Positions 1 through 64,000 of a DNA stretch of 64,000 bases are shown piece by piece. Position numbers and translations under genes: made by a program. Under the pieces are notes generated by a model. That model was given only the letters and a program-made list of their open reading frames with translations. It made no database searches and had not been told where the DNA came from. Numbering within the stretch: the stretch's first letter is position 1; every line of letters starts with the position of its first letter. This DNA comes from an uncultured Spirochaetota bacterium (GTDB taxonomy: Bacteria > Spirochaetota > Spirochaetia > SZUA-6 > CAVTHK01). The DNA is taken from NCBI GenBank assembly GCA_963734495.1, contig CAVTHK010000009.1, forward strand, positions 360,062-424,061. The letters run 5' to 3'.

Positions 1-1886
1 GCGAACTCCGGCGCATCGATCGTCTCGATCTCGAGCAGCCGCTCGGCCACCCGCTTGAGCGCCGGCTCGTCCTTCCTGAGCCGCTCCAGCACGACCTTGT
101 AGCGCTCGTCGATGATGCGGGCGGTCTCCTCGTCTATGTACTTCTGGGTGCTTTCGGAGTACTCCCGCTGGATGGTGTACGCCTGCTCGCCGAGGAAGAC
201 GCTGGACTTGCGGTAGGGCAGGTGCACGTTGCGGAACTGCTCGCTCATGCCGTACTCGGTGATCATCCGGTTGGCGATGTCGGTCGCGCGCGAGAGGTCG
301 TTGGCCGCCCCGGTCGAGACCGTGCCGAAGGTGATCTCCTCGGCCGCGCGGCCGCCGAGCAGGACGTCGATGCGGCCGAGGAGCTCCTCGCGCGTCATGA
401 GGTAGCGTTCCTCCGTCGGGAGCTGGATGGTGAAGCCGAGGGCGCCCATGCCGCGCGGCACGATCGAGATCTTCTGCACGGGGTCGGCGCCCGGCGTCCC
501 CTGGGCGACCAGCGCGTGGCCGGATTCGTGGAAGGCCACGATCCGCTTCTCGTCGGGCGAGATGAGCTTGTTGGTCTTCTTGAGCCCGGCGACCACCTTT
601 TCGACCGCCTCGGCAAAGTCGGCCTGCACGACCTTGTCGCGACCCTCCCGCACCGCCAGCAGGGCCGCCTCGTTGACGAGGTTGGCGAGGTCTGCGCCGA
701 CGAATCCCGGCGTCGCCCGCGCTACGATCTTCAAGTCAACGGAGGGATCCAGCTTGACCTCGCGGGAGTGGATGCGGAGGATCGCCTCCCGGCCGGCGAG
801 GTCGGGCTTGTCGATCAGCACCTGCCGGTCGAAGCGGCCGGGCCTCATGAGCGCCGGGTCCAGGATCTCGGGGCGGTTGGTCGCCGCGAGGATGATCACG
901 CCCGCGCGCGCGTCGAACCCGTCCATCTCCACGAGGAGCTGGTTCAGTGTCTGCTCGCGCTCGTCGTTGGTGCTGAGCCCGGCCGCGCGGCTCTTGCCGA
1001 TCGCGTCCAGCTCGTCGATGAAGATGATGCACGGCGCCTTCTGGCGCGCCTGCTTGAACAGGTCGCGGACGCGCGCGGCGCCGACGCCCACGAACATCTC
1101 GACAAAGTCCGCGCCGCTCATGCGGAAGAACGGCACCCCTGCCTCGCCCGCGACCGCCTTGGCCATCATGGTCTTGCCGGTCCCGGGCGCGCCGACGAGC
1201 AGGACGCCCTTGGGGATCTTGCCGCCGATGGCCGTGTACTTCTGCGGCGTCTTGAGGAAGTCGACCACCTCCACGAGCTCGGCCTTGGCCTCGTCCGCGC
1301 CCGCCACGTCGGCGAATCGGACGCCCGTTTCCCCCTCGGAGACGATCTGGGCTTTACTGCGGCCAAAGGAGAGCACGTCCGTCCCGGAGGCTCCCATGCG
1401 CTTGAACAGCATGCGCCAGACGACCCAGAACAGCAGGATCGGCACGACCCAGCTCATGATCATGGCGAGGAACGGGCGATTCTGCGCCGGCACGGCGTAG
1501 TACTCGACGTTCTTCTCGTCCATCAGCGGGACAAAGGTCGGGTCGGTGACGCTCGCGGTCTTGTATTCCTTGGCGCTCTTGGCCTGCCCGCCCGCGATCT
1601 CCTCGCGGGTGGCCGACAGGCCCACGTAGTACGTGTCCGTGATCTCGACCCGCTTGATCTGCCCCGAGCGTATCAGCTCCTTGAACGTGCTGTAGTCCAC
1701 GAGCTCCTCGCGGGGCTGCATGAGGACCTGGTTGAGGACCACCATCGCGACGAGGACGGCGAGGAAGTACCAGAGCGAAAAGCGGAACTGGTTCTTGTGG
1801 ATCGGTCCGATCAGGGGCTCGCGTTCCCCGGGCCCAGCGTTCTTGTCAGGTTTTTTCCACGGTTTTTCTTCTCTGCCGTTTGTCAT
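1..1886 (-). CDS. ftsH: ATP-dependent zinc metalloprotease FtsH (3' end runs off the window)
   Basis: Manual minus-strand translation from ATG 1886: N-terminal TM segments, Walker [14 protein letters not shown], Walker [22 protein letters not shown] zinc motif AFHESGHAL. Confidence 0.96.
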
Positions 1887-1960
1887 GAAATTCATAGTAA
1901 TACTCGCGGGCAACGGGATCAATGCAGGGTGAAGGCCTTCGCGGGTCCCGCTGAGCGTGC

Positions 1961-2929
1961 CTACGCCGGCGTCGAGAGCCCGGCGAAGAACGCGGCGAGG
2001 TCGACGTTGCCGCCGCTCAGGATCACGCCCACGCGCGCCCCCGCGAGCTCCAGCTTGCCGGCGAGCAGCGCGGCCAGCGGCACCGCCCCCGACGGCTCGA
2101 CCACGAGCTTGGCGCGCTCCCAGAGGAAGCGCATCGCTTCGACGATCTCGCTCTCGCTCACGGTGACGATGCCCTCGAGGTGGCCGCGCAGCAGGGCGAA
2201 CGTGCGCTCGCTCAGGTTGGTGCGCAGCCCGTCGGCGATCGTGTCGGCGCGCGCATTCGCGACGATGCGGCCGGCCTCGAGCGAGCGGCGCGCGTCGTCG
2301 GCGCGCTCGGGCTCCACGCCGAAGACCCTGACCGCGGGCGCGAACCCGTGCGCGGCGACGCAGGTGCCGCTCATGAGGCCGCCGCCGCCGATGGGCGCGA
2401 GCACGGCGTCGAGCCCGCCGGTCTCCTCGAGCAGCTCGAGCGCCGCCGTCCCCGCCCCCGCGATGATCCGGTCGTCGTCGTAGGGGTGCACGAGCGCGAG
2501 GCCGCGCTCCGCGATGAGGCGGCTCGTGGCCTGCTCGCGCGCGGCGAGGGTGTCGTCGCAGAGCACCACCTCGGCGCCGTAGGTGTCGCGGGTGGCCGCC
2601 AGCTTGGGCGGCGAGGAGCCGCGCGGCATCACGACGACGGCGCGCACGCCGGCGAGGCGCGCGGCGAGCGCGAGCGCCTGCGCGTGGTTGCCGCTGGAGT
2701 GCGCCACCACGCCGCGGCCGCGCTCGGCGGGCGAGAGCTGCGCGACGGCGTTGTACGCGCCGCGGAACTTGAACGCGCCCATCCTCTGGAAGCTCTCGCA
2801 CTTGAGGAAGACGGAGCAGCCGAGGCGGGCGTCGAGCGTGCGCGAGGTCATCACGGGGGTGCGGCGGGCGACGCCCGCCAGCCGCGCTGCCGCGGCGCGG
2901 ACGTCAGCGAAGCCCGGGAATTCGAGCAT
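1961..2929 (-). CDS. PLP-dependent threonine/serine dehydratase (serine racemase-like)
   Basis: LKCESFQRMGAFKFRGA, SSGNHAQ, PIGGGGL, VEPSGA, SGGNVD motifs; start taken at MLEFPG (ATG 2929). Confidence 0.92.
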   Translation of the reverse strand: MLEFPGFADVRAAAARLAGVARRTPVMTSRTLDARLGCSVFLKCESFQRMGAFKFRGAYNAVAQLSPAERGRGVVAHSSGNHAQALALAARLAGVRAVVVMPRGSSPPKLAATRDTYGAEVVLCDDTLAAREQATSRLIAERGLALVHPYDDDRIIAGAGTAALELLEETGGLDAVLAPIGGGGLMSGTCVAAHGFAPAVRVFGVEPERADDARRSLEAGRIVANARADTIADGLRTNLSERTFALLRGHLEGIVTVSESEIVEAMRFLWERAKLVVEPSGAVPLAALLAGKLELAGARVGVILSGGNVDLAAFFAGLSTPA

Positions 2930-3000
2930 GGCCGCATCGTACACAACCGACCCTTCCCCTGTCACGCGATGACGGCTATAGTGCCGTCGGAGGTCGTCCG

Positions 3001-4047
3001 ATGGGACTGGGCTTCGGGATCGTCGGGGTGGGAATGATCGCCGGCTTTCACGCGCGGGCGATCGCCGAATCGGGCTGCGGCCGGCTCGTCGCCTGCTGCG
3101 ACATCGACGCCGGCCGCGTGCAGGGCTTTGCCGCCGCGCACGGGTGCAAAGGCTATACGGAAGTCGGCGCCTTCCTGCGGCACCCGGGGCTGGACATCGT
3201 GAACATCTGCACGCCCTCCGGCCTGCACCTCGAGCCCGCACTCGCGGCCATTGAAGCCGGGAAGCACCTGCTGATCGAAAAGCCCATCGAGATCTCCCTC
3301 GAGCGCATCGACCGGATCATCGAGGCGGCCGACCGGCGGCGCGTCACGGTGGCGGGGATCTTCCAGTCGCGTTTCAGGGAGGGCGCCCGGGCGGTCAAGA
3401 AGGCCGTCGAATCGGGACGCCTCGGCCGGCTCGTTCTCGGCGACGCGTACGTCAAGTGGTTCCGGTCGCAGGAGTACTACGACAGGGGCGGCTGGAAAGG
3501 CAAGATCCGCATCGACGGCGGCGGCGCGCTGATGAACCAGTCGATCCACGCGATCGACCTGCTGCAGTGGTTCATGGGCCCGGTGGCGGCGGTCGAGGCG
3601 TACAAGACGACCCTCGCTCACCAGCGGATCGAGGTCGAGGACGTGGCCGTGGCCGCCCTGCGGTTCGCCAACGGGGCGCTCGGGGTGATCGAAGGATCCA
3701 CGGCTGTCTGGCCCGGATTCCTCAAGCGGATCGAGCTCTCCGGCACGGCGGGCAGCGTGACGCTGGAAGAGGACACGGTGCGCACCTGGAGCTTCGCCGA
3801 GGAGCGCGACGAGGATCGGGAAATCCGCCGGAGGCTCGGCGCCGCGGACACGGCGGGAGGCGGCGCGTCCGACCCGGCCGCCATCGACCACACCGGCCAC
3901 ATGCTGGAGTTCCGGGAGATCGTCGCCTCGATCGAAGCCGGCACGCCGCCGCTGCTCGACGCCCGGGAGGCGCGCAAGTCGGTGGAGATCATCCTCGCGA
4001 TCTACCGGAGCGCCGAGACCGCGAGGGAGGTCGTCCTTCCTCTCTAA
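3001..4047 (+). CDS. Gfo/Idh/MocA family oxidoreductase
   Basis: GIVGVGMIA Rossmann motif, IEKP, GGGALMNQSIHAID. Confidence 0.93.
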   Translation: MGLGFGIVGVGMIAGFHARAIAESGCGRLVACCDIDAGRVQGFAAAHGCKGYTEVGAFLRHPGLDIVNICTPSGLHLEPALAAIEAGKHLLIEKPIEISLERIDRIIEAADRRRVTVAGIFQSRFREGARAVKKAVESGRLGRLVLGDAYVKWFRSQEYYDRGGWKGKIRIDGGGALMNQSIHAIDLLQWFMGPVAAVEAYKTTLAHQRIEVEDVAVAALRFANGALGVIEGSTAVWPGFLKRIELSGTAGSVTLEEDTVRTWSFAEERDEDREIRRRLGAADTAGGGASDPAAIDHTGHMLEFREIVASIEAGTPPLLDAREARKSVEIILAIYRSAETAREVVLPL

Positions 4048-4064
4048 AGAGCGGCGCGCCGTTT

Positions 4065-4174
4065 CCTCTCGACACAGCAGGGCACCTGACGCGCCCCCCC
4101 GGGTCGAAACGACTCAGGGCGGCCATGGGGTGGACGCGGGGACCGGCGCGTTATCGCCCGGAGACGCCGAGGGG
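4065..4174 (+). ncRNA. Candidate structured RNA (three-way junction), identity uncertain
   Basis: Nested stems: CCTCTCG(4065-71)/CGAGGGG(4168-74); CACCT/GGGTG; CGCCC/GGGCG; GGGTCG-AAA-CGACTC; CCGG.GCG-TTAT-CGC.CCGG; followed by an AT/U-rich tract. Confidence 0.35.
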
Positions 4175-4214
4175 CGCCGCAGCCGCCTTCATTTATATCT
4201 TTTTTTCATAGATA

Positions 4215-4440
4215 GATATCCGGCGCAGGGCCTCGACAGGCTGCAGCGGGAGATCAATCGTCTGTTCGAGCTCCCGCGCTCGGTCGAAGCCCATGGGCTC
4301 TTCGACCGCACCGTTTCTCGCTCCCGGCCACCGTCGACCCGGACAAGGTGACCGCGGTTTTCAGAGACGGCGTCCTGGAGATCACCATCGGAAAGCGCGA
4401 AGAGGCGCGGCCCAGGCGGATCGCCGTACCCGGCAGGTCG
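4215..4440 (+). pseudogene. Hsp20/alpha-crystallin small heat-shock protein remnant with an internal deletion
   Basis: N-terminal-type [13 protein letters not shown]...GLFDRTVS joined out of frame to C-terminal [36 protein letters not shown]; the core beta strands are missing. Confidence 0.75.
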
Positions 4441-4521
4441 ACGGCGCCTGCCGGCGCCGAGTACACTGTAGATGGAATGCGCGGGGCGCGGCCCGCCCCG
4501 CCCCGCGCGATGGGAGCTCAT

Positions 4522-5536
4522 GTGGCCGTCAAGTTCCGTGATTACTACGAGACTCTCGGAGTCGCGCGCAGCGCCTCGCAGCCGGAGATCCAGCAGGCGT
4601 ACCGCAAGCTCGCGCGCCAGTATCACCCCGACGTGAACAAGAGCGGCGGCGCCGAGGAAAGGTTCAAGCAGATCAACGAGGCGTACGAGGTGCTCCGCGA
4701 CCCGGAGAAGCGCAGGCGCTACGACGCCCTGGGCGACGGGTGGCGCACGGGCGAGGACTTCACGCCGCCCCCGGGCTGGGACTTCGGCTTTGGAGGCGCG
4801 GGCGGGTCCGGTTCGAACGGGGGCTTCAGCTTCGACTTCGGCGACCTCGGCCGCGGGTTCAGCGACTTCTTCGACCAGCTCTTCGGGGGCGGCGCGGGCA
4901 GCGCCGGCGGCGGCCGCGCACCGGGCGGCGGCGGGTTCCGGGGCTTCGGCGGGTTCGGCCGCGACCGCGAAACCGAGGCGGCGCCTCGGCCAGGACACGC
5001 AGGCGGAGCTCACGATCCCGCTCGAGGACGCCTATCACGGCGGCCGGCGGACCGTCACGCTCGAGAGCCGCGAGCAGGGACCTAACGGGTCCGTCCGGCG
5101 GGGGAGCCGCACCTTCGAGGTGACCATCCCCGCCGGGGTCACCGACGGCCGGAAGCTGCGCCTGAAGGGCCAGGGGGAGGCGGGATCCGGCGGCCGCGGC
5201 GACCTCTACATAACGGTCCACCTCGCTCCGCACGCGACCTTCCGGGTCAAGGACAAGGACCTCGAGGTGGACGTCCCGGTCACGCCGTGGGAGGCCGCCC
5301 TCGGCGCCGAGGTGGAGGTGCCGACGCTCGAGGGGCGCGCCCGCGTGCGGATCCCCCCGGGGATCCGCTCGAGCCAGCGCATCCGCATCAAGGGCCGCGG
5401 CCTCGGCGCCGCCGACGAGCGCGGCGACGTCTACGCGGCCATCCGCATCGAGGTGCCGCGGCGGCTCTCGCCGAAGGAGCGGCAGCTCTTCGAGGACCTC
5501 GCCGGCGCTTCGCAGTTCAACCCCCGCAAGGAGTAG
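4522..5536 (+). CDS. DnaJ-class (CbpA-like) chaperone without Zn finger; one frameshift near 4985
   Basis: J domain (DYYETLGV...HPDVNK), G/F-rich region, C-terminal domain GDLY...PWEAALG in a second frame; GGAG RBS before GTG 4522. Confidence 0.9.
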
Positions 5537-5591
5537 GGGGGAGGGCAAGGTGAAGGCGGGTGCGCTGCGCTCTCGCGGTTGCGGGGGCCTG

Positions 5592-5621
5592 TTGACTGCG
5601 GCCGCGAGGGCGTGATAGACC
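5592..5621 (+). promoter_or_regulatory. Putative sigma70-type promoter for the tyrS leader
   Basis: TTGACT (5592-97), then TG-a-TAGACC (imperfect -10, 18-nt spacer), 7 nt upstream of the leader ATG. Confidence 0.4.
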
Positions 5622-5628
5622 CCTCGAC

Positions 5629-5703
5629 ATGAGCAGCGTCGCTGCGTTCGTGATCTTCGTCTATCCCTATCCTCTCTCGCGAAGCGGGGCGAGGTCGGGG
5701 TAG
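5629..5703 (+). CDS. Leader (attenuator) peptide MSSVAAFVIFVYPYPLSRSGARSG
   Basis: 24-codon ORF with Phe-x-x-Phe-x-Tyr-Pro-Tyr (both Tyr are TAT), directly upstream of a terminator and tyrS. Confidence 0.7.
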   Translation: MSSVAAFVIFVYPYPLSRSGARSG

Positions 5704-5726
5704 GCGCGCACGGTGTGAACGTGAGG

Positions 5727-5758
5727 GCCCCCGGGCTTCGGCCCGGGGGCTTTTTTTT
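5727..5758 (+). terminator. Intrinsic terminator (attenuator) upstream of tyrS
   Basis: Perfect 10-bp stem GCCCCCGGGC-TTCG-GCCCGGGGGC followed by T8. Confidence 0.9.
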
Positions 5759-5812
5759 GCCGGCGCCGGCCGGCCCCCCGGACCGGACGCCGCGGCGGGC
5801 GAGGGGGACGAC

Positions 5813-7085
5813 ATGACGATCGAAGAGCAGGTGCGGTTCCTGATGCAGGGGACCGAGTACGGCGACGCCGCCCTGGCGGCGAGCATGGAGCGCGAGCTGC
5901 GCGAGCGCCTGGTGGAGGCCGGCCGGGAGGGCCGCCGCCTGCGGGTCTACTGCGGCTTCGACCCGCGCACGACCGACCTGCACATCGGGCACACGGTCCC
6001 CATCCGCAAGCTTCGCCAGTTCCAGGAGCTGGGCCACCACGTCATGTTCGTGGTCGGGACCTTGACTTCGACGATCGGGGACCCTTCGGACCAGGACCGG
6101 CTGCGGGCGACGCTGACCGCGGAGCAGGCGGAGGAGAACGGCCGGACCTACGCGGAGCAGGCGTTCCGCATCCTCGATCCCGTGAAGACCGAGGTGCTCT
6201 TCAACCACGAGTGGCTCGCGGGGCTTCCGTTCGCGGAGCTCATCCGGATGGCGTCGCAGTTCTCGCTCCAGCAGATCCTCGCGCGCGAGACCTTCCGCCG
6301 GCGCTTCGAGTCGGGCGACGCGATCTGGCTGCACGAGACGTTCTACTCCCTCATGCAGGCGCACGACGCGAGCCACCTCGCGGCCGACGTCCAGATCGGC
6401 GGGAGCGACCAGCTCTTCAACATCGTCACCGCGGGCCGCAGGCTGATGGAGGCCCGCGGGCAGAGACCCAACATCGCGGTGATCCTCGGGATCCTCCCGG
6501 GCACGGACGGCAGGACCAAGATGAGCAAGTCCCTCGGCAACCACATCCCGATCCTGGCGCCGGCCGCGGACATGTACGGGAAGGTGATGAGCGTTCCCGA
6601 CGAGGCGATGGCCGCGTACTTCTCGCTCGTGACGCCGCTCGCGCCCGACGAGATCGCGGACGCGATGCGCGGCCACCCGCGGGACGCGAAGATGCGCCTG
6701 GCACGGGAGATCGCGGCCGTGTTCCACGGCGGCGAGGCGGCGGCCGCCGCCGAGCGCGAGTTCGTCGCGGTCTTCCGGGAACGCGAGGCGCCCGGCGACG
6801 CCCCGCGGCACGCGCTCGCCGCCGGCGCCCCGCTGCTGGAGGTGCTGGTGGCCGCGGGGCTCGCGGCGAGCCGCAGCGAGGCGCGGCGGCTGGTCGCGCA
6901 GGGCGCGGTGAGCCTCGACGGCAGGACGCTGGCGGACGCGGCCGAGGCGCGTGGCGGCGGGCGGGCTGCTGCGGGTGGGGCGCCGGCGGTTCGTCCGCCT
7001 GGTGGCCGCGCCCGCGGCGCCGGCCGCGCCCGCCGCTCCGAGCGTGACGCCGCCGCCCGGTTCTGGTAGCATGGAGCGCGCATGA
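5813..7085 (+). CDS. tyrS: Tyrosine--tRNA ligase; frameshift near 6950 in the S4 domain
   Basis: YCGFDP..DLHIGH, GGSDQ, KMSKS; the S4 tail LLRVGRRRFVRLV is in another frame and ends at TGA 7083-85, overlapping the next ATG. Confidence 0.95.
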
Positions 7086-8335
7086 GCACCGCCTTTGCCG
7101 ATCGCATCGCGGGCGTGCCGCGTTCGTTCATCCGCGAGATCCTCAAGGTGGCGGCGGACCGCTCCGTCATCTCCTTCGCCGGCGGCCTGCCGAACCGCGA
7201 CCTCTTCCCGGTCGAGGAGATACGGGCCGCCGCGGACAAGGTCCTCCGCGACGACGGCGCCGACGCCCTGCAGTACGCCACCTCCGAAGGCTACCCTCCG
7301 CTGCGCGAGCTCATCGCCGAGCGCTACGCGAGGCGCGGGGTCGCCGTCGATCCCGCGGACATCCTGATCACCAGCGGCTCCCAGCAGGGGCTCGACCTCC
7401 TCGGCAAGACCCTGCTCAACGAAGGCGACCACCTCGTGATCGAGGAGCCGGGCTATCTCGGCGCGATCCAGGCCTTTGCCGTCTACCGGGCGACGTTTCA
7501 CCCCGTGCCGCTTCGAGGCCACGGCATCGACACCGCCCGCCTCGAGCGCGAGCTGGCGAGCGCTCCGGTCCGCCTCTACTACGCGGTGCCGAACTTCCAG
7601 AACCCTTCGGGGATCACCTACGACGGCGCGACGCGGCGCGCGGTGGCCGACATCCTGCGGCGCACGAGCACCGTTTTCGTGGAGGACGACCCGTACGGCG
7701 AGCTGCGTTTCCGCGGCGAGAGCCAGCCTTCATTCTCCACTCTCCTCGAGGAGCGCTGCGTTCTTCTCGGGAGCTTCTCCAAGATCGTGGCCCCGGCGTT
7801 CCGCATCGGCTGGCTCGTGGCGAAGGGCGAGCTCATGGAGAAGCTCCTGATCGCGAAGCAGGCCTCGGACCTTCACACCAACTCTCTCGGGCAGCGGATC
7901 ATCCATCGCTATCTCCTCGACAACCGCGTCGAGGAGCACATCGCGCGCATCCGGGCCGCCTACGGACGGCAGCGCGACGCGATGGTCGCCGCGATCCGGG
8001 CGACGTTCCCCGCCGGCGTTCGCTGCACCGAGCCCGAAGGCGGCATGTTCCTCTGGGTCACGCTCCCCGAAGGCGCGTCGTCGATGCGCCTCTTCGAGCG
8101 GGCCATCGCGCGCAAGGTGGCGTTCGTCCCGGGGGCGCCCTTCTACGTGGGCCGGGCCGACACCAACACGATGCGGCTGAACTTTTCCAGCGTCGACGAA
8201 AAGACGATAGAAGAAGGGATTGGGCGGCTGGCCGCGGCGCTGCGCGAGGGTCCGCCGGGTACGGCGGACTTGGGACTTCGCGACCCCACGAGTACATGGG
8301 GCAAATGGGACGCGAAGTCATGGGAGACGCGATGA
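7082..8335 (+). CDS. PLP-dependent class I/II aminotransferase (LysN/Aro8-like)
   Basis: ISFAGGLP, NFQNPSG, EDDPY, GSFSK...RIGW, PEGGMFLW. Confidence 0.93.
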   Translation: MSTAFADRIAGVPRSFIREILKVAADRSVISFAGGLPNRDLFPVEEIRAAADKVLRDDGADALQYATSEGYPPLRELIAERYARRGVAVDPADILITSGSQQGLDLLGKTLLNEGDHLVIEEPGYLGAIQAFAVYRATFHPVPLRGHGIDTARLERELASAPVRLYYAVPNFQNPSGITYDGATRRAVADILRRTSTVFVEDDPYGELRFRGESQPSFSTLLEERCVLLGSFSKIVAPAFRIGWLVAKGELMEKLLIAKQASDLHTNSLGQRIIHRYLLDNRVEEHIARIRAAYGRQRDAMVAAIRATFPAGVRCTEPEGGMFLWVTLPEGASSMRLFERAIARKVAFVPGAPFYVGRADTNTMRLNFSSVDEKTIEEGIGRLAAALREGPPGTADLGLRDPTSTWGKWDAKSWETR

Positions 8336-9453
8336 AGGTCGGGACCGTGCGCGAGATCAAGGCGCAGGAGTACCGGGTCGGGCTCATCCCCTCGGCCGTG
8401 CGCTCGTTCGTGAGCCGCGGGCACGCGGTCTTCGTCGAGCGCGGCGCGGGAGAGGCCGCGGGCTTTCCCGACGAGGAGTACGAGGCCGCGGGCGCGCGGG
8501 TGGTCGCGAGCCGCGACAAGATCTACGCCGAGGCGGACATGATCGTGAAGGTCAAGGAGCCGCTCCCCGACGAGCTTCCGCTCCTGCGCCGGGGCCAGAT
8601 CCTCTTTACGTACCTGCACCTCGCCGCCGCCCCCGACGTGGCGCGTGCCCTCGTGGAGCGGGGCGTCACGGGCGTCGCGTACGAAACGATCGAGACGGCG
8701 GACGGCGACCTCCCGTGCCTCAGGCCGATGAGCCAGATCGCCGGACGGCTCGCGGTGCAGGAGGGCGCGAAGTACCTCGAGAAGACTTTCGGCGGCCGAG
8801 GCGTCCTGCTCGGCGGCGTGCCCGGGGTGGCGCGCGGCAGGCTTGGCATCCTCGGAGGCGGCGTCGTGGGCATCAATGCCTGCAAGGTGGCCGTCGGGCT
8901 CGGCGCCGAGGTCACGATCCTCGACGTGAGCGCCAACCGTCTCGCGTACCTGGACGACATCTTCAGCACGCACATCACCACGCTCTACAGCACCGACGAC
9001 AACATCGAGCGCGTCCTCGCCGAGAGCGACCTGGTCATCGGCGCGGTCCTGCTGCACGGCGCGCGCACGCCGCGCCTCATCCGGCGCGAGCACCTCGCCC
9101 TGATGAAGAGAGGCGCGGTGATCGTCGACGTGGCCGTGGACCAGGGCGGGATCGCCGAGACCTCCCGGCCGACCACGCACGAGGACCCGGTCTTCGTGGT
9201 CGGCGGCATCGTGCACTACTGCGTGGCCAACATGCCGGGCGCGGTGGCGCTCTCCTCGACCCAGGCGCTCACCAGCACGACGCTCCCGTACGGGCTCGCG
9301 ATCGCGCAGGAGGGGCTCGAGGCCGCCTGCCGCGGCCTGCCCGCGCTCCGCAAAGGGCTGAACACGTACGACGGCCACTGCGTCTACCCCAGCGTCGCCG
9401 AGGCGTGCGGCCTCGACTACACCCCCGTGGAGCAGGTGCTCGGGGTCAAATGA
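8332..9453 (+). CDS. ald: Alanine dehydrogenase
   Basis: REIKAQEYRVGL, KVKEP, FTYLHLAA, DVAVDQGG, HYCVANMPGAV. Confidence 0.96.
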   Translation: MKVGTVREIKAQEYRVGLIPSAVRSFVSRGHAVFVERGAGEAAGFPDEEYEAAGARVVASRDKIYAEADMIVKVKEPLPDELPLLRRGQILFTYLHLAAAPDVARALVERGVTGVAYETIETADGDLPCLRPMSQIAGRLAVQEGAKYLEKTFGGRGVLLGGVPGVARGRLGILGGGVVGINACKVAVGLGAEVTILDVSANRLAYLDDIFSTHITTLYSTDDNIERVLAESDLVIGAVLLHGARTPRLIRREHLALMKRGAVIVDVAVDQGGIAETSRPTTHEDPVFVVGGIVHYCVANMPGAVALSSTQALTSTTLPYGLAIAQEGLEAACRGLPALRKGLNTYDGHCVYPSVAEACGLDYTPVEQVLGVK

Positions 9454-11834
9454 GCTCGGAAGCTTCCGCGGCGGCGCCCGCGCGGGCGGTGAGCGGCGCG
9501 CGCCTCTCGCGCGCCATGAGCTTCAACATCGCGGGCGGCGTGATGGCGCAGGCCTGGTTCGCCGTCTGCGGGCCCCAGCAGATCTTCAACGTCTTCTTCA
9601 AGAACCACCTGCACGCCTCCGCGTTCACGCTCGGCCTCCTGGTGGCGCTGCTGTCCTTTTCCTCCGCCTTCAGCCTCCTCGCGGTGCTCATGTTCACCAG
9701 GCCCCGCCGGCGCAAGCCCATCTGGATCGCGGCCCACCTCGCCGCCCGCTCGATCGGCTTCGTGCTGGCGGCGGCTTCGCTTCTGGAGATGCGCACCGGC
9801 GACAAGCCTCTCGCGATCCGCGTGATCCTGCTCTCGATGTCCGTGGCGTGGTCGCTCATGAACGCGGCCGGCCCCGGCTGGTGGGCCTGGATCGCCGACC
9901 TGATCCCGGAATCCAAGCGCGCGACGTTCTTCGGCCGCCGCTCGGCGATCATCTTCGCCCTGAACATGTCCTGGATCTTCCTCGTCACCGTCTTCCTCGA
10001 CGGAGCCCGGCGGCCCGCGCTCGCCTACGCGGCCGCGTTCGCGGTCTCGGGCGTGTTCGGGGTCGGAGACATCCTGCTGCACATCTGGATTCCCGACCCG
10101 GCGCGGCTCGGCCCCCGGCCCGGCGCGCCGGGAGGGCCCGCGCCCGACAGGCCCGCCCGCATGTCGCTCGCCGTCTTCTTCGAGCCGCTGCGCAGCCCGC
10201 AGTTCGTGCGCTTCTCCCTGGCGGTGGGCCTCGCGATGCTGTCGATCAACGTGCTCGCCCCGTTCATCCCGCCGTACATCACGGACCCCGCGACGGTCGG
10301 GGCGCCCTACACCTGGCTGGGCATCATGACCGTCATCTCGCAGCTCGCGTGGGTCGGCTCCGTGCGGACGTGGGGCGTCCTCATGGACCGGTTCGGCCGC
10401 AAGCCCGTGGTGGCCCTCTGCAGCCTCTTCCCCATCGCCTGGTTCGCGTACCTGGCCGTGGGCCCGCGCACGTACGTCGTGCTGCTGCCTCTGATCTCGC
10501 TCGCCGGCGGCGTGCTCGCCCCCGGCTTCTACGAGGGGGTCAACCAGCTCATGCTGAGCCTGACCCCCAACGAGAACCGCACGACGTACGTGGCGTGGTA
10601 CGTTGCGATCATCGGCGTCATAGGCGCGCTCGGCTCGCTGCTCGGAGGCGCGCTCGCGTCCAACACGGTGATGCTCGACCCGCTGCCCGGTGAGCCGTTC
10701 CACGCGGTCGTGGTGGTGGCCGAGGTGCTCACGGTCCTGAGCTTCCTCGTGCTCACCCGCATCGACGAGGGGCGGAAGACTTCGACCTTCGACATCGTCA
10801 CGCGCCTCGCGACGCCGAACGTGGTGCGCAACCTCGTGAACATGAGCATCATCGGAGGCGCCGAGGAGGCGGGGCGGGCGGCGCGGGCGCTGCGCACCGT
10901 CGAGGGGGCGGAGAGCGACGTCGCCATCGACGACATCGTCGGGCGGCTCTCGGACCCCGACCGGGAGGTGCGCGAGGAGGCGGCGCGCGCCCTCGGCCGC
11001 ATCGGCAGCGGGGAGTCTTTCGACGCCCTGGTCGCGCAGCTGCGCGACGGGGAGTCCTCGATCAGGCCGGAGGCGGCGCACGCCCTCGGCCATGTCGGCG
11101 ACCCGCGCGCGGTCACCTGGCTCCTGCAGGCGCTTCAGGATCCGTCGGTGGAGCTGCAGGAGGCGGCCGCCGAAGCGCTCGGCGACCTGGGCAGCCGCGA
11201 GTCGGCGCAGACGCTGCTCGCGATGCTCCGCGGCAACCAGGCCACGGAACGGGTCAAGGCGCAGGGCGCCGAGGCGCTGTCGCAGCTCGGCGCGGTGGAG
11301 GCCGTCTGGGAGATCGTCCCCCTGCTGCACCGCACGTCCAACGCGGTGCTCAGACGGCAGCTCGCCATCGCGCTCGCCAACCTCTTCGGCCGCACGGGAG
11401 AGTTCTACCGTTACGTGACGGGGGAATCCGCGCGCGCCGAGGCGCGCGGCGAGCGCCTCGCGGGCGAGGCCGAGCGGTCACTCCGCCGGCTGGTGCGCGA
11501 CGTCTCGCCGGACGCGAAGTCGCAGATCCTGCGGCGCTTCGCGGAAGCGCGCGAGGCCTTCGACGCGGGAGACAGCCTGCGGGCCCTCGGCTGCGTCCGC
11601 GACCTGCTGTTCGTGCTCGCGCTGTTCCGGCACGAGATCGCGCCTCCGGCGGGCGAGGGTGCTGCCGCCTGGGCGGTCGGGCGCGATCAGCGCCTGGCCG
11701 TCGCGCTCTGGGTGCTCGGCGAGGCGCTCGCGGCGCAGGGCAGCGCCGTGCAGAAGATCGACGCGCTGCTCGCGTTCTACCTGCTGAGGTACCTCCCGGG
11801 GCCGGCCCGCGCTCAGAGCCGGCCGCAGGCGTGA
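9450..11834 (+). CDS. MFS transporter fused to a C-terminal HEAT-repeat domain
   Basis: About 12 hydrophobic segments with MFS motif GVLMDRFGRKP, then repeats LSDPDREVREEAARALGRIG / LQDPSVELQEAAAEALGDLG. Confidence 0.85.
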   Translation: MSSEASAAAPARAVSGARLSRAMSFNIAGGVMAQAWFAVCGPQQIFNVFFKNHLHASAFTLGLLVALLSFSSAFSLLAVLMFTRPRRRKPIWIAAHLAARSIGFVLAAASLLEMRTGDKPLAIRVILLSMSVAWSLMNAAGPGWWAWIADLIPESKRATFFGRRSAIIFALNMSWIFLVTVFLDGARRPALAYAAAFAVSGVFGVGDILLHIWIPDPARLGPRPGAPGGPAPDRPARMSLAVFFEPLRSPQFVRFSLAVGLAMLSINVLAPFIPPYITDPATVGAPYTWLGIMTVISQLAWVGSVRTWGVLMDRFGRKPVVALCSLFPIAWFAYLAVGPRTYVVLLPLISLAGGVLAPGFYEGVNQLMLSLTPNENRTTYVAWYVAIIGVIGALGSLLGGALASNTVMLDPLPGEPFHAVVVVAEVLTVLSFLVLTRIDEGRKTSTFDIVTRLATPNVVRNLVNMSIIGGAEEAGRAARALRTVEGAESDVAIDDIVGRLSDPDREVREEAARALGRIGSGESFDALVAQLRDGESSIRPEAAHALGHVGDPRAVTWLLQALQDPSVELQEAAAEALGDLGSRESAQTLLAMLRGNQATERVKAQGAEALSQLGAVEAVWEIVPLLHRTSNAVLRRQLAIALANLFGRTGEFYRYVTGESARAEARGERLAGEAERSLRRLVRDVSPDAKSQILRRFAEAREAFDAGDSLRALGCVRDLLFVLALFRHEIAPPAGEGAAAWAVGRDQRLAVALWVLGEALAAQGSAVQKIDALLAFYLLRYLPGPARAQSRPQA

Positions 11835-11909
11835 GCGGGCGCAGCCGCGGGCGGGCGCCGGGAGCGGGCGGGCAGCTTCGCGCGGGGCTCCGTGACGGGG
11901 GCGCAGGTC

Positions 11910-13395
11910 TCAGGTGACCAGCGTCAGGGCGGCGAGCCCGACGAACACGACGGCGAGAGCGAGCTTCACGGTCCCGATGTGCGCCTGCGCGGCCCGCGTG
12001 AGCGTCCGCGAGCTCACGCCGCGCCAGGCGAGGACGAACACGACGGCAAGCGGCAGCACGAAGGCCACGTTGTAGATCGCGAGCAGCAGGTAGGCGGCGA
12101 GCCCGCCTTCGGTGCGCACCAGCCAGGCCACTGCGGGGAAGTAGACCTGGCCCGTGCAGGCCAGCTCGAACAGCGACACCACGGCGCCGAGGACGAGCGA
12201 GCCCCCGACGATCGCGCCCGAGCGCGCGTTGTCGAGGATCGTGCGCTGCATCCTGCGCTTGATCGGCTCGGGCAGTCGCAGCGCCATCTCGGCCGCGCGG
12301 CCGCTGCGCGCGAGCGCGAAGTCGCGCAGGCTCAGGGCCGCGAGCGCGAGCAGCACGGCGACCAGTACCCACCGCAGGGCGACCGCGACTCTCGGGAACG
12401 ACGCCGCGGCGCGCAGCGAATGGAACAGGCCGAGGCCCACGGCAAAGTACGCGGCGAAGACGGCAAAGGTGAAGGCCGACCCCGCGAGCAGGATCTCCGC
12501 GCGGCGGCGGCCCGCGAGCACGAGCGAGGTGAGCAGGAAGATGATGGTCGTAAAGGCGCACGGGTTCACGCCGTCGACCAGGCCCGCGGCGAACAGCGCC
12601 GCCGGCGCGAGCCGCCGCGCGATCCCCGGCAGCCGGGGCAGGGGCGGGGGCGACGGCGCCCGCCGCCGCGCCGCCGCGCGCGGCCAGCGCCGCCTCCATC
12701 CCGCTTTCGATCTCCGCCTCGCCCGAGAGCACGCGGCCGCCGACGATTGCGGCGGGCAGGGCCGGCGGGCCGGACGAGCCCGCCGCGGCCGAGAGCTCCT
12801 CGAAGACCGCGGGCTCCAGCACGTTCCTGCGGGCGATGGCGACCGGCCCGCCGGGCCGGCCCGAGAGGCGCGCCTCGAGCCGCGCGATCATCCGCTCGCA
12901 GCTGCGGCATCCCGGGGCGTAGTAGAGGAGGACCGCGCCGCCCGCCCCGGCGTCGGAGAGGCCGGCGTTGGGCGAAGGCGGGGCGGCCGGGGCGGGCTGC
13001 GGGCTCGCAGGCGGGTTCACCATGCCCGTGACCCGGTAGAGCCAGCTCGTCCCGCCGCCCGGCGCGGGCGAGGACGGCGCCGAGCGCACCACGAAGTAGA
13101 CGTCGACCTTGCCGGGCTCTTCGGGCGTGTAGCGAAGCTCGACCGCCTCCTCGGCCCCGGCCGCGAGCTCGAAGCGCGACGGGACCGCCTCCAGGCAGCC
13201 GCAGGTGCTCACGAGCGAGACGGCGATCGTCGTGCTCTCCGGGTTGGCCGCCCTGATGATGCGCGTGACCATGCCGCCGATCTCGATCCGGCCGAGGTTC
13301 CAGTCGGCCGGCGTGAGCGTCGCCTGGGCCGCGGACGGCCGGGCCGCGAGCAGGGCGAGAGCCGCGGCTGCGATCGTTACGACGGGGGAGCGCAT
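11910..13395 (-). CDS. Secreted Ig-like + thioredoxin-like (CxxC) + CcdA/DsbD-type membrane domain fusion; frameshift near 12620
   Basis: Signal peptide, STCGC Ig-like (DUF1573-like) domain, YYAPGCRSC, then membrane domain DGVNPCAF...ELACTGQVY. Confidence 0.75.
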
Positions 13396-13401
13396 GAGGC
13401 T

Positions 13402-14013
13402 TCAGTTCAGCGAGGGCTTGAAGCCGGTCTCGGCCACGATCTTGTGGATGCCGCCCAGCTCGCCGAGCGCCTCTTTCCATCCTTCCTCGGGGTTGGGGTG
13501 GAAGATGTGCTTGGCCGCCGCGGGCCGCACCACCCAGGAGTTGCGCTCGAGCTCCGACTCGAGCTGGCCCGGCGCCCATCCCGAGTAGCCGGCGTAGAGC
13601 CGTATCGGAGGACGGGAGCGCTCCTCGAGAGCGGACCACGTGTCCACGAGGAAGCCGGTCAGCGAAGAGACCAGCGGCTCGAAGAGCACGTTCTCCACGG
13701 GCGCGGAGGCATGCGGGCTGCGCACGTCCTCGGGCAGTCCCGAGTGCAGGCAGAAGAGGAACTGCGGCTGGACCGGGCCGCCGTAGAACAGAGGCACGCT
13801 CGCGGCCGCCGTCGAGGCGAGATCGGGCACGGCTTCGCCGAGAGTCACGGGCAGCTTCCGGTTGACCACGAGCCCGAAGGCGCCGTCGGCGTTGTGATTG
13901 ATGATCAGCACCACGGTCCTGTGGAAGTTGGGGTCCGCCAGATCAGCTTCGGAGATCAGGAAGTGGCCTTCGAGCCACCTCGGGCTTTTGTCGCCCGCTT
14001 CCTTGCGAGCCAT
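13402..14013 (-). CDS. YqgE/AlgH family protein
   Basis: DPNFHRTVVLI, GAFGLVVN, GGPV, GYSGWAPGQLESEL. Confidence 0.93.
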   Translation of the reverse strand: MARKEAGDKSPRWLEGHFLISEADLADPNFHRTVVLIINHNADGAFGLVVNRKLPVTLGEAVPDLASTAAASVPLFYGGPVQPQFLFCLHSGLPEDVRSPHASAPVENVLFEPLVSSLTGFLVDTWSALEERSRPPIRLYAGYSGWAPGQLESELERNSWVVRPAAAKHIFHPNPEEGWKEALGELGGIHKIVAETGFKPSLN

Positions 14014-14198
14014 GGGTCCAGTGTATTGAGGCCGCGAACGAGGGGCAAGCGGGGCGGCCGCGAACGGGCTCGGGGTCGCGTGCCTCGGGGTTCCGTCCTC
14101 GGCGCCGCCTTTCGCCGACCGCGATCGGCTTCGCACGCCCCGCCTCGGACTCTCAGACTGCGGCCGTTCACCTGGGTGAGACCGGGCACAGCCACCAC

Positions 14199-15797
14199 TC
14201 ACAACACATCATCCTTGCCGCGGAACGCCTTTCTTGCGAAGCCCAAGAGGCGGCCGATTATCCCCTTCTTCCGATACAGAGCCGCGTAGTACGCCAGCCT
14301 GTTGGCTTCCTCCGCTCTACGGCCGGCCTCGATCTGTTGCGGTGACCATTTGAGCGACCACACGACCGCTCCTCGACGAATGAGGTAGTGTGACTTGCAC
14401 GCCAGCTGCCAGTTGCCTATGGACGGCCGCACTGTAGGCCCCTCAACCGTTTCCTCAATAGACCATTCTGTCGGCCCCATAGGCGTCTTGACCTTGCATC
14501 CGCATCCGCAGGGACAAAGATGCATGGCGATGTCGAACTCCTCGGCGACGTACAGTACCCTGGGTTCGAGCACCGCCGGCATGTATTGGACGCGCTGCAA
14601 ACGGAATCTGATCGGATCTTGAGGGGAGCCGACGGTCCTCATGTCGCCGATGTCGAACAGGACGTTGAAATACGGGACCTCCTCCAGGTAGAACCCGCGT
14701 GCCTGCTTGAACCTCATCACCGCTAGGCAAGCGTTGAGCGCGTTGAGCTCGCTGATTTGAATATTGCTTCGATATAGGTCGTCTGGGCTGTCGGAGAGCT
14801 CCGCGAGTTTCATGTCTCTCACGTTTCGACCGTCCGGCGATGAATAGTATGTGGTCCGCAACATACCAGCGAGAGCCGCGCCCTGGCGCCTCAGACCCAT
14901 TCCGACGTCTACAAAGGGTATTCCCTGCGAAAGCAGCAAGTCGAACACGGCGGCCCTCGAGGAGCCCTTGTCCACGCACACGAACGCGAACGTTACACCT
15001 GCGACATCCTCAGCGGAGGAGGCATCGATCAACCGCGGCACAGCAATCAACCCGTTTCGGAAGTTGTCGTAGCGACGTCGGTAGACCTCCGCCTTCGGTT
15101 TGCCAAGTTCCCTTGCATCAAGCCTTCCGGGCGAGCGAAAGGCGTTGTGAACGTGATAGGCATCCAGATCGAATACGCGTATTTCTCGCACCGGCGTCTT
15201 CACGAGGAAGTCCAGAACATAAGAGCCCGTACCGCCGAGTCCGATCACTGCGATCACGTCGTCTTTGAAGAGCGCCGACAGATCCGATATTCCTGCTCTG
15301 CTGGTGAGAGTGTCCTGGAACTTGAACACGGAATCCGCTGCATGGTCGCCGAACGCTCGGTACGTGTAGGGAGTCGCGGCATACCGTTCCATCGCTGGGC
15401 CACAGATGATTGCGACGTAGCTTTCTATCTTCTCAAAGAAGTCCGCGAACTTCCCTTCGGTCCTCGGCTTGTTGGAGAACGATCTCTGGACCACAACGTC
15501 GGCGCTTGCGCCGCTCATGGGAAGTTGAGTGGCACCGCCCCCGAGGTTCGGGATGGGCTTGCCGTCGAGGCCGAAGGGAACCGATCCCGCGAAGTAAACT
15601 TGATGGTCGTCCTGGGCAACGTGCACTTGGTCTACGAAAACGAGTTTCGCGACAAGCGCCCCGGTCTGCAGCTCGCCCTTTTCGTTCAGGTACGGGATGT
15701 CACGAACGACAAGGTATCCGGCGTCGATCGACACCGCATACCCCTTCTCCACCATGCGCCTAATGTCATCGTTATGACTGACCAGTCGCTGAAACAC
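14199..15797 (-). CDS. ThiF/E1-like adenylyltransferase fused to an N-terminal DUF6791-like (E2-like) domain and a C-terminal DUF6527-like domain
   Basis: GTG start at 15797 (MFQRLVSHNDDIRR); LVVRDIPY, DHQVYFAG, FSNKP; E1 motifs VIGLGGTGS, DLD...HNAFRSPG, FVCVD, DVGMG; C-domain HLCPCGCG...PSIGNW..CKSHY. Confidence 0.85.
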   Translation of the reverse strand: MFQRLVSHNDDIRRMVEKGYAVSIDAGYLVVRDIPYLNEKGELQTGALVAKLVFVDQVHVAQDDHQVYFAGSVPFGLDGKPIPNLGGGATQLPMSGASADVVVQRSFSNKPRTEGKFADFFEKIESYVAIICGPAMERYAATPYTYRAFGDHAADSVFKFQDTLTSRAGISDLSALFKDDVIAVIGLGGTGSYVLDFLVKTPVREIRVFDLDAYHVHNAFRSPGRLDARELGKPKAEVYRRRYDNFRNGLIAVPRLIDASSAEDVAGVTFAFVCVDKGSSRAAVFDLLLSQGIPFVDVGMGLRRQGAALAGMLRTTYYSSPDGRNVRDMKLAELSDSPDDLYRSNIQISELNALNACLAVMRFKQARGFYLEEVPYFNVLFDIGDMRTVGSPQDPIRFRLQRVQYMPAVLEPRVLYVAEEFDIAMHLCPCGCGCKVKTPMGPTEWSIEETVEGPTVRPSIGNWQLACKSHYLIRRGAVVWSLKWSPQQIEAGRRAEEANRLAYYAALYRKKGIIGRLLGFARKAFRGKDDVL

Positions 15798-16029
15798 TGA
15801 ACACCATTCCATCCTTGACCCTGACCGATCCATCCGGAGGGAGGATCCCTTCAGGCCTGTGCCCATGGCCCTTTTTGTACTTCACTGAGTAGGTGATCTC
15901 GGGGTGTTGCGCGTAGTCTGGCACGTCAAGGGTCAGTACCTCGGCGTAGGTGATTTCGCCCTTCGTCCACTCGTGCGGAGTCCCATTGACGATGATCGTT
16001 ATTGCTTTGATCACATGAACCATTTGCAT
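15772..16029 (-). CDS. Ubiquitin-like (multi-ubiquitin family) protein, single domain
   Basis: ITIIVNG...ITYAEVL...YSVKY...EGIL..DGSVRVKDGMVFSVSATGQS is typical of this beta-grasp family; strong purine-rich RBS; overlaps the E1 gene start. Confidence 0.85.
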   Translation of the reverse strand: MQMVHVIKAITIIVNGTPHEWTKGEITYAEVLTLDVPDYAQHPEITYSVKYKKGHGHRPEGILPPDGSVRVKDGMVFSVSATGQS

Positions 16030-16048
16030 TCCCCCTTCTCTCGTAGCG

Positions 16049-16291
16049 CTACCGCTTGTCTCGCGGCGGAAACGGGTCGTTGCCTGGGGCTACGGTGTTC
16101 TTGTCCCTGAACCGACCGTCACGCCCCTGGATGGTGAGCTCGCCTCCGCCGGCGGTCTTCAGATTCTCGCGAGCGGCTCGAATAGCCGCACCCTGCGTCG
16201 GGTAGATGCGCTCGGCCCTCTCCGCGCCCACGCGTGCGTTCGCCCATCCCGTTCCCGACTTGTACACCAGTCGATCCTGCGGTTTGCTCAT
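16049..16291 (-). CDS. DUF2188-like small protein
   Basis: W...GAERA...TQ.AAI.AAR...GGGELTIQGRDGRFRDKNT...GNDPFPPR; GGAGG RBS. Confidence 0.85.
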   Translation of the reverse strand: MSKPQDRLVYKSGTGWANARVGAERAERIYPTQGAAIRAARENLKTAGGGELTIQGRDGRFRDKNTVAPGNDPFPPRDKR

Positions 16292-16338
16292 CCCGCCTCC
16301 TTTCAGGCCGTTGCCTGCGGAATCTCCAGCATGGGACC

Positions 16339-16367
16339 AATATATAGCTGTTAGGTAATAGAGTCAA
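16339..16367 (-). promoter_or_regulatory. Sigma70-type promoter for the DUF2188-Ubl-E1 operon
   Basis: Minus strand TTGACT-17 nt-TATATT. Confidence 0.7.
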
Positions 16368-16386
16368 GAAACAAATCGTTTACTAT

Positions 16387-16428
16387 TTGTATTTCTCTAT
16401 TGCACAATACAAGCTGGTGTAGTACGTT
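16387..16428 (+). promoter_or_regulatory. Divergent promoter for Xre-ImmA with an overlapping inverted repeat (candidate operator)
   Basis: TTGCAC(16400-05)-17 nt-TACGTT; inverted repeat TTGTATT(16387-93)-N12-AATACAA(16406-12). Confidence 0.55.
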
Positions 16429-16471
16429 ATATCCATAGAGCGCAAGAATCATTCAGGGAGGGAGAGCACCA

Positions 16472-17604
16472 ATGGCCGCAACCGACATTGGCAATAACAC
16501 TCGGCGCCATATGAAGATACGTGGCTTTACTGTCCCTGCGTTGGCGAAGAAGTCTGGCATCGGCACCGCGACTCTGTCGAACATCCTGAACGGCAAATCG
16601 GAACCCAAGTCCTCTACCCTCATCGGTATAGCAGCGGCACTTAGTGTGCCCGTCGTGGAGCTGGTCGCCGACTCGCCTGTCCTCAAGTCACTTCGCTTCA
16701 GAACTGCGAAGACTCTGAGCGGTAGGGAGAAAGCGGAACGAGAACAACTCAAGCATGACACCGCGCTATGGTTGGCCAACTACAGCTTCCTGAGAGGCAA
16801 TTGGGCGTGTATCAGGAATTCCGCCTCGGTGAAATCGGCGGAAAGGACCCAGAGCAGGCGGCAATCTCCGTCAGGCAAGCGCTGGACGTTCGGTCACCGG
16901 CAATTGCTGATCTCCCGCAACTAATGGAACAAGCCGGCATCAAACTGAGAATCCGGAGGTTTGGCTTCAGGAAGACCTTCGGCATATCGGTGGGCGAGAA
17001 CGATGGCGGACCCGCAATCGTGGTGAACTCGGAGCAAGGGATTCCGGTCGAACGGCAGCTGTTCAGCGTCGCGCATGAGCTCGGCCACCTTGTTCTTCAC
17101 AAGAGCTCTTACGACCAGAGCAAGGTCGATGAGAACGATGAAGAAGAGCGTGCAGCGAACCTCTTTGCGGGCCAGTTCTTGATACCCGACGAAGGCCTAG
17201 ACAAATCGTGGGAGGATTCCAGAGGACTCCACTGGGTGGACAGCGTCCTGGTCATAAAGAAGCATTTCAAAGTGAGCTACATGACCGTGCTCGTACGGCT
17301 CGCCCAGCGCTTGGCGAGGCCGGACCTTGACCTGGGAACCCTGATCGCTCGATTCAGAATGGAATATGCGGATCGCCACGGCCATCAGCTGAAGGGCCAC
17401 TACGAACCGGATCCCATTACCGGTCCAGTCGCGGATGATGATCCCAGACACCTCGACGAGACCGATTTCGTAGAGGACCGGTTTGCCAGGCTCGTGCGGC
17501 AGGCGTTCGAGAAGGAGATCATTTCAATTGGACGAGCCGGCGAAATGCTGGGACACTCACTCGAAGAGATGCGCGCCTTGGCAAGGGCTTGGCAGGAGGT
17601 ATAG
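16472..17604 (+). CDS. Xre-family HTH fused to an ImmA/IrrE Zn metallopeptidase; frameshift near 16792
   Basis: HTH LAKKSGIGTATLSNILNGKSEP; LRFRT linker; RQLFSVAHELGHLVLH (HEXXH); EERAANLFAGQFLIP; ISIGRAGEML tail. Confidence 0.9.
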
Positions 17605-17609
17605 CTGCT

Positions 17610-17712
17610 TTGTCTGCCATCGCGCGAAAGGCGGCGATATGCGACGCAAATGTGCTCATCGATTTCGTCAAGGCGGACGAAGGTATCTTGGCGATGCTCG
17701 CCGGCTATTCCG
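17610..17712 (+). CDS. PIN-like domain protein, N-terminal fragment truncated at the segment junction
   Basis: GGAGGT RBS, TTG start, AICDANVLIDF matches the PIN first-strand D-x-N motif; PIN genes commonly follow Xre-ImmA genes. Confidence 0.65.
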
Positions 17713-18751
17713 AGATACTACCATCTACCTGGGTAAATTGGCCGCCTGCAACTAAGTTGTTGCCATTCAACGCCAAAGACAGGACCACTCCATTTGTGCC
17801 GCCCATACTTGACCAGGAAACGCCATCCCAACGGGCAATATAGCTGTCAGGGTTCGTAAAAGAGCCACCTGCAAATACCTCTGTGCCACTGACCGCCAGG
17901 GCAAGGACGACTTCGCTGCCGCCGATACCCAACCCACCCCCCAATGCAGACCAGGAAGATCCGGTCCATTTGGCTATGTTCTGCGCGAACACGCTGCCGG
18001 CATGATCAAACGTACCGGCAACAAAAAGATTACCACTGCCGTCCATGGCAAGCGCCTGTACCACGCCGACGAATTTTCCACTGCTTGACAGGCCTGGAGT
18101 ACCGCCAACCAATGACCAGGTTTGGGCAACCAAATCCCAGCGGCCCAGGCTCCAGGCACTCTGACCATTCAGATCGTTGAAGCTGCCGCCGACATAAACC
18201 GACGTTCCACTGACCAGGATGGCGTAAACTTGCCCAAGGGCACCGCCTCCGAGGGCATACCACAGATGGGTAATCATGCTCCAGCGAGCGATATTATTTG
18301 CGGCGACACCGCCAGCCTGGCTGAACGATCCGCCGACATAAATATCGCTGCCACTCACTGCCATGGCATAAACCTGGCTGGCAGCCCCACCATTGGTCAC
18401 GCCATTGAGAAATCGTTTATCCCAATATTGATCCCCGACCTGCTGAGGCGCCAGCGGAGCGGTAAGCATGGCGTCGGGGGAAGGTTCAAAACGCGGACTA
18501 CCATCCGCGCCTGTATGCATCAACCAACCGCTGGCGTTAAAACTTCCTTGGGTGCCCATTTTTAATGAACCATCCGGGTTTAGTACGCCTGCAATAGTCG
18601 TTACAGGTGTTGCGGGGTTTCCATTTTGCCAATTTGCTGAGCTTTTTTGGAAAAGAAAAGATTGGACGGGATTGCCTGAAACAGGCTGGGTTAATGAAAA
18701 AAATAAGCTAATTACCATAACAATATTGAAGCGGAGGGTAGGATTCTTCAT
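17705..18751 (-). CDS. Secreted repeat/beta-propeller-like protein, C-terminally truncated at the junction
   Basis: Signal peptide; repeats of V.A.AVSG..(I/V)YVGGSF..AG.V.A.NIA(R/K)W...W.ALGGG. Confidence 0.75.
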   Translation of the reverse strand: MKNPTLRFNIVMVISLFFSLTQPVSGNPVQSFLFQKSSANWQNGNPATPVTTIAGVLNPDGSLKMGTQGSFNASGWLMHTGADGSPRFEPSPDAMLTAPLAPQQVGDQYWDKRFLNGVTNGGAASQVYAMAVSGSDIYVGGSFSQAGGVAANNIARWSMITHLWYALGGGALGQVYAILVSGTSVYVGGSFNDLNGQSAWSLGRWDLVAQTWSLVGGTPGLSSSGKFVGVVQALAMDGSGNLFVAGTFDHAGSVFAQNIAKWTGSSWSALGGGLGIGGSEVVLALAVSGTEVFAGGSFTNPDSYIARWDGVSWSSMGGTNGVVLSLALNGNNLVAGGQFTQVDGSISE

Positions 18752-18854
18752 GTGTGATTCCCCTTTGGCAAAGATATCGATGCATGCAATATTACTATTT
18801 TAAACATAAAAAATATCAATTTTATTCCATTTTTCTCCAATTGATTTTAAATAA

Positions 18855-18906
18855 AAACCTTGTCCAGAATGACTTCTAAAAATAATGCCATCCCTGGACA
18901 AGGTTT
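18855..18906 (-). terminator. Probable intrinsic terminator
   Basis: 13-bp inverted repeat AAACCTTGTCCAG/CTGGACAAGGTTT with a T-rich tail on the minus strand. Confidence 0.55.
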
Positions 18907-19005
18907 GTCGTAACCAGTCATATGAAATCTTTAAGTGATCGGTTTTAGCCGCTGTTGATCTCTTAAAAGATCATTTCACCAGATAATTGTATTTTGGGAA
19001 GACGA

Positions 19006-19464
19006 TTAAAAATTCTCGAGTAATTCCAAAACCAAGTTCAATTTTTGGCTGGCGTCCATATAGGTATACATTCCACCGGTGTACTGACCTTGCTGGACCA
19101 TGGGAATGCCTTTCGACTCCAGAACCTGAACCACTTTGCCGGTATCTTTTATCTGGAAAGCAATATGGTGAAATCCATCCCCATGATTGATCAACGCTTC
19201 TTTCCAGGTACTTGGCTCGCCAATCGGTTCAATCAGCTCCAGATCTACCTGACCGAGGTGAAAAAATGCCAGTTTTGCGCGGGCATAACTGGGTTGTCCG
19301 CAGGTACTCGGTCTTGGCGGCCTCATATTCATCTGTAATGATGACTTCGGGTCGCGGTAGTCCGAATACTTCGCAGTAGGCATCGATCGATTTTTCGATA
19401 TCTTTTACAACCAGGCCAATCTGGGTCACGATGTTTGTCCCAATCCTATCGGCTGTTCAGACAT
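19006..19464 (-). CDS. VOC/glyoxalase (methylmalonyl-CoA epimerase-like) protein, frameshifted
   Basis: TQIGLVVKDIE, LELIEP...GDGFHHIAF, LELLE across frames. Confidence 0.8.
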
Positions 19465-19493
19465 AGCTAAATCTCCTTTATTCTTACATGATC

Positions 19494-19543
19494 TTGGTGT
19501 GTTTTTTTTGTTTTTGCTTCGCAAAAACAAAAAAACACACCAA
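19494..19543. repeat. Long inverted repeat/hairpin
   Basis: TTGGTGTG-T8-G-T5-GC ttc GC-A5-C-A7-CACACCAA. Confidence 0.8.
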
Positions 19544-19593
19544 TTCGTTTTGCGTGGCCTACGTAAGTGCGGACGGCTTTTCTTGTTTTCCGA

Positions 19594-20187
19594 TCAATCG
19601 CGATTTACCCAACGGTCCAGGTTTTCAGGAAAATCATAGCTGCACAGGCGCTCTAAAAGTGATTCCGCGTTCTGGTCATGGATGAATAACATTTTATGTT
19701 CGGCGTAGATAAAGCCTTCTTCATGCGCGCGTTGAATCATCGCCAGGAGGGGATCGAAGTAATTGCGCACATTCAGCAGGCCCACCGGTTTGTGGTGAAG
19801 GCCAATTTGGGCCCAGGTCAAGCGTCTCAAATAATTCGTCGAATGTGCCATATCCTCCCGGCAGGGCGATAAATGCATCCGCCATGGCAGACATGCGCGC
19901 CTTACGGATCTGGATATCCGGTACGATTTCCAGCGAGGTCAATCCCGCATGGATCAGCTGAGGTGTATTGAGGTTTTCAGAGACAATTCCGATCACCTGA
20001 CCACCTGACTCCAGGACACCATCGGCGAGGGCGCCCATTAAGCCTGTTTTTCCCGCTCCGTAGACCAGATTGAATACCGGCATGGGCAAGCAAGGCGCCC
20101 ATTTCATAGGCGGCCTTATGATAATCCGGGTGAAGATGGTCGGCTGAACCACAGTACACGCAGATCGATATGAATAGATGTGCTCAT
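19594..20187 (-). CDS. LOG family (TIGR00730-like) nucleotide phosphoribohydrolase, frameshifted
   Basis: ICVYCGS, LVYGAG..GLMGA, RKARM...DAFIALPGGYGTFDEL. Confidence 0.88.
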
Positions 20188-20189
20188 CC

Positions 20190-20722
20190 TTATTTATAAA
20201 GCTCCGGATTTTTAAAAGGTACCAATGCCAGAATTACCGCCATTTCATAAAACTGCGCGCGATCGACGACGTCGCCGGTCAGGAGGCCAATCGCACCGTT
20301 TTCCTGTTTGGAGTTCGAGCGGTTGAAAACGATATCATCCGCCGCACCGAGCTCATGCCCTCGACGCACCAATTGGGCGACCCGGGGGGAAGAAAAAATG
20401 TCCCGGTTCGTCCTTTGCCAATCTGGTCTTCTGGATTGGATCACTACCCAGGCGAACGCTGCCAGTTCAGCCTGGCTTTCTTCAATGCCACCTTCGATCC
20501 CGACCCAGAAATCTGCATCTGGTACGGCTCGAGCTGCATTTGAGGCCCGGTTGCCGGCGCCGAGCAGGGTTTCATCGGAAGAGAAAGGCTGGTCCGGTAC
20601 TTCAGATGGAACACTGATCAGTCTGGATTTGAAAGCTGTTCGACCGGATACATGCGCTGGAAACCAGCAAGCGCGGCCTGAGATTTGACTGGATTACGGG
20701 AGGCGATAACAATTTTCTTCAT
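20190..20722 (-). CDS. yjjX: Inosine/xanthosine triphosphatase (YjjX/DUF84), frameshifted
   Basis: MKKIVIASRNPVK start, GIEGG, NSKQENGAIGLLT...R..FY..AVILALVPF. Confidence 0.8.
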
Positions 20723-22014
20723 GCAAGCCAATTATATCTGGATTCGTCTGGATCAAGGCTTCCAGGTAATGGGATTTCATCTGGCGAGAAGCCATGACTT
20801 GCTTGATGGGGGGCAGGCGCAGGATAACCCCCAGGATAGCCGCCATGGCGCGGTGATTCCACATGGCGTGCTGATCGAAAATCAGGTTCTGCAGATCGCC
20901 GCGTTCGACTGCCATGACAACTACCCGGTGGACAGAGTTGAGCGGAGTAAGCACTCTTTCAGGTCGTGGATTTCAAACTGATGCCGTGCGATGGACAGCT
21001 GCGTACACAAACACCGCATCCCAGGCACATTTCTTCATCAAGTTTGGCTTTTTTCCGGTTGGGATGGTGGGCATCATTGGCCGAGACCAGGGTCATCGCT
21101 TCGACCGGGCAGGCAGCCGCGCATTTTCCACAGCCATTGCAATCCGCATCGGAAATTTGCGGGATGAAATTGGTGGTATGGACCGGATGGAGAAGCCCAA
21201 AACGGCGTTGGGCGATCATCGCTTCACAGCAGCAACCGCAGCAGTTACAAATAAAATTGACACCCTGGCGGACATTTTCACCAAACTGCACCAGATTATT
21301 CTCAATTGCTTGCTGCAGCAAATCCAGGCCTTCCTGGATATCGACTGCGCGGGCAAATCCGTGCCGGATTAACGAATCGGCACTGCCATTAAAGGTCATG
21401 CAGATGTCCATCGGCGCTTTGCAGGCGCGGTCCATATGTTCCATTTTGTGGCGGCAGTAGCAGACACCAATGCCGCGATGAGTGGCGGAGCGAATCACTT
21501 CGCTGGATCGCTCATAATCTAACACATGCAGACTGTTCTCGGGAGTGAGCACCTGTTCGTTCACGAAGGTCCGGCCGAGTTGTGTTTCGCCGTTGGTGAA
21601 CAGGCTGCGGATAAAATCCTCTTCAACATTCATATATTGATAGAACAGCTCCCCCAATACTTTCTGATCGATATCACCGCGCAGCCGCATCATGGAAAAT
21701 TCAAAGAAACCTGCCATGGGCGGGGGAAGGGTATAAGAGATCTCGCCGTTTTGTTCGGCGTCCACCAGGATCGCCCGGCTGGCAAGCCCATCCAGCACAT
21801 TCTGGGCTGCTAACAAATCAACCTGCCAGATCCTGGCTGCCTCGCGCGCGGTGAAGGGTTTGATCGGCAGCAGCGCCACCAGGCGAGCTTCCTTCTCGCT
21901 AAAGAGAATCTGTAAGATCTTATACAGGGTTTCCGATGGAGGAGCTCCCTGCGGAAAACGGTTCAGGCGGTCGATCAAAGCGGCATAACCGGATTTCATT
22001 ACCTCGTGAGCCAT
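20694..22014 (-). CDS. 4Fe-4S dicluster domain protein; frameshift near 20958
   Basis: CYCRH, CNCCGCCC, CNGCGKC..ACP, CLGCGVC.RSCP; C-terminus continues in ORF 20694-20954. Confidence 0.85.
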
Positions 22015-22055
22015 ACAATATTCTCCAATGTAGGGGATTTAATGAAAATAGCAAT

Positions 22056-22752
22056 TCATGACCTCAGTGAATAATCCACTGCTGCCAGAGCATGAACGCG
22101 GGTGGTGTCAAAAACAGGCACCGGAGAGTCAGCCGGGCCGATTAACATGCCTATTTCTGTGCAACCTAAAATAATCCCTTGCGCGCCTTGATCCACCAGT
22201 TTCTGGATGATGTCGATGTAGACCTGGCGAGATTGAGGTCGGATGATTCCCTGGACCAATTCGTCATAAATCACCCGGTGGATAATCACGCGGTCCTCCG
22301 CAGGTGGAGTGAGGACGGATAAACCATATACATCACGCAGACGTCCCCTGGTAAAAATCCTGTTCCATGGTAAATCGAGTGCCCAACAAACCGATCTTCG
22401 TCAGACCTTGGGCGCAGATCATCTGAGCCGTGGCATCGGCAATATGTAAAAATGGCAGGGCGACTTCCTGCTGGATCGTGTCAGCAACGATGTGCATGGT
22501 ATTTGTGCATAAAACGAGGCATTCAGCGCCTGCCCGTTGGCATTGCCGTCCGGCTGCGACCATCACCTTGCCGGCTTCTTGCCAACGATCTTCATGCTGC
22601 AGGGTCTCAATTTCGCTAAAATCGACGGATACCAGCACGCATTTTGCTGAATGGAAGCCCCCCAATCGCCGGTGGACTTCCTCGTTGATCAGTCGGTAAT
22701 ACTCAACCGTGGATTCCCAGCTCATTCCGCCAATCAGGCCAATCGTTTTCAT
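22056..22752 (-). CDS. Aspartate/glutamate racemase family protein, frameshifted
   Basis: IGLIGGMSWEST, CTNTMH, LGCTEI, FDTT.VHA. Confidence 0.92.
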
Positions 22753-23385
22753 CCATCACTCCTTTCAACAGGTTTTTTCTCCAGGGGAGAAATAATGAAC
22801 CGGCAGGCTGTTACCGGTGAATTCCGGATCAATGTGCTGGGTTGAATGCTGGCGTTCAAATTTGACTCAAGGATCGACGCGTCCATCGCACACAGTTCGG
22901 GATGGATTTGTATGATTTGACCATAAGGGCAATTGCGAAAGACTACTTGCGGCCCTTCGGCGTGAGCCTCCCAACGAGCCTGGTATTTTCTGGCCGATAA
23001 TTCTTTCACCAAACGGTTCAGGCGCGCCGTGAGCGAGGATGCGCCCGGCTGGATGAAGAGAATATGCCGACCGAGATCAACGAGTTCTTTCTATCGAAAG
23101 CGCGGATCCCGACGCCTCATTGACGAACAAGCGCAGCATCGCATCTGCCAGCAGGGCCAGATTTTCAGGTTTTTCTTGGGTGGCAAGTGCGTAATAGGTT
23201 CTTGGCCTGCCGCGGTCGTGTTTATTTTTAGGGACACTCACGGGTGTGATCACCCCAGCCAGCTCCATCCGTTTCAGATGGTATTGGATATTGGCGCGCG
23301 TGGTGGAAAGAAGCTGGCTCAGCTCTTCGGCGCTGGTATAAGGATGATTTTCGAGGTAATCCAGAATTTCCTGGCGGGTGTTCAT
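22749..23385 (-). CDS. wHTH transcriptional regulator with a Cys-containing C-domain (SufR-like), frameshifted
   Basis: ILDYL...AEELS...ANIQYHLKRME...GRP; NCPY...HPELC...C. Confidence 0.7.
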
Positions 23386-23512
23386 TTAACTATTATATTC
23401 CGTAAGGCAGATTTAGCAAGGAAAAATTTGCTAAAAGCGAACTTGACACCTGGTGGAGCGGTGCTACAATTGGATCAACCCTACCGATCTAGACAAGAAA
23501 GGCGGTGCGACT

Positions 23513-24168
23513 GTGACCCCAGATGATTTGAACCTGCCAGGGGTTGATGTATCCCCAGAATTACGTCAACAAGTAACCCTCACCACACTGGACCGGATCT
23601 ATAACTGGAGCCGGCGAAATTCTGTCTGGCCGATGATGTTCGGCCTGGCCTGCTGCGCGATCGAAATGATCTGCACGGCTGCCAGCCGCTATGATTTTTC
23701 TCGGTTTGGCATGGAAGTGATGCGACCCAGCCCGCGCCAGGCAGATGTGATGATCGTCTCTGGCACGGTGACCAAAGAAGATGATGCCGCAAATTGTGCG
23801 GCTTGTACAACCAGATGCGCGAGCCAAAATATGTGGTGGCGATGGGCGCCTGCGCTTCAGGCGGTGGACCATTTAAAGAAGGATATAACGTGGTTTCCGG
23901 GGTGGATAAATATATCCCGGTGGATGTTTATATACCGGGCTGCCCACCTACCCCCCAGTCGTTGCTCAACGGTTTGATTACCTTACAAAAGAAAATCGAC
24001 ACAGAAACGATTAAAAAGGTACGCTGGTATCAAAAGGGACCTACTGGCGGATATTCCGGTTCCCGTATTAGGTCCCGATTTGATGGACCCAGCCAAATAT
24101 GCCTTGATCAAGCAGGCTTCGGCAGCGAAAACCGAAGCTGTCATGACGATGAGACCGGAAAGGAATAG
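23513..24168 (+). CDS. nuoB: NADH-quinone oxidoreductase subunit B, frameshifted
   Basis: [35 protein letters not shown]. Confidence 0.93.
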
Positions 24169-24172
24169 GGCC

Positions 24173-25911
24173 ATGAGCGAGCAAACGATCTCTCCAGCGG
24201 TTGCGACCTGGTTACTCGATTCCCGGATTGGGTGCTGCCTGATAGCCGCCCGGTTATCAGGGCTATCTCGTGAAACCGCGAGCACCTGATAGAAGTTGCC
24301 CAGGCTGTGCGGGATGAATTGGGCTACGATTACCTTTCTTCCGTCACCGGGGTGGATTTCTTCCCGGCAGATCTGATGGAAGTGGTTTATCATGTCTATA
24401 AAACAACCGGTGGTCCGGCGCTGGTATTCAAAGCGCAAACGAACCGCGCAAAGTCGTCAGTCCCATCCTTGGTATCGGTTTAGCCGGGGGCAGAATTCCA
24501 GGAGCGAGAAGCCTGGGATTTGCTGGGAATACACTTCGATGGCCATCCTGACTTACGCCGGATCTTGATGTGGGAAGGCTTTGCCGGACATCCGCTGCGC
24601 AAGGATTGGAAAGAACCCTATTTTGAAGAGGAAGTCAAGCCTTTCAAAAGCCGCTGGCCGGATGGGCACGTTTCTCGCGTGGAAGACAAAAATCCATTTG
24701 GCGACAATATCCAATATCCGAGGATTTCGATCCGCAGGATTGGGTGACCGATCCGGACCAATCTCTGTATGACCTGCTCAAGAAATACCTAGCAGACAGA
24801 AGGAGATATTAAAACCGACCGGATAATTGTCAATCTGGGCCCACAGCATCCATCGACCCACGGTGTCTTCCGCATGGTGGTGGTGATGGAAGGGGAGACG
24901 ATCGTCGAGCTCAAGCCGGTGATGGGATATCTGCACCGCAACCATGAAAAGATCGGCGAACGCAATACCTTATCTGCAGAATATGCCCTTTACCGACCGC
25001 CTGGATTACATCTCTTCGATGAGCAATAACTTCGGTTATGTGCTGGCGGTTGAAAAACTGATGAATATCAAACCGCCAGAACGGGCGGAATATATTCGGG
25101 TGATGATGGCAGAGTTTACCCGGATCAGCAGCCATATCATGTCGATCGGTTTCTTGCTGAATGATCTGGGCGCTTTCTTTACCCCGGTCTTGTATGCACT
25201 CGAAGAACGGGAATTGATCCTGGATATCTTCGAAGCCGTCTCCGGTTCGCGGATGATGTGCAATTATTTCCGCTTTGGTGGGGTGGCCCGTGATCTGCCG
25301 AAGGGGTTCTCGCCAAGGCGAAAGAACTGGTCTTCGATCGACTGCCGCGCAAGATCGATGAGCTGGATACCTACCTGACCGAGAATGAAATTGTGCGCAC
25401 TCGCTGTGAGGATGTGGGTATTTTGACCGCTGAGCAGGCAATTGCCTTTTCCTGCGCCGGGCCCATGCTGCGCGCATCGGGCGTGCCTTACGATGTACGC
25501 CGGGCAGATCCATACAGTATTTATGACCGGCTGGATTTTGATGTGATCACCGGCACCAAGGCGATGTTTACGACCGGTACCTGGTGCGGATGGAGGAAAT
25601 CCGCCAAAGTATCGAAGATTCTGAAACAAGTGCGTGCGCGATATTCCGGACGGCCCGATTCTGACCGGAAAACCGCCTTACCAGGTGCGTGTCCCGGCAG
25701 GCGAATCCTATGGACGGGTGGAAGGACCAAAAGGCGAATTGGGCTTTTATGTGATTTCCAACGGAAAACCCAATCCGGTACGCTACCATGTGCGCGCGCC
25801 TTCGTTTATCAACCTGACCAGCCTGGCCGAATGTGCCGCGGTGGTAAGGTCGCGGATGTGGTGGTTGTCCTGGGTTCGATCGATATCGTCCTGGGCGAAG
25901 TCGACCGGTAA
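24173..25911 (+). CDS. nuoD: NADH-quinone oxidoreductase subunit C/D (probably fused); several frameshifts and one in-frame TAG
   Basis: [67 protein letters not shown]. Confidence 0.88.
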
Positions 25912-25932
25912 GCGGCGGAAGGGAGCACAAGA

Positions 25933-26555
25933 ATGGACGGTTTTGGGATCATCAAAGGTCTGGGTGTTACGTTACGCACTTTCTCAACACCTATCTGGAA
26001 GATCTGCGCATGGGCAGAAAGCGTTACAATACCCGCAAGGGATCGATTTTCGCAGCAGCGTGAGACGTGACAAGGGATTTTCACCATCCAATATCCGGAA
26101 GAAAAGATGCCCATCCCGGAGGAATTTCGTTTTATCCCATTCCTGGTGTATGAACGAGGGCCAAATGGAGAGAAGAACCAACGCTGCACCTCCTGCGGGA
26201 TTTGCGCCAAGGTTTGCCCGCCGCAGTGCATCTGGATTTTCCGAGCCAACGATCCGGTGACCGGGCGGCCGGTTCCATCGCCGGCGGAGTTCTACATCGA
26301 TATGGATATCTGCATGAACTGCGGCATGTGCGCGGAATACTGTCCTTTGATGCGATCAAGATGGATCACGATTATGAGATCGCTTCTTACGACCGGCTGA
26401 CTCACAATATTTATGATATGGATAAGTTATCCAAACCCGTTTCTTATTACGCCCAGATCCGGCCGGTGAATTATAAACGGGAAGAAACCGCCCGAGCCGA
26501 AAAAGAAGCGGCCAAAGCGGCTGGCAAGCGGGCCGGTTCAGAAACAGCGGTATAG
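25933..26555 (+). CDS. nuoI: NADH-quinone oxidoreductase subunit I, frameshifted
   Basis: [31 protein letters not shown]. Confidence 0.88.
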
Positions 26556-26566
26556 CAGGAAAATCG

Positions 26567-26930
26567 ATGTATAATTCGGACACTGAATTGTTGTTTCCAC
26601 TACGGGTTGTTCCAGCCCTGGCAGCCATGCGCGGACGCTGAATTTCAAAGTGCTGTTGGACCAGGTGTCCGCGCACCTCAGGCTGGGCTAGCTGACCAGA
26701 TGGCTTTTGTGTTGATGATGGTTCGACTGGATGGCTGCGTGGGCTGCAATGCGGATTCGTTCCGCGCGATGAAAGGATGCACGCAGTGCGCCCGGCAGAA
26801 TATCAAACGTTTCCGCGGCAGCGATGCGGAACTGGTTGAACTGTACCAACAGACCCGTAAGGAAGTTGGAACTGTACCTGGAAAAGAAAAACCAGGCCAT
26901 TTAATGTTATTGGGTAAGAAAGGGTTGTAA
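26567..26930 (+). CDS. Conserved hypothetical protein with two CxxC motifs, frameshifted
   Basis: MYNSDTELLFP...GCVGCNADSFRAMKGCTQCA. Confidence 0.6.
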
Positions 26931-28005
26931 TGGGTAATTTAATCAATCAGCCGGGAATCCATCCTGGCAGCCCTATCCAAAGTGCAGGAACCTGAATTAC
27001 ATCAAGATCTCGTCACCTTGAACATGATCCAGAATCTTGAAATCCAGGGCGGAAATGTCAGTTTTACGATCCAGCTGACCACCCCGGCCTGTCCGCTGCG
27101 CGGCAGGATCGAAAAAGAAGCCCGGCAGGCGGTTATGGCTGTGCCGGGTGTCGAAAATGTCGGGTCAAAATGGATGCTAACGTGCGCTCAGATGGCCGCC
27201 CGCGCGGATTGTTGAAACTGCCGGTGCGCAACGCCGTCGCGATTGCATCCGGTAAAGGCGGGGTGGGAAAAGCACCGTCGCGGTCAACGTGGCGGTCGCC
27301 CTGGCGCAGAGCGGCGCCACGGTGGGGCTACTGGACGCCGATATCTACGGGCCCAATGTGCCGACGATGATGGGCGTCGAGCCGTCTGCCTTGCCTGAAG
27401 ATAATAAGCTGATCCCAGCCGAAGCCTTATGGCGTGAAGTTGATGTCGATCGGTTTTCTGGTGAAACCCGGACAGCCGTTGATCTGGCGCGGACCGATGC
27501 TGCATTCAGCCATCCGCCAGTTCCTGGCAGATGTGCGCTGGGGCGAGCTGGATTACCTGATCATCGACCTGCCGCCGGGTACCGGCGATGCCCAGCTCAG
27601 CCTGGCGCAGTCGGTCCCATTCAGCGGCGGGGTGATCGTCACCTTGCCCCAGCAGGTTTCGCTGGAAGATGCCACCCGCGGGCTGGAAATGTTCCGCCAG
27701 CTGAACGTGCCGATCCTGGGGGTGGTTGAAAACATGAGCTATCTCGAACTGCCGGACGGCACCCGCATGGATGTGTTTGGCAACGGCGGCGGTGAACGCA
27801 TGGCGCTGAAGCGGGCGTGCCCTTTATCGGGGCAATCCCGATGGATCCAGCCGTGCGGGTCGGCGGAGATGAGGGCGTCCCGATCGTGGTCAGCGCAGCC
27901 CGACTCTGCCGCCGCCAGGGCACTGGTTGCTGTGCACAAGATATCGCTGCAAAGCTGAGCGTGGCCGCTTTCAAGGCAGCTCAGGCATACCGATTAATAT
28001 CATAG
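26930..28005 (+). CDS. apbC: Mrp/NBP35 (ApbC) Fe-S cluster carrier ATPase, frameshifted
   Basis: [42 protein letters not shown]. Confidence 0.9.
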
Positions 28006-28006
28006 G

Positions 28007-28894
28007 ATGAATGTGATGATACCTGGAGACTCAACCCAATGTCGTAGGGGTTCGGTTCTCGAAGATTGGCAAGGTCTATCATTTTGACGCGGGCAAGCTG
28101 CGCGATCTGCGAACATGGCGATTCGGTCATCGTGGAAACCAGCCGCGGCTGGCAGTTGGGCCAGGTGGCCCAGGTGGTTGAACACCCAACGCCGCCTCCG
28201 GAAGGAGCTGGAAACCGATCGACCGGCGCGCAACCCCGCGCGACCTGCTGCTGCGCCAGATCTGGCAGCGCCGGGAAGCGGACGTGGTGATTATCTGCAA
28301 ACAGCAAGCCAACCAAATCGGGCTGGTCGGGGATCAAAATCATCGCGGCTGAATACAGCTTTGACGGTTCGCGGCTGGCGATCATGTTCAGCAGCGAGAA
28401 CCGAGGATAAGGTCGATCTAAAATCGCTGCGTTCCGACATGCAGAAGCAATTTGCCCCATCCCAGGTCGAAATGCGCCAGATCGGCCCGCGCGATGTGGC
28501 CAAAATGATGGGCGGGATGGGCGCCTGCGGCCTGGAAATGCGCTGCTGTTCGCAATTCCTGACCGATTTCAGCTCGATCTCGATCAACATGGCCAAAGAG
28601 CAGGGCATTTCTCTGACCCCGACCGAAATCACCGGGATGTGCGGACGGCTGCGCTGCTGCCTGATTTATGAATACGATCAATACGTCGAGGCGCGCCAGC
28701 AACTGCCCAAGCGGAACAAGCGGGTGAAGACACCCCAGGGTGAAGGCAAAGTCGTGGATGTATTCCCTTTACGCCAGGGGGTGCTGGTTGATCTGCCTGA
28801 AATTGGCTACCGTGAATTTACCAAGGAAGAGATTGAACCGGCCGATGAACTGGATAACCTGATGAAAAAAGCCCAGGCGCCATGCGGCAGATGA
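28007..28894 (+). CDS. PSP1/RicT (YaaT) family protein, frameshifted
   Basis: RQIGPRD.AK..GG.GACG...CC, MAKEQ, ITGMCGRLRCCL.YE. Confidence 0.88.
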
Positions 28895-28951
28895 TCCTAA
28901 CTGCGCAGGATGCAACGATTCAGAGAAGAAAGGGAACGGAATAATATTCGT

Positions 28952-29677
28952 ATGGCTGAGACGATTGAAAATTGGGAAGGGAAGAAGAAGATCCTGGTCA
29001 TCCTGGCTCATCCGGATGACCCGGAATTTTTTTGTGGAGCGACCATCCGGCGTTGGACCCAGCAGGGCCACGAGGTGCGCTACTGCCTGCTGACCCGCGG
29101 CGATAAAGGCTCGAATGACCGAAATGTGCGCTCGTTTGACCTGGCGCTGCAGCGCGAAGGAGAACAAGAAGCGGCTGCCAGGGAAGTCGGGGTGAAATCG
29201 GTGCGCTTTCTTGATTATGAAGATGGCTGCCTGGTTCCAACCATGGAAACGCGCAAACGGGTTACCCGGATTATCCGCGAGGAACGTCCGGATATCGTGG
29301 TATCTTGCGATCCGACGAACATCTTCCCAAATGAGGCTTCGATCAACCATCCGGATCACCGGGCAGCCGGACAGATCGTGGTGGATGCGATTTTCCCGGC
29401 GACCGGAAATCCGCTTTATTTTCCGGAGCTTCTATTGGAAGGCCTGGAACCGCATTCGGTGAAGGAAGTCTGGTTGTCGGTTACCTCGCAGCCCAACGTG
29501 GTGATCGATGTCACCACGACCTGGGAGGACAAAATCCGGGCACTGAAGCAGCACCACAGCCAGATCGGCGAGCCGGCGAAATTGGAAGAACGGATGCGCG
29601 GTCGATGGGCGCCCGACAGCACCCCTGAAGCCCCGCGTTACGAAGAAAAATTCAGACGGTTCGTTTTCGGACGGTAG
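28952..29677 (+). CDS. PIG-L family deacetylase
   Basis: AHPDD, TRGDKG, HPDH. Confidence 0.92.
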   Translation: MAETIENWEGKKKILVILAHPDDPEFFCGATIRRWTQQGHEVRYCLLTRGDKGSNDRNVRSFDLALQREGEQEAAAREVGVKSVRFLDYEDGCLVPTMETRKRVTRIIREERPDIVVSCDPTNIFPNEASINHPDHRAAGQIVVDAIFPATGNPLYFPELLLEGLEPHSVKEVWLSVTSQPNVVIDVTTTWEDKIRALKQHHSQIGEPAKLEERMRGRWAPDSTPEAPRYEEKFRRFVFGR

Positions 29678-29679
29678 GA

Positions 29680-30854
29680 ATGGCTGATTTTCTGGCTAGA
29701 AGCCAGGAATCTTTTCGACTACAGCCAGGCCATGCGGCGAGATTTGCACCGCCATCCGGAACTGGGTTTCCAGGAAATTCGCACGGCTGGAATCATCGCG
29801 CGCGAGCTGAAGGAATTGGGCCTGGAAGTGACCACCGGGGTGGCAGAAACAGGGGTGGTGGCTATATTGGAAGGGGATGCCACCGGTCCCACCCTTTTAC
29901 TCCGTTTTGATATGGATGCCCTGCCGGTTCAGGAAGAAACCGGGAAAGATTATGCTTCTACCGAAGCAGGACGGATGCACGCCTGTGGTCATGACGGTCA
30001 TGTAGCCGTTGGCTTGACAGCAGCACGCCTGCTAAATGCGCAGCGCAGAGGACTTCACGGGCGGGTCAAGCTGGTATTTCAACCGGCGGAGGAAGGTCTG
30101 GGCGGTGCGGAAAGAATGATCGCGGCCGGTGTTTTGACAGAATCCCACCCCGGTGCATACCCTGGCACTGCACATCTGGAATGACCTGCCGATCGGAACG
30201 ATCGCGATTGTCCCCGGTCCCTTTATGGCAGGATGCGAGAGATTTGTAATCAAGCTGACCGGACGCGGTGGGCATGGCGCTCTGCCCCACCAGACGATCG
30301 ATCCGGTTGCAGCCGCGGCCCAGGTCATCAGCGCCCTGCAGACGGTGGTATCGCGTAATGTATCTCCACTGCAGGCGCAGTGATCAGCGTTACCCAGGTC
30401 AAGGCCGGTGAAGCACACAATGTCATCCCTCAAACCGCGGAACTGCCGGAACGATTCGCACTTTCGAACCGGAAGTGCGCGAAACTGGTGCTCAAACGCT
30501 TTCGCCAGGTGGTGATGGGAGTGTCAGACGCGATGGGCTGCCAGGTCGAAATTCGACTTGCGCCGGCTGACCCCGCCGGTGATCAACGACCCGCAGTTTG
30601 CGCGACAGCTGGGGGAAAACGTGCGCCAGGCACTGCCTGAGATCCGGCTGGATACCACCTTCCGGACCATGGTTTCGGAAGATATGGCATTTATGATGGA
30701 ACAGGTGCCGGGCTGTTACATGCTGGTGGGTGGCGCCAACCCGGCGCGACCAGTCTGGATTTTCCCCATCATCATCCGAAATTTGATTTTGATGAACAGG
30801 CCCTGATCTGGGCTTCGGCGTTGATGGCGATCCTGACTGCTGAAATCTTGACTG
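29680..30854 (+). CDS. M20 family amidohydrolase, frameshifted
   Basis: LHRHPELG, RFDMDALP, MHACGHDGH, FQPAEE, GRGGHGA.PH, SED. Confidence 0.9.
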
Positions 30855-31005
30855 AATATTGTTTTAGAGGCCGTGAAGGTGATGGGGTATCCCCCGGCTT
30901 TATTCCGTTCTTGGAGAATTCACAAAATTGACAGACCCGCTGGAAAGTGATATACTCTTATTATCCGAATAATCTGATTAATAGTATTTATTCAGTCGGT
31001 CAGCC

Positions 31006-31704
31006 ATGCAAATCAAACATCTTCCCGACCAACTCTCCAACTTCTTACGCTTTCTCGCCACGCAATTCCTGTGACAGCGAGCGGGTGCCGCCGTTGACCG
31101 AGCTCTCGCCAGACGTTAGGCGTCAGCGTCGCCAGCCTGCGGGAGCAGCTGGAGGTGGCCCGGGCGCTCGGCTGGGTGGAGGTGACGTCCAAAAACAGGA
31201 ATTCGCCGGCTGCCATTTTCTTTCCGACCGGCGGTTGAACAAGGCCTGGCTTACGCGATCGCGGTCGATCCGAAGTATTTCACCCTGTATTCCGATTTTC
31301 GCCGGCATGTCGAGACCGCTTATTGGTTCGATGCCGTGGTCTTATTAGAAGAAATTGACCGGCAGGAATTGAAGACTCTGGTGGCTCGCGCACTGCAAAA
31401 GCTGCAGCGAACACCGGTTCAAATTCCACACCAGGAACACCGCGATCTTCACCTGATCATTTACCGCCGGCTGGATAATCCCTTTGTGATGGGCGTCATG
31501 GAAGCCTACTGGGATTTATACGAAGCCGTCGGGCTGGATGTGTACACTGACCTGGATTACCTGCAGCGGGTGTGGGCCTATCACGAGAAAATGGTCAATG
31601 AAATTTGTGAAGGCAGCTATGAAGCCGGATACCAGTCTCTGATTGAGCATATGGATTTATTGAACCAGCGATCCAGGATTTCGCAAACGCAATTATTTGA
31701 ATAA
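31006..31704 (+). CDS. GntR/FadR-like regulator (FCD domain), frameshifted
   Basis: LGVSVASLREQLEVARALG HTH; EHRDLHL.IY. Confidence 0.7.
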
Positions 31705-31745
31705 GCCTCAACATCTTTCGTAAACGCTACTGCAAAGGAGTATCT

Positions 31746-33605
31746 ATGTTTCCTTCCAATGCCACCCTTTCATTGGGCGAAGAAGTAAGCCAGGATCGCA
31801 GTCGTCAACGATTTTGTGCTCACCTGCAGTACGATCAACGGCTCAGGCAGCGCCACAGCCAATACGACCTTGCTGCGAGCCCTTTTTCGCATGGGCATCC
31901 CGGTCTCGGGAAAAAACATCTTCCCATCCAATATCCAGGGGCTGCCTACCTGGTATTCCATCCGGCTGAGTAAAGATGGTTATCTGGCTCGCAAGGAAAA
32001 AGATGACATCGTGGTCGCGATGAACCCTGCCACGTTCCTCAAAGAACAGGAGTATCCTGGTTCCAGGCGGGGTATTGTTCTACGCAGACGATCTCAAAGG
32101 GACGATCACGCGCGAAGATATTATTACTTATCCGATGCCGGTCAAACGACTGGTGAAAGAAGCGGATGCCCCCGCCAAATCTGCGCGATTACCTGGCCAA
32201 TATGGTGTATGTGGGGGTGGTATCGCCAAATGATTGGGGTGAAGCTGGAGACGATTTACGAGGCTTTGGATTTCCACTTCAAGGGAAAGAAGAAAGCGAT
32301 CGATTCCAACTTTGGCGTGGTCAAAGCCGCCGCGGATTGGGCAGCCGCCAACCTGGTGAAGAAAGATCCTTACTGGGCCGAACCGATGCACGGCACCGAA
32401 GGCTTTATCATGGCGGATGGCAACACTGCCGGGGCCTTGGGCGCGATTTATGGCGGCGTGCAATTTGCTGCCTGGTATCCGATCACGCCCGCCTCCAGCC
32501 TGGCGGAATCGCTGCATGAGTATATCTCCGATCTGCGCACAGGATCCTCAAACCGGCAAAGAGACCTACGCGATCGTCCAGGCCGAAGATGAGCTGGCCG
32601 CGGTCGGTATGGCGGTGGGCGCGGGTTGGAGCGGGCTGCGCTCGATGACCTCCACTTCCGGGCCGGGGATCAGCCTGATGTCGGAATACCTGGGCCTGGC
32701 TTATTTTGCCGAGGTACCGGTGGTGGTCTGGGATGTGCAGCGGGTTGGGCCAAGCACCGGCCTGCCGACCCGCACATCGCAGGGCGACCTGACCCAGGCC
32801 TATTTCCAGAGCCATGGCGACATTAATTTCATCATTCTGCTGCCGGGTTCGGTAACGAATGTTTTGAATTCGGCTGGAAAGCACTTGACATTGCGGAGCG
32901 TTACCAGACCCCGGTGATGGTATTGAGCGATCTGGATCTGGGGATGAACCAGTGGATGACGCAGAAAGTTTGAATATCCGGACACACCGATCGATCGCGG
33001 AAAAATTCTTTGGGAAGAAGATCTGGAAAAACTGCTCGCGGAGCGAAATGGCGATTGGGGCCGTTACCTGGATATCGATGGCGACGGCATTCCTTACCGC
33101 ACCGTGCCGGGGAACCAGCATCCACGCAGCGCTTATTTCACCCGCGGCACCGGACACGATGAATACGCACGCTACACCGAAGAACCTGATGTCTGGGAGA
33201 AATTCTTAACCCGGCTGGCAAAGAAAGTGACCCTGTTCGAAGAATGCTCTACCCAAACCGGTAATCCAACGCATGGACGGGGCCAAGTTTGGGATTATCT
33301 CGATGGGATCGGCGGATCCCGCGGTCGTCGAAGCGCGCGACCAGCTGAAAGCCCAGGGCATTCCGACCGATTACATGCGGATGCGGGCGATCCCCTTCTC
33401 GGACGAGGTGGTCGATTTCATTCGCGCACACGACCAGTCTTATGTGGTCGAACTCAATCGCGATGGACAGCTGCGCCAACTGCTGACGCTTGAGACGCCT
33501 GAACTGGCTACCCGCCTGCGCAAGGCATCCCACCTGGATGGATTGGCCCTTTCTGCAAAATGGGTCCGGGAATGCATCCTGGCCCAGGAGGTAAAGGAAA
33601 AATGA
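31746..33605 (+). CDS. 2-oxoacid:acceptor oxidoreductase alpha subunit, frameshifted
   Basis: NGSGS, FPSNIQG, WYPITP, QAEDE, TSGPG, QRVGPSTGLPT. Confidence 0.9.
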
Positions 33606-34669
33606 CCGCACCTACCACAGTAACCCCAGAACGACCAGCCGGGACCAACCTGGCTGGATTGACCCGCACCGATTACCGCGGCGCGCAATCGACGCTGTGC
33701 GCTGGCTGCGGGCATAATTCGATCGCCAGCCAGATCGTCGCGGCCTGTTACGAGATTGACCTGTGTCCCCGAAAAAGTGGTGAAATTCAGCGGGATTGGC
33801 TGCACCAGCAAGAGCCCGACCTATTTCCTGAGCCGTTCCTTCGGCTTCAACGGCCTGCATGGACGGATGCCTTCTCTGGCGCTGGGCGCGATGTTCGGCG
33901 ACCACACCATGCGCGGGATCGGCATCAGCGGCGATGGCGATACCGCCAGCATTGGCATGGGGCAGTTCAAGCACCTGGTCCGACGCAACCTGCCGATGGT
34001 TTATATCGTCGAGAACAACGGCGTGTACGGCCTGACCAAAGGCCAGTTTTCGGCCACGGCTGAACGCGGTTGCGCTGAAGAAACAAGGCACCAATCCTTA
34101 CCTGCCGGTCGATATCTGTATGGAAGCGCTGGCTGCCAATGCGACCTTTGTGGCGCGCTCCTTCGCCGGCGATCCCAAACAGGTCAAAGAGCTGATCAAG
34201 GCGGCCTTCAGCCACAAGGGGATCGCCGTGTTGGATATCATCAGCCCCTGCGTGACTTTCCACAACCAGGATGATTCGATCCACTCCTATGCTTTTGGCA
34301 AGGATCACGAAGCGCCGCTGCATGAGATTTCCTTTGTTCCCGCGCGGGATGAAATCACTGATCGAGGATTATGAAGAAGGCACCCAGCGCGAAGTGGAGC
34401 TGCACGACGGTTCGACGATCGTTTTGAAGAAATTGGAAAAAGACTACGATCCGACCAAGCGCTCGGAAGCCTACCGCGTGCTGGAAGAGGCCCAGGCAGA
34501 AAACTGGCTGGTAACCGGGCTCATTTATATCGCCCCCCAGGTGCCCTCCATTTTCGAAGCGTATAATCTTCCCGACAAACCGCTCAACCGGCTGACTGAA
34601 GATGAGATCCGGCCTTCGAAAGAAAGCCTGGATGAGCTCAACAAGATGTTTCGTAAAAGCAGCGTATAG
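33602..34669 (+). CDS. 2-oxoacid:ferredoxin oxidoreductase beta subunit, frameshifted
   Basis: LCAGCGH, SGIGC, HGR, GDGD, NNGVYGLTKGQ, SPCVTF. Confidence 0.9.
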
Positions 34670-34758
34670 GCGTGGACAACGAAGAACTGTGTGGGTATGT
34701 CTTTGCCATCCGACGCAGTCTCAAAAAATATCCTCTAATCATTATTCTGTACCAGTGG

Positions 34759-35606
34759 CTATCGGACGATGGGGTCGCGGATCCAATCACTCCACGAACC
34801 GACATACAATCGTGCCCCGGGTAGCCCCGCGATTGGAGCGCGATCAGATGGTGGCAGGAGGTGACCCCCGAACCGCAGTAGACGATGGCGTTCGCGGCAA
34901 GTGGTCGCCCAGGATGTCGCTCGAATTCCTGGCGCAGCTGCTCCGGAGGATTTAAAAACTCCATGGTCGGCGGTGAGGTTCATCCCGTGGAAGCGATTGA
35001 GTGCGCCGGGAATGTGCCCGGCGATCGGATCGATCGGTTCTTGAATTCCCTGAAATCGTTCAGGAGCGCGGGCATCGATCAAGAAGGTGAGTGGGATCAC
35101 TGCAAAATGGCCTTCACCTCCGTTGCGGTGACGAACATCTTCCGGATCAAAGCGGGGCGGATAGAGAAAGCTGGTCGGGACAGGCACTTCTTCACCGGTG
35201 CGCGATGGCCGGTTTTCGGCTATCCACTTCGCATAGCCACCATCCAGCAACCGGACCCCTGGATGCCCGATCGCATGCAGCATCCACCATAGACGCCCGG
35301 CGATACCCACCGCCCACCGTGTCGTAAACGACGACCCGGGTTAGGGGGTGATTCCCCAATGCGCCAGGGTTTCTGAAAAGCGGATAGCATCCGGCAGCGG
35401 ATGGCGTCCAGTGTGTGGGGTGCCGGAGACAGCCAGATCGTGGTTCAGATCGACATGAAATGGCGCCAGGAATATGTCCTTCCAGGTAGTTCAGTCTGCC
35501 CCAGGCCGGGTCGGACAGGCTGAAACCGGCAGTCAAAAACCAACACATCCGGTTGGTAGAGGATTTCGGCGAGTTCTTGGGTGGTGATCAAAGGGGATTG
35601 GGTCAT
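34759..35606 (-). CDS. Sulfurtransferase (SseA/rhodanese), frameshifted
   Basis: GHIPGA twice, LDGG...W, DARAPERF.G, VYCGSGVTSC, LYVGSWSDW. Confidence 0.88.
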
Positions 35607-35620
35607 GGGAAATCCTTTTT

Positions 35621-37079
35621 TTATACCTTCACCGATCGTATGCAGTAAGGCGAAATTTGGCTGGCGCAGTGCGCCAACGGGGTAACCGGTTACCACCACG
35701 ACCTGCTGTCCGGCTTCGATCGGCGTGGATGATAGAATTGCATTTTCGACGATCGAGATCATCCCTTCAACGGAATTAGCAAACGGGACCAGAAACGGGC
35801 AGACCCCCCAAATCAATCCCAGGCGGCGATAGGTAGATACTTCCGGCGTAAATGCCAGAATGGGAACCTGCGGCCTGGTTTTAGACATCAGCAGGGCCGA
35901 TTTACCACTTTGGGTGAAGACCGCGACTGCCGCGACGTTGCGGTCGTGAGCCAGCTCGCGAGCAGCGCGCGTGGTCGAAATGGCATCGTCACGGGTGGGT
36001 TCATCCGGGATGGCACTGGGCACTGCCCCATGCGGAATAATGATCCTCCGCTTCGCGCACAATCGCATCCATCATCTGGATACTTTCCAGTGGATATTCT
36101 CCGCTGGCAGTCTCTCCGGAAAGCATGACTGCATCTGTGCCATCGAATATCGCGTTCGCCACATCGGATGCTTCAGCCCGGGTGGGACGCGGATTGTGGA
36201 TCATCGAATCCAGCATCTGGGTGGCAGTGATCACGATCTTCGTATGACGGTTGGCTGCCTGGATGATCTCTTTTTGCAGAATGGGCACGCGCGCCGCGCT
36301 GGTTTCCACTCCCAGGTCGCCGCGTGCAACCATGACCCCGTCGGCAGCGTGGATGATTTCATGCAGGTTTTCGATAGCCTCGGGCAGCTCCAGCTTGGCG
36401 ATGATGGGCGTGTTCGCTTTCTTTGGATTCAGTTTCTTGATGGTTTCGCGCACGTTTTCAACATCTTGCGCAGTGCGGACAAAAGAAATTGCCAGAGCAT
36501 CAATGTCTTGCTCCAGACCGAAGGCCAGATCCTCGTTGTCTTTCACTGTGAAACCCGGGATATCCAGTCGGGCGCCGGGAAAATTGACCCCTTTATGTGA
36601 GCTGAGGATCCCGCCCAGGATGACTTTAGCCTGGATGGCGCCGTGGTCGATCGCCTGAATTTCAAGTTCCAGGTTGCCATCGTCCAGCAAAATGCGCTTA
36701 CCCGGCGACAGGCTGTGGGTCAGATCAGGGATGTCGATCGGTATATCGAGTGACCCCTGCGATTGGAGGCAATATTCCGACGGGATTATAAATTGGCGTC
36801 AGGCGGATGATCTGACCGGCGGTAAGGTGGATGCCTTCGTCAGGCAGCCAACCGACGCGCAATTTGGGTCCCTGTAAATCTTGCAGGATGGTGATCGGGC
36901 GGTTAAGTTCCTGAGAGAGCTGGCGAAGCGATATTATCCTCTGGGCATGTTCTTCATGAGTGCCATGAGAGAAGTTCAACCGGGCGACATCCAGGCCCGC
37001 TAGGATCATCTTACGCAGCATCGACTTCTTCTTTACTGCTTGGGCCAATTGTGGCGACAATTTTTGCTCTTCGATCCAT
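35621..37079 (-). CDS. pyk: Pyruvate kinase, frameshifted
   Basis: [40 protein letters not shown]. Confidence 0.95.
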
Positions 37080-37091
37080 CTGGTTCTCCGA

Positions 37092-38296
37092 TTAATTCAT
37101 TAACAAGACTTCACGGATCGCCGGCAGCGCCCAGTCGATAGTCTCCTGATCGATGATCAGCGGTGGGGCAAATCGGATGGTGTTAAGATGGGTTTCTTTC
37201 GCCAGGATACCGCGATCACGAAGTGCTTCACAAAAACGGCGGGCGCCGCGTGCTTCGGGTTTTAACTCAACGCCGATCAATAATCCTTTGCCGCGAACTT
37301 CTTTGACGTGGGGGCTGGGAATTTCGGCCAGCTGGTCCTGTAGATATTCACCCATCCTGGCGGCGTTTTCGACCATATTTTCCTCGACGATTACGCGCAG
37401 CGCAGCGCGGGCGATGGCGGCCGCCAGGGGATTCCCGCCGAAGGTCGAACCGTGATCGCCGGGAACGAACAGGTCCATCAATCGGGCATCGGTCAGAATT
37501 GCAGAAATCGGGTAGAAACCACCCGATAAGGCTTTTCCGATCACCATGATATCCGGGTGAACCTGCTCGAAATCGCAGGCAAACATTTTTCCGGTCCGGC
37601 CCAGACCCGTTTGAATTTCATCGGCGATCAACAGGATATTATGCGCTTTGCAGATGGCGCTGACCTGTTTTAGATAACCATCTGGGGGCATGACAACCCC
37701 GACTTCACCCTGGATTGGCTCAATCAGTACCGCCGCCGTATTGGGGATTAATCGCTTTTTCAATGGCCTTCGCGTCTCCAAACGGCACGGGGACAAATCC
37801 GGGGGTGAACGGTCCAAACTCATCGCGATAGCGCGGTTCGGTGGAAATAGAAATCATGGTGATGGTGCGGCCATGGAAATTGCCCTCGGCGGTGATCACT
37901 TCAGCTTGATGGTGCGGAATGCCTTTAACTGTATAGCCCCATTTGCGGGCCAGTTTAATTGCGATCTCAACAGCCTCCGCGCCGCTGTTCATGGGTAATG
38001 ATTTTTCATAGCCGGTGAGGTTTGCCAGTTCCTGATAGAAAAGAGAGAGCTGCTTTACTCCGAAATGCCCGAGAGGTCAGGGTGACTTTTGAGGCCTGTT
38101 CGATCAACGCCTGTAAGATCTTAGGGTGGACATGCCCTTGGTTAAGGGCCGAATACGCGCTTAAGCAGTCCAGGTAACGGTTTCCTTCGACATCTGTGAC
38201 CCAAACACCTTCGGCATGGTCAATGACTACATCTAACGGATGGTAAATATTCGCTCCATATTTCTCTTCAAGTTCGACATACTCTCGGCTGTTCAT
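37092..38296 (-). CDS. rocD: Ornithine aminotransferase, frameshifted
   Basis: [43 protein letters not shown]. Confidence 0.9.
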
Positions 38297-38308
38297 AGGT
38301 TCCTCGAT

Positions 38309-39233
38309 TTAGTCTGCAAGTAGCTTAACTAGAATGGCTTTTTGGGCATGCAAGCGATTGTGAGCTTGCGGAAAGATAACCGAATGCGGGCCATCAGCAA
38401 CTTCATCGGTCAGCTCGTGATTGCGATGAGCTGGCAGGCAGTGCATGACGATGACGTCGGGGCGGGCTTCGGCGACCAAAGCTGCATTCACCTGGTAAGG
38501 CGGGAAGACCAGCTCGCGTTTCTTGGTTTCCGCTTCCTGTCCCATACTGGTCCAGGTATCGGTGTAAATGACATCTGCACCCCGCACGGCTATGTGCGGA
38601 TCCCGCAAATGGGTCACTTTGCTGCCACTTTCCGCGGCGAACTTCTTGCCAACCTCGACGGCCTGCGGGTTCATATCATACCCTTCGGGGCAGGCGATGG
38701 TGAAGTTTGCGCCCAGTTTGGCGCAGATATGCAGCAAAGAAACGGCGACATTGTTGCCATCGCCAACGTAGGTTACATTCAAACCTTTCAACTGGCCAAA
38801 TTTCTCGATGATGGTGAGGGCATCGGCCATTCCCTGGCAGGGATGGTTGTAATCGCTCAGGCCGTTGACCACCGGGATCGATGACCATTTGGCCAGTTCG
38901 AGGACATGGGCATGTTCGAAAACGCGCGCCATGATGTGCATCGACATAGCCGGAAAGAACCCGAGCTACATCTGCAATCGACTCGCGCTGCCCCAGTCCG
39001 ATTTCATTAGGAGAAAGATATAAGGCATCGCCGCCCAGGTGACGCATGGCCATATCGAAACTGACCCGGGTGCGCAGGCTGGGTTTCTGAAAAATCATCC
39101 CCAAGACTTTGCCCTTGAATAGAGGAGGGTTATCGCCTTTAAAATGACGGGTTTTTAATTCGATAGCCAGATTTAATAATTCCTGTAATTCCGCGGCGGA
39201 ATAATCCGAGATGGCAATGAAATCTTTTTTCAT
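38309..39233 (-). CDS. argF: Ornithine carbamoyltransferase, frameshifted
   Basis: [24 protein letters not shown]. Confidence 0.93.
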
Positions 39234-39349
39234 TGTGAAACCTTTCAAATGAAGAGAGATGGTATCAACAATAAAAGTATAACATAGGCAAATAAACAGC
39301 CTCTACAGGAAATGGGATGAAGATCGCCGTAGGATGTCATTGGTTATAT

Positions 39350-39397
39350 AAATACATAGATATTCCGGCTCACAAGAGCCGGAATATCTATGTATTT
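39350..39397. terminator. Perfect 22-bp hairpin, likely terminator of the LysM gene
   Basis: AAATACATAGATATTCCGGCTC-acaa-GAGCCGGAATATCTATGTATTT. Confidence 0.75.
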
Positions 39398-39431
39398 TAT
39401 TCTACCCTGAAGGATAGAAGGTGCGAATTGG

Positions 39432-40356
39432 CTAATTGATGATGTATATGGTGTGAGAGGTAACCTGGGTTATGTCCTTCAAGCCGGTAGTTACCACTTT
39501 GACAACCCAATATTCGCCCACCGCCGCGCCAGAGGGAATGGTGATTGTTTGACTGGAGGCGCCGCTCTGCGTTTGTGGTGCCATCATAGACGACACTGAA
39601 GTCCTGTCCCTGTTCACCGAGGCGATAGTCGATCTCTGTATTGGCGGGGAAACCACTGACCGATACGGTTACAGACCCCCCAACAGCGGCCTGGGTGGCG
39701 GAAACGCTTACCCGGGCGTAGTAGCTAGTGTATGTTGTGGTAGAGGTATCGGAGATGTAAATCGTGTGGGAATTAACCGCGGTCACGTTCGCCAGGCTGG
39801 TGGTGATCACCTGGACTACCCAATACTCACCATTGGCCGCATCGGATGGGATGGTGATCGTCTGGTTGGTGGAACCATCCGAACCGACGGTCCCGTCGTA
39901 GACGACGCTGAAATCTTCTCCCGACTGGCCAACCCGGTAGTCAATTTCCGAATTCGCCGGGAATCCGGCGACATAAACGGTCACGGTACCTCCGACCGGG
40001 GCACGAGTTGTAGATAGCGTGACACGTGCAGACCCGTTGTAGGTGGTGTACCCGGGGTAGTAGTAATTGTTGTAAACAGGTGCGGAAGGCACAGGTGCGT
40101 TACCGGTCATGCGGAGTACCTGACCGGTGTAGATAAGGTTTGGATTGACGATCTGCGGGTTGAGCGCGAGGATTTCGGCGACTGTTGTCCCACAATACCT
40201 GGCAATCTTGGCCAGCCAATCCAGGGGCTCAACAGTGTAAGTATCACCACAGGTCCCTGATGCCAGTGCGGATGCAGAAGGTGCAGCCGCGACTGGAGTG
40301 AATAACTGACCGGCGACAAGAATAGCTGCCACCAGCGCAAATAAAACTGTTTTCAT
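39432..40356 (-). CDS. Secreted LysM protein with two tandem Ig-like repeats, frameshifted
   Basis: Signal peptide; YTV...DWLAKIA...LNPQIVNPNLIYTGQ; duplicated GFPAN.EIDYR.G..G.DFSVVYDGT...EYWVV...SHTIYI. Confidence 0.85.
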
Positions 40357-40516
40357 TGGTTCCTCCGAGAACAAAAAAGGTGAATGCGATTTCGATCTAC
40401 AAATAATAGTTTAAATGAACTGCCAATAAGAAATTACCAGATCCGTATCTATATTATATTGGCGTACCTTAAATATTCTATCCACAATTTGTTAATTTCT
40501 TGCATAGATATTTCAT

Positions 40517-41291
40517 TTAATGGTCGGTGTAGCGAGAATTATCGATCAATTCTTTCAAGCGATCGTCTTCCGTCTTGGTGGCGATGGTTGGGCCAGCCTG
40601 AACCAGCTGCAATTCGGCTGCTTCGGCGGCAGTTAATTCTGCTGGAGATAAACGTCGGATCAGGCCCCATTTACCACAGTACACGCAGCGGTCAAATTTT
40701 GTGCGTAGTCCAGCATTTATGGCCCACCAATGCAAACTGAACGGACGGTGGCAGTGCGGACAGACGCCGCCGCCCGCCATGCCGTAGGCTCGGGAAGCGC
40801 CCATGGGGAGCGAATTGGCCGGCTTATTTCTTCTGGAAGAACATTTGCACACCAATGACGATGGCCATCACCAAAAGGATCCCGCCCAGTAGGGGTACGA
40901 TAAATGAGACCATGAAACTGGATTCCTGCTCTGCAGATGCAAATTCGTACCGGCGTGAAGCAGTGGTCATTTTATTGCCATCCAGGGTTTCAACCACCGC
41001 ACTAAGGTCATGCCACCCGAGGGCATATGTAGAAGTCTGAAAAGTTAAACTGAATGGGGCAGTTGAAACTGAAGATATTACCTGCCCATCGATCAGGTAG
41101 GTGACTGATTTAATATTTCCGGGACCAATAATATCCAGGTTAAAACTTCCCCGGATCTGGCTGCCGGAGCTGAAGCCAAAATTTCGGTGGACATTCAGGC
41201 GATAATCTTCTTGCTGGGCCTGAACCGAGAAAATGGTGCAGATCAGCAAGAACAATGTGATTAATATTGAGACCTTTACTTTGTGCGACAT
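40517..41291 (-). CDS. Membrane protein: Ig-like domain, TM helix, Zn-ribbon; frameshifted
   Basis: Signal peptide, V.YLIDG...APF...GWH.L; CPHC...CVYC. Confidence 0.6.
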
Positions 41292-41313
41292 AGATCCCTC
41301 CAACCTCATTCCC

Positions 41314-42112
41314 TTACTTCCAACGGGTCAGGATAGTCTCTCTTTGGAAGAGGGAGACACCCAGGTACAATGAACCGATATCCAAGAAAAGCAGGACAAC
41401 AATTGAAATCAGGATCAGTTGCAGATTGATCAGGACCAACCCTGCGATCTGGCCAAACATAACTGCCAGCAGCGGGACGATCAGCACGGCCGAAATTTGC
41501 TCCGCGACCCGCGGGTCGTTCACCCGCGAGGAAACAATCACCGCAAAGTTGACCGCCACAATTGCCATCAAAGGTCCAATTACCAGGATCGCGAGCAGCC
41601 AGGTGGGACCGAGAATACTGGCCTGAACCGCAGCACCGGCCCCGACCAGCGGCATTAGCGAGCAGGAATATGCCGAAACAACCATACGTTGCCAGGATAG
41701 CCGGGATAACAGCAGCCAGGATTTTGCCAGCCAGCAGTTCAGCGGTGGTGATCGGGGTTGCCAGCAGGGGCTCCAGGCTGTGGGTTGCCTTTTCTCCAAC
41801 AATGCTGTACGCCGCGATGGTAATGGGAATCATCAGTGGCATAATCATGTATAACAGGAGAAACTGGTTGACCATATAGATCTGAAGGCAGTCTTGCGAC
41901 GAAATTGGACCGCATAAAGCGGCAAATTGGGCTGGCATATCCGACAGATCTCCCCCGGACCCACCAGTACCTGTTGAGCGGGTGAGGTAGAGGATTACCA
42001 GGGGCATTAAGGTAAACAGCAGCGGCAGCAGGGTGATGGTAAACAAAACCATCCGGTTTTTGAAAACTTCAGCCCATTCTTTTTCGACTATTGTGCGTAT
42101 TCGTTCGACCAT
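41314..42112 (-). CDS. ABC-2 type permease, frameshifted
   Basis: SIVGEK...LEPLLATPI...ELL.GK; multiple TM segments. Confidence 0.85.
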
Positions 42113-42137
42113 GATGGCATTCCGATCCTTTACCGAT

Positions 42138-43065
42138 TTATGAATGGATCATTTCCAGGTAGATATCTTCCAGGCTGTGGCGCAGCTCACCCACGAATTG
42201 AATATCCGCGCCCAACTCGACCAGGCGGCGGATGATCGCCGGGTTTTGTGCTTCCGGGATTTCCAATACCCACCACCAGGCGATTTTCATCCGGTTGAAT
42301 TTCACGTACACCGGGTATAGCGGCCAGAACCTGGACCCATAGGGGATCCAGCAAGCGCAGGTGAAAGACGACTTTGCGACCGAACAACTTCGTGCGCAGC
42401 CCCTGCGGGGTATCGACGGTGATCAAATGGGATTTGAAGATCGCAATCCGCTGGCACAGGCGGTCGGCTTCATCCAGGTTGTGCGTGCACAGAAAGATGG
42501 TGGTGCCTTCAGTTTTCAATTCTTCGATGAAATCACGTACCAGGTGGGCTGCTTCAGGGTCCAGACCGCTGGTGGGCTCATCCAGAAAGAGAACTTTGGG
42601 TTGATGGAGAAGGGAACGAGCAATGGCTAACTTCTGGCGCATCCCCTTTGAAAAACCGCCCACTTCATCCATGCGGCGATCCCACAAGCCCAGCAGCCGC
42701 AGGAATTTCTCTACCTGACCGTTGACATCTTTCACCCCGTAGAGGCGGCCAAAAATGCGCAGGTTCATCTCCGCACTTAACCGGTCGTACATACCGGGGG
42801 TCTCGGTCAAAATCCCCACAATTTGGCGGATCTGATTGTCTTGCTTACCAATCTGCATACCGTCGATTACCGCCAATCCAGATGTGGGGGCGATCAGACT
42901 GGTGAGCATACGGACCGTTGTCGTTTTTCCTGCGCCGTTAGGGCCCAGGAAACCGAATACCTCTCCTTCATCGATATCGATGGACAGGTCATTTACCGCA
43001 TTGACCGAGGTTTGGCCACGCCCTTTCGAAAACTGCTTGCATAGTTGCTCAGTATGAATCATCAT
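42138..43065 (-). CDS. ABC transporter ATP-binding protein
   Basis: GPNGAGKTT, FSKGMRQK, LDEPT. Confidence 0.93.
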
Positions 43066-43235
43066 AGCACGTCACCAAAGGTAGGTTTGAGGAAGGATAA
43101 ATTGAAATAATTAACCGATAAACAAAACGGTTTTAGAATTCATTGAAACTGATAGTTTGATTTTACATGAATTTGAGGAATTGAAAGGTCAAAAAAGGGT
43201 CGAAATCTGTCAAGAAACGGTCAATTAGTGGACTG

Positions 43236-44108
43236 TTAATCCCCAGTCAATTGACGTTTGGTTTCTTTTAGGCGAGAGAAAATTTTTTGATGTACGATCG
43301 CTGCCAGCGGAAGGATCCGGATCAGGATGATTTGCTTGATAATCATACCCACCCGCCAGAACGCAAAACCAGCCAGGCCATGGGCGAGCACTGCAAAAAA
43401 AGGCGGAGTTTGAAACGTGTAATAGGTCCAACAGAAGCGGGTAGTCCCCCATATTTCCAGAAATAGACCCAGGGCAGAACCTGCCAGAAAGGTCAATGTA
43501 GCCAGGCGATAATCTCCAGGGGTCAGGATCAACAAGCCACAGGAGAGTAAGGCCAGGATGGTAAGCGATTTATCGAGGAAGGGCCAGGTAAAAAAGCACA
43601 TCAAAACAAAGAACCCCAGGAAGATAGGCACATAAATCAGGCGAAAAACAGGCGTCATCGTGGCAGGTATGCGCCGATTGACAAAACGGACCATGCGATC
43701 GATGGTTAAACTGGCAATCGGCCAGGCAGGAATTATCCACAGCGGCGGTCGTTCTTGAGTGAAGTAAGTCCAAATCCGGGTTTGCGTCCCCCAGCCTTCG
43801 ATCACCAGCCCGCCGCACATGCCAATCAAAACGATCCAGGCATCGCGACGAAAATCAGCACCAGCCATGATCGCCAGCGACATAAAAGCGAATATACCCA
43901 GCAGCAACCAATCCAACTGGTCCCAAATCGGAATATCCGGTGAGATCTGAGAGAAATATTCGACCACCAGCGGCCACCAGACGACGATAATCAGCAGGAT
44001 GATCGCGACAAACGCGCTGAATAAATAATAAGAGGCCCGCGTCCAACCCAATGCGGCTGTCAGACGCTGGATTAGGCCGGGCTGTCTTTTCTGCGGGTCG
44101 TTTGACAT
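43236..44108 (-). CDS. Hypothetical integral membrane protein with an internal repeat
   Basis: Multiple TMs; repeated E.WGT.T..WTY motif. Confidence 0.7.
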   Translation of the reverse strand: MSNDPQKRQPGLIQRLTAALGWTRASYYLFSAFVAIILLIIVVWWPLVVEYFSQISPDIPIWDQLDWLLLGIFAFMSLAIMAGADFRRDAWIVLIGMCGGLVIEGWGTQTRIWTYFTQERPPLWIIPAWPIASLTIDRMVRFVNRRIPATMTPVFRLIYVPIFLGFFVLMCFFTWPFLDKSLTILALLSCGLLILTPGDYRLATLTFLAGSALGLFLEIWGTTRFCWTYYTFQTPPFFAVLAHGLAGFAFWRVGMIIKQIILIRILPLAAIVHQKIFSRLKETKRQLTGD

Positions 44109-44123
44109 GGCGGACATTTTACC

Positions 44124-44500
44124 CTATCTTGCTCCGATCCGACCGACAAGTTTAACCTTGAACAGTGCTTCCATAAAGCGGTAGGGCGGCAGTGAGGCGA
44201 GTATAGCCAGGTCGTTGGGCCAGTTACCATCTTCATCCAGAAAACGAAAGATGTGTTGGATCGGATTGGCTTGAAAAAGGTGGGCGAACAGGCGGGCGCA
44301 ATCCTCAGGATGGCGGTAAATAATCTGAAGCAAGAGGGTATCGAATAACCGGTAACGCGAAGACGAACGGGGGATCGAAAACGGATGGCTGAGGTGAGAT
44401 AATTCTTAAACGCAAACTCGTATTCTTCGTTGGTCAGTAGGTCAGCGGAGAATAATGTATATTCGACCAACGCCCGATTGGCGCTGAAAGGAAGGATATA
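44124..44500 (-). pseudogene. Lycopene cyclase family remnant (5' part missing, internal deletion)
   Basis: YILPFSANRALVEYTLFS...EEYE..KNYL joined out of frame to HPF..RYRLFDTLLLQI...LF.ANP...IFRFLDE...SLP. Confidence 0.7.
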
Positions 44501-44508
44501 CTATTTTT

Positions 44509-46201
44509 TCATTTCCCAACTTTGTCGAGAATCACCTCAGCTTTCAACGCTTTCAAGCGTTTCATCACGTCGTTGGCGCCGCGGCCAAAAGTATCATGCA
44601 GCTGCATATATTCGGCGAACAGGCGGTTGTAAATGGCATGTGCCAGCAGGATCGGGGCGATATATCTCGTCGCGCAGACGAGCCATGGCGCCGGCAGCCG
44701 AGTAGATACTGTCATATCCGCCGGCTGCACTGCCAGCAGCTACTGCACCGAACATGGCGGAGCCGACGGCAGGGGTCTGCTTGGCGGCGCCGACTTTCAC
44801 TTCCATGCCGGTGACATCGGCATAAATCTGCATCAACAGGTGGTTGCGATCCGGCAGACCGCCACAGCCGATGATTTCTTTCACCGGGACGCCGTGTTGG
44901 TTGAAGGCATCCACGATCACCCGCGTGCCGTAGGCGGTAGCCTCGATCAATGCGCGGTACATTTCCTCGGGTTTGGTCAATAGAGTCATACCCAGCATCA
45001 GACCGGTTAGATCAACATCGACCAGCACGCTGCGATTTCCATTCCACCAATCCAGGGCGACCAGGCCACTCTCGCCCGGTTTTAGCAAGGCTGCCTTGCG
45101 TTCGAGCAAAGTGTGAATATCCACACCTTGCTGTGCGGCTTCTTGCTGGTAAGCGGCGGGAACGCAGTTCTCGACAAACCAGGCAAAATGGTCGCCAACG
45201 CAGGATTGGCCGGCCTCGTAGCCGAAAAACCCAGGGATGATGCCATCTTCCACGTAACCACACATGCCGGGAACGATTTGTTCTTTATCTCCGAGCACCA
45301 TGTGGCAGTTGGAGGTACCCATAATAATCACCATTCGGCCCGTCTCAACGACGGTTGTGGCTGGGACGGAGACGTGCGCATCCACGTTGGCTACCGCAAC
45401 CGCGGTGCCGGGTTTCAAGCCGGTCCAACGGGCGGCTTCGGCTGAAAGACCACCGGCTTTATCTCCCAGGGAAACGATATTCCGGCTTAATTTTTCATCA
45501 ACAAAGTGCTCGAGACGGGGGTCGAGCGCCTTATAAAATTCATTGGAAGGGAAACCCTCCCGTTTGGACCAGATGGCCTTATAACCGGCGGTGCAGCTGT
45601 TGCGTGTTTCGACGCCGGTCAGCTGCCAGATCACCCAATCCGCCGCTTCAATAAACCGGTCAGCCGCGGTATAAACCTCGGGTGCTTCATTGAGAATTTG
45701 CCAGACCTTGGGGACAAACCATTCCGAACTGATTTTGCCGCCGTAGCGGTTGAGGAAACTGAACCCTTTTTCACGAGCGATTTCATTTAAGCGGTTGGCT
45801 TCCGGCTGGGCGGCATGATGTTTCCATAATTTTATCCAGGCATGTGGATTGGCGCGCCACTGCGGAAGGAAGCACAGCGGGGTGCCATCGGCTTTGGTAG
45901 GCAGCATGGTGCAGGCTGTGAAATCGACACCAATCCCGATCACATCTTGCGGGCTTACGCGGCTTTCCTTCAGCACTGCCGGGATGGTACGCTTGAACAC
46001 TTCGAGATAATCGTTGGGGTCCTGGAGTGCCCAATCGGGTTCAAGCCTGATATTGGTCTCAGGAAGACGCTCGTCAATCACGCCATTGGCGTAACGATGG
46101 ACCGCGGTGGCGATTTCTTCTCCAGTGCCCACGTCAACCAGGACAGCCCGACCGGACTCGGTGCCGAAATCCACTCCAATAGCATATTTTTTTTCAGCCA
46201 T
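44509..46201 (-). CDS. araB: Ribulokinase; frameshift near the C-terminus
   Basis: [48 protein letters not shown]. Confidence 0.92.
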
Positions 46202-46260
46202 CTTATTCCTCCTCAGATTGATGAAAACAATTCTGGTTAACCCTCAAAGGTTATAGATCA

Positions 46261-47291
46261 TTATCCCCGGTTTGTACTGTTGCGAATTACCAGGCGGGGC
46301 TGGAGCAGGATGGTTTTAGGTTCGGATGATTCCTTTGTTTCACGCAGCGAGCGGATCATTTGCACGACTTCCCGAACCGCTGATGCTCCTAATTCGCGCA
46401 GCGGCTGGCGGACAGTGGTGAGGGAGGGAATGAAGTACGCGGAATCGGGATAATCGTCGAAACCCACCACGCGCAATTGATCGGGTATGCTGATACCCAG
46501 AGATTGGGCTGCTTTTAATACACCCAGGGCCATCTGGTCATTCGCCGCGAAGATCCCATCCAGATCGGAATGGGAGCTCTGCAATGCACGAAAAGCCTGT
46601 TCACCACTGGCGGCGCTCCAATTGCCTTCTACGCAAAGCGAATTGGAAGGTTCCACCCCGGCGCGGGCCAGGGCCTGGCGCCAACCTGCACAGCGCTCAC
46701 TGGATTCCCACCATTGGGATGGTCCGCCTGACAAAGCCAATCTTGCGGCAGCCGCGTTCGACCAGGTGGCTGACCGCCAGGTCGGCTCCATGACGGTTGT
46801 CGATCGCCACCACACTGACGGCTGGGTCGGGTTGATTCAGGAAGATCACCGGTGATGTGCGGGTCAGGAGAGGCGCGATGAAGCGTGAACGGTTCTGACC
46901 AACCGGAGGGGTGGCCCAAATAATTCCATCCACCTGGCGGCTGTCCAACTCATACAGAATCTGGCTGAGATCTTCTTTTTCCGGTTCGTGGGTCAGGATC
47001 AAGGTGAGAGAAAATCCCAAGGGATTCGGCTTCTTGCTGGATGCCGATTAACATGGTGGATGGACCGTAATATTCCAGCCCGGTCGCCACCACTCCCAGC
47101 GTGCGCGAATGACGGGTGATCAGCGAACGAGCAATGGTATTCGGCTGGTACCCCAATTCAAAGATGAACTGTTGTACACGCAGGCGGGTATCCTCAGCTA
47201 CATCCGGGCGCTGATTAACCACGCGGGATACAGTTTGAGCCGAAACGCCGGCAGCCCGGGCGACTTCCTTTAAGGTAGCTTTCTTGATCAT
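46261..47291 (-). CDS. LacI family transcriptional regulator, frameshifted
   Basis: TLKEVARAAGVSAQTVSRVVN, ANDQMALG, GFDD, PSLTTV.QP. Confidence 0.92.
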
Positions 47292-47314
47292 GAGTGATTT
47301 ACTTCTTGAATTCC

Positions 47315-47356
47315 CGTGAACGATAACAATATAGCATAGCGGTTTCCAGAAGTCAA
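47315..47356 (-). promoter_or_regulatory. Extended -10 sigma70 promoter with an adjacent LacI-type operator
   Basis: Minus strand TTGACT-17 nt (ending TGC)-TATATT, immediately followed by the CG-centred pseudo-palindrome TGTTATCGTTCACG. Confidence 0.7.
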
Positions 47357-47457
47357 TCAAAATAATAGATAAGCCTATGATGGCGATCAGACCTGGGGTA
47401 TGATTACCGCATTAAAAAATTATCCCAACTACAGGTAATCAGGTAACAGGAGACCGT

Positions 47458-47814
47458 ATGGTAAGTCGCTTAGATGAATTTCGAAATTACCGCACCCGGA
47501 TGAATGCACGCATTGCCGAGATCGATCACCTGGGGATAAAAAGGTTTTTCAATCTGGACAACAGCGCCTATAAAAATGACGCGCTGGATGGGAAAACGAA
47601 GGAATTATTGGGATTGGTGGCTTCGATGGTATTGCGCTGCAATGACTGCATCGATTATCACATACTCGAGTGTGTGGATGCAGGTTGGACAGACGCAGAA
47701 CTATATGATGCATTTAATGTTGCTCTGGTGGTAGGGGGCAGTATCGTGATCCCTCACTTACGCCATGCGGTCGAGAGCCTGGACCTCTACCGGCAAGAGG
47801 CCTTGCATGCCTGA
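47458..47814 (+). CDS. Carboxymuconolactone decarboxylase/AhpD family protein
   Basis: ALDGKTKELLGL, RCNDCIDYH. Confidence 0.88.
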   Translation: MVSRLDEFRNYRTRMNARIAEIDHLGIKRFFNLDNSAYKNDALDGKTKELLGLVASMVLRCNDCIDYHILECVDAGWTDAELYDAFNVALVVGGSIVIPHLRHAVESLDLYRQEALHA

Positions 47815-48778
47815 CCAAATCAGCCCTGCTTTTTGGGTGGGCCCGATCCCAGTTTTTGGCAACCTGATCCTTTCACCGATGGATGGGGTGACCGACCTGC
47901 CTTTTCGGATCATCACGCGGCGATTGGGATCAGCGATGAGCTACACCGAGTTCATCAATGCGATGGACGTGGTGAACGGAAATCCCCACCTGCCGGAACG
48001 GCTGCGTTTCTTGGAAGAAGAACGGCCGGTGGTCATCCAGATTTATGATGACCAACCTGGGCGGATGGTTGAAGCTGCCCAAGTGCTGGAGATGTTACAT
48101 CCGGATATTATCGATGTCAATATGGGCTGTCCGGCGAAAACGGTGTCTTGCCGTGGGGCAGGAGCGGGTTTGCTGAAGGAACCGAAAAAGGTCGCCGAAA
48201 TCATCTCCAGCCTGACTGCCAATCTTACCGTACCGGTGACCGCTAAGATCCGCCTGGGTTGGGATGACCAGAGCCGGAATTACCTCGAAATTGCCAAGAT
48301 TGTCGAAGGGTCAGGCGGAAAATTGCTGGCAGTGCACGGACGGACGCGCATGCAGAATTACGGCGGGAAGGCCGATTGGGATGCGATTGCCGAAATCAAA
48401 CAGGCGGTGCGCATCCCGGTCATCGGGAATGGCGATGTAAACAAAGTTGCCGATATTCAACGCCTCATCCAACACACAGGTTGTGATGGGGTGATGATTG
48501 GACGGGCAGCCATCGAGAATCCCTGGATCTTTTCCGGAAAAGATCGTAACCAGGTGGACCCGGCCCTGGTTTACATGACGTTGATGGATCATCTCAAAGC
48601 AAACTTAGATTACTACGGGGAAAAAGGGCTGGTATTTTTACGAAAATACGTAAAACGATATCTCAGGCTGTATTCCATCGATCCAGAGCAAATGTATGCG
48701 CTAATGACCTGTGAGCAGCCAGGGCATTTTATCGAGTTGGTGGATGAGGTGTTTCAGGCAATCCGTTCGCCGGTCTAA
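47807..48778 (+). CDS. dusB: tRNA-dihydrouridine synthase
   Basis: PMDGVTD, NMGCP, KIRLGW, VHGRT, GNGD, MIGRA. Confidence 0.9.
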   Translation: MPDQISPAFWVGPIPVFGNLILSPMDGVTDLPFRIITRRLGSAMSYTEFINAMDVVNGNPHLPERLRFLEEERPVVIQIYDDQPGRMVEAAQVLEMLHPDIIDVNMGCPAKTVSCRGAGAGLLKEPKKVAEIISSLTANLTVPVTAKIRLGWDDQSRNYLEIAKIVEGSGGKLLAVHGRTRMQNYGGKADWDAIAEIKQAVRIPVIGNGDVNKVADIQRLIQHTGCDGVMIGRAAIENPWIFSGKDRNQVDPALVYMTLMDHLKANLDYYGEKGLVFLRKYVKRYLRLYSIDPEQMYALMTCEQPGHFIELVDEVFQAIRSPV

Positions 48779-48906
48779 ACTTCGAGGAAGGGCGATGGAT
48801 TTCTAATAGTAAGTCAGATGATTCTAATCATCCCGTGATTCCACTTCCCAATCGATGCAGTAAAGGGTAAACTTTATCCATCATTATTTGGAGGTTGGAG
48901 GGCACT

Positions 48907-49344
48907 ATGACCCAGGTTAAAGATTTGTTAGCCAAAAAAGGGGAGGCGCTGTGGACCATTTCTTGCCATTCAACGGTCAAAGAATCTCTGCAAATGATGG
49001 CGGATAAGAAAATTGGAGCGCTGGTGGTTATAGACGCAGGATACATGGTTGGGGTGTTTTCGGAACGAGATTATGCCCGCAAGGTGGTCTCGGTGCCAGA
49101 TTTTTCACTGGAGACGCCGGTCGACCAATTAATGACCCGCCGAGTTTTTTATGTCTCCCCTGAGGATACGCTTGACGAGTGCATGGCGCTGATGACCAAT
49201 CAAAATATCCGCCATTTACCGGTGATGGATGAGGGTATCCTGGTTGGGATGATTTCCGTCGGCGATGTGGTGAAAGAAACCTTATTTGAGATGGATTCCA
49301 GGATCAAAGACCTGGAAAATTATCTCTGGATCCATCTGATTTAG
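48907..49344 (+). CDS. CBS domain protein
   Basis: IGALVV, FSERDYARK, IRHLPV, ISVGDVVK. Confidence 0.9.
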   Translation: MTQVKDLLAKKGEALWTISCHSTVKESLQMMADKKIGALVVIDAGYMVGVFSERDYARKVVSVPDFSLETPVDQLMTRRVFYVSPEDTLDECMALMTNQNIRHLPVMDEGILVGMISVGDVVKETLFEMDSRIKDLENYLWIHLI

Positions 49345-49353
49345 GGAGGGCGA

Positions 49354-49801
49354 ATGACAACCGTTAACGATATTCTGGAATCCAAGGGAAAAGCCATTTA
49401 TTCGGTAGAACCCGATACATCGATCGAGGCCGCGCTGGAATATTATGGCTGAAAAGGGAATTGGGGCGTTGATTGTGGTCACTGGATGGAGTCATTTCGG
49501 GGATGTTCTCCGAGCGGGATTTTGCTCGAAAAACATTGACCATCGATGGGTTCAATCTGAAGACTGCCGGTGCGCAGCCTGATGACTACCCCGGTTTATT
49601 TTGTTAAACCAGAGCAATCGCTGGAAGAATGCATGGCTTTGATGACAAAGATGCGACATTCGCCATATTCCAGTGATGAAAAACGAGGAATTGGTCGGCC
49701 TGGTTTCCATCCGGGATGTGGTTAAATGGCTGATCGATGATAAATCTTACGTGATCCACGAATTGGAAAGATTCGTCTATTCTCCTCCGGAAGAAGATTA
49801 A
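49354..49801 (+). CDS. Second CBS domain protein (tandem paralog), frameshifted
   Basis: MTTVNDILESKG, IGALIV, FSERDFARK, LEECMALMT, DVVK. Confidence 0.8.
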
Positions 49802-49820
49802 GAGTCAGATATCTTTAAAG

Positions 49821-49859
49821 AGTTGCAGGAGCGACAGCGCCGCTCCTGCAACTTTTTTT
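49821..49859 (+). terminator. Intrinsic terminator between convergent CBS and fba genes
   Basis: 13-bp stem AGTTGCAGGAGCG/CGCTCCTGCAACT followed by a T run. Confidence 0.85.
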
Positions 49860-49871
49860 AGAGATAACCGA

Positions 49872-50822
49872 TTAACTTACCAGCTTGCGAACCGCTTCAA
49901 GCTGCCCATTGCTGCCAAGGTAACCATTTTTCTGCGGCGATGAATTTGGCATATTCGCCCATGAAGACTTTACCGACCGGGCGCAGGTCAAAGTTCTCAG
50001 GGTACTGCAGGAAATACTCGCGGTGCACGCGCGTCCATACCAGGCGGCCATCGGTGTCGATATTGACTTTGGTGACGCCGAGTTCGGCTGCGCGTTTGAA
50101 TTGGGTCGGATCGACGCCCTTTGCATCCTTCATCTTCCCGCCAGCGGCATTGATCCGCGCGACTTCATCCTGCGGGACCGAGCTTGAGCCGTGCATCACC
50201 AGGGGGAAACCCGGCAGGCATTTCTGAATTTCTGCCAGCACATCCAGGCGTAAAGCCTGGCTGCCGCTGAATTTATAAGCGCCGTGGCTGGTGCCGATGG
50301 CAACCGCCAGGGAATCGCAGCCGCTTTTTTCGACAAATTCTTTAGCCTGGGCTGGGATCGGTCAACATGGCATTTGCTTCACTGACCGCGACGTGCTCTT
50401 CCACACCACCCAGCATACCTAACTCGGCTTCAACAACGATGCCGCGGGCATGAGCTGCTTCGACGATCCGGTGGGTAGTCTCGATATTGCCTTCGAAAGG
50501 TTGGCTGCTGGCGTCAATCATGACCGAGCTGTAAAAACCGCTCTTGATGCAGTCGTAGCAGGTTTCTTCATCGCCGTGATCCAGGTGAACCGCAAAAATG
50601 GCATTAGGAAATACTTCATCCGCGCTGCGGATCAGAGCCTTCCAGCATGATTTTGTGGGTGTAAGAGCGTGCACCTTTGCTAATCTGGATAATAAAGGGC
50701 GCCTGGCTGTCCAGACAGCCGCGGAAGAGACCCATGGTCTGCTCGAGGTTGTTGATATTATATGCGCCGATCGCATATTTCCCGTAAGCAGCCTGGAATA
50801 ACTTCTTGGTAGTAACGATCAT
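49872..50822 (-). CDS. fba: Class II fructose-bisphosphate aldolase, frameshifted
   Basis: GAYNINN.E, HLDHG, VEAELG, GTSHG, VMHGSS, KVNIDTD. Confidence 0.92.
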
Positions 50823-50890
50823 TTCTCACTCCTTAAGTTTGTTTAGTTCTCGGATTGGACGTATTATAGTCCCAATTTAATCGTACCCGC

Positions 50891-52186
50891 TCATTTCTTC
50901 AGCCGGTAGAGCGTTTCACCGGCGTGGGGCACCAGCAGAATGCCTTCATTTTCCCGGTTGGCCCAATCCTCCGGGTGAATGGTGGCGGGATCGCGGTAAC
51001 CCAGGTTCACTTTCGCACAGCGTTCCGCTGAAATACCGGTGGCCAGGGTCACCTGGATGCGCGGATTTTCGATGCCATTTTCAAAAGTCCCAAGACCTTT
51101 CAGGTGGGTGGAATGGGCGATGACGCCCCAGGGGAATCCCTTAAAACGGTCCCACTGCTTGACAAAATAATCCCGGCAGTGGTACCCGATCTCGTCAAGG
51201 ACTTTGCCATGGGTATAAGAAATTTCGGTGATGTGCGGGGCATAGATGATCACTTCGCCACCGTCTGCGATGACCGGTTCCATTTTGTACATCCCTTTGG
51301 CGCCGGTCCAGATATCATCGTACAGGTGCGGCATCACCGATAACACCTGGCGGTATGGACGGTCGACATACTTCACGTGGACCTGTGAGGAAAGGTCAGC
51401 GGCTGCCGACCAGGTGGCGTCAGCTTCACCGGCGAAAACGCCGCAGATACCCTCGCTTTTCACCACCGGGCAGACGAACAGGCGCGGGGTGGGGATCAGG
51501 CCGGCTGCTTTGGTGATGACCGCCCGGATGGGAGTATTTTTGGTGCCGATCACCTCGAAGTTGGTCAGCAATGCGCCCAACCAGTGGGTGAAATTGATCA
51601 CTTCCGGGCCGCTGATGCCAGGGAAGAAGTATTTGTTCCCGCCAGAAAAACCGACGACTTCATGCGGGAAAACCGGTCCGCAAACCAGGATCATGTCGTA
51701 ATCCAGGACCATTTTATTGATGCGGACTGGAAGCTCCATGCTGAGCATGCCCTTGCTCAATTCCATGGTTTCTTCTTTACTGATCTTGCCCAGGGTGACC
51801 AGGGTCTCAGGCAGATCCCAGCGGTGATTGAAAATGCCAATATTGGCGAATTTTCCCTGGCGTTCTTCTGGAAGAATGCCAAGGTGCTGGTTCAGCGCCG
51901 CTTCGCTCATGGGCGTGTGCGTACCCAGGGCGATCAGGTAATCCAACCTGGCTGTTTTTCCCAAAAGGGCTTCGGCGAACAGGCGGAAGAACAGCTTGAG
52001 GGGCATGGTGCGAGTGCCATCGGGCACGATGACCAGCACACGCATTCCGGTAAAGTCATAGGTCTTGAAGAACTGGTCGGTAACCGCACGAACTTCATCT
52101 TCGCTGATGAAGCGGTCATTGAAACCTATCCCGAAGGATTTCTGGGTTGTGCTGACTGCCATTTGCATTTTTATCTCCTGGGTCAT
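50891..52186 (-). CDS. Lactate racemase (LarA) superfamily domain protein
   Basis: PDGTR, ALGTH, FPHEVVGFSGGNK. Confidence 0.85.
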   Translation of the reverse strand: MTQEIKMQMAVSTTQKSFGIGFNDRFISEDEVRAVTDQFFKTYDFTGMRVLVIVPDGTRTMPLKLFFRLFAEALLGKTARLDYLIALGTHTPMSEAALNQHLGILPEERQGKFANIGIFNHRWDLPETLVTLGKISKEETMELSKGMLSMELPVRINKMVLDYDMILVCGPVFPHEVVGFSGGNKYFFPGISGPEVINFTHWLGALLTNFEVIGTKNTPIRAVITKAAGLIPTPRLFVCPVVKSEGICGVFAGEADATWSAAADLSSQVHVKYVDRPYRQVLSVMPHLYDDIWTGAKGMYKMEPVIADGGEVIIYAPHITEISYTHGKVLDEIGYHCRDYFVKQWDRFKGFPWGVIAHSTHLKGLGTFENGIENPRIQVTLATGISAERCAKVNLGYRDPATIHPEDWANRENEGILLVPHAGETLYRLKK

Positions 52187-53016
52187 ACACCGCTAAAGGC
52201 AGAGAAACCGCCGTCGATCGGTACCACGATCCCGGTGACGAAACTGGACGCCGGCGAAAGCAGCCAGATCACCGGGCCAGCCAGATCATGGGGTCTCCAA
52301 AGCGGTTCATCGGAGTATGGCCGATGACTGCTTTGCCGCGCGGGGTTAATTCACCGGTTTTTTCTTCGGTCATCAGGAACCTGTTTTGCTCGGTCAGGAA
52401 GAAACCGGGTGCGATCGCATTGACGCGAATATTGGGGGAATATTCCTGATTGATATGGACTGCCAACCATTGGGTAAAGTTGCTGATCGCGGCTTTGGCA
52501 GCGGAATAAGCCGGGAACGCGGGTTAATGGGCGGAAAGAATTCATCGAAGAGATGTTGATGATATTGCCCGATTTCTGCGCGGCCATTAACTTGCCAAAG
52601 ACCTGGCTCGGGAGCAGGGTTCCGATAAAGTTGAGGTTGAAGACCCACTGCACCGCATCGGTGGGCAGGTCAAAGAAGGGCTGGTCGGCACTGGTCGATG
52701 CCTGTTTCTTGTTGCCACCTGCGCCGTTGATCAGGATATCTACCTGGTGATATTCTTTCAGAATTACGGATGCCGCATCCTCGATGCTCTTCTTATCCAG
52801 CACATCACAGCCCACGGCGATCGCCTCGCCGCCTTCGGCTTTGATTTCATCGACTACTTTCTGGGCAGCCTGCGGAAAAAGGTCCAGCACAGCCACTCTC
52901 GCGCCGCATTTCGCCAGCGATTTACTGATGGCGCTGCACAGTACCCCACCGCCGCCGGTGACCACCGCGACTTTTCCGGATATGTCAAAAAGTTTTAGAA
53001 GGTAATTGGTATCCAT
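52183..53016 (-). CDS. SDR oxidoreductase (mannonate dehydrogenase-like), frameshifted
   Basis: TGGGGVL, INGAGGN, NISSM, YSAAK, NAIAPGFF. Confidence 0.88.
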
Positions 53017-53089
53017 CAATTCTCCTTTAAGTAAATATCCTACATATTGTACGGCAACTCGATGAGAAAATAACAGGTTTTAAGGAAGA

Positions 53090-53716
53090 TCAAAACAGAA
53101 ACCGGCTGAACAAGATGGTGATGGTGGTCAGGTACCAGTGGATCAGGAATGGATAGTAAAACGACTTTGTGCGCCAGGCGATATAACCGAATACCGTCCC
53201 GCCAAAAATGCAGCTGATGGTTTCCAACTCCGGTTTGCCGAAATGAGCAATGGTGAACGGGACAGCCTGCAGGATGATGGCATACGGGCCGCAGACCGGG
53301 AAGAGAGCAAAAACCAGCAAACCGCGAAAGACGAATTCCCATCCGAAGAGATCGGCGGCATTGGTGAAGATCAATTGGACCAGGTTTTCCTGGTTGCCGG
53401 CGTAATATGCGCGAAAATCCGGGGTGCGCGCCACGAAAACCATCACCACGGTCATCAATAACCAGCCGCCGATGGTGAAAACAAGGCCGGCTTTCCAGTC
53501 CCCGATTTGAAAACCGTACATCGCCAGAGGCTGACGAAAAATCACGACCACCAGGAGCAATGGCAAGATCAGGTATAGGAAGGTATGGTCCATCCATTTT
53601 TCGATGAAGATAGCATGGTAATGATCGATCACGATCAGCAGGGTGGTTGCAAAGATGGTCGTCACCAGACGCCGATCCATTTTCAGCTCGGCAAACATGA
53701 ATTTTCGCATAGTCAA
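53090..53716 (-). CDS. CPBP/Abi family intramembrane glutamic protease
   Basis: WEFVFRG, F.IAH.GKP, IHW. Confidence 0.85.
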   Translation of the reverse strand: MTMRKFMFAELKMDRRLVTTIFATTLLIVIDHYHAIFIEKWMDHTFLYLILPLLLVVVIFRQPLAMYGFQIGDWKAGLVFTIGGWLLMTVVMVFVARTPDFRAYYAGNQENLVQLIFTNAADLFGWEFVFRGLLVFALFPVCGPYAIILQAVPFTIAHFGKPELETISCIFGGTVFGYIAWRTKSFYYPFLIHWYLTTITILFSRFLF

Positions 53717-56700
53717 TTAGGGGCATTTATCCTGGTAGAGGTAAGTTTTACATTCAAAGGGGGTCAGGGTTCTTCCCACCCGGCGGACGGCTTCGGCTGC
53801 CATGTCCGAAATATTCGCATAGCCATACCATGTTCTGGCGGTTCCATCCCAACTGGTAGTCAGAATCCTGGAGCCATCTGGATTAAACTCGGCCGAATTC
53901 ACCCAGCTAATATGACCTTCCAATGCGGCGATAAAATCGCCGTTGGCATCCCACAGCCGGGCGGTCCCGTCCCAGCTGGAGGTCACAATCTGCTTTCCAT
54001 CCGGACTGTACTCTGCGCTGATCACCGGTCCGGTGTGGCCCTGGATCCTGGCCTTCAGGGTGCCGTCTACAAGATAAATATAGGCGCTGTTATCCCAACA
54101 TGATACCAGGATACGGGTGCCATCCGGGGAGAAGCTGGCCGAGCTGACCAATTCGGGCAGGGTCAGGGTGAGCGGCAGCGGAGTGCCATCGATTTTCCAC
54201 AGGCGGACTGTTTTATCATCCCCCGCGGTAATGATCGTTTTCCCATCCAGGCTGAAGCGGGCTGACGCCAGCGGACCCTGATGGCCTTTCAGGGTGGCGA
54301 TCAACTGACCATCGGTGCGCCACAGAATGGCAGTGCCATCTTTGCTGGCGGTGACGATCATAGATCCGTCCGGGGAATAATGGGCATCGACCAATCCGGC
54401 GGTATGGCCGTTCAATTCGGTTACGACTTCACCCAGCAGGTTGAAAACCAATCCCCGGGTCTTGGTCGTGGCGACCAGGATTTGTTTCCCATCCGGGCTG
54501 AAGGAGGCCCGGTTAATCGGTCCATTGGTATAAAACTCGAAGACCTTGACCCCGTCCTTGCGCCGGATGCGAATATTACCGTCCGTGCTGCCGGTGATGA
54601 ACCACCTGCCGTCCGGTGAAAAACTGCCCGTGATCGCGGCGCCAAAATGATCCTGGTAAACCTGGACCTGATGATCGGTCTGCCATAGACGAGCAGTAGT
54701 ATCTGACCCCGCGCTGACCAGCCAGGTTCCGTCCGGGCTGAAATTGACGCTGTAGACAAACCCGGCATGCCCGTGCAATATAGCCAGCGGCGTGCCATCG
54801 GATTGCCACAGGCGGACGGTATTGTCCAGGCTGGAGGTTGCGATCAATTCTCCATCCGGACTGAAGACCGCCATGTTGACCTGCTGGGTATGGCCTTTCA
54901 GATCTGCCAGCCATTTGCCATCCACCGACCAGATCTTGGCGGTATTATCGCTGGCGCCAGTGACCACCAGGGACCCATCCGGACTGAAAGAAGCAACATT
55001 CAGGGTTGACAGGTGCCCTTCCAGGGTTGCTAACAGCACACCGGCGGCCGACCAGATTTTTGCGGTGTCGTCCCAGCTGGCAGATACCAGCTTTTTTCCA
55101 TCCCGGCTGAATTGAACGGATACCACCCAGGAAGTATGGCCTTCCAGCGTTTTGATCAATTTCCCGGTCAAATCCCACAGCCGGACCGTTTGATCCGCAC
55201 CGGCAGTCGCGATCAGGCTGCCATCCGGGCTGAAGACCCCGGCCAGCACGGCGTCGGTATGGCCTTTCAGAAGGACCGGGTTGGCGCCGTTGCCATCCCA
55301 GATGCGGCCGGAGCCGTCTTTGGAAACCGTGAGGATATGGTTCCCGTCACTGCTGAAGACTGCCTGGCTGACGTCATCGCTGTGTCCCTCCAGAATTTGC
55401 AGCGGCTTTCCATCGGACTGCCACAGGCGCGCAGTCTGGTCCTGGCTGAAGGACAAAATTTTGGAACCGTCCGGGCTGAATATGGCGCCGTTGAGGGCTG
55501 CTTTGTGGCCGGAGAGAACGGCCAGCCTGCGGCCATCCAATCCCCAGACCATGGCCACGGCATCCTGACCGGAAGTGACGATTTTCTTCCCATCCGGGCT
55601 GAAACTGGCAGAATAGAGCGTGTCGGTGTGACCGCGCAGAGTGAGCGCATAATTGGCCGCACTTAAGGCTTGAAAGAGGGAAGTCTGGACTTCCGGGATC
55701 GATGCGCTGCCATAGATTTGCTCCAGCCTGATCCCTTCGGCTGCCAGTAGCAGCGATAGATCCTGATTCCGTTCCACCAGGCTGCGGGCTCGCGCCGCGA
55801 TTTCACGAATTTGCGAGGTGCGGCTCTGGTTAATGCGGTGATCTCGGCCGTCGCGCGGGTGTACGATTCCGCCACGGCCCGGGTACTGGCGATCTGCGCG
55901 GATTGGGCGCTGGAATTGGCCTGTTGGCTCGAGTTGAGCGCCATGATCCCGAACACAACCGCCGCCAGGGCCAGGGCCGCCGCGCCAAATAAAGCCAGGC
56001 GCAAGAAATATTCCCTGCGGCGCAACTGCCTGGCTGCCTGCTGTTGTTCTTCGGCCCGCTTGCTTTCTGCAGCCGCCAGCTTCTGGGCAGCCTCCAGTTC
56101 TCGCTGCTGTTGACTCTGTTTCTCGCTGACCTCGCGTTGTTCAAGTTCCAGGCTCGTCTCGAGAAAGCGGTGCTCCTGTTCATTCATCACCCCCGGACTG
56201 TTCTGCGCCCATTCTTTACCTTCCTGCAGGCGCAATCCGCGATAGAGCAGTCCTTCATCCTGGTTGAAGCGCTGCCACTCCTGGGCCGCGGCGGCCAGGC
56301 GATGGTGAATTTTCAAGGCAGAACGGTTATCTTCGATCCAGCCGTTCAGGCGGGGCCACTCACGGATCAAGGCCTCGTGGGCGACATCGACCGCCCCGCC
56401 TTCGATCGTCAGCAGGCGCGCCTCTGCCAGCAGATGGACCACTTTCTCAATCCCGCCGTGCTCATCTGTGCGGGTGATCAATTCATCCAGCGAAGAACGC
56501 CGGCGGGTGGCCTGGGCGCCTTCTTCCAGATTCGCCAGGCGCAGGAAGACCCCGCGGGCTAATTCTTGCTGCTGGCTCGACAGCCGCTGGCTGAAAACCA
56601 TCTCGGCTGTTTTGGCGATCGCTCCTTTAACCCCGCCTGACTCGGCATAACTTTCCAGGGTCATCGTGTGGCTGCTGCGATTGCGCCAGGTTTCCAATAA

Positions 56701-58555
56701 TGCGTGGGAGAGGAGCGGCAGGGTCCCGGGTTCCTGCCCCGCGTCTTGAATGATCAGATCGACCAGGCCCGGCTCGAATTTCCAGCCCAATTTGTGAGCG
56801 GGTTCCTCAATGGCCCGCCGGATTTCATCGCCGGTCATCGGCCCGATGTATTCCTGATACTGGGAAAGCGCCAGGCGCAGCTGTTCATAATCGGCGCAGC
56901 TCCCGTAAAAATCGGCGCGTAAAATGAGCAGCAAGACCAGGGTGCCTGTGACCGCCGGGTTCGCCGCATCCATCAGGCAGTTAATAAACGCGTTTCTTTC
57001 CTCCTGGTCCTGGCACTGGGTGAACATCTCCTCGAATTGATCGACGACCAGCAGGACGTGGTCGGCCTGGGCAGAGCGGGCTAGCTGGCGCAGCCTGAGA
57101 TCCAACCGGTGAGGATCCTGCCGCAGTTCGGAAACGAGATTTTCGGCAGAGCATCCCATCCTCAGGCGGGCATAGGACAGCCGCCAGGCTTTCCAGGGGA
57201 TGCGCGGATGGGGTGATGATGTGGGACAGGCCAGGCAGGGCTGTTTGCGGGACGGTACTCGACCTCACGCAAATCCTTTTTGCCCTTCAGGACGGGTATG
57301 ACCCCGGCCCGGACAATCGATGATTTCCCACTGCCCGAAGCGCCGATTACCGCCAGAAAGCGGGTGCCCTGCAGACGGGCGACCAGGCGCGCAATCCAGC
57401 GTTCGCGGCCAAAAAAGAGATCCGCGTCCTTCTCGCCAAAGTACTGTAGACCTTTATACGGGGTTTCGCCTGGCGCTGGCGGCCTGGGCATGGGGATGGT
57501 GCGCTGTTCGCTATCGATGGAGCACTGGTTCTCACCCAGATAGCGCAGCACTTTGTCGACTTTCTTTTCAATCCGGGCGGAAACTGCCACCAGGTCGTCC
57601 AGGCGGAAGATCACTTCACGATGCTGTGCGATTACTCGATCGGTTAAAACCTGGAAACTCTCGCCCATTTGTTTGGAAATGGCACCCGGTGGCGATCAGC
57701 ATTTCGGCCATCTGGTCTGCCCATTCGTCCATGACCAGATCCCGCGGTGGGAGAAGTGAGCGCGTTCAGCCGTTCCATGATTTCTGATTGGCCCGTTTGA
57801 ATACTGGTCAGCTCGCCCTGCATCGTTTCCAGGAGCAGGCGGTTGAAGGCTCGCCAGGCTGGCGTCCTTTTTTTCAGCAGCTCACCCAGATGGATCAAGG
57901 TGCGTTCATAGAGGTGCTTTTTCAGGTGAGAGGCAAGGTCTGGAAGCTCGCGGATCAAAGTCGGGAATCGATTAAGGACAGGCTGGATATTTTCAGCAAA
58001 GAATTGGCTGGCCAGATTTTCCGGGGTATCGCTTAACAAATACGTTTCCACGCTGGCAGATACCTGACTTTCGGGTGGATCGAGGGGGAAAAGGGCCTGG
58101 GCATTGATCGAGCTCTCGATCGCCTGCAGACACTCCTGTACTTGGAGCGCAAGCGGATCCTTGCGCTGCCAGAGCGTACGCCCAGGGGCGGTCATGGAAA
58201 AGATTACCTCGACCGGCACATCGCGTGGAGACATGGCTAATTGCGGAAAACATTCGACTACCGCCGATATCCAGAAGGCCTTCTTTGACCGCATCGCGCA
58301 AGGCTGTTTGCAAATCATGGTTGACGCGCTGTTTTTCTTCTGGTGACAGCCGGTTTTCGAGTTTGTGGCGCAGGCTGTCAATTGACATGCGCCCCAGGTT
58401 GGTAAAGACCTGGTTGGTGAAAAGTCATTGGTTCCGGGCAAGATCGATGCGATGATGCTGCCGAGAAAGGTTCCGATGATGGCGCCTGCCGGGCCTGCCA
58501 ACGCTGCGCCGGTGGTTGCTACCAACGATCGAGTCCATAATTTTATATCGGCCAT
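53717..58555 (-). CDS. Large STAND (nSTAND1-like) NTPase with TM helix and WD40 repeats, split by several frameshifts
   Basis: PYKGL..F...DA..FFGRE, GASGSGKSS, VVDQFEE.FT, LPLLSHAL, VAHEALIREWPRL; many GH...(A/V).FSPDG...D.T..LW repeats. Confidence 0.85.
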
Positions 58556-58578
58556 GGCTTTCTCCCCCGCGAGACGTT

Positions 58579-59870
58579 CTATGCCAAAAAAGAAACTACC
58601 TTTTCGAACCCTTCGATGGTCTCTTCGATATCCTGGTTGGTGCTCAACGGATTGATATTGAGATGAATGGTCCGTCCAAGCAAATCCAGGGTACGCGGGC
58701 AAATCATCGGGTGAAAAGCTGGGTATCTGCTGGACAGAGCGCCATGGACCTCCCTGATCGCTCCAGGAGCGGTGATTAACAATGGGCACCCAATGAGTGT
58801 AAATATGATAATCCACCTTATCCGGATGGTAGATGACCGAAGCAGCGATATTTTCCGCGTTCAAGGCCTCACTGAGCCGTTTGGCCTGGGCGCGGTCATT
58901 GGCAAACAAGATCAGGGCAATGGCATTATCGCCGGCTGGGTCGGGGATGCGCTGGAAAGCAATTCCTTTTGGCGCCAGGATGGGCGACAAGACCTTCAAC
59001 CAGCATCTGTTTCCTGGCTCGCAGGGCGTCTAGCAGTCCGTTCAAACGCTCCAATTGGACCAGGGCAACCGCAGCAGTGAGCTCCGACATACGATAATTG
59101 GCACCCCACAGGATTTCTTCCTCCGAGAAATGGTTACGCATACCGGCAACCGGATCGTGGGCCATAATTGCCCGTTTCCAAACCGTTTCCTGGTTGGTAA
59201 TCACCAGTCCGCCTTCACCGGAAGTTATGATTTTATTGAACTGCAAGCTGAAGCAGCCGACGTCGCCCAAAGTGCCTAATTTTGCACCTTTAAAAGAGCC
59301 ACCGTTTGCTTGAGCAACATCTTCCAGCACTTTCAACGAATGACGACGAGCGATTTCCAGGATGCGGTCCATTTGGGCAGGTATGCCGCGCATGTGGACA
59401 ACCAAAATGGCCCTGGTGCGAGGGGTGATCCGTTTTTCGACATCCTGGGGATCGAGGGTCAACGAATCATCAACCTCCGCGACCACGGGAACCGCTCCCA
59501 CCGTCAGGACCGCAGCCGCAGAGGCAATCCAGGTGTATGCCGGGACGATCACTTCGTCCCCAGGACCCACGCCAATGCCTAAGAGACCGCAAACAAGTGC
59601 GGCGGTACAGGAAGTAACCGCAAGGACGAAATTGGATCCGGTATATTTGGCGAAGGACTGTTCTAGCTGATCAACTTTCGAAGGTCCTGGATTGGGTCCG
59701 TAATAACGGAATAATCGTTGGGAGCGGATCACATCGATCACCGCCTTTTCTTCTTCGGATCCAATCAACATGCCACCAGGATAAATAACCGGGTCGATTT
59801 GGGGTTTAGCAGGTTTACCGCCATGCATGGCAAGGTCATTCTGGTTGTAAGGGGGAGTTTTCATATTCAT
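58579..59870 (-). CDS. DegT/DnrJ/EryC1/StrS aminotransferase, frameshifted
   Basis: GPGDEVIVP, EDVAQA.G, FSLQFNK...GEGG, NYRMSE. Confidence 0.9.
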
Positions 59871-60023
59871 CCTGGGTAAATGCAATTGGGGAAAAAGGCT
59901 GGAAAAGAATACTATTGATTATCCTATAATTGTATTGATTTTGGGAAAAATGGGTAGCGACAGCAACTACTGCGCATAGTCATAACCCCCTTACATTGCC
60001 ACAAATGTTATAATTAAAATTTA

Positions 60024-61516
60024 ATGAACCTAAAGGACAACATCTCAACACCTGCGCACCTCCGACCATCTTCTAAATGGTATATTATGGCCTCTGTCGC
60101 GATGGGCACCTTCCTGGCGACCATCGATGGCAGTATTGTCAATGTTGCCTTGCCTACCCTGGCAAGAGAGCTTAACGTTGAGTTTTCGGCGGTTGAATGG
60201 GTTGTGCTGGCTTATTTGCTGACTATAACTACCTTGATCTTAGGGGTAGGGCGGTTAGCAGACATGATTGGGAAGAAAAAAATATATGCTTCCGGTTTTG
60301 TGATTTTCACAGTGGGCTCAATGCTGTGCGGTTCATCCAATCAGATCGAAATGCTGATCGCTTTTCGAGTTTTACAAGGAATTCGGCGCAGCCATCATCA
60401 TGGCACTTGGGTTCTGCGATCGTGACCGAAGCTTTTCCACCTTCAGAACGCGGTAAAGCACTGGGTATCATGGGCAGCGTGGTATCGATCGGAGTAATTA
60501 TTGGACCGACCATCGGTGGAATCCTGTTGGAGGCTATATCCTGGCACTGGCTATTTTTTGTAAACGTCCCGATCGGAATCATCGGTGTGATTATGGTGAT
60601 GAGGTTCGTTCCAGCCATCCGTCCGCCAGGCGGAGAGCGCTTTGATTTCCTGGGCGCGGCTGTGCTTTTTGCCTGCCTGTTCTCGTTATTATTAGGATTA
60701 TCACTCAGCCAGGATTTGGGTTTTGGTCATCTCCAGGTAAGTGGACTGCTGGCATTATCCGCAGTATTTTTGGTTCTGTTCATTTTCCTGGAGCTGCGAA
60801 ATCACCAGCCGATGATCGAGCTGAGATTGTTTAAGAATGCGTTATTATCGGTCAATCTGGTTACCGGTTTCCTGGTTTTTATCGCTGGATGCCGGCACCA
60901 ATCTGATCCTGCCATTTTATCTGCAAACTATCCTTAATTTCTCTCCGCGCGATGCCGGGCTACTGTTGGGGGTCGTCCCATTGGTGGTGGGTGTGATTGC
61001 ACCTTTAGCAGGGCATATTTCCGACCGGATTGGTCCACGCCCATTGACTGCTATCGGGTTGGCGGTTCTTTCCATGGGATATTTGCTGGTCAGTACGCTT
61101 TCTACCGATACTCCGGCCTGGGGGTATGCGTTACGCTTCCTGCCGATCGGAGTGGGTCTGGGCTTGTTCCAGTCACCCAATAACAGCGCGGTGATGGGAA
61201 CAGCTCCCAAAAACCGCCTGGGGATTGTATCGGGACTGCTCTCGATTACCCGGACGCTGGGTCAAACCACCGGGATCGCCATCCTGGGTGCGGTTTGGGC
61301 CGGGCAGGTGGGAGTTTACGCTGGCTCCGCAATGATTAACGGGGATGCCACCCAGGCGCCGGTTGGCTGCCCAGGTCGCTGGGCTGCATGATACGATCCT
61401 CCTGGTGGTTGGGTTGATAACATTTGCTTTCTCTACTCAGTCTGTGGGCGCTCTACCAGGTTTCGGTTAAGAAAGCGCCGCCAGGTCTGAAGCAAATCCG
61501 GCGGCAAGGACATGAT
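60024..61516 (+). CDS. DHA2 (EmrB/QacA) MFS efflux transporter, frameshifted
   Basis: [41 protein letters not shown]; end approximate. Confidence 0.88.
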
Positions 61517-61529
61517 CAATAAAGAAACG

Positions 61530-63020
<1,491 letters not shown>

Positions 63021-63085
63021 TCTTACCTCTTCTGAGTTTTCAGGTGTTTTGTCTGGACAACTTAAAGATTGGCAAATCATACCAT

Positions 63086-63136
63086 AAAAAAATCAGGCAG
63101 GCTGTACAAAAAGTAGCGTTTTGCACAGCCTGCCTG
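63086..63136 (-). terminator. Intrinsic terminator after livF
   Basis: Stem CAGGCAGGCTGT/ACAGCCTGCCTG with a T run on the minus strand. Confidence 0.75.
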
Positions 63137-63154
63137 TGATTACCATCAGCGCGC

Positions 63155-63862
63155 TTACATTCCCAGGTATGCGACTTTCACCTGCGGATTGTCCGCGACT
63201 TCTTTGGCCGATCCGGAAAGGACGATGCGGCCGGTTTCCAATACATACGCCCGGTTTGCGATTGAGAGGGCCATCTGGGCGTTCTGTTCCACCAGCAAAA
63301 TGCTGGTACCCTGTTTGTTGATTTCTTTAATGATACGAAAGATTTCTTCCACCAGGATCGGGCTGAGTCCCATCGAAGGTTCGTCGAGCAGCAGCAGGTT
63401 GGGGCGGCTCATCAGCCCACGACCGGTCGCCAACATTTGCTGCTCACCGCCGGATAATGTGCCGCCCAGCTGGCTAATCCGTTCTTTCAACCGGGGAAAA
63501 CTGGCGAAAACCCTGTCCATCGAAGCTTTTATTTCGGCTGCATCGGTGCGGGTGTAGGCGCCCATTTCCAGGTTCTCGCGGACGGTCAGCGGGGCAAAGA
63601 TTTTGCGGCCTTCGGGAACGTGGCTGATCCCCAGAGAAACAATCTGTTCCGCCGGGGTCATCGTGATGTTATTACCCTTATAGGTGACGGTTCCTCTGCG
63701 CGGGCGCAGCAAACCCGAAACCGTGCGCAGGGTGGTCGATTTCCCGGCCCCATTGGCACCGATCAATGTCACAATTTCGCCCTCTTGAATGTTGAAGGTA
63801 ATCCCTTGCAAGGCGTGTATCGCACCATAATATACATTGAGGTCTTCAACTTCAAGCAGCAT
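63155..63862 (-). CDS. livF: Branched-chain amino acid ABC ATP-binding protein
   Basis: GANGAGKST, VPEGR, LSGGEQQML, LDEPSMGL, VEQN. Confidence 0.93.
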   Translation of the reverse strand: MLLEVEDLNVYYGAIHALQGITFNIQEGEIVTLIGANGAGKSTTLRTVSGLLRPRRGTVTYKGNNITMTPAEQIVSLGISHVPEGRKIFAPLTVRENLEMGAYTRTDAAEIKASMDRVFASFPRLKERISQLGGTLSGGEQQMLATGRGLMSRPNLLLLDEPSMGLSPILVEEIFRIIKEINKQGTSILLVEQNAQMALSIANRAYVLETGRIVLSGSAKEVADNPQVKVAYLGM

Positions 63863-63873
63863 TGGCGGCTCCC

Positions 63874-64000
63874 TTACCCAGATAGGCTTCGATCACGCGT
63901 TCATTTTGTTGAATTTCGGTGGGATTACCGCGTGCAATCACCTCACCGAAATCCATCACGGTAATATGTTCGCAGATACCCATCACCACCCGCATCTGAT
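63874..64000 (-). CDS. livG: Branched-chain amino acid ABC ATP-binding protein, C-terminal part
   Basis: VVMGICEHITVMDFGEVIARGNPTEIQQNERVIEAYLG, directly upstream of livF. Confidence 0.8.

Follow-up and report, generated by a model that had tools for sequence, protein, structure and literature searches.

A probable Type II Bub ubiquitination-like cassette with a fused BubB–BubD–BubE enzyme, beside an incomplete HTH–M78/PIN gene pair

Genes and control region of the block

The window is the 64,000-nt stretch of contig C9 (genome G000) that was analysed, and the block described here occupies its positions 14199–17714. The ORFs of the block lie at the coordinates given in an earlier note on this DNA. 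A leftward operon of three intact genes runs from a DUF2188 gene through BubA, a ubiquitin-like protein (Ubl), to a gene in which BubB, BubD and BubE are fused. On the opposite strand, the Xre-type HTH and M78 parts of a regulator are followed by a stub of a PIN gene. A complete version of the entire module is carried by a metagenome contig, L082. The features are as follows.

14049–14151, no strand: GC-rich dispersed host repeat, the final host-like stretch ahead of the block (8 matches in G000, 1 in G001, of the same genus)
14199–15866, minus: BubB–BubD–BubE triple fusion (555-aa ORF; Pfam DUF6791 1.2e-41, ThiF 3e-12 and DUF6527 2.5e-21, all within this single ORF)
14202–14357, minus: C-terminal helices after DUF6527 (helices 491–530 in the model)
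14358–14531, minus: BubE-type DUF6527 protease domain (Pfam PF20137, 2.5e-21; conservation)
14628–15299, minus: E1 adenylation domain, ThiF-like (Pfam, conservation, fold match)
15309–15770, minus: E2-like domain (DUF6791, residues 33–186; Pfam and conservation)
15772–16029, minus: BubA, single beta-grasp Ubl, likely start 16023 (Pfam Multi_ubiq, 4.9e-17)
16049–16291, minus: DUF2188 protein, first gene of the leftward operon (Pfam 1.1e-16; PADLOC PDC-S16 5.6e-18)
16292–16471, no strand: divergent control region (44% GC)
16371–16390, no strand: 9-nt inverted repeat, candidate operator (spacer sequence)
16472–16792, plus: Xre-type HTH part, residues 1–107 of the intact form (HTH_3 3.3e-09 in ORF 16472–16924; 85% identical to L082)
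16792–17604, plus: M78 (ImmA/IrrE-type) peptidase part with a UPF0175-like C-terminal tail, residues 108–375 (Peptidase_M78 3.2e-19 in ORF 16768–17604)
17589–17714, plus: PIN toxin gene stub, codons 1–42 of 175 (match to the intact L082 PIN)
17714/17715, no strand: sharp transition to unrelated DNA of about 54% GC (end of the homology to L082)

The DUF2188 gene, which precedes Bub at 20 of 133 related loci, has a GGAGG motif 6 nt ahead of its ATG. The spacer that separates it from the regulator shares about 84% identity with its L082 counterpart. The earlier note had seen here an AT-rich spacer with back-to-back promoters. The base composition agrees with the first part of that description, and the promoters proved weak: the single sigma-70-like match, TTGACT-17-TATATT on the minus strand (16367–16339), compares with 1.6 ± 1.2 matches expected in shuffles and is not above chance, and none was found on the plus strand.

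Junctions and state of the sequenced copy

GC content is 71.3% at positions 1–14198, 57.4% across the block and 53.7% from 17715 to the contig end at 64000. The right flank thus lies below the block itself, and the lower-GC island in GC-rich DNA that had been proposed does not hold. On the left, the dispersed repeat has an inverted copy at G000 C3:56008–56110, where host synteny resumes; over the repeat's core, some 47 bp long, C9:374125–374170 and C3:56049–56095 share 96% identity. A minus-strand beta-propeller ORF (17705–18751) also ends at the 17714/17715 junction. Because the DNA to the right is Chloroflexota-like chromosomal sequence, rich in frameshifts, and the host chromosome continues on a different contig, C9 is chimeric beyond 17714.

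Both rightward genes are broken in the window. The intact L082 HTH–M78 protein is a single 375-aa chain, whose residues 1–107 match frame +2 and residues 108–375 frame +1 of the window sequence. The two parts meet at 16792, where a 1-base frameshift splits the gene; a T-run there is one T shorter than in L082, and the M78 part is accessible solely via a −1 frameshift at about 16787–16792. The PIN stub, which overlaps the regulator stop by 16 nt, matches just residues 1–42 of the 175-aa PIN protein. The remainder of the gene was found nowhere in genome G000, and the window ORF has no Pfam match. Since the regulator and the PIN gene are broken, this copy may be non-functional or mis-sequenced, and the damage- or phage-inducible switch earlier read into it cannot work as sequenced. 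The earlier description of the locus overall stands for the genes, coordinates and Pfam domains, including the HTH_3 and Peptidase_M78 (HELGH motif) matches of what it called an Xre-HTH/HEXXH metallopeptidase ORF, and fails for the intactness of that gene, the PIN ORF, the GC island and the twin promoters.

Two explanations of this state, one technical and one biological, were weighed. The chances are a little short of even that the block is foreign to this 68–72% GC genome, a fragment from another community member mis-assembled between host and Chloroflexota-like DNA, which would make the shortening of PIN, and perhaps also the frameshift, artefacts. Consistent with this, the sequence to the left of position 14050 of the window is followed directly in G001, across a 34-bp gap, by the homologue of G000 from C3:56227 on, a search of G001 (99% complete) found no DUF6527, and homology to L082 stops exactly at both block edges. 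Further observations point the same way: relatives of the DusB in the C9 tail are Chloroflexota in all 6 of the 6 organism-named cases, and the host has a Dus of its own, 32% identical; at least four tail genes (LOG, OTCase, Aminotran_3 and pyruvate kinase) are split or partial; and the head of C3 (43–46% GC) has another rpoC, which is frameshifted and breaks off within the gene, the host rpoC being on C16. However, both host edges of one chromosomal site bear a block of intermediate GC (57–62%) with defence-type genes, Bub at one and, at the other (C3, about 50.5–56 kb), a DruE-like helicase fragment with an HEC-05/GmrSD-like gene. These edges fit the two ends of a real island whose middle is unassembled, and two unrelated chimeric joins at a single site would be a coincidence.

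That the copy is instead a truly decayed remnant, with a real regulator frameshift and a real PIN deletion in the carrier organism, appears unlikely. Both lesions are present in the sequence, and toxin loss and antitoxin decay are common in toxin–antitoxin pairs. Yet the adjoining foreign DNA is full of frameshifts in core genes, rpoC among them, which point to indel errors in a low-coverage consensus, and the missing base falls in a T-run. The three leftward genes, moreover, are intact, the enzyme being 74–90% identical over aligned columns to the fused relatives.

The HTH–M78 protein and its PIN partner

The regulator lies upstream of the Bub operon on the opposite strand, and in this it resembles CapH+CapP, where the genes for an HTH protein and an M78 Zn-peptidase lie upstream of a defence-type operon and are transcribed away from it (Lau et al. 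2022, bioRxiv 10.1101/2022.04.27.489752). The CapH+CapP loci listed in that source include 6e.2 ubiquitin-related operons, DUF2188 operons and a DISARM locus with a CapH–CapP fusion adjoining a vapC-like gene. According to Ye et al. (2024, bioRxiv 10.1101/2024.11.21.623953), CapH+CapP regulators accompany 168 of 544 Bub operons (31%). In contrast to the two-protein arrangement, with its CapP peptidase, HTH and GAF domains, the intact L082 protein is a single chain with an N-terminal HTH, in which neither a GAF-type domain (Pfam) nor the cysteine switch was detected. Fused CapH–CapP forms are, however, on record in Lau et al. (2022). The PADLOC RmrA profile fits it better (2e-33, residues 15–280, HTH and peptidase) than capP (6.2e-17, peptidase only).

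In its gene content the pair resembles RosmerTA (RmrA/RmrT; Millman 2022) and the pairs of ImmA-type antitoxins with PIN-like toxins described by Ernits et al. (2023, PMC10440598), with an HTH–ImmA/M78 antitoxin, an overlapping adjacent toxin gene and predicted binding between the products. It differs from RosmerTA in its location at a Bub operon promoter and, in the window, in the 42-codon length of the toxin. The intact L082 PIN protein has a weak Pfam PIN match (8.6e-04). Its complex with the L082 HTH–M78 protein was predicted with an ipSAE of 0.88, against 0.01 for the best control; of solved complexes, 51 of 78 attain that mark, and of mismatched pairs, 2 of 108. Agreement between the runs is at least 95% of contacts, with partner pLDDT of at least 86, and the predicted interface comprises HTH–M78 residues 347–373 and part of the HTH. 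The HTH–M78 protein is therefore predicted to bind PIN through its C-terminal tail, in the manner of an antitoxin, while the score could instead reflect likeness to a solved antitoxin–PIN pair.

Because of this predicted binding, PIN looks like the toxin partner of the HTH–M78 protein and not like a Bub effector. The PIN nuclease effector of the earlier note is not borne out: the gene is co-transcribed with the regulator and not with the Bub operon, and an L082-type PIN gene was found beside only 1 of 160 related Bub loci, which argues that PIN is not a Bub component.

A rival reading takes the HTH–M78/PIN pair as an independent, RosmerTA-like toxin–antitoxin defence module, a mere neighbour of Bub in a defence island that does not regulate it. 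We regard this as doubtful. RosmerTA is a stand-alone defence system (Millman 2022), and the far better RmrA match, the undetected GAF-type domain, the predicted PIN binding and the rarity of the PIN gene at Bub loci all speak for such independence. On the other side, 73 of 106 related Bub loci have an M78 gene no more than 2.5 kb upstream, divergent in 58 of them, which is the position of the CapH/CapP regulators (Lau et al. 2022), and the spacer and its inverted repeat recur in L082. Autoregulation by an antitoxin and regulation of the operon are also mutually compatible.

The conjugation cassette and its proposed activity

As defined by Ye et al. (2024), a Type II Bub operon (formerly 6E.2) consists of BubA, BubBD (E2–E1) and BubE (DUF6527), and JAB is usually absent. 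Among 160 related loci, 151 to 160 keep the gene order Ubl, BubBD, BubE. Within the block, Pfam detected no JAB, Moco, thiamine or thiolation domain.

The BubA gene is directly upstream of the E2–E1 gene and overlaps its start. The BubA model (pLDDT 83.6) has the beta-grasp fold anticipated earlier, with E. coli ZDHYS365 BubA as its best fold match (PDB 9cd2, TMq 0.82, rmsd 1.4 Å), and the same entry is matched in sequence (E 2.8e-05). BubA ends in TGQS and not in GG; GQS is found in 143 of 150 related Ubl ORFs, and E. coli BubA, when aligned, likewise has no terminal Gly.

The likely start of the fused enzyme is M19 at 15812, giving 537 aa, and the gene is judged complete because its C-terminus, GKDDVL, is shared with relative P0003 in the alignment. 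All 46 of the 46 aligned BubBD rows retain H88, S131 and K133 of the E2-like domain, which suggests a Type II E2 site of Ser with Lys and His and without a catalytic Cys. The E1 domain has GLGGTG at 209–214, with R244 as the putative adenylation Arg and Y365 on a presumed crossover loop, both again kept in 46 of 46 rows. From conservation and numbering, S131, R244 and Y365 would be equivalent to E. coli S106, R219 and Y342. In the BubE domain a C4 zinc site (C451/C453/C455/C490) and a catalytic dyad (S482/H493) are predicted, the motif spacing having been set against Ye et al. (2024); each of the six residues is kept in 50 of 50 BubE rows. DUF6527 is also fused in 7 of the 120 best homologues and in 3 of 154 loci, and the BubBD–BubE fusion is therefore real. 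Relatives with this fusion are P0001–P0007, L082 and L083.

A ThiF/MoeB-type sulfur-carrier system, with a ThiS/MoaD-like protein and an adenylyltransferase, is highly improbable: the ThiF Pfam match and the best PDB sequence scores, those of TcdA (6e-05) and MoeB (1e-03), slightly better than BubCD (2.8e-03), are outweighed by the TGQS terminus, the fused E2-like and DUF6527 domains, the absence of Moco and thiamine genes from the block, and the enzyme model (pLDDT 74.4), whose PDB fold ranks 1–8 are all Citrobacter BubCD, ahead of ThiF. The earlier judgement that sulfur transfer is unlikely, with no Moco, thiamine or tRNA-thiolation genes, is thereby upheld within the block, the enzyme matching BubCD best by fold and its E1 domain scoring slightly better against TcdA/MoeB by sequence.

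Compared with E. coli ZDHYS365 BubA/BubBD/BubE (Ye et al. 2024), the order Ubl, E2–E1, DUF6527 is the same and both are without JAB; the invariant E2 Ser, Lys and His, the E1 Tyr, and the predicted DUF6527 C4 zinc site and Ser/His dyad are shared as well. In contrast to E. coli, BubE here is fused to the BubBD C-terminus in one chain, the Ubl has one beta-grasp domain instead of three, and a DUF2188 gene heads the operon. On plasmid p4 of Sagittula sp. MA-2 (NZ_CP126149.1, RefSeq annotation) the order DUF2188, multiubiquitin, ThiF, DUF6527 recurs, divergent from a 377-aa 'HigA family' antitoxin and a small gene, with DUF4433 and macro-domain genes adjoining; there, however, ThiF and DUF6527 are separate genes and the small partner gene precedes the 377-aa gene. 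Bil (BilABCD) and Type II CBASS Cap2/Cap3 are likewise defence-linked, E1/E2-based bacterial protein conjugation systems, but, unlike Bub here, they use catalytic cysteines and a JAB peptidase. PADLOC E1–E2 (Cap2) profiles match only weakly (4.1e-07), in the nucleotide-binding part.

Taken together, block 14199–17714 is very probably a Type II Bub cassette in a rare fused form beside an HTH–M78/PIN pair, incomplete in this copy. The Pfam results support the Bub-type Ubl, E2/E1 and DUF6527 cassette, divergent from an Xre-HTH/M78 (ImmA/IrrE-type) gene, that the earlier note had recognised, and the neighbourhoods of homologues, which it had proposed as a check, place relatives in defence or mobile contexts. 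This kind of cassette is already described, as the Type II Bub (6E.2) operon published in 2024. Nor is the layout new: Bub with CapH+CapP is published, and the equal gene order is annotated on the RefSeq plasmid. The sole unusual feature is the fusion of BubBD with the BubE protease, infrequent at 3 of 154 related loci.

According to a recent paper (EMBO J 2026), phage protection by Bub operons is still undemonstrated. A working model can be drawn with conjugation chemistry transferred from the Citrobacter and E. coli homologues. The E1 domain would adenylate the Ubl C-terminus and take the Ubl onto Tyr365 as an oxyester; the Ubl would then be handed to Ser131 in the E2 domain and from there to target lysines, and the tethered Ser482/His493 protease domain may trim or remove it. 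The 375-aa chain would be a CapH–CapP fusion or RosmerTA RmrA-like protein with a dual role, repressing the divergent promoter and holding the PIN toxin with its tail. Stress-activated proteolysis would release both repression and toxin.

Composition and identity of the Bub block

Window positions 14199-17714 hold five readable genes and one stub. The domains that an earlier note had called there are correct by Pfam (DUF2188, multi-ubiquitin, DUF6791, ThiF, DUF6527, HTH_3, and M78); its observation as a whole is real but partly mis-described.

Open reading frames of the Bub block (window positions; E values from Pfam)
16049-16291, minus: DUF2188 protein, 80 aa, first in transcription order (1.1e-16)
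15772-16029, minus: multi-ubiquitin protein (Ubl), 85 aa, second in transcription order (4.9e-17)
14199-15866, minus: fused enzyme, 555 aa, third in transcription order (DUF6791 1.2e-41, ThiF 3e-12, DUF6527 2.5e-21)
16472-16924, plus: HTH_3 ORF (3.3e-09)
16768-17604, plus, in a frame other than that of the HTH_3 ORF: M78 peptidase ORF (3.2e-19)
17589-17843, plus: 84-codon ORF holding the PIN stub, last of the rightward genes (no match in the Pfam search)

The spacer at 16292-16471 has a GC content of 44%. Back-to-back promoters had been proposed for it; one minus-strand sigma-70-like site, adjoined by a 9-nt inverted repeat, was found, but the count of such sites is not above that in shuffles and the evidence is weak. 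A terminator scan of 14000-17900 gave none.

As described by Ye et al. 2024 (bioRxiv 10.1101/2024.11.21.623953), Bub operons are the former "6E" or "DUF6527" operons. In Type II Bub the Ubl is BubA, E2 and E1 are joined as BubBD, and the DUF6527 serine protease is BubE; a JAB peptidase is mostly absent. The pathway involves two oxyesters, one to a tyrosine of the E1 crossover loop and one to an E2 serine that is flanked by invariant lysine and histidine, and BubE combines a C4 zinc site with a Ser/His dyad (Ye et al. 2024). Compared with this published Type II system, the window enzyme appears to have every one of the key residues. In a 91-row alignment, H88, S131, K133, R244, and Y365 are each conserved in all 46 covering rows, and C451, C453, C455, C490, S482, and H493 in all 50. 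Conservation and numbering point to the window residues that are probably equivalent to E. coli S106, R219, and Y342.

The modeled structures were compared with solved ones. The Ubl model is a beta-grasp (pLDDT 83.6), the fold that the first reading required, and its best solved match is BubA of E. coli ZDHYS365 (PDB 9cd2; TMq 0.82, rmsd 1.4 A), which also matches by sequence (2.8e-05). For the enzyme model (pLDDT 74.4), the eight top PDB matches are Citrobacter BubCD, with UBA5, ThiF, and MccB ranking behind. Domains, conserved residues, and fold matches thus bear out the Bub-type assignment of the Ubl, E1, and DUF6527 parts. A sulfur-carrier role, already doubted in the earlier note, is very unlikely because the Ubl C-terminus is TGQS (window 15772-15786) and ends in GQS, not Gly-Gly, in 143 of 150 related Ubl ORFs. 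K21 and K70 of the Ubl are invariant too, in a 38-row alignment.

This is a large family with strong conservation across phyla, counting at least 4108 proteins at E <= 1e-05 among 8000 candidates scored; its typical form has 397 aa and about 70% identity. The 80 genome loci are spread from Acidobacteriota to Bacillota and Pseudomonadota, and 154 plasmid records match. In the order of the host, DUF6527 is sporadic (3 of 41 genomes, the source genome included), and it was not found in a search of a same-genus genome, G001, that is 99% complete. An identical gene order is annotated on Sagittula sp. MA-2 plasmid p4 (NZ_CP126149.1). At positions 60-1777 of that plasmid locus, DUF4433 and macro-domain genes adjoin the DUF2188-Bub module; we take them to be a DarT/DarG-like pair.

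The unusual feature of the window cassette is the fusion of BubE to BubBD. DUF6527 lies in the same chain in only 7 of the 120 best matches. Of the 154 loci in which both parts were located, 3 have the fusion (L082, L083, and L140); the two parts are separate in the others, sharing a frame in 13 and lying in different frames in 138. The window enzyme is 74-90% identical to its fused relatives over aligned columns, and one of these, P0003, has the same C-terminus, GKDDVL; the window gene is therefore complete. No mention of a BubBD-BubE fusion was found in the available parts of the Bub literature, whose supplementary operon tables may list it. In a phage collection, no phage carries the whole cassette, and DUF6527-like pieces occur in 3 records only. 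These stretches, in the large phage or virus records LC667451.1, MW812339.1, and PP511379.1, are 38-42% identical over about 80-100 residues. By stripping Ubl from conjugates, a BubE-like protease carried by phage could serve as a counter-measure.

The proposed regulator, its probable PIN partner, and DUF2188

A complete, unbroken module is present on a metagenome contig, L082, in a defence-island setting.

Genes of the L082 module and their identity to the window
DUF2188: 90%
Ubl: 86%
Fused enzyme: 83%
HTH-M78 ORF, 375 aa: 85% (HTH part), 77% (M78 part)
PIN gene, 175 aa: 86% over the first 42 residues

The HTH-M78 protein of L082 is encoded by a single ORF, the end of which the PIN gene overlaps by 16 nt. 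The single Xre-HTH/metallopeptidase gene originally described for the window has both domains, but its parts lie in two frames; the 375-aa protein aligns to both, joining at 16792, and relative to L082 one T of a T-run is absent from the window. The L082 PIN aligns for residues 1-42 only, ending at 17714, and the remainder was not found in the source genome. The L082 module (L082:1207-7437) adjoins genes for an 1821-aa protein (PADLOC DndH, 7.4e-30) and an HhH-GPD glycosylase; a search of the source genome for these neighbours, EndoIII-like and DndH-like, returned only weak EndoIII paralogues.

The intact regulator is matched best by PADLOC RmrA, the RosmerTA antitoxin (2e-33, HTH and peptidase), ahead of capP (6.2e-17, peptidase only), and its C-terminus has a weak UPF0175-like match (6.2e-04). 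In RosmerTA, a defensive toxin-antitoxin system, the antitoxin carries a Zn-peptidase domain (Millman 2022), and ImmA-domain antitoxins with an N-terminal HTH pair with PIN-like toxins (Ernits 2023, PMC10440598). Complex prediction for the L082 regulator and PIN passed with a score of 0.88, against 0.01 for the best control; the score mark was attained in 51 cases among 78 solved complexes and in 2 among 108 mismatched pairs. Contact agreement between runs was at least 95%, partner pLDDT was at least 86, and the predicted PIN interface comprises regulator residues 347-373 and part of the HTH. The prediction supports binding of PIN by the regulator, although the pass may echo solved antitoxin-PIN pairs.

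The position of the gene is consistent, by analogy, with a regulator of the CapH/CapP type (HTH repressor and M78 peptidase). Of 106 related loci, 73 have an M78 gene no more than 2.5 kb upstream, divergently oriented in 58 of these, and the window HTH-M78 gene is divergent from the Bub operon. CapH and CapP accompany 168 of 544 Bub operons in Ye et al. 2024, and Lau et al. 2022 (bioRxiv 10.1101/2022.04.27.489752) report CapH-CapP fusions, one adjoining a vapC-like gene. Because of the predicted complex and the regulator-like position of HTH-M78, PIN is read as the probable toxin partner of a regulator-antitoxin and not as an effector of Ubl conjugation. The effector role first suggested for PIN was not borne out, an L082-type PIN gene having been found in only 1 of 160 related loci.

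Of 133 related loci with sufficient flank, 20 have a DUF2188 gene that precedes the Ubl in the same direction. Where the sequence upstream of such loci reaches 2.8 kb or more, an M78 gene is present in all 15, compared to 59 of 90 loci without DUF2188 (Fisher p = 0.005, for loci that are related and not independent). The DUF2188 protein matches the PADLOC defence candidate PDC-S16 (5.6e-18), and a PDB sequence search with it gave no meaningful match. Lau et al. 2022 report that CapH/CapP control DUF2188 operons, crediting Burroughs and Aravind 2020; other literature mentions DUF2188 beside a CBASS operon and also as a putative Thoeris effector.

Chimeric contig ends around the block

The window is the final 64 kb of contig C9, in a metagenome-assembled genome that is 83% complete and 4.7% contaminated. 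GC content falls from 71.3% left of the block to 57.4% inside and 53.7% beyond (17715 to the contig end), relative to about 68% for the genome. A lower-GC block in GC-rich DNA, as first described, therefore holds for the left flank but not for the right. The C9 tail (17715-64000, about 46 kb, about 54% GC) is, judged from its sequence, foreign chromosomal DNA. All six organism-named relatives of its DusB are Chloroflexota, and the host's own Dus is 32% identical to it. Several of its core genes are split between frames or partial, and the tail looks like a mis-joined, low-quality stretch of another organism. It also encodes an FGGY kinase, a LarA-like protein, DegT, and an ABC transporter.

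Features of the C9 tail (window positions)
19594-20152: LOG, split between frames or partial
35445-36068: pyruvate kinase, split between frames or partial
37092-37823: Aminotran_3, split between frames or partial
38309-39248: OTCase, split between frames or partial
53717-57159: nSTAND1 and WD40 pair

The counterpart in G001 of the DNA left of window 14050 is followed, 34 bp further on, by the homologue of C3:56227 onward, and the host chromosome therefore resumes on another contig, C3. The head of C3 (C3:1-50500; L179 and L180) has 38-46% GC; the second rpoC located there (C3:47366-50513) has a frameshift, ends mid-gene, and is 57-61% identical to the host rpoC (C16:24675-27428). Because the C9 tail is foreign and the C3 head has this second rpoC, both contig ends are evidently chimeric, at one host site.

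On each side, host and foreign DNA are separated by a block of intermediate GC (57-62%) in which defence-type genes are found. On C9 it is the Bub block; on C3 it spans about 50.5-56 kb (L179:6500-12000; 60-62% GC) and holds a DruE-like helicase fragment (550 aa versus profiles of about 1900 positions) and a HEC-05/GmrSD-like gene. We slightly favour the reading that the two blocks are the ends of one real host defence island, the middle of which is unassembled. Less favoured, the Bub block itself may be a stray fragment. Window 12200-19700 was represented in only one public sequencing run, and there only in part (7% of sampled words). The contigs of that run match the host part at 85-95% likeness as far as about 14150, and none spans either block junction. 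On the Bub block, the same run gave depths of 0.48-2.01 in 3 of 14 bins and one 151-nt piece (16981-17131). Whether the block is an island end, as favoured, or a stray fragment, the break in PIN at 17714 most probably marks an assembly junction, and the frameshift may be a consensus error like those throughout the foreign DNA.

A giant element with terminal repeats was rejected: the GC-rich repeat of about 100 bp (window 14049-14151, C3:56008-56110), inverted at the two borders of the disrupted site, is a dispersed host repeat found also on C5, C11, and C12, with 8 matches in the source genome and 1 in G001. A tRNA scan of the window found no gene, and there is therefore no tRNA attachment site. 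The chief practical value of the window is caution. As the contig is chimeric at this site, the host of the cassette, the "truncated" PIN, and the frameshift are not to be trusted as they stand.

A possible switch and its meaning

A speculative model, which we consider unlikely, would have one polypeptide in this clade act as repressor, sensor, and antitoxin, with its self-cleavage triggering both the Ubl machine and an RNase. The HTH would keep the divergent Bub promoter closed, the M78 peptidase would sense damage, and the C-terminal tail and HTH surface of the regulator would cage the PIN toxin. A single self-cleavage would then switch on the all-in-one E2-E1-protease Ubl machine and free the RNase. 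Since an M78 gene is present in all informative DUF2188 loci, DUF2188 may be a partner or the first target of this switch.

This kind of cassette is not new: the publication on Bub dates from 2024, and Bub with CapH/CapP is documented. According to a 2026 EMBO J paper, phage protection by Bub is not demonstrated. Mildly new are the rare single-chain E2-E1-protease form, the constant company of DUF2188, and a regulator resembling a PIN antitoxin. Bub is a lately described, oxyester-based relative of ubiquitination, and the compact form in this clade, with E2, E1, and deconjugating protease in one chain and a one-domain Ubl, could suit biochemical and structural work. The link in this clade between Bub, DUF2188, and a regulator that may double as a PIN antitoxin offers leads on what triggers the pathway.

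Follow-up and report, generated by a model that had tools for sequence, protein, structure and literature searches.

A probable Type II Bub operon whose BubE peptidase is encoded in frame with the BubBD ligase

Can the ligase of a Bub conjugation system and the peptidase that removes its products be a single polypeptide, and if so, is the joining genuine, how often has it occurred and what might it signify? Type II Bub operons consist of BubA, a ubiquitin-like protein (Ubl), BubBD, an E2-E1 fusion, and BubE, a DUF6527 protein (Ye, Gong, Chambers, Corbett, 10.1101/2024.11.21.623953); a companion preprint treats the same family (10.1101/2024.11.21.623966). Here we describe a locus within a 64-kb window (the whole stretch of DNA that was analysed, 64,000 nucleotides), in which an open frame on the minus strand extends from 15866 to a stop codon at 14199-14201 (555 codons). 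A sequence-only reading had placed E2-like, E1 and DUF6527-like domains in one polypeptide here, and Pfam does find all three in this one open frame: DUF6791 at aa 33-186 (E 1.2e-41), ThiF at aa 204-323 (E 3e-12) and DUF6527 (PF20137) at aa 446-503 (E 2.5e-21). The locus is therefore very probably a Type II Bub (6E/DUF6527) operon in which the C-terminus of BubBD runs on in frame into the BubE peptidase, and we refer to the gene as bubBDE. Amino acid numbering follows the longest frame, from 15866. The GTG at 15797 is codon 24 of that frame and is where the called products of relatives start (alignment A1), while an ATG at 15812 is a possible alternative. Gene order is DUF2188, bubA, bubBDE, all on the minus strand, with an HTH-M78 regulator transcribed divergently. 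The operon and the parts of the fused gene are as follows.

16049..16291, minus strand: DUF2188 gene, first of the operon (Pfam; PADLOC PDC-S16)
15772..16029, minus strand: bubA, an 85-aa single-domain Ubl ending ...TGQS (Multi_ubiq PF14452, E 4.9e-17)
14199..15797, minus strand: bubBDE, E2-like, E1 and BubE in a single ORF, 532 aa from the GTG at 15797
15309..15770, minus strand: E2-like domain DUF6791, aa 33-186, with H88, S131 (codon 15474-15476) and K133 (Pfam and conservation)
14628..15299, minus strand: E1 adenylation domain of ThiF fold, aa ~190-413, with GLGGTG at 209-214, R244 and crossover-loop Y365 (codon 14772-14774) (Pfam, conservation and structural matches)
14613..14627, minus strand: fusion junction SPQDP, aa 414-418, in place of the last bubBD codons and stop
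14343..14612, minus strand: BubE core DUF6527, aa 419-508, with zinc ligands C451/C453/C455/C490, S482 (codon 14421-14423) and H493 (codon 14388-14390) (Pfam and conservation); predicted to hold the BubA tail
14202..14342, minus strand: BubE C-terminal helical extension, aa 509-555, with many hydrophobic and basic residues (model helices 486-510 and 512-525 in the 532-residue numbering)

The junction reads ...GDMRTVG-SPQDP-IRFRLQRVQYMP... (14613-14627), and I419, the codon directly after SPQDP, occupies the position of the start Met in split bubE genes. The SPQDP linker and the motifs picked out by the sequence-only reading are all present in the translation (FSNKP at aa 130-134, HLCPCGCGC at 449-457, PSIGNW at 481-486 and CKSHY at 490-494). 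That reading had also remarked on the absence of CxxC pairs from the E1 part, and there are none in its translation. The BubBD part is ~70% identical to proteins of ~397 aa that carry DUF6791 and ThiF. Free BubE proteins have a median length of 134 aa, which is the same extent as the fused part; therefore, the whole of BubE has been fused, its helical hydrophobic extension included. This extension resembles the one published for free BubE, which the authors suggest may touch membranes (Ye et al., 10.1101/2024.11.21.623953). At the other end of the gene, the start of bubBDE is overlapped by the 3′ end of bubA by 26 nt, counting the stop codon and taking the GTG as start.

Among known systems, Type II Bub (6E.2, for example that of E. 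coli ZDHYS365) has the same order of Ubl gene, E2-E1 fusion and DUF6527, and likewise lacks a JAB peptidase. The window shares with it the E2 Ser/Lys/His, the adenylation Arg, the crossover Tyr, and the BubE C4 zinc site with its Ser/His pair, as well as an adjoining HTH and M78 regulator of the CapH/CapP kind. Moreover, the profile of the window's BubA subfamily matches the multi-ubiquitin protein of E. coli ZDHYS365 (9cd2, E 2.4e-14). There are three differences. In Type II Bub BubE is a separate gene, whereas in the window it makes up the C-terminal third of BubBD; the window's BubA has 85 aa in one beta-grasp domain and ends TGQS, whilst that of E. coli has 222 aa and ends TDKS; and the operon of the window is led by a DUF2188 gene.

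Two other classes show partial likeness. BubCD of Type I Bub (PDB 9ea4, 9ea5, 9ea8, 9eae, 9eav) resembles the window's protein in having an E1 fold without catalytic Cys and a peptidase fused to E1. However, its peptidase is an N-terminal metallo JAB domain and that of the window a C-terminal Ser/His DUF6527; Type I systems also have the E2 fused to the Ubl (BubAB) and BubE separate. In the window the Ubl is a separate 85-aa ORF, the E2 is joined to the E1 and there is no JAB domain; Pfam results for the six ORFs between 13402 and 17604 include no JAB/JAMM family. Type II CBASS Cap2/Cap3 has the E2-E1 order and an accompanying peptidase that reverses conjugation, as here, but Cap2 works through cysteine thioesters, whereas the window's protein has no conserved Cys in the E2 or the crossover loop. 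The PADLOC E1-E2 models match bubBDE weakly and only in part (aa ~176-271 around the nucleotide-binding motif, best E 4.3e-7), PADLOC gives no match to the bubA Ubl, and neither a cyclase nor an effector gene was seen beside the operon.

The residues expected of a Type II Bub ligase are strongly conserved. Across an alignment of 143 rows, H88 of the E2 and the adenylation residue R244 are present in 143/143, S131 and crossover-loop Y365 each in 141/143, and K133 in 128/143, and the same alignment contains no conserved Cys in the E2 or the crossover loop. S131 is the serine of FSNKP, which had been singled out from the sequence as conserved-looking and turns out to be the E2 serine of the family. 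Likewise, the Ser of PSIG and the His of SHY, proposed as candidates for catalysis, correspond to the invariant pair of DUF6527 (S482 in 86/86 rows, H493 in 87/87), and the zinc ligands C451, C453, C455 and C490 are conserved in 86-87 of 86-87 rows. Numbered from the GTG start, the ligase residues become S108, R221 and Y342, close to S106, R219 and Y342 of E. coli. From conservation and spacing we infer that S131, R244 and Y365 are the counterparts of these three.

An AF2 model of the fused protein has a mean pLDDT of 83.9 and a pTM of 0.58. The crossover loop, Y365 included, falls below 50 and the linker blocks lie at 61-73; with this pTM the model gives no confident placement of the BubE domain against the E1 and E2. 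The best Foldseek matches of the model are Citrobacter BubCD chains (E 5e-13), and the fold also matches ThiF/MoeB, while the sequence match of the E1 part to BubCD is weak (E 0.003).

Before asking what the fusion means, it is necessary to ask whether it exists, and the surroundings of the gene give some reason for caution. The operon stands exactly at a step in GC content. Its contig (C9) has ~69% GC over 374 kb, and the last 50 kb, from the bubBDE stop to the contig end, ~54%. A genome of the same genus matches positions 1-13977 of the window at 77-81% identity and then continues into sequence like that of contig C3 (G000:C3:56227 onward); it has nothing collinear with 17700-37000 of the window. 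A 47-bp inverted match links 14064-14109 of the window with 56049-56095 of C3. The first ~52 kb of C3 have ~43% GC and carry tRNA-Thr/Tyr/Gly/Thr, EF-Tu, tRNA-Trp, NusG, L11, L1 and RpoC, and high-GC copies of EF-Tu, NusG, L11 and L1 are found on contig C16 of the same genome. We considered whether the low-GC DNA might be an inserted island; however, the matching head of C3 carries the core genes of a second organism. No tRNA genes lie within the 64-kb window. The low-GC DNA probably comes from other organisms and was joined at this locus by an assembly mis-join, an inserted island being a less likely origin for the C9 tail. Since the operon lies at this probable mis-join, the host organism is uncertain. 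The bubBDE gene itself, by comparison with its relatives, is unaffected, because P0003, which lies on another contig, ends with the same residues.

The regulator lies on the other side of the operon.

16472..17604, plus strand: divergent HTH + Peptidase_M78 regulator in two overlapping frames, 16472-16924 and 16768-17604 (Pfam and PADLOC)

The HTH_3 ORF and the Peptidase_M78 ORF match capH and capP, with stronger matches to RmrA models. The metagenome locus L084 has the same module of divergent regulator, DUF2188, bubA and bubBDE, and there the regulator is a single HTH-M78 gene of 375 aa. Aligned with it, the regulator of the window matches codons 1-108 in one frame at 84% identity and codons 108-375 in a second frame at 77%. 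On this alignment the reading frame of the window's regulator either is broken near 16790 or contains a sequencing error at that place.

A frame break in the neighbouring gene of the same assembly and a probable mis-join 3′ of bubBDE are what might be expected if the single frame of bubBDE were itself an artefact of assembly or sequencing, with an indel masking a stop codon and a separate bubE start. Public reads lend this explanation a further point, as the junction had zero cover in the runs examined: no public run contained more than 0.09 of the sampled words, and four runs gave zero cover over 14208-14712 or the GC break. However, the same junction is found on other contigs. Of the 120 nearest protein clusters, seven contain all three domains (P0001-P0007; 74-90% identity; 530-532 aa where complete) and one, P0008, belongs to the same clade with its frame broken inside DUF6527; the other 112 are BubBD proteins of ~397 aa at ~70% identity. 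When the BubE part was compared with longer proteins, all eight matches came from the fused clade, among them the N-truncated P0121. The in-frame junction is common to P0001-P0007, P0121 and the metagenome loci L084 and L085, the last two having stop-to-stop frames of 559 codons each. Cluster members of the fused clade are drawn from JGI, Logan, ENA and NCBI records, and the product of the window is one of them as a 518-aa call.

Two further lines of evidence point the same way. In a tree built on the BubBD columns, the 10 rows of the fused clade (including the frame-broken P0008) form one side of a branch with an SH-aLRT of 99. Moreover, in comparisons among the window, L084 and L085, at dS of 0.4-1.0, the BubE core has a dN/dS of 0.10-0.13 and BubBD one of 0.13-0.15, indicating that the fused BubE part evolves under purifying selection. 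Within the window's genome the fused domain is the sole match to DUF6527, and at the site of the former bubE start there is no ATG. Taken together, the junction on other contigs, the single clade and the purifying selection form strong comparative evidence which confirms the fused architecture as real, and an indel artefact is hardly credible.

How common, then, is the arrangement? In a set of representative genomes, one for each of 185,579 species, relatives are encoded in 531 stretches. Among the best 80 of these 531, bubBD and bubE occupy separate frames in 80/80, with bubE directly after bubBD in every case and a fusion in 0/80. That DUF6527 is usually a separate downstream gene is thus borne out, and the count of fused against split homologues that had been called for, 0/80 of these loci and 7/120 of the nearest clusters, gives the fusion as the uncommon form. 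Both parts were present in 26 of 29 metagenome loci, 24 of them split and 2 fused (L084 and L085).

The fusion also occurs outside the clade of the window. Among the best 150 matches in a library of representatives at 50% identity, two span the three domains, both confirmed by Pfam: P0132 (543 aa, 36% identity) and P0139 (490 aa, 34%). Neither falls in a supported clade on the tree, on which the fused label needs three changes, two of them forced by well-supported branches. The 120 clusters nearest to P0132 include four triple fusions (P0132, P0282, P0286 and P0385), and P0283, 68% identical and near P0132, is split. The fusion probably arose separately in the clade of the window, in P0132/P0282 and in P0139, and probably again in P0286 and P0385, the last two having been left off the tree. 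Across these sequence sets, the fusion is rare but recurrent, and not unique.

The passages on 'fused' or 'fusion' in the two Bub preprints (10.1101/2024.11.21.623953; 10.1101/2024.11.21.623966) make no mention of a BubBD-BubE fusion, and neither BubBDE nor DUF6791 occurs as a name in searchable literature text; Table S1 of Ye et al. (544 operons) may include fused cases. The new element is thus the fusion, maintained and recurrent, which adds no new chemistry to an oxyester mechanism already in print.

The split operons suggest how such a fusion could arise. In the same 80 split loci, the frame of bubE relative to bubBD is +1 in 56, +2 in 20 and the same in 4. An 11-nt overlap of the two genes, of the type ...DEN* / MKI..., is present in 40/80, and a Met stands at the position of the window's I419 in 48/80. 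The fused clade reads VGS-xx-DP-[I/V/K]-R... at the junction, without an ATG, so that I, V or K replaces the Met. The stop/start overlap of the split operons and the missing ATG of the fused clade are what would be seen if a shift of frame within the last bubBD codons had removed the stop, followed by loss of the bubE start Met. As a consequence, ligase and peptidase would be made 1:1 and be tethered through a short linker of low model confidence, and the hydrophobic C-terminal extension of BubE would become part of the whole enzyme.

A model of the complex with the Ubl had been suggested from the sequence, and complex prediction for the BubE part with BubA gave an ipSAE of 0.86 against 0.00 for the best control. 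At least 97% of contacts are common to the three runs, with a partner pLDDT of at least 87. In calibration this ipSAE mark was reached by 58/80 solved complexes and 2/110 mismatched pairs, counts that hold only roughly with the custom alignments used here. In the predicted complex, residues 78-85 of BubA contact residues 64-70 and 76 of the BubE part, which are 481-487 and H493 of the ORF. The prediction supports binding of the BubA tail by the BubE part, and a BubA C-terminus beside the Ser/His pair had already been predicted for split systems (10.1101/2024.11.21.623953).

The ORF upstream ends in TGQS in 71/81 loci, and an ORF ending TGQS, TGES or TSQS was found in 77/80 split loci; the invariance of this ending in alignment A3 is by selection, its rows having been picked by that ending. 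We dropped the idea that BubE must trim QS from BubA after G83. The BubA chain of E. coli ZDHYS365 in the PDB, a Type II protein of 222 aa, ends ...TDKS without a glycine, and conservation of the QS codons may instead reflect the overlapping start of bubBDE.

How might the fused protein work? According to Ye et al., Type II Bub enzymes do without catalytic cysteines and carry the Ubl as an oxyester, on a Tyr of the crossover loop in the E1 (Ubl~Tyr) and on a Ser in the E2 (Ubl~Ser), with oxyester conjugation and BubE activity shown for the Citrobacter and E. coli systems (10.1101/2024.11.21.623953). By analogy with these distant homologues, the E1 domain would adenylate the C-terminus of BubA by means of R244 and the GLGGTG nucleotide site. 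Y365 on the flexible crossover loop would then take over the Ubl in an oxyester bond and pass it to S131 of the E2-like domain, aided by K133 and H88, from where it would go on to a target amine. The fused BubE, with its zinc site (C451/C453/C455/C490) and S482/H493 dyad, would hold the tail of BubA and cleave BubA-target or BubA-X bonds. The sequence-only reading had proposed serine oxyester intermediates; this agrees with what is published for the E2 serine of split Bub, but overlooked that the E1 intermediate is on a tyrosine, here Y365. Its broader notion of an all-in-one enzyme that activates, conjugates and processes fits the architecture, while the mechanism is not new and was partly mis-assigned.

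The role of BubE in this scheme follows the published work, where it is described as a zinc-binding Ser/His peptidase that removes BubA-target conjugates and acts as a negative regulator (10.1101/2024.11.21.623953). The earlier suggestion of a Ser/His Ubl-processing protease is therefore right as to the peptidase, already published as such; the activity reported in the preprint is the removal of conjugates, which is not shown there to be primarily precursor processing. A different role is conceivable, in which DUF6527 is an E3-like transfer station: the Ubl, loaded on the E1 Tyr and then on the E2 Ser, would go on to Ser482 and finally to the target, and the fusion would join three successive carriers. 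In its favour, Ye et al. name Ubl transfer as one possible explanation for the Ser/His pair next to the BubA C-terminus, consecutive pathway steps are often combined in fused proteins, and the BubA tail is predicted to lie in the S482/H493 site. However, a BubA-GFP fusion was cut by BubE, cells lost their conjugates when BubE was expressed and had them again with the S-to-A or H-to-A mutants, and E. coli BubBD with BubA formed conjugates without BubE (10.1101/2024.11.21.623953). Hence, we regard a transfer station as very unlikely and prefer a peptidase that reverses conjugation.

The fusion could still say nothing about function. As a near-neutral accident, for which the overlap of stop and start codons provides an easy route, it would leave a protein with just the same behaviour as the two translationally coupled proteins of the split form. 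An 11-nt overlap couples the separate genes in 40/80 loci even without fusion, so that stoichiometry may hardly change; fused forms are few and scattered among the nearest or best matches (7/120, 2/150 and 4/120); and the ~134 aa of free BubE equal the extent of the fused part. On the other hand, the start Met has been lost, the fusion arose more than once, and the fused state has been kept over dS of 0.4-1.0 with dN/dS near 0.1. A neutral fusion would be expected to persist too, and thus this explanation concerns the significance of the fusion rather than the identity of the locus. We consider an accident somewhat unlikely.

What benefit the fusion brings is a matter of pure inference. A natural fusion that is repeated and maintained under selection is a hint, of the Rosetta-stone kind, that ligase and peptidase are in physical contact when the peptidase acts. 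Because fusions are repeated, and because bubE lies directly after bubBD in 80/80 split loci, mostly with overlapping stop and start, BubE might be a fixed subunit of the ligase that acts on enzyme-bound Ubl, either proof-reading or recycling slow oxyesters or serving as a third, E3-like serine carrier, and Bub a relay machine with three active sites. This proposal is speculative and we hold it to be rather improbable. A more practical use is also conceivable. Bub systems have been characterised only recently, and Ye et al. report that BubE on its own aggregated and was only very weakly active, that no structure of it was obtained, and that none of the Bub operons tested in E. coli protected against phage (10.1101/2024.11.21.623953); as a reagent, a BubE carried by a soluble ligase might be better behaved than the free protein.

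Lastly, the region between the operon and its divergent regulator contains two candidate control elements.

16339..16367, minus strand: sigma-70-like promoter candidate TTGACT-17-TATATT, upstream of the DUF2188 gene (pattern match)
16371..16390, no strand assigned: 9-nt inverted repeat adjoining the -35 hexamer, a possible operator (pattern match)

For the promoter candidate there is one site against 0.8 expected, and it is its position alone that speaks for it. The DUF2188 gene behind it is found upstream of bubA in 13/80 split loci as well as in L084.

At the stop codon of bubBDE, the single-frame gene for the E2-like, E1 and DUF6527 (BubE) peptidase domains, GC content falls sharply from about 0.70 to 0.54 (window 14000-14200). 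Comparison with a same-genus genome shows that the high-GC side continues directly into position 56227 of C3, another contig of this assembly. The head of C3, at 43% GC, carries a cluster of tRNA, EF-Tu, NusG, L11, L1 and RpoC genes. This cluster is from a second organism, and the genome encodes EF-Tu, NusG, L11 and L1 of its own on contig C16. Taken together, the ends of C3 and of C9, the contig that holds the window, are probably both mis-joined. Therefore, the Bub operon may be foreign to the 69% GC organism. The regions concerned by the break are:

Window 14000-14200
C9, from about 374 kb to the contig end
C3, 1-56000

Moreover, both high-GC edges of the break carry one copy of a 47-bp inverted match of 96% identity (window 14064-14109 and C3 56049-56095). 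In the real intergenic region, these copies may serve as the arms of a hairpin or repeat, and the match may be what caused the assembly to break here.

Two further genes lie on the other side of bubBDE, beyond the Ubl gene bubA:

16049-16291, minus strand: DUF2188 gene, PADLOC candidate PDC-S16
16472-17604, plus strand: HTH-M78 regulator, in two overlapping frames with a break near 16790

The DUF2188 gene is found upstream of bubA on the same strand in the fused metagenome locus L084 and in 13 of the 80 loci where bubBD and bubE are separate genes (L004, L005, L009, L014, L031, L032, L038, L053, L062, L065, L072, L077 and L078). The gene seems to recur as an accessory of the Bub subfamily found here, and is not mentioned in those parts of the published Bub text that were consulted. 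The regulator homologue in L084 is a single 375-aa ORF, whereas that of the window occupies two frames. This break is either real, in which case control of the operon is altered, or a sequencing error.

BubA ends in ...TGQS in the window and in nearly all relatives (loci L001-L080). The start of bubBD lies within the final bubA codons, at a constant offset (window 15772-15797; loci L001-L080). In contrast, the PDB chain of E. coli Type II BubA ends in ...TDKS. The C-terminal residue that is adenylated in Type II BubA may be Ser or a trimmed Gly.

Two family members depart from the common form. The library representative P0213 has Cys at the position of the E2 serine S131 (1/143 BubBD rows; the others have the serine) and Met in place of K133; it may be a thioester-using or an inactive variant. 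In P0008 (447 aa), a member of the fused clade, the frame is broken within the DUF6527 domain; either the peptidase part is decaying or the sequence contains an error.

Lastly, two ORFs elsewhere in the window overlap by about 115 nt (53717-57159, minus strand). They may belong to a single STAND-type sensor gene or form a pair of genes:

55663-57159, minus strand: nSTAND1 NTPase ORF
53717-55777, minus strand: WD40 ORF with 13 repeats
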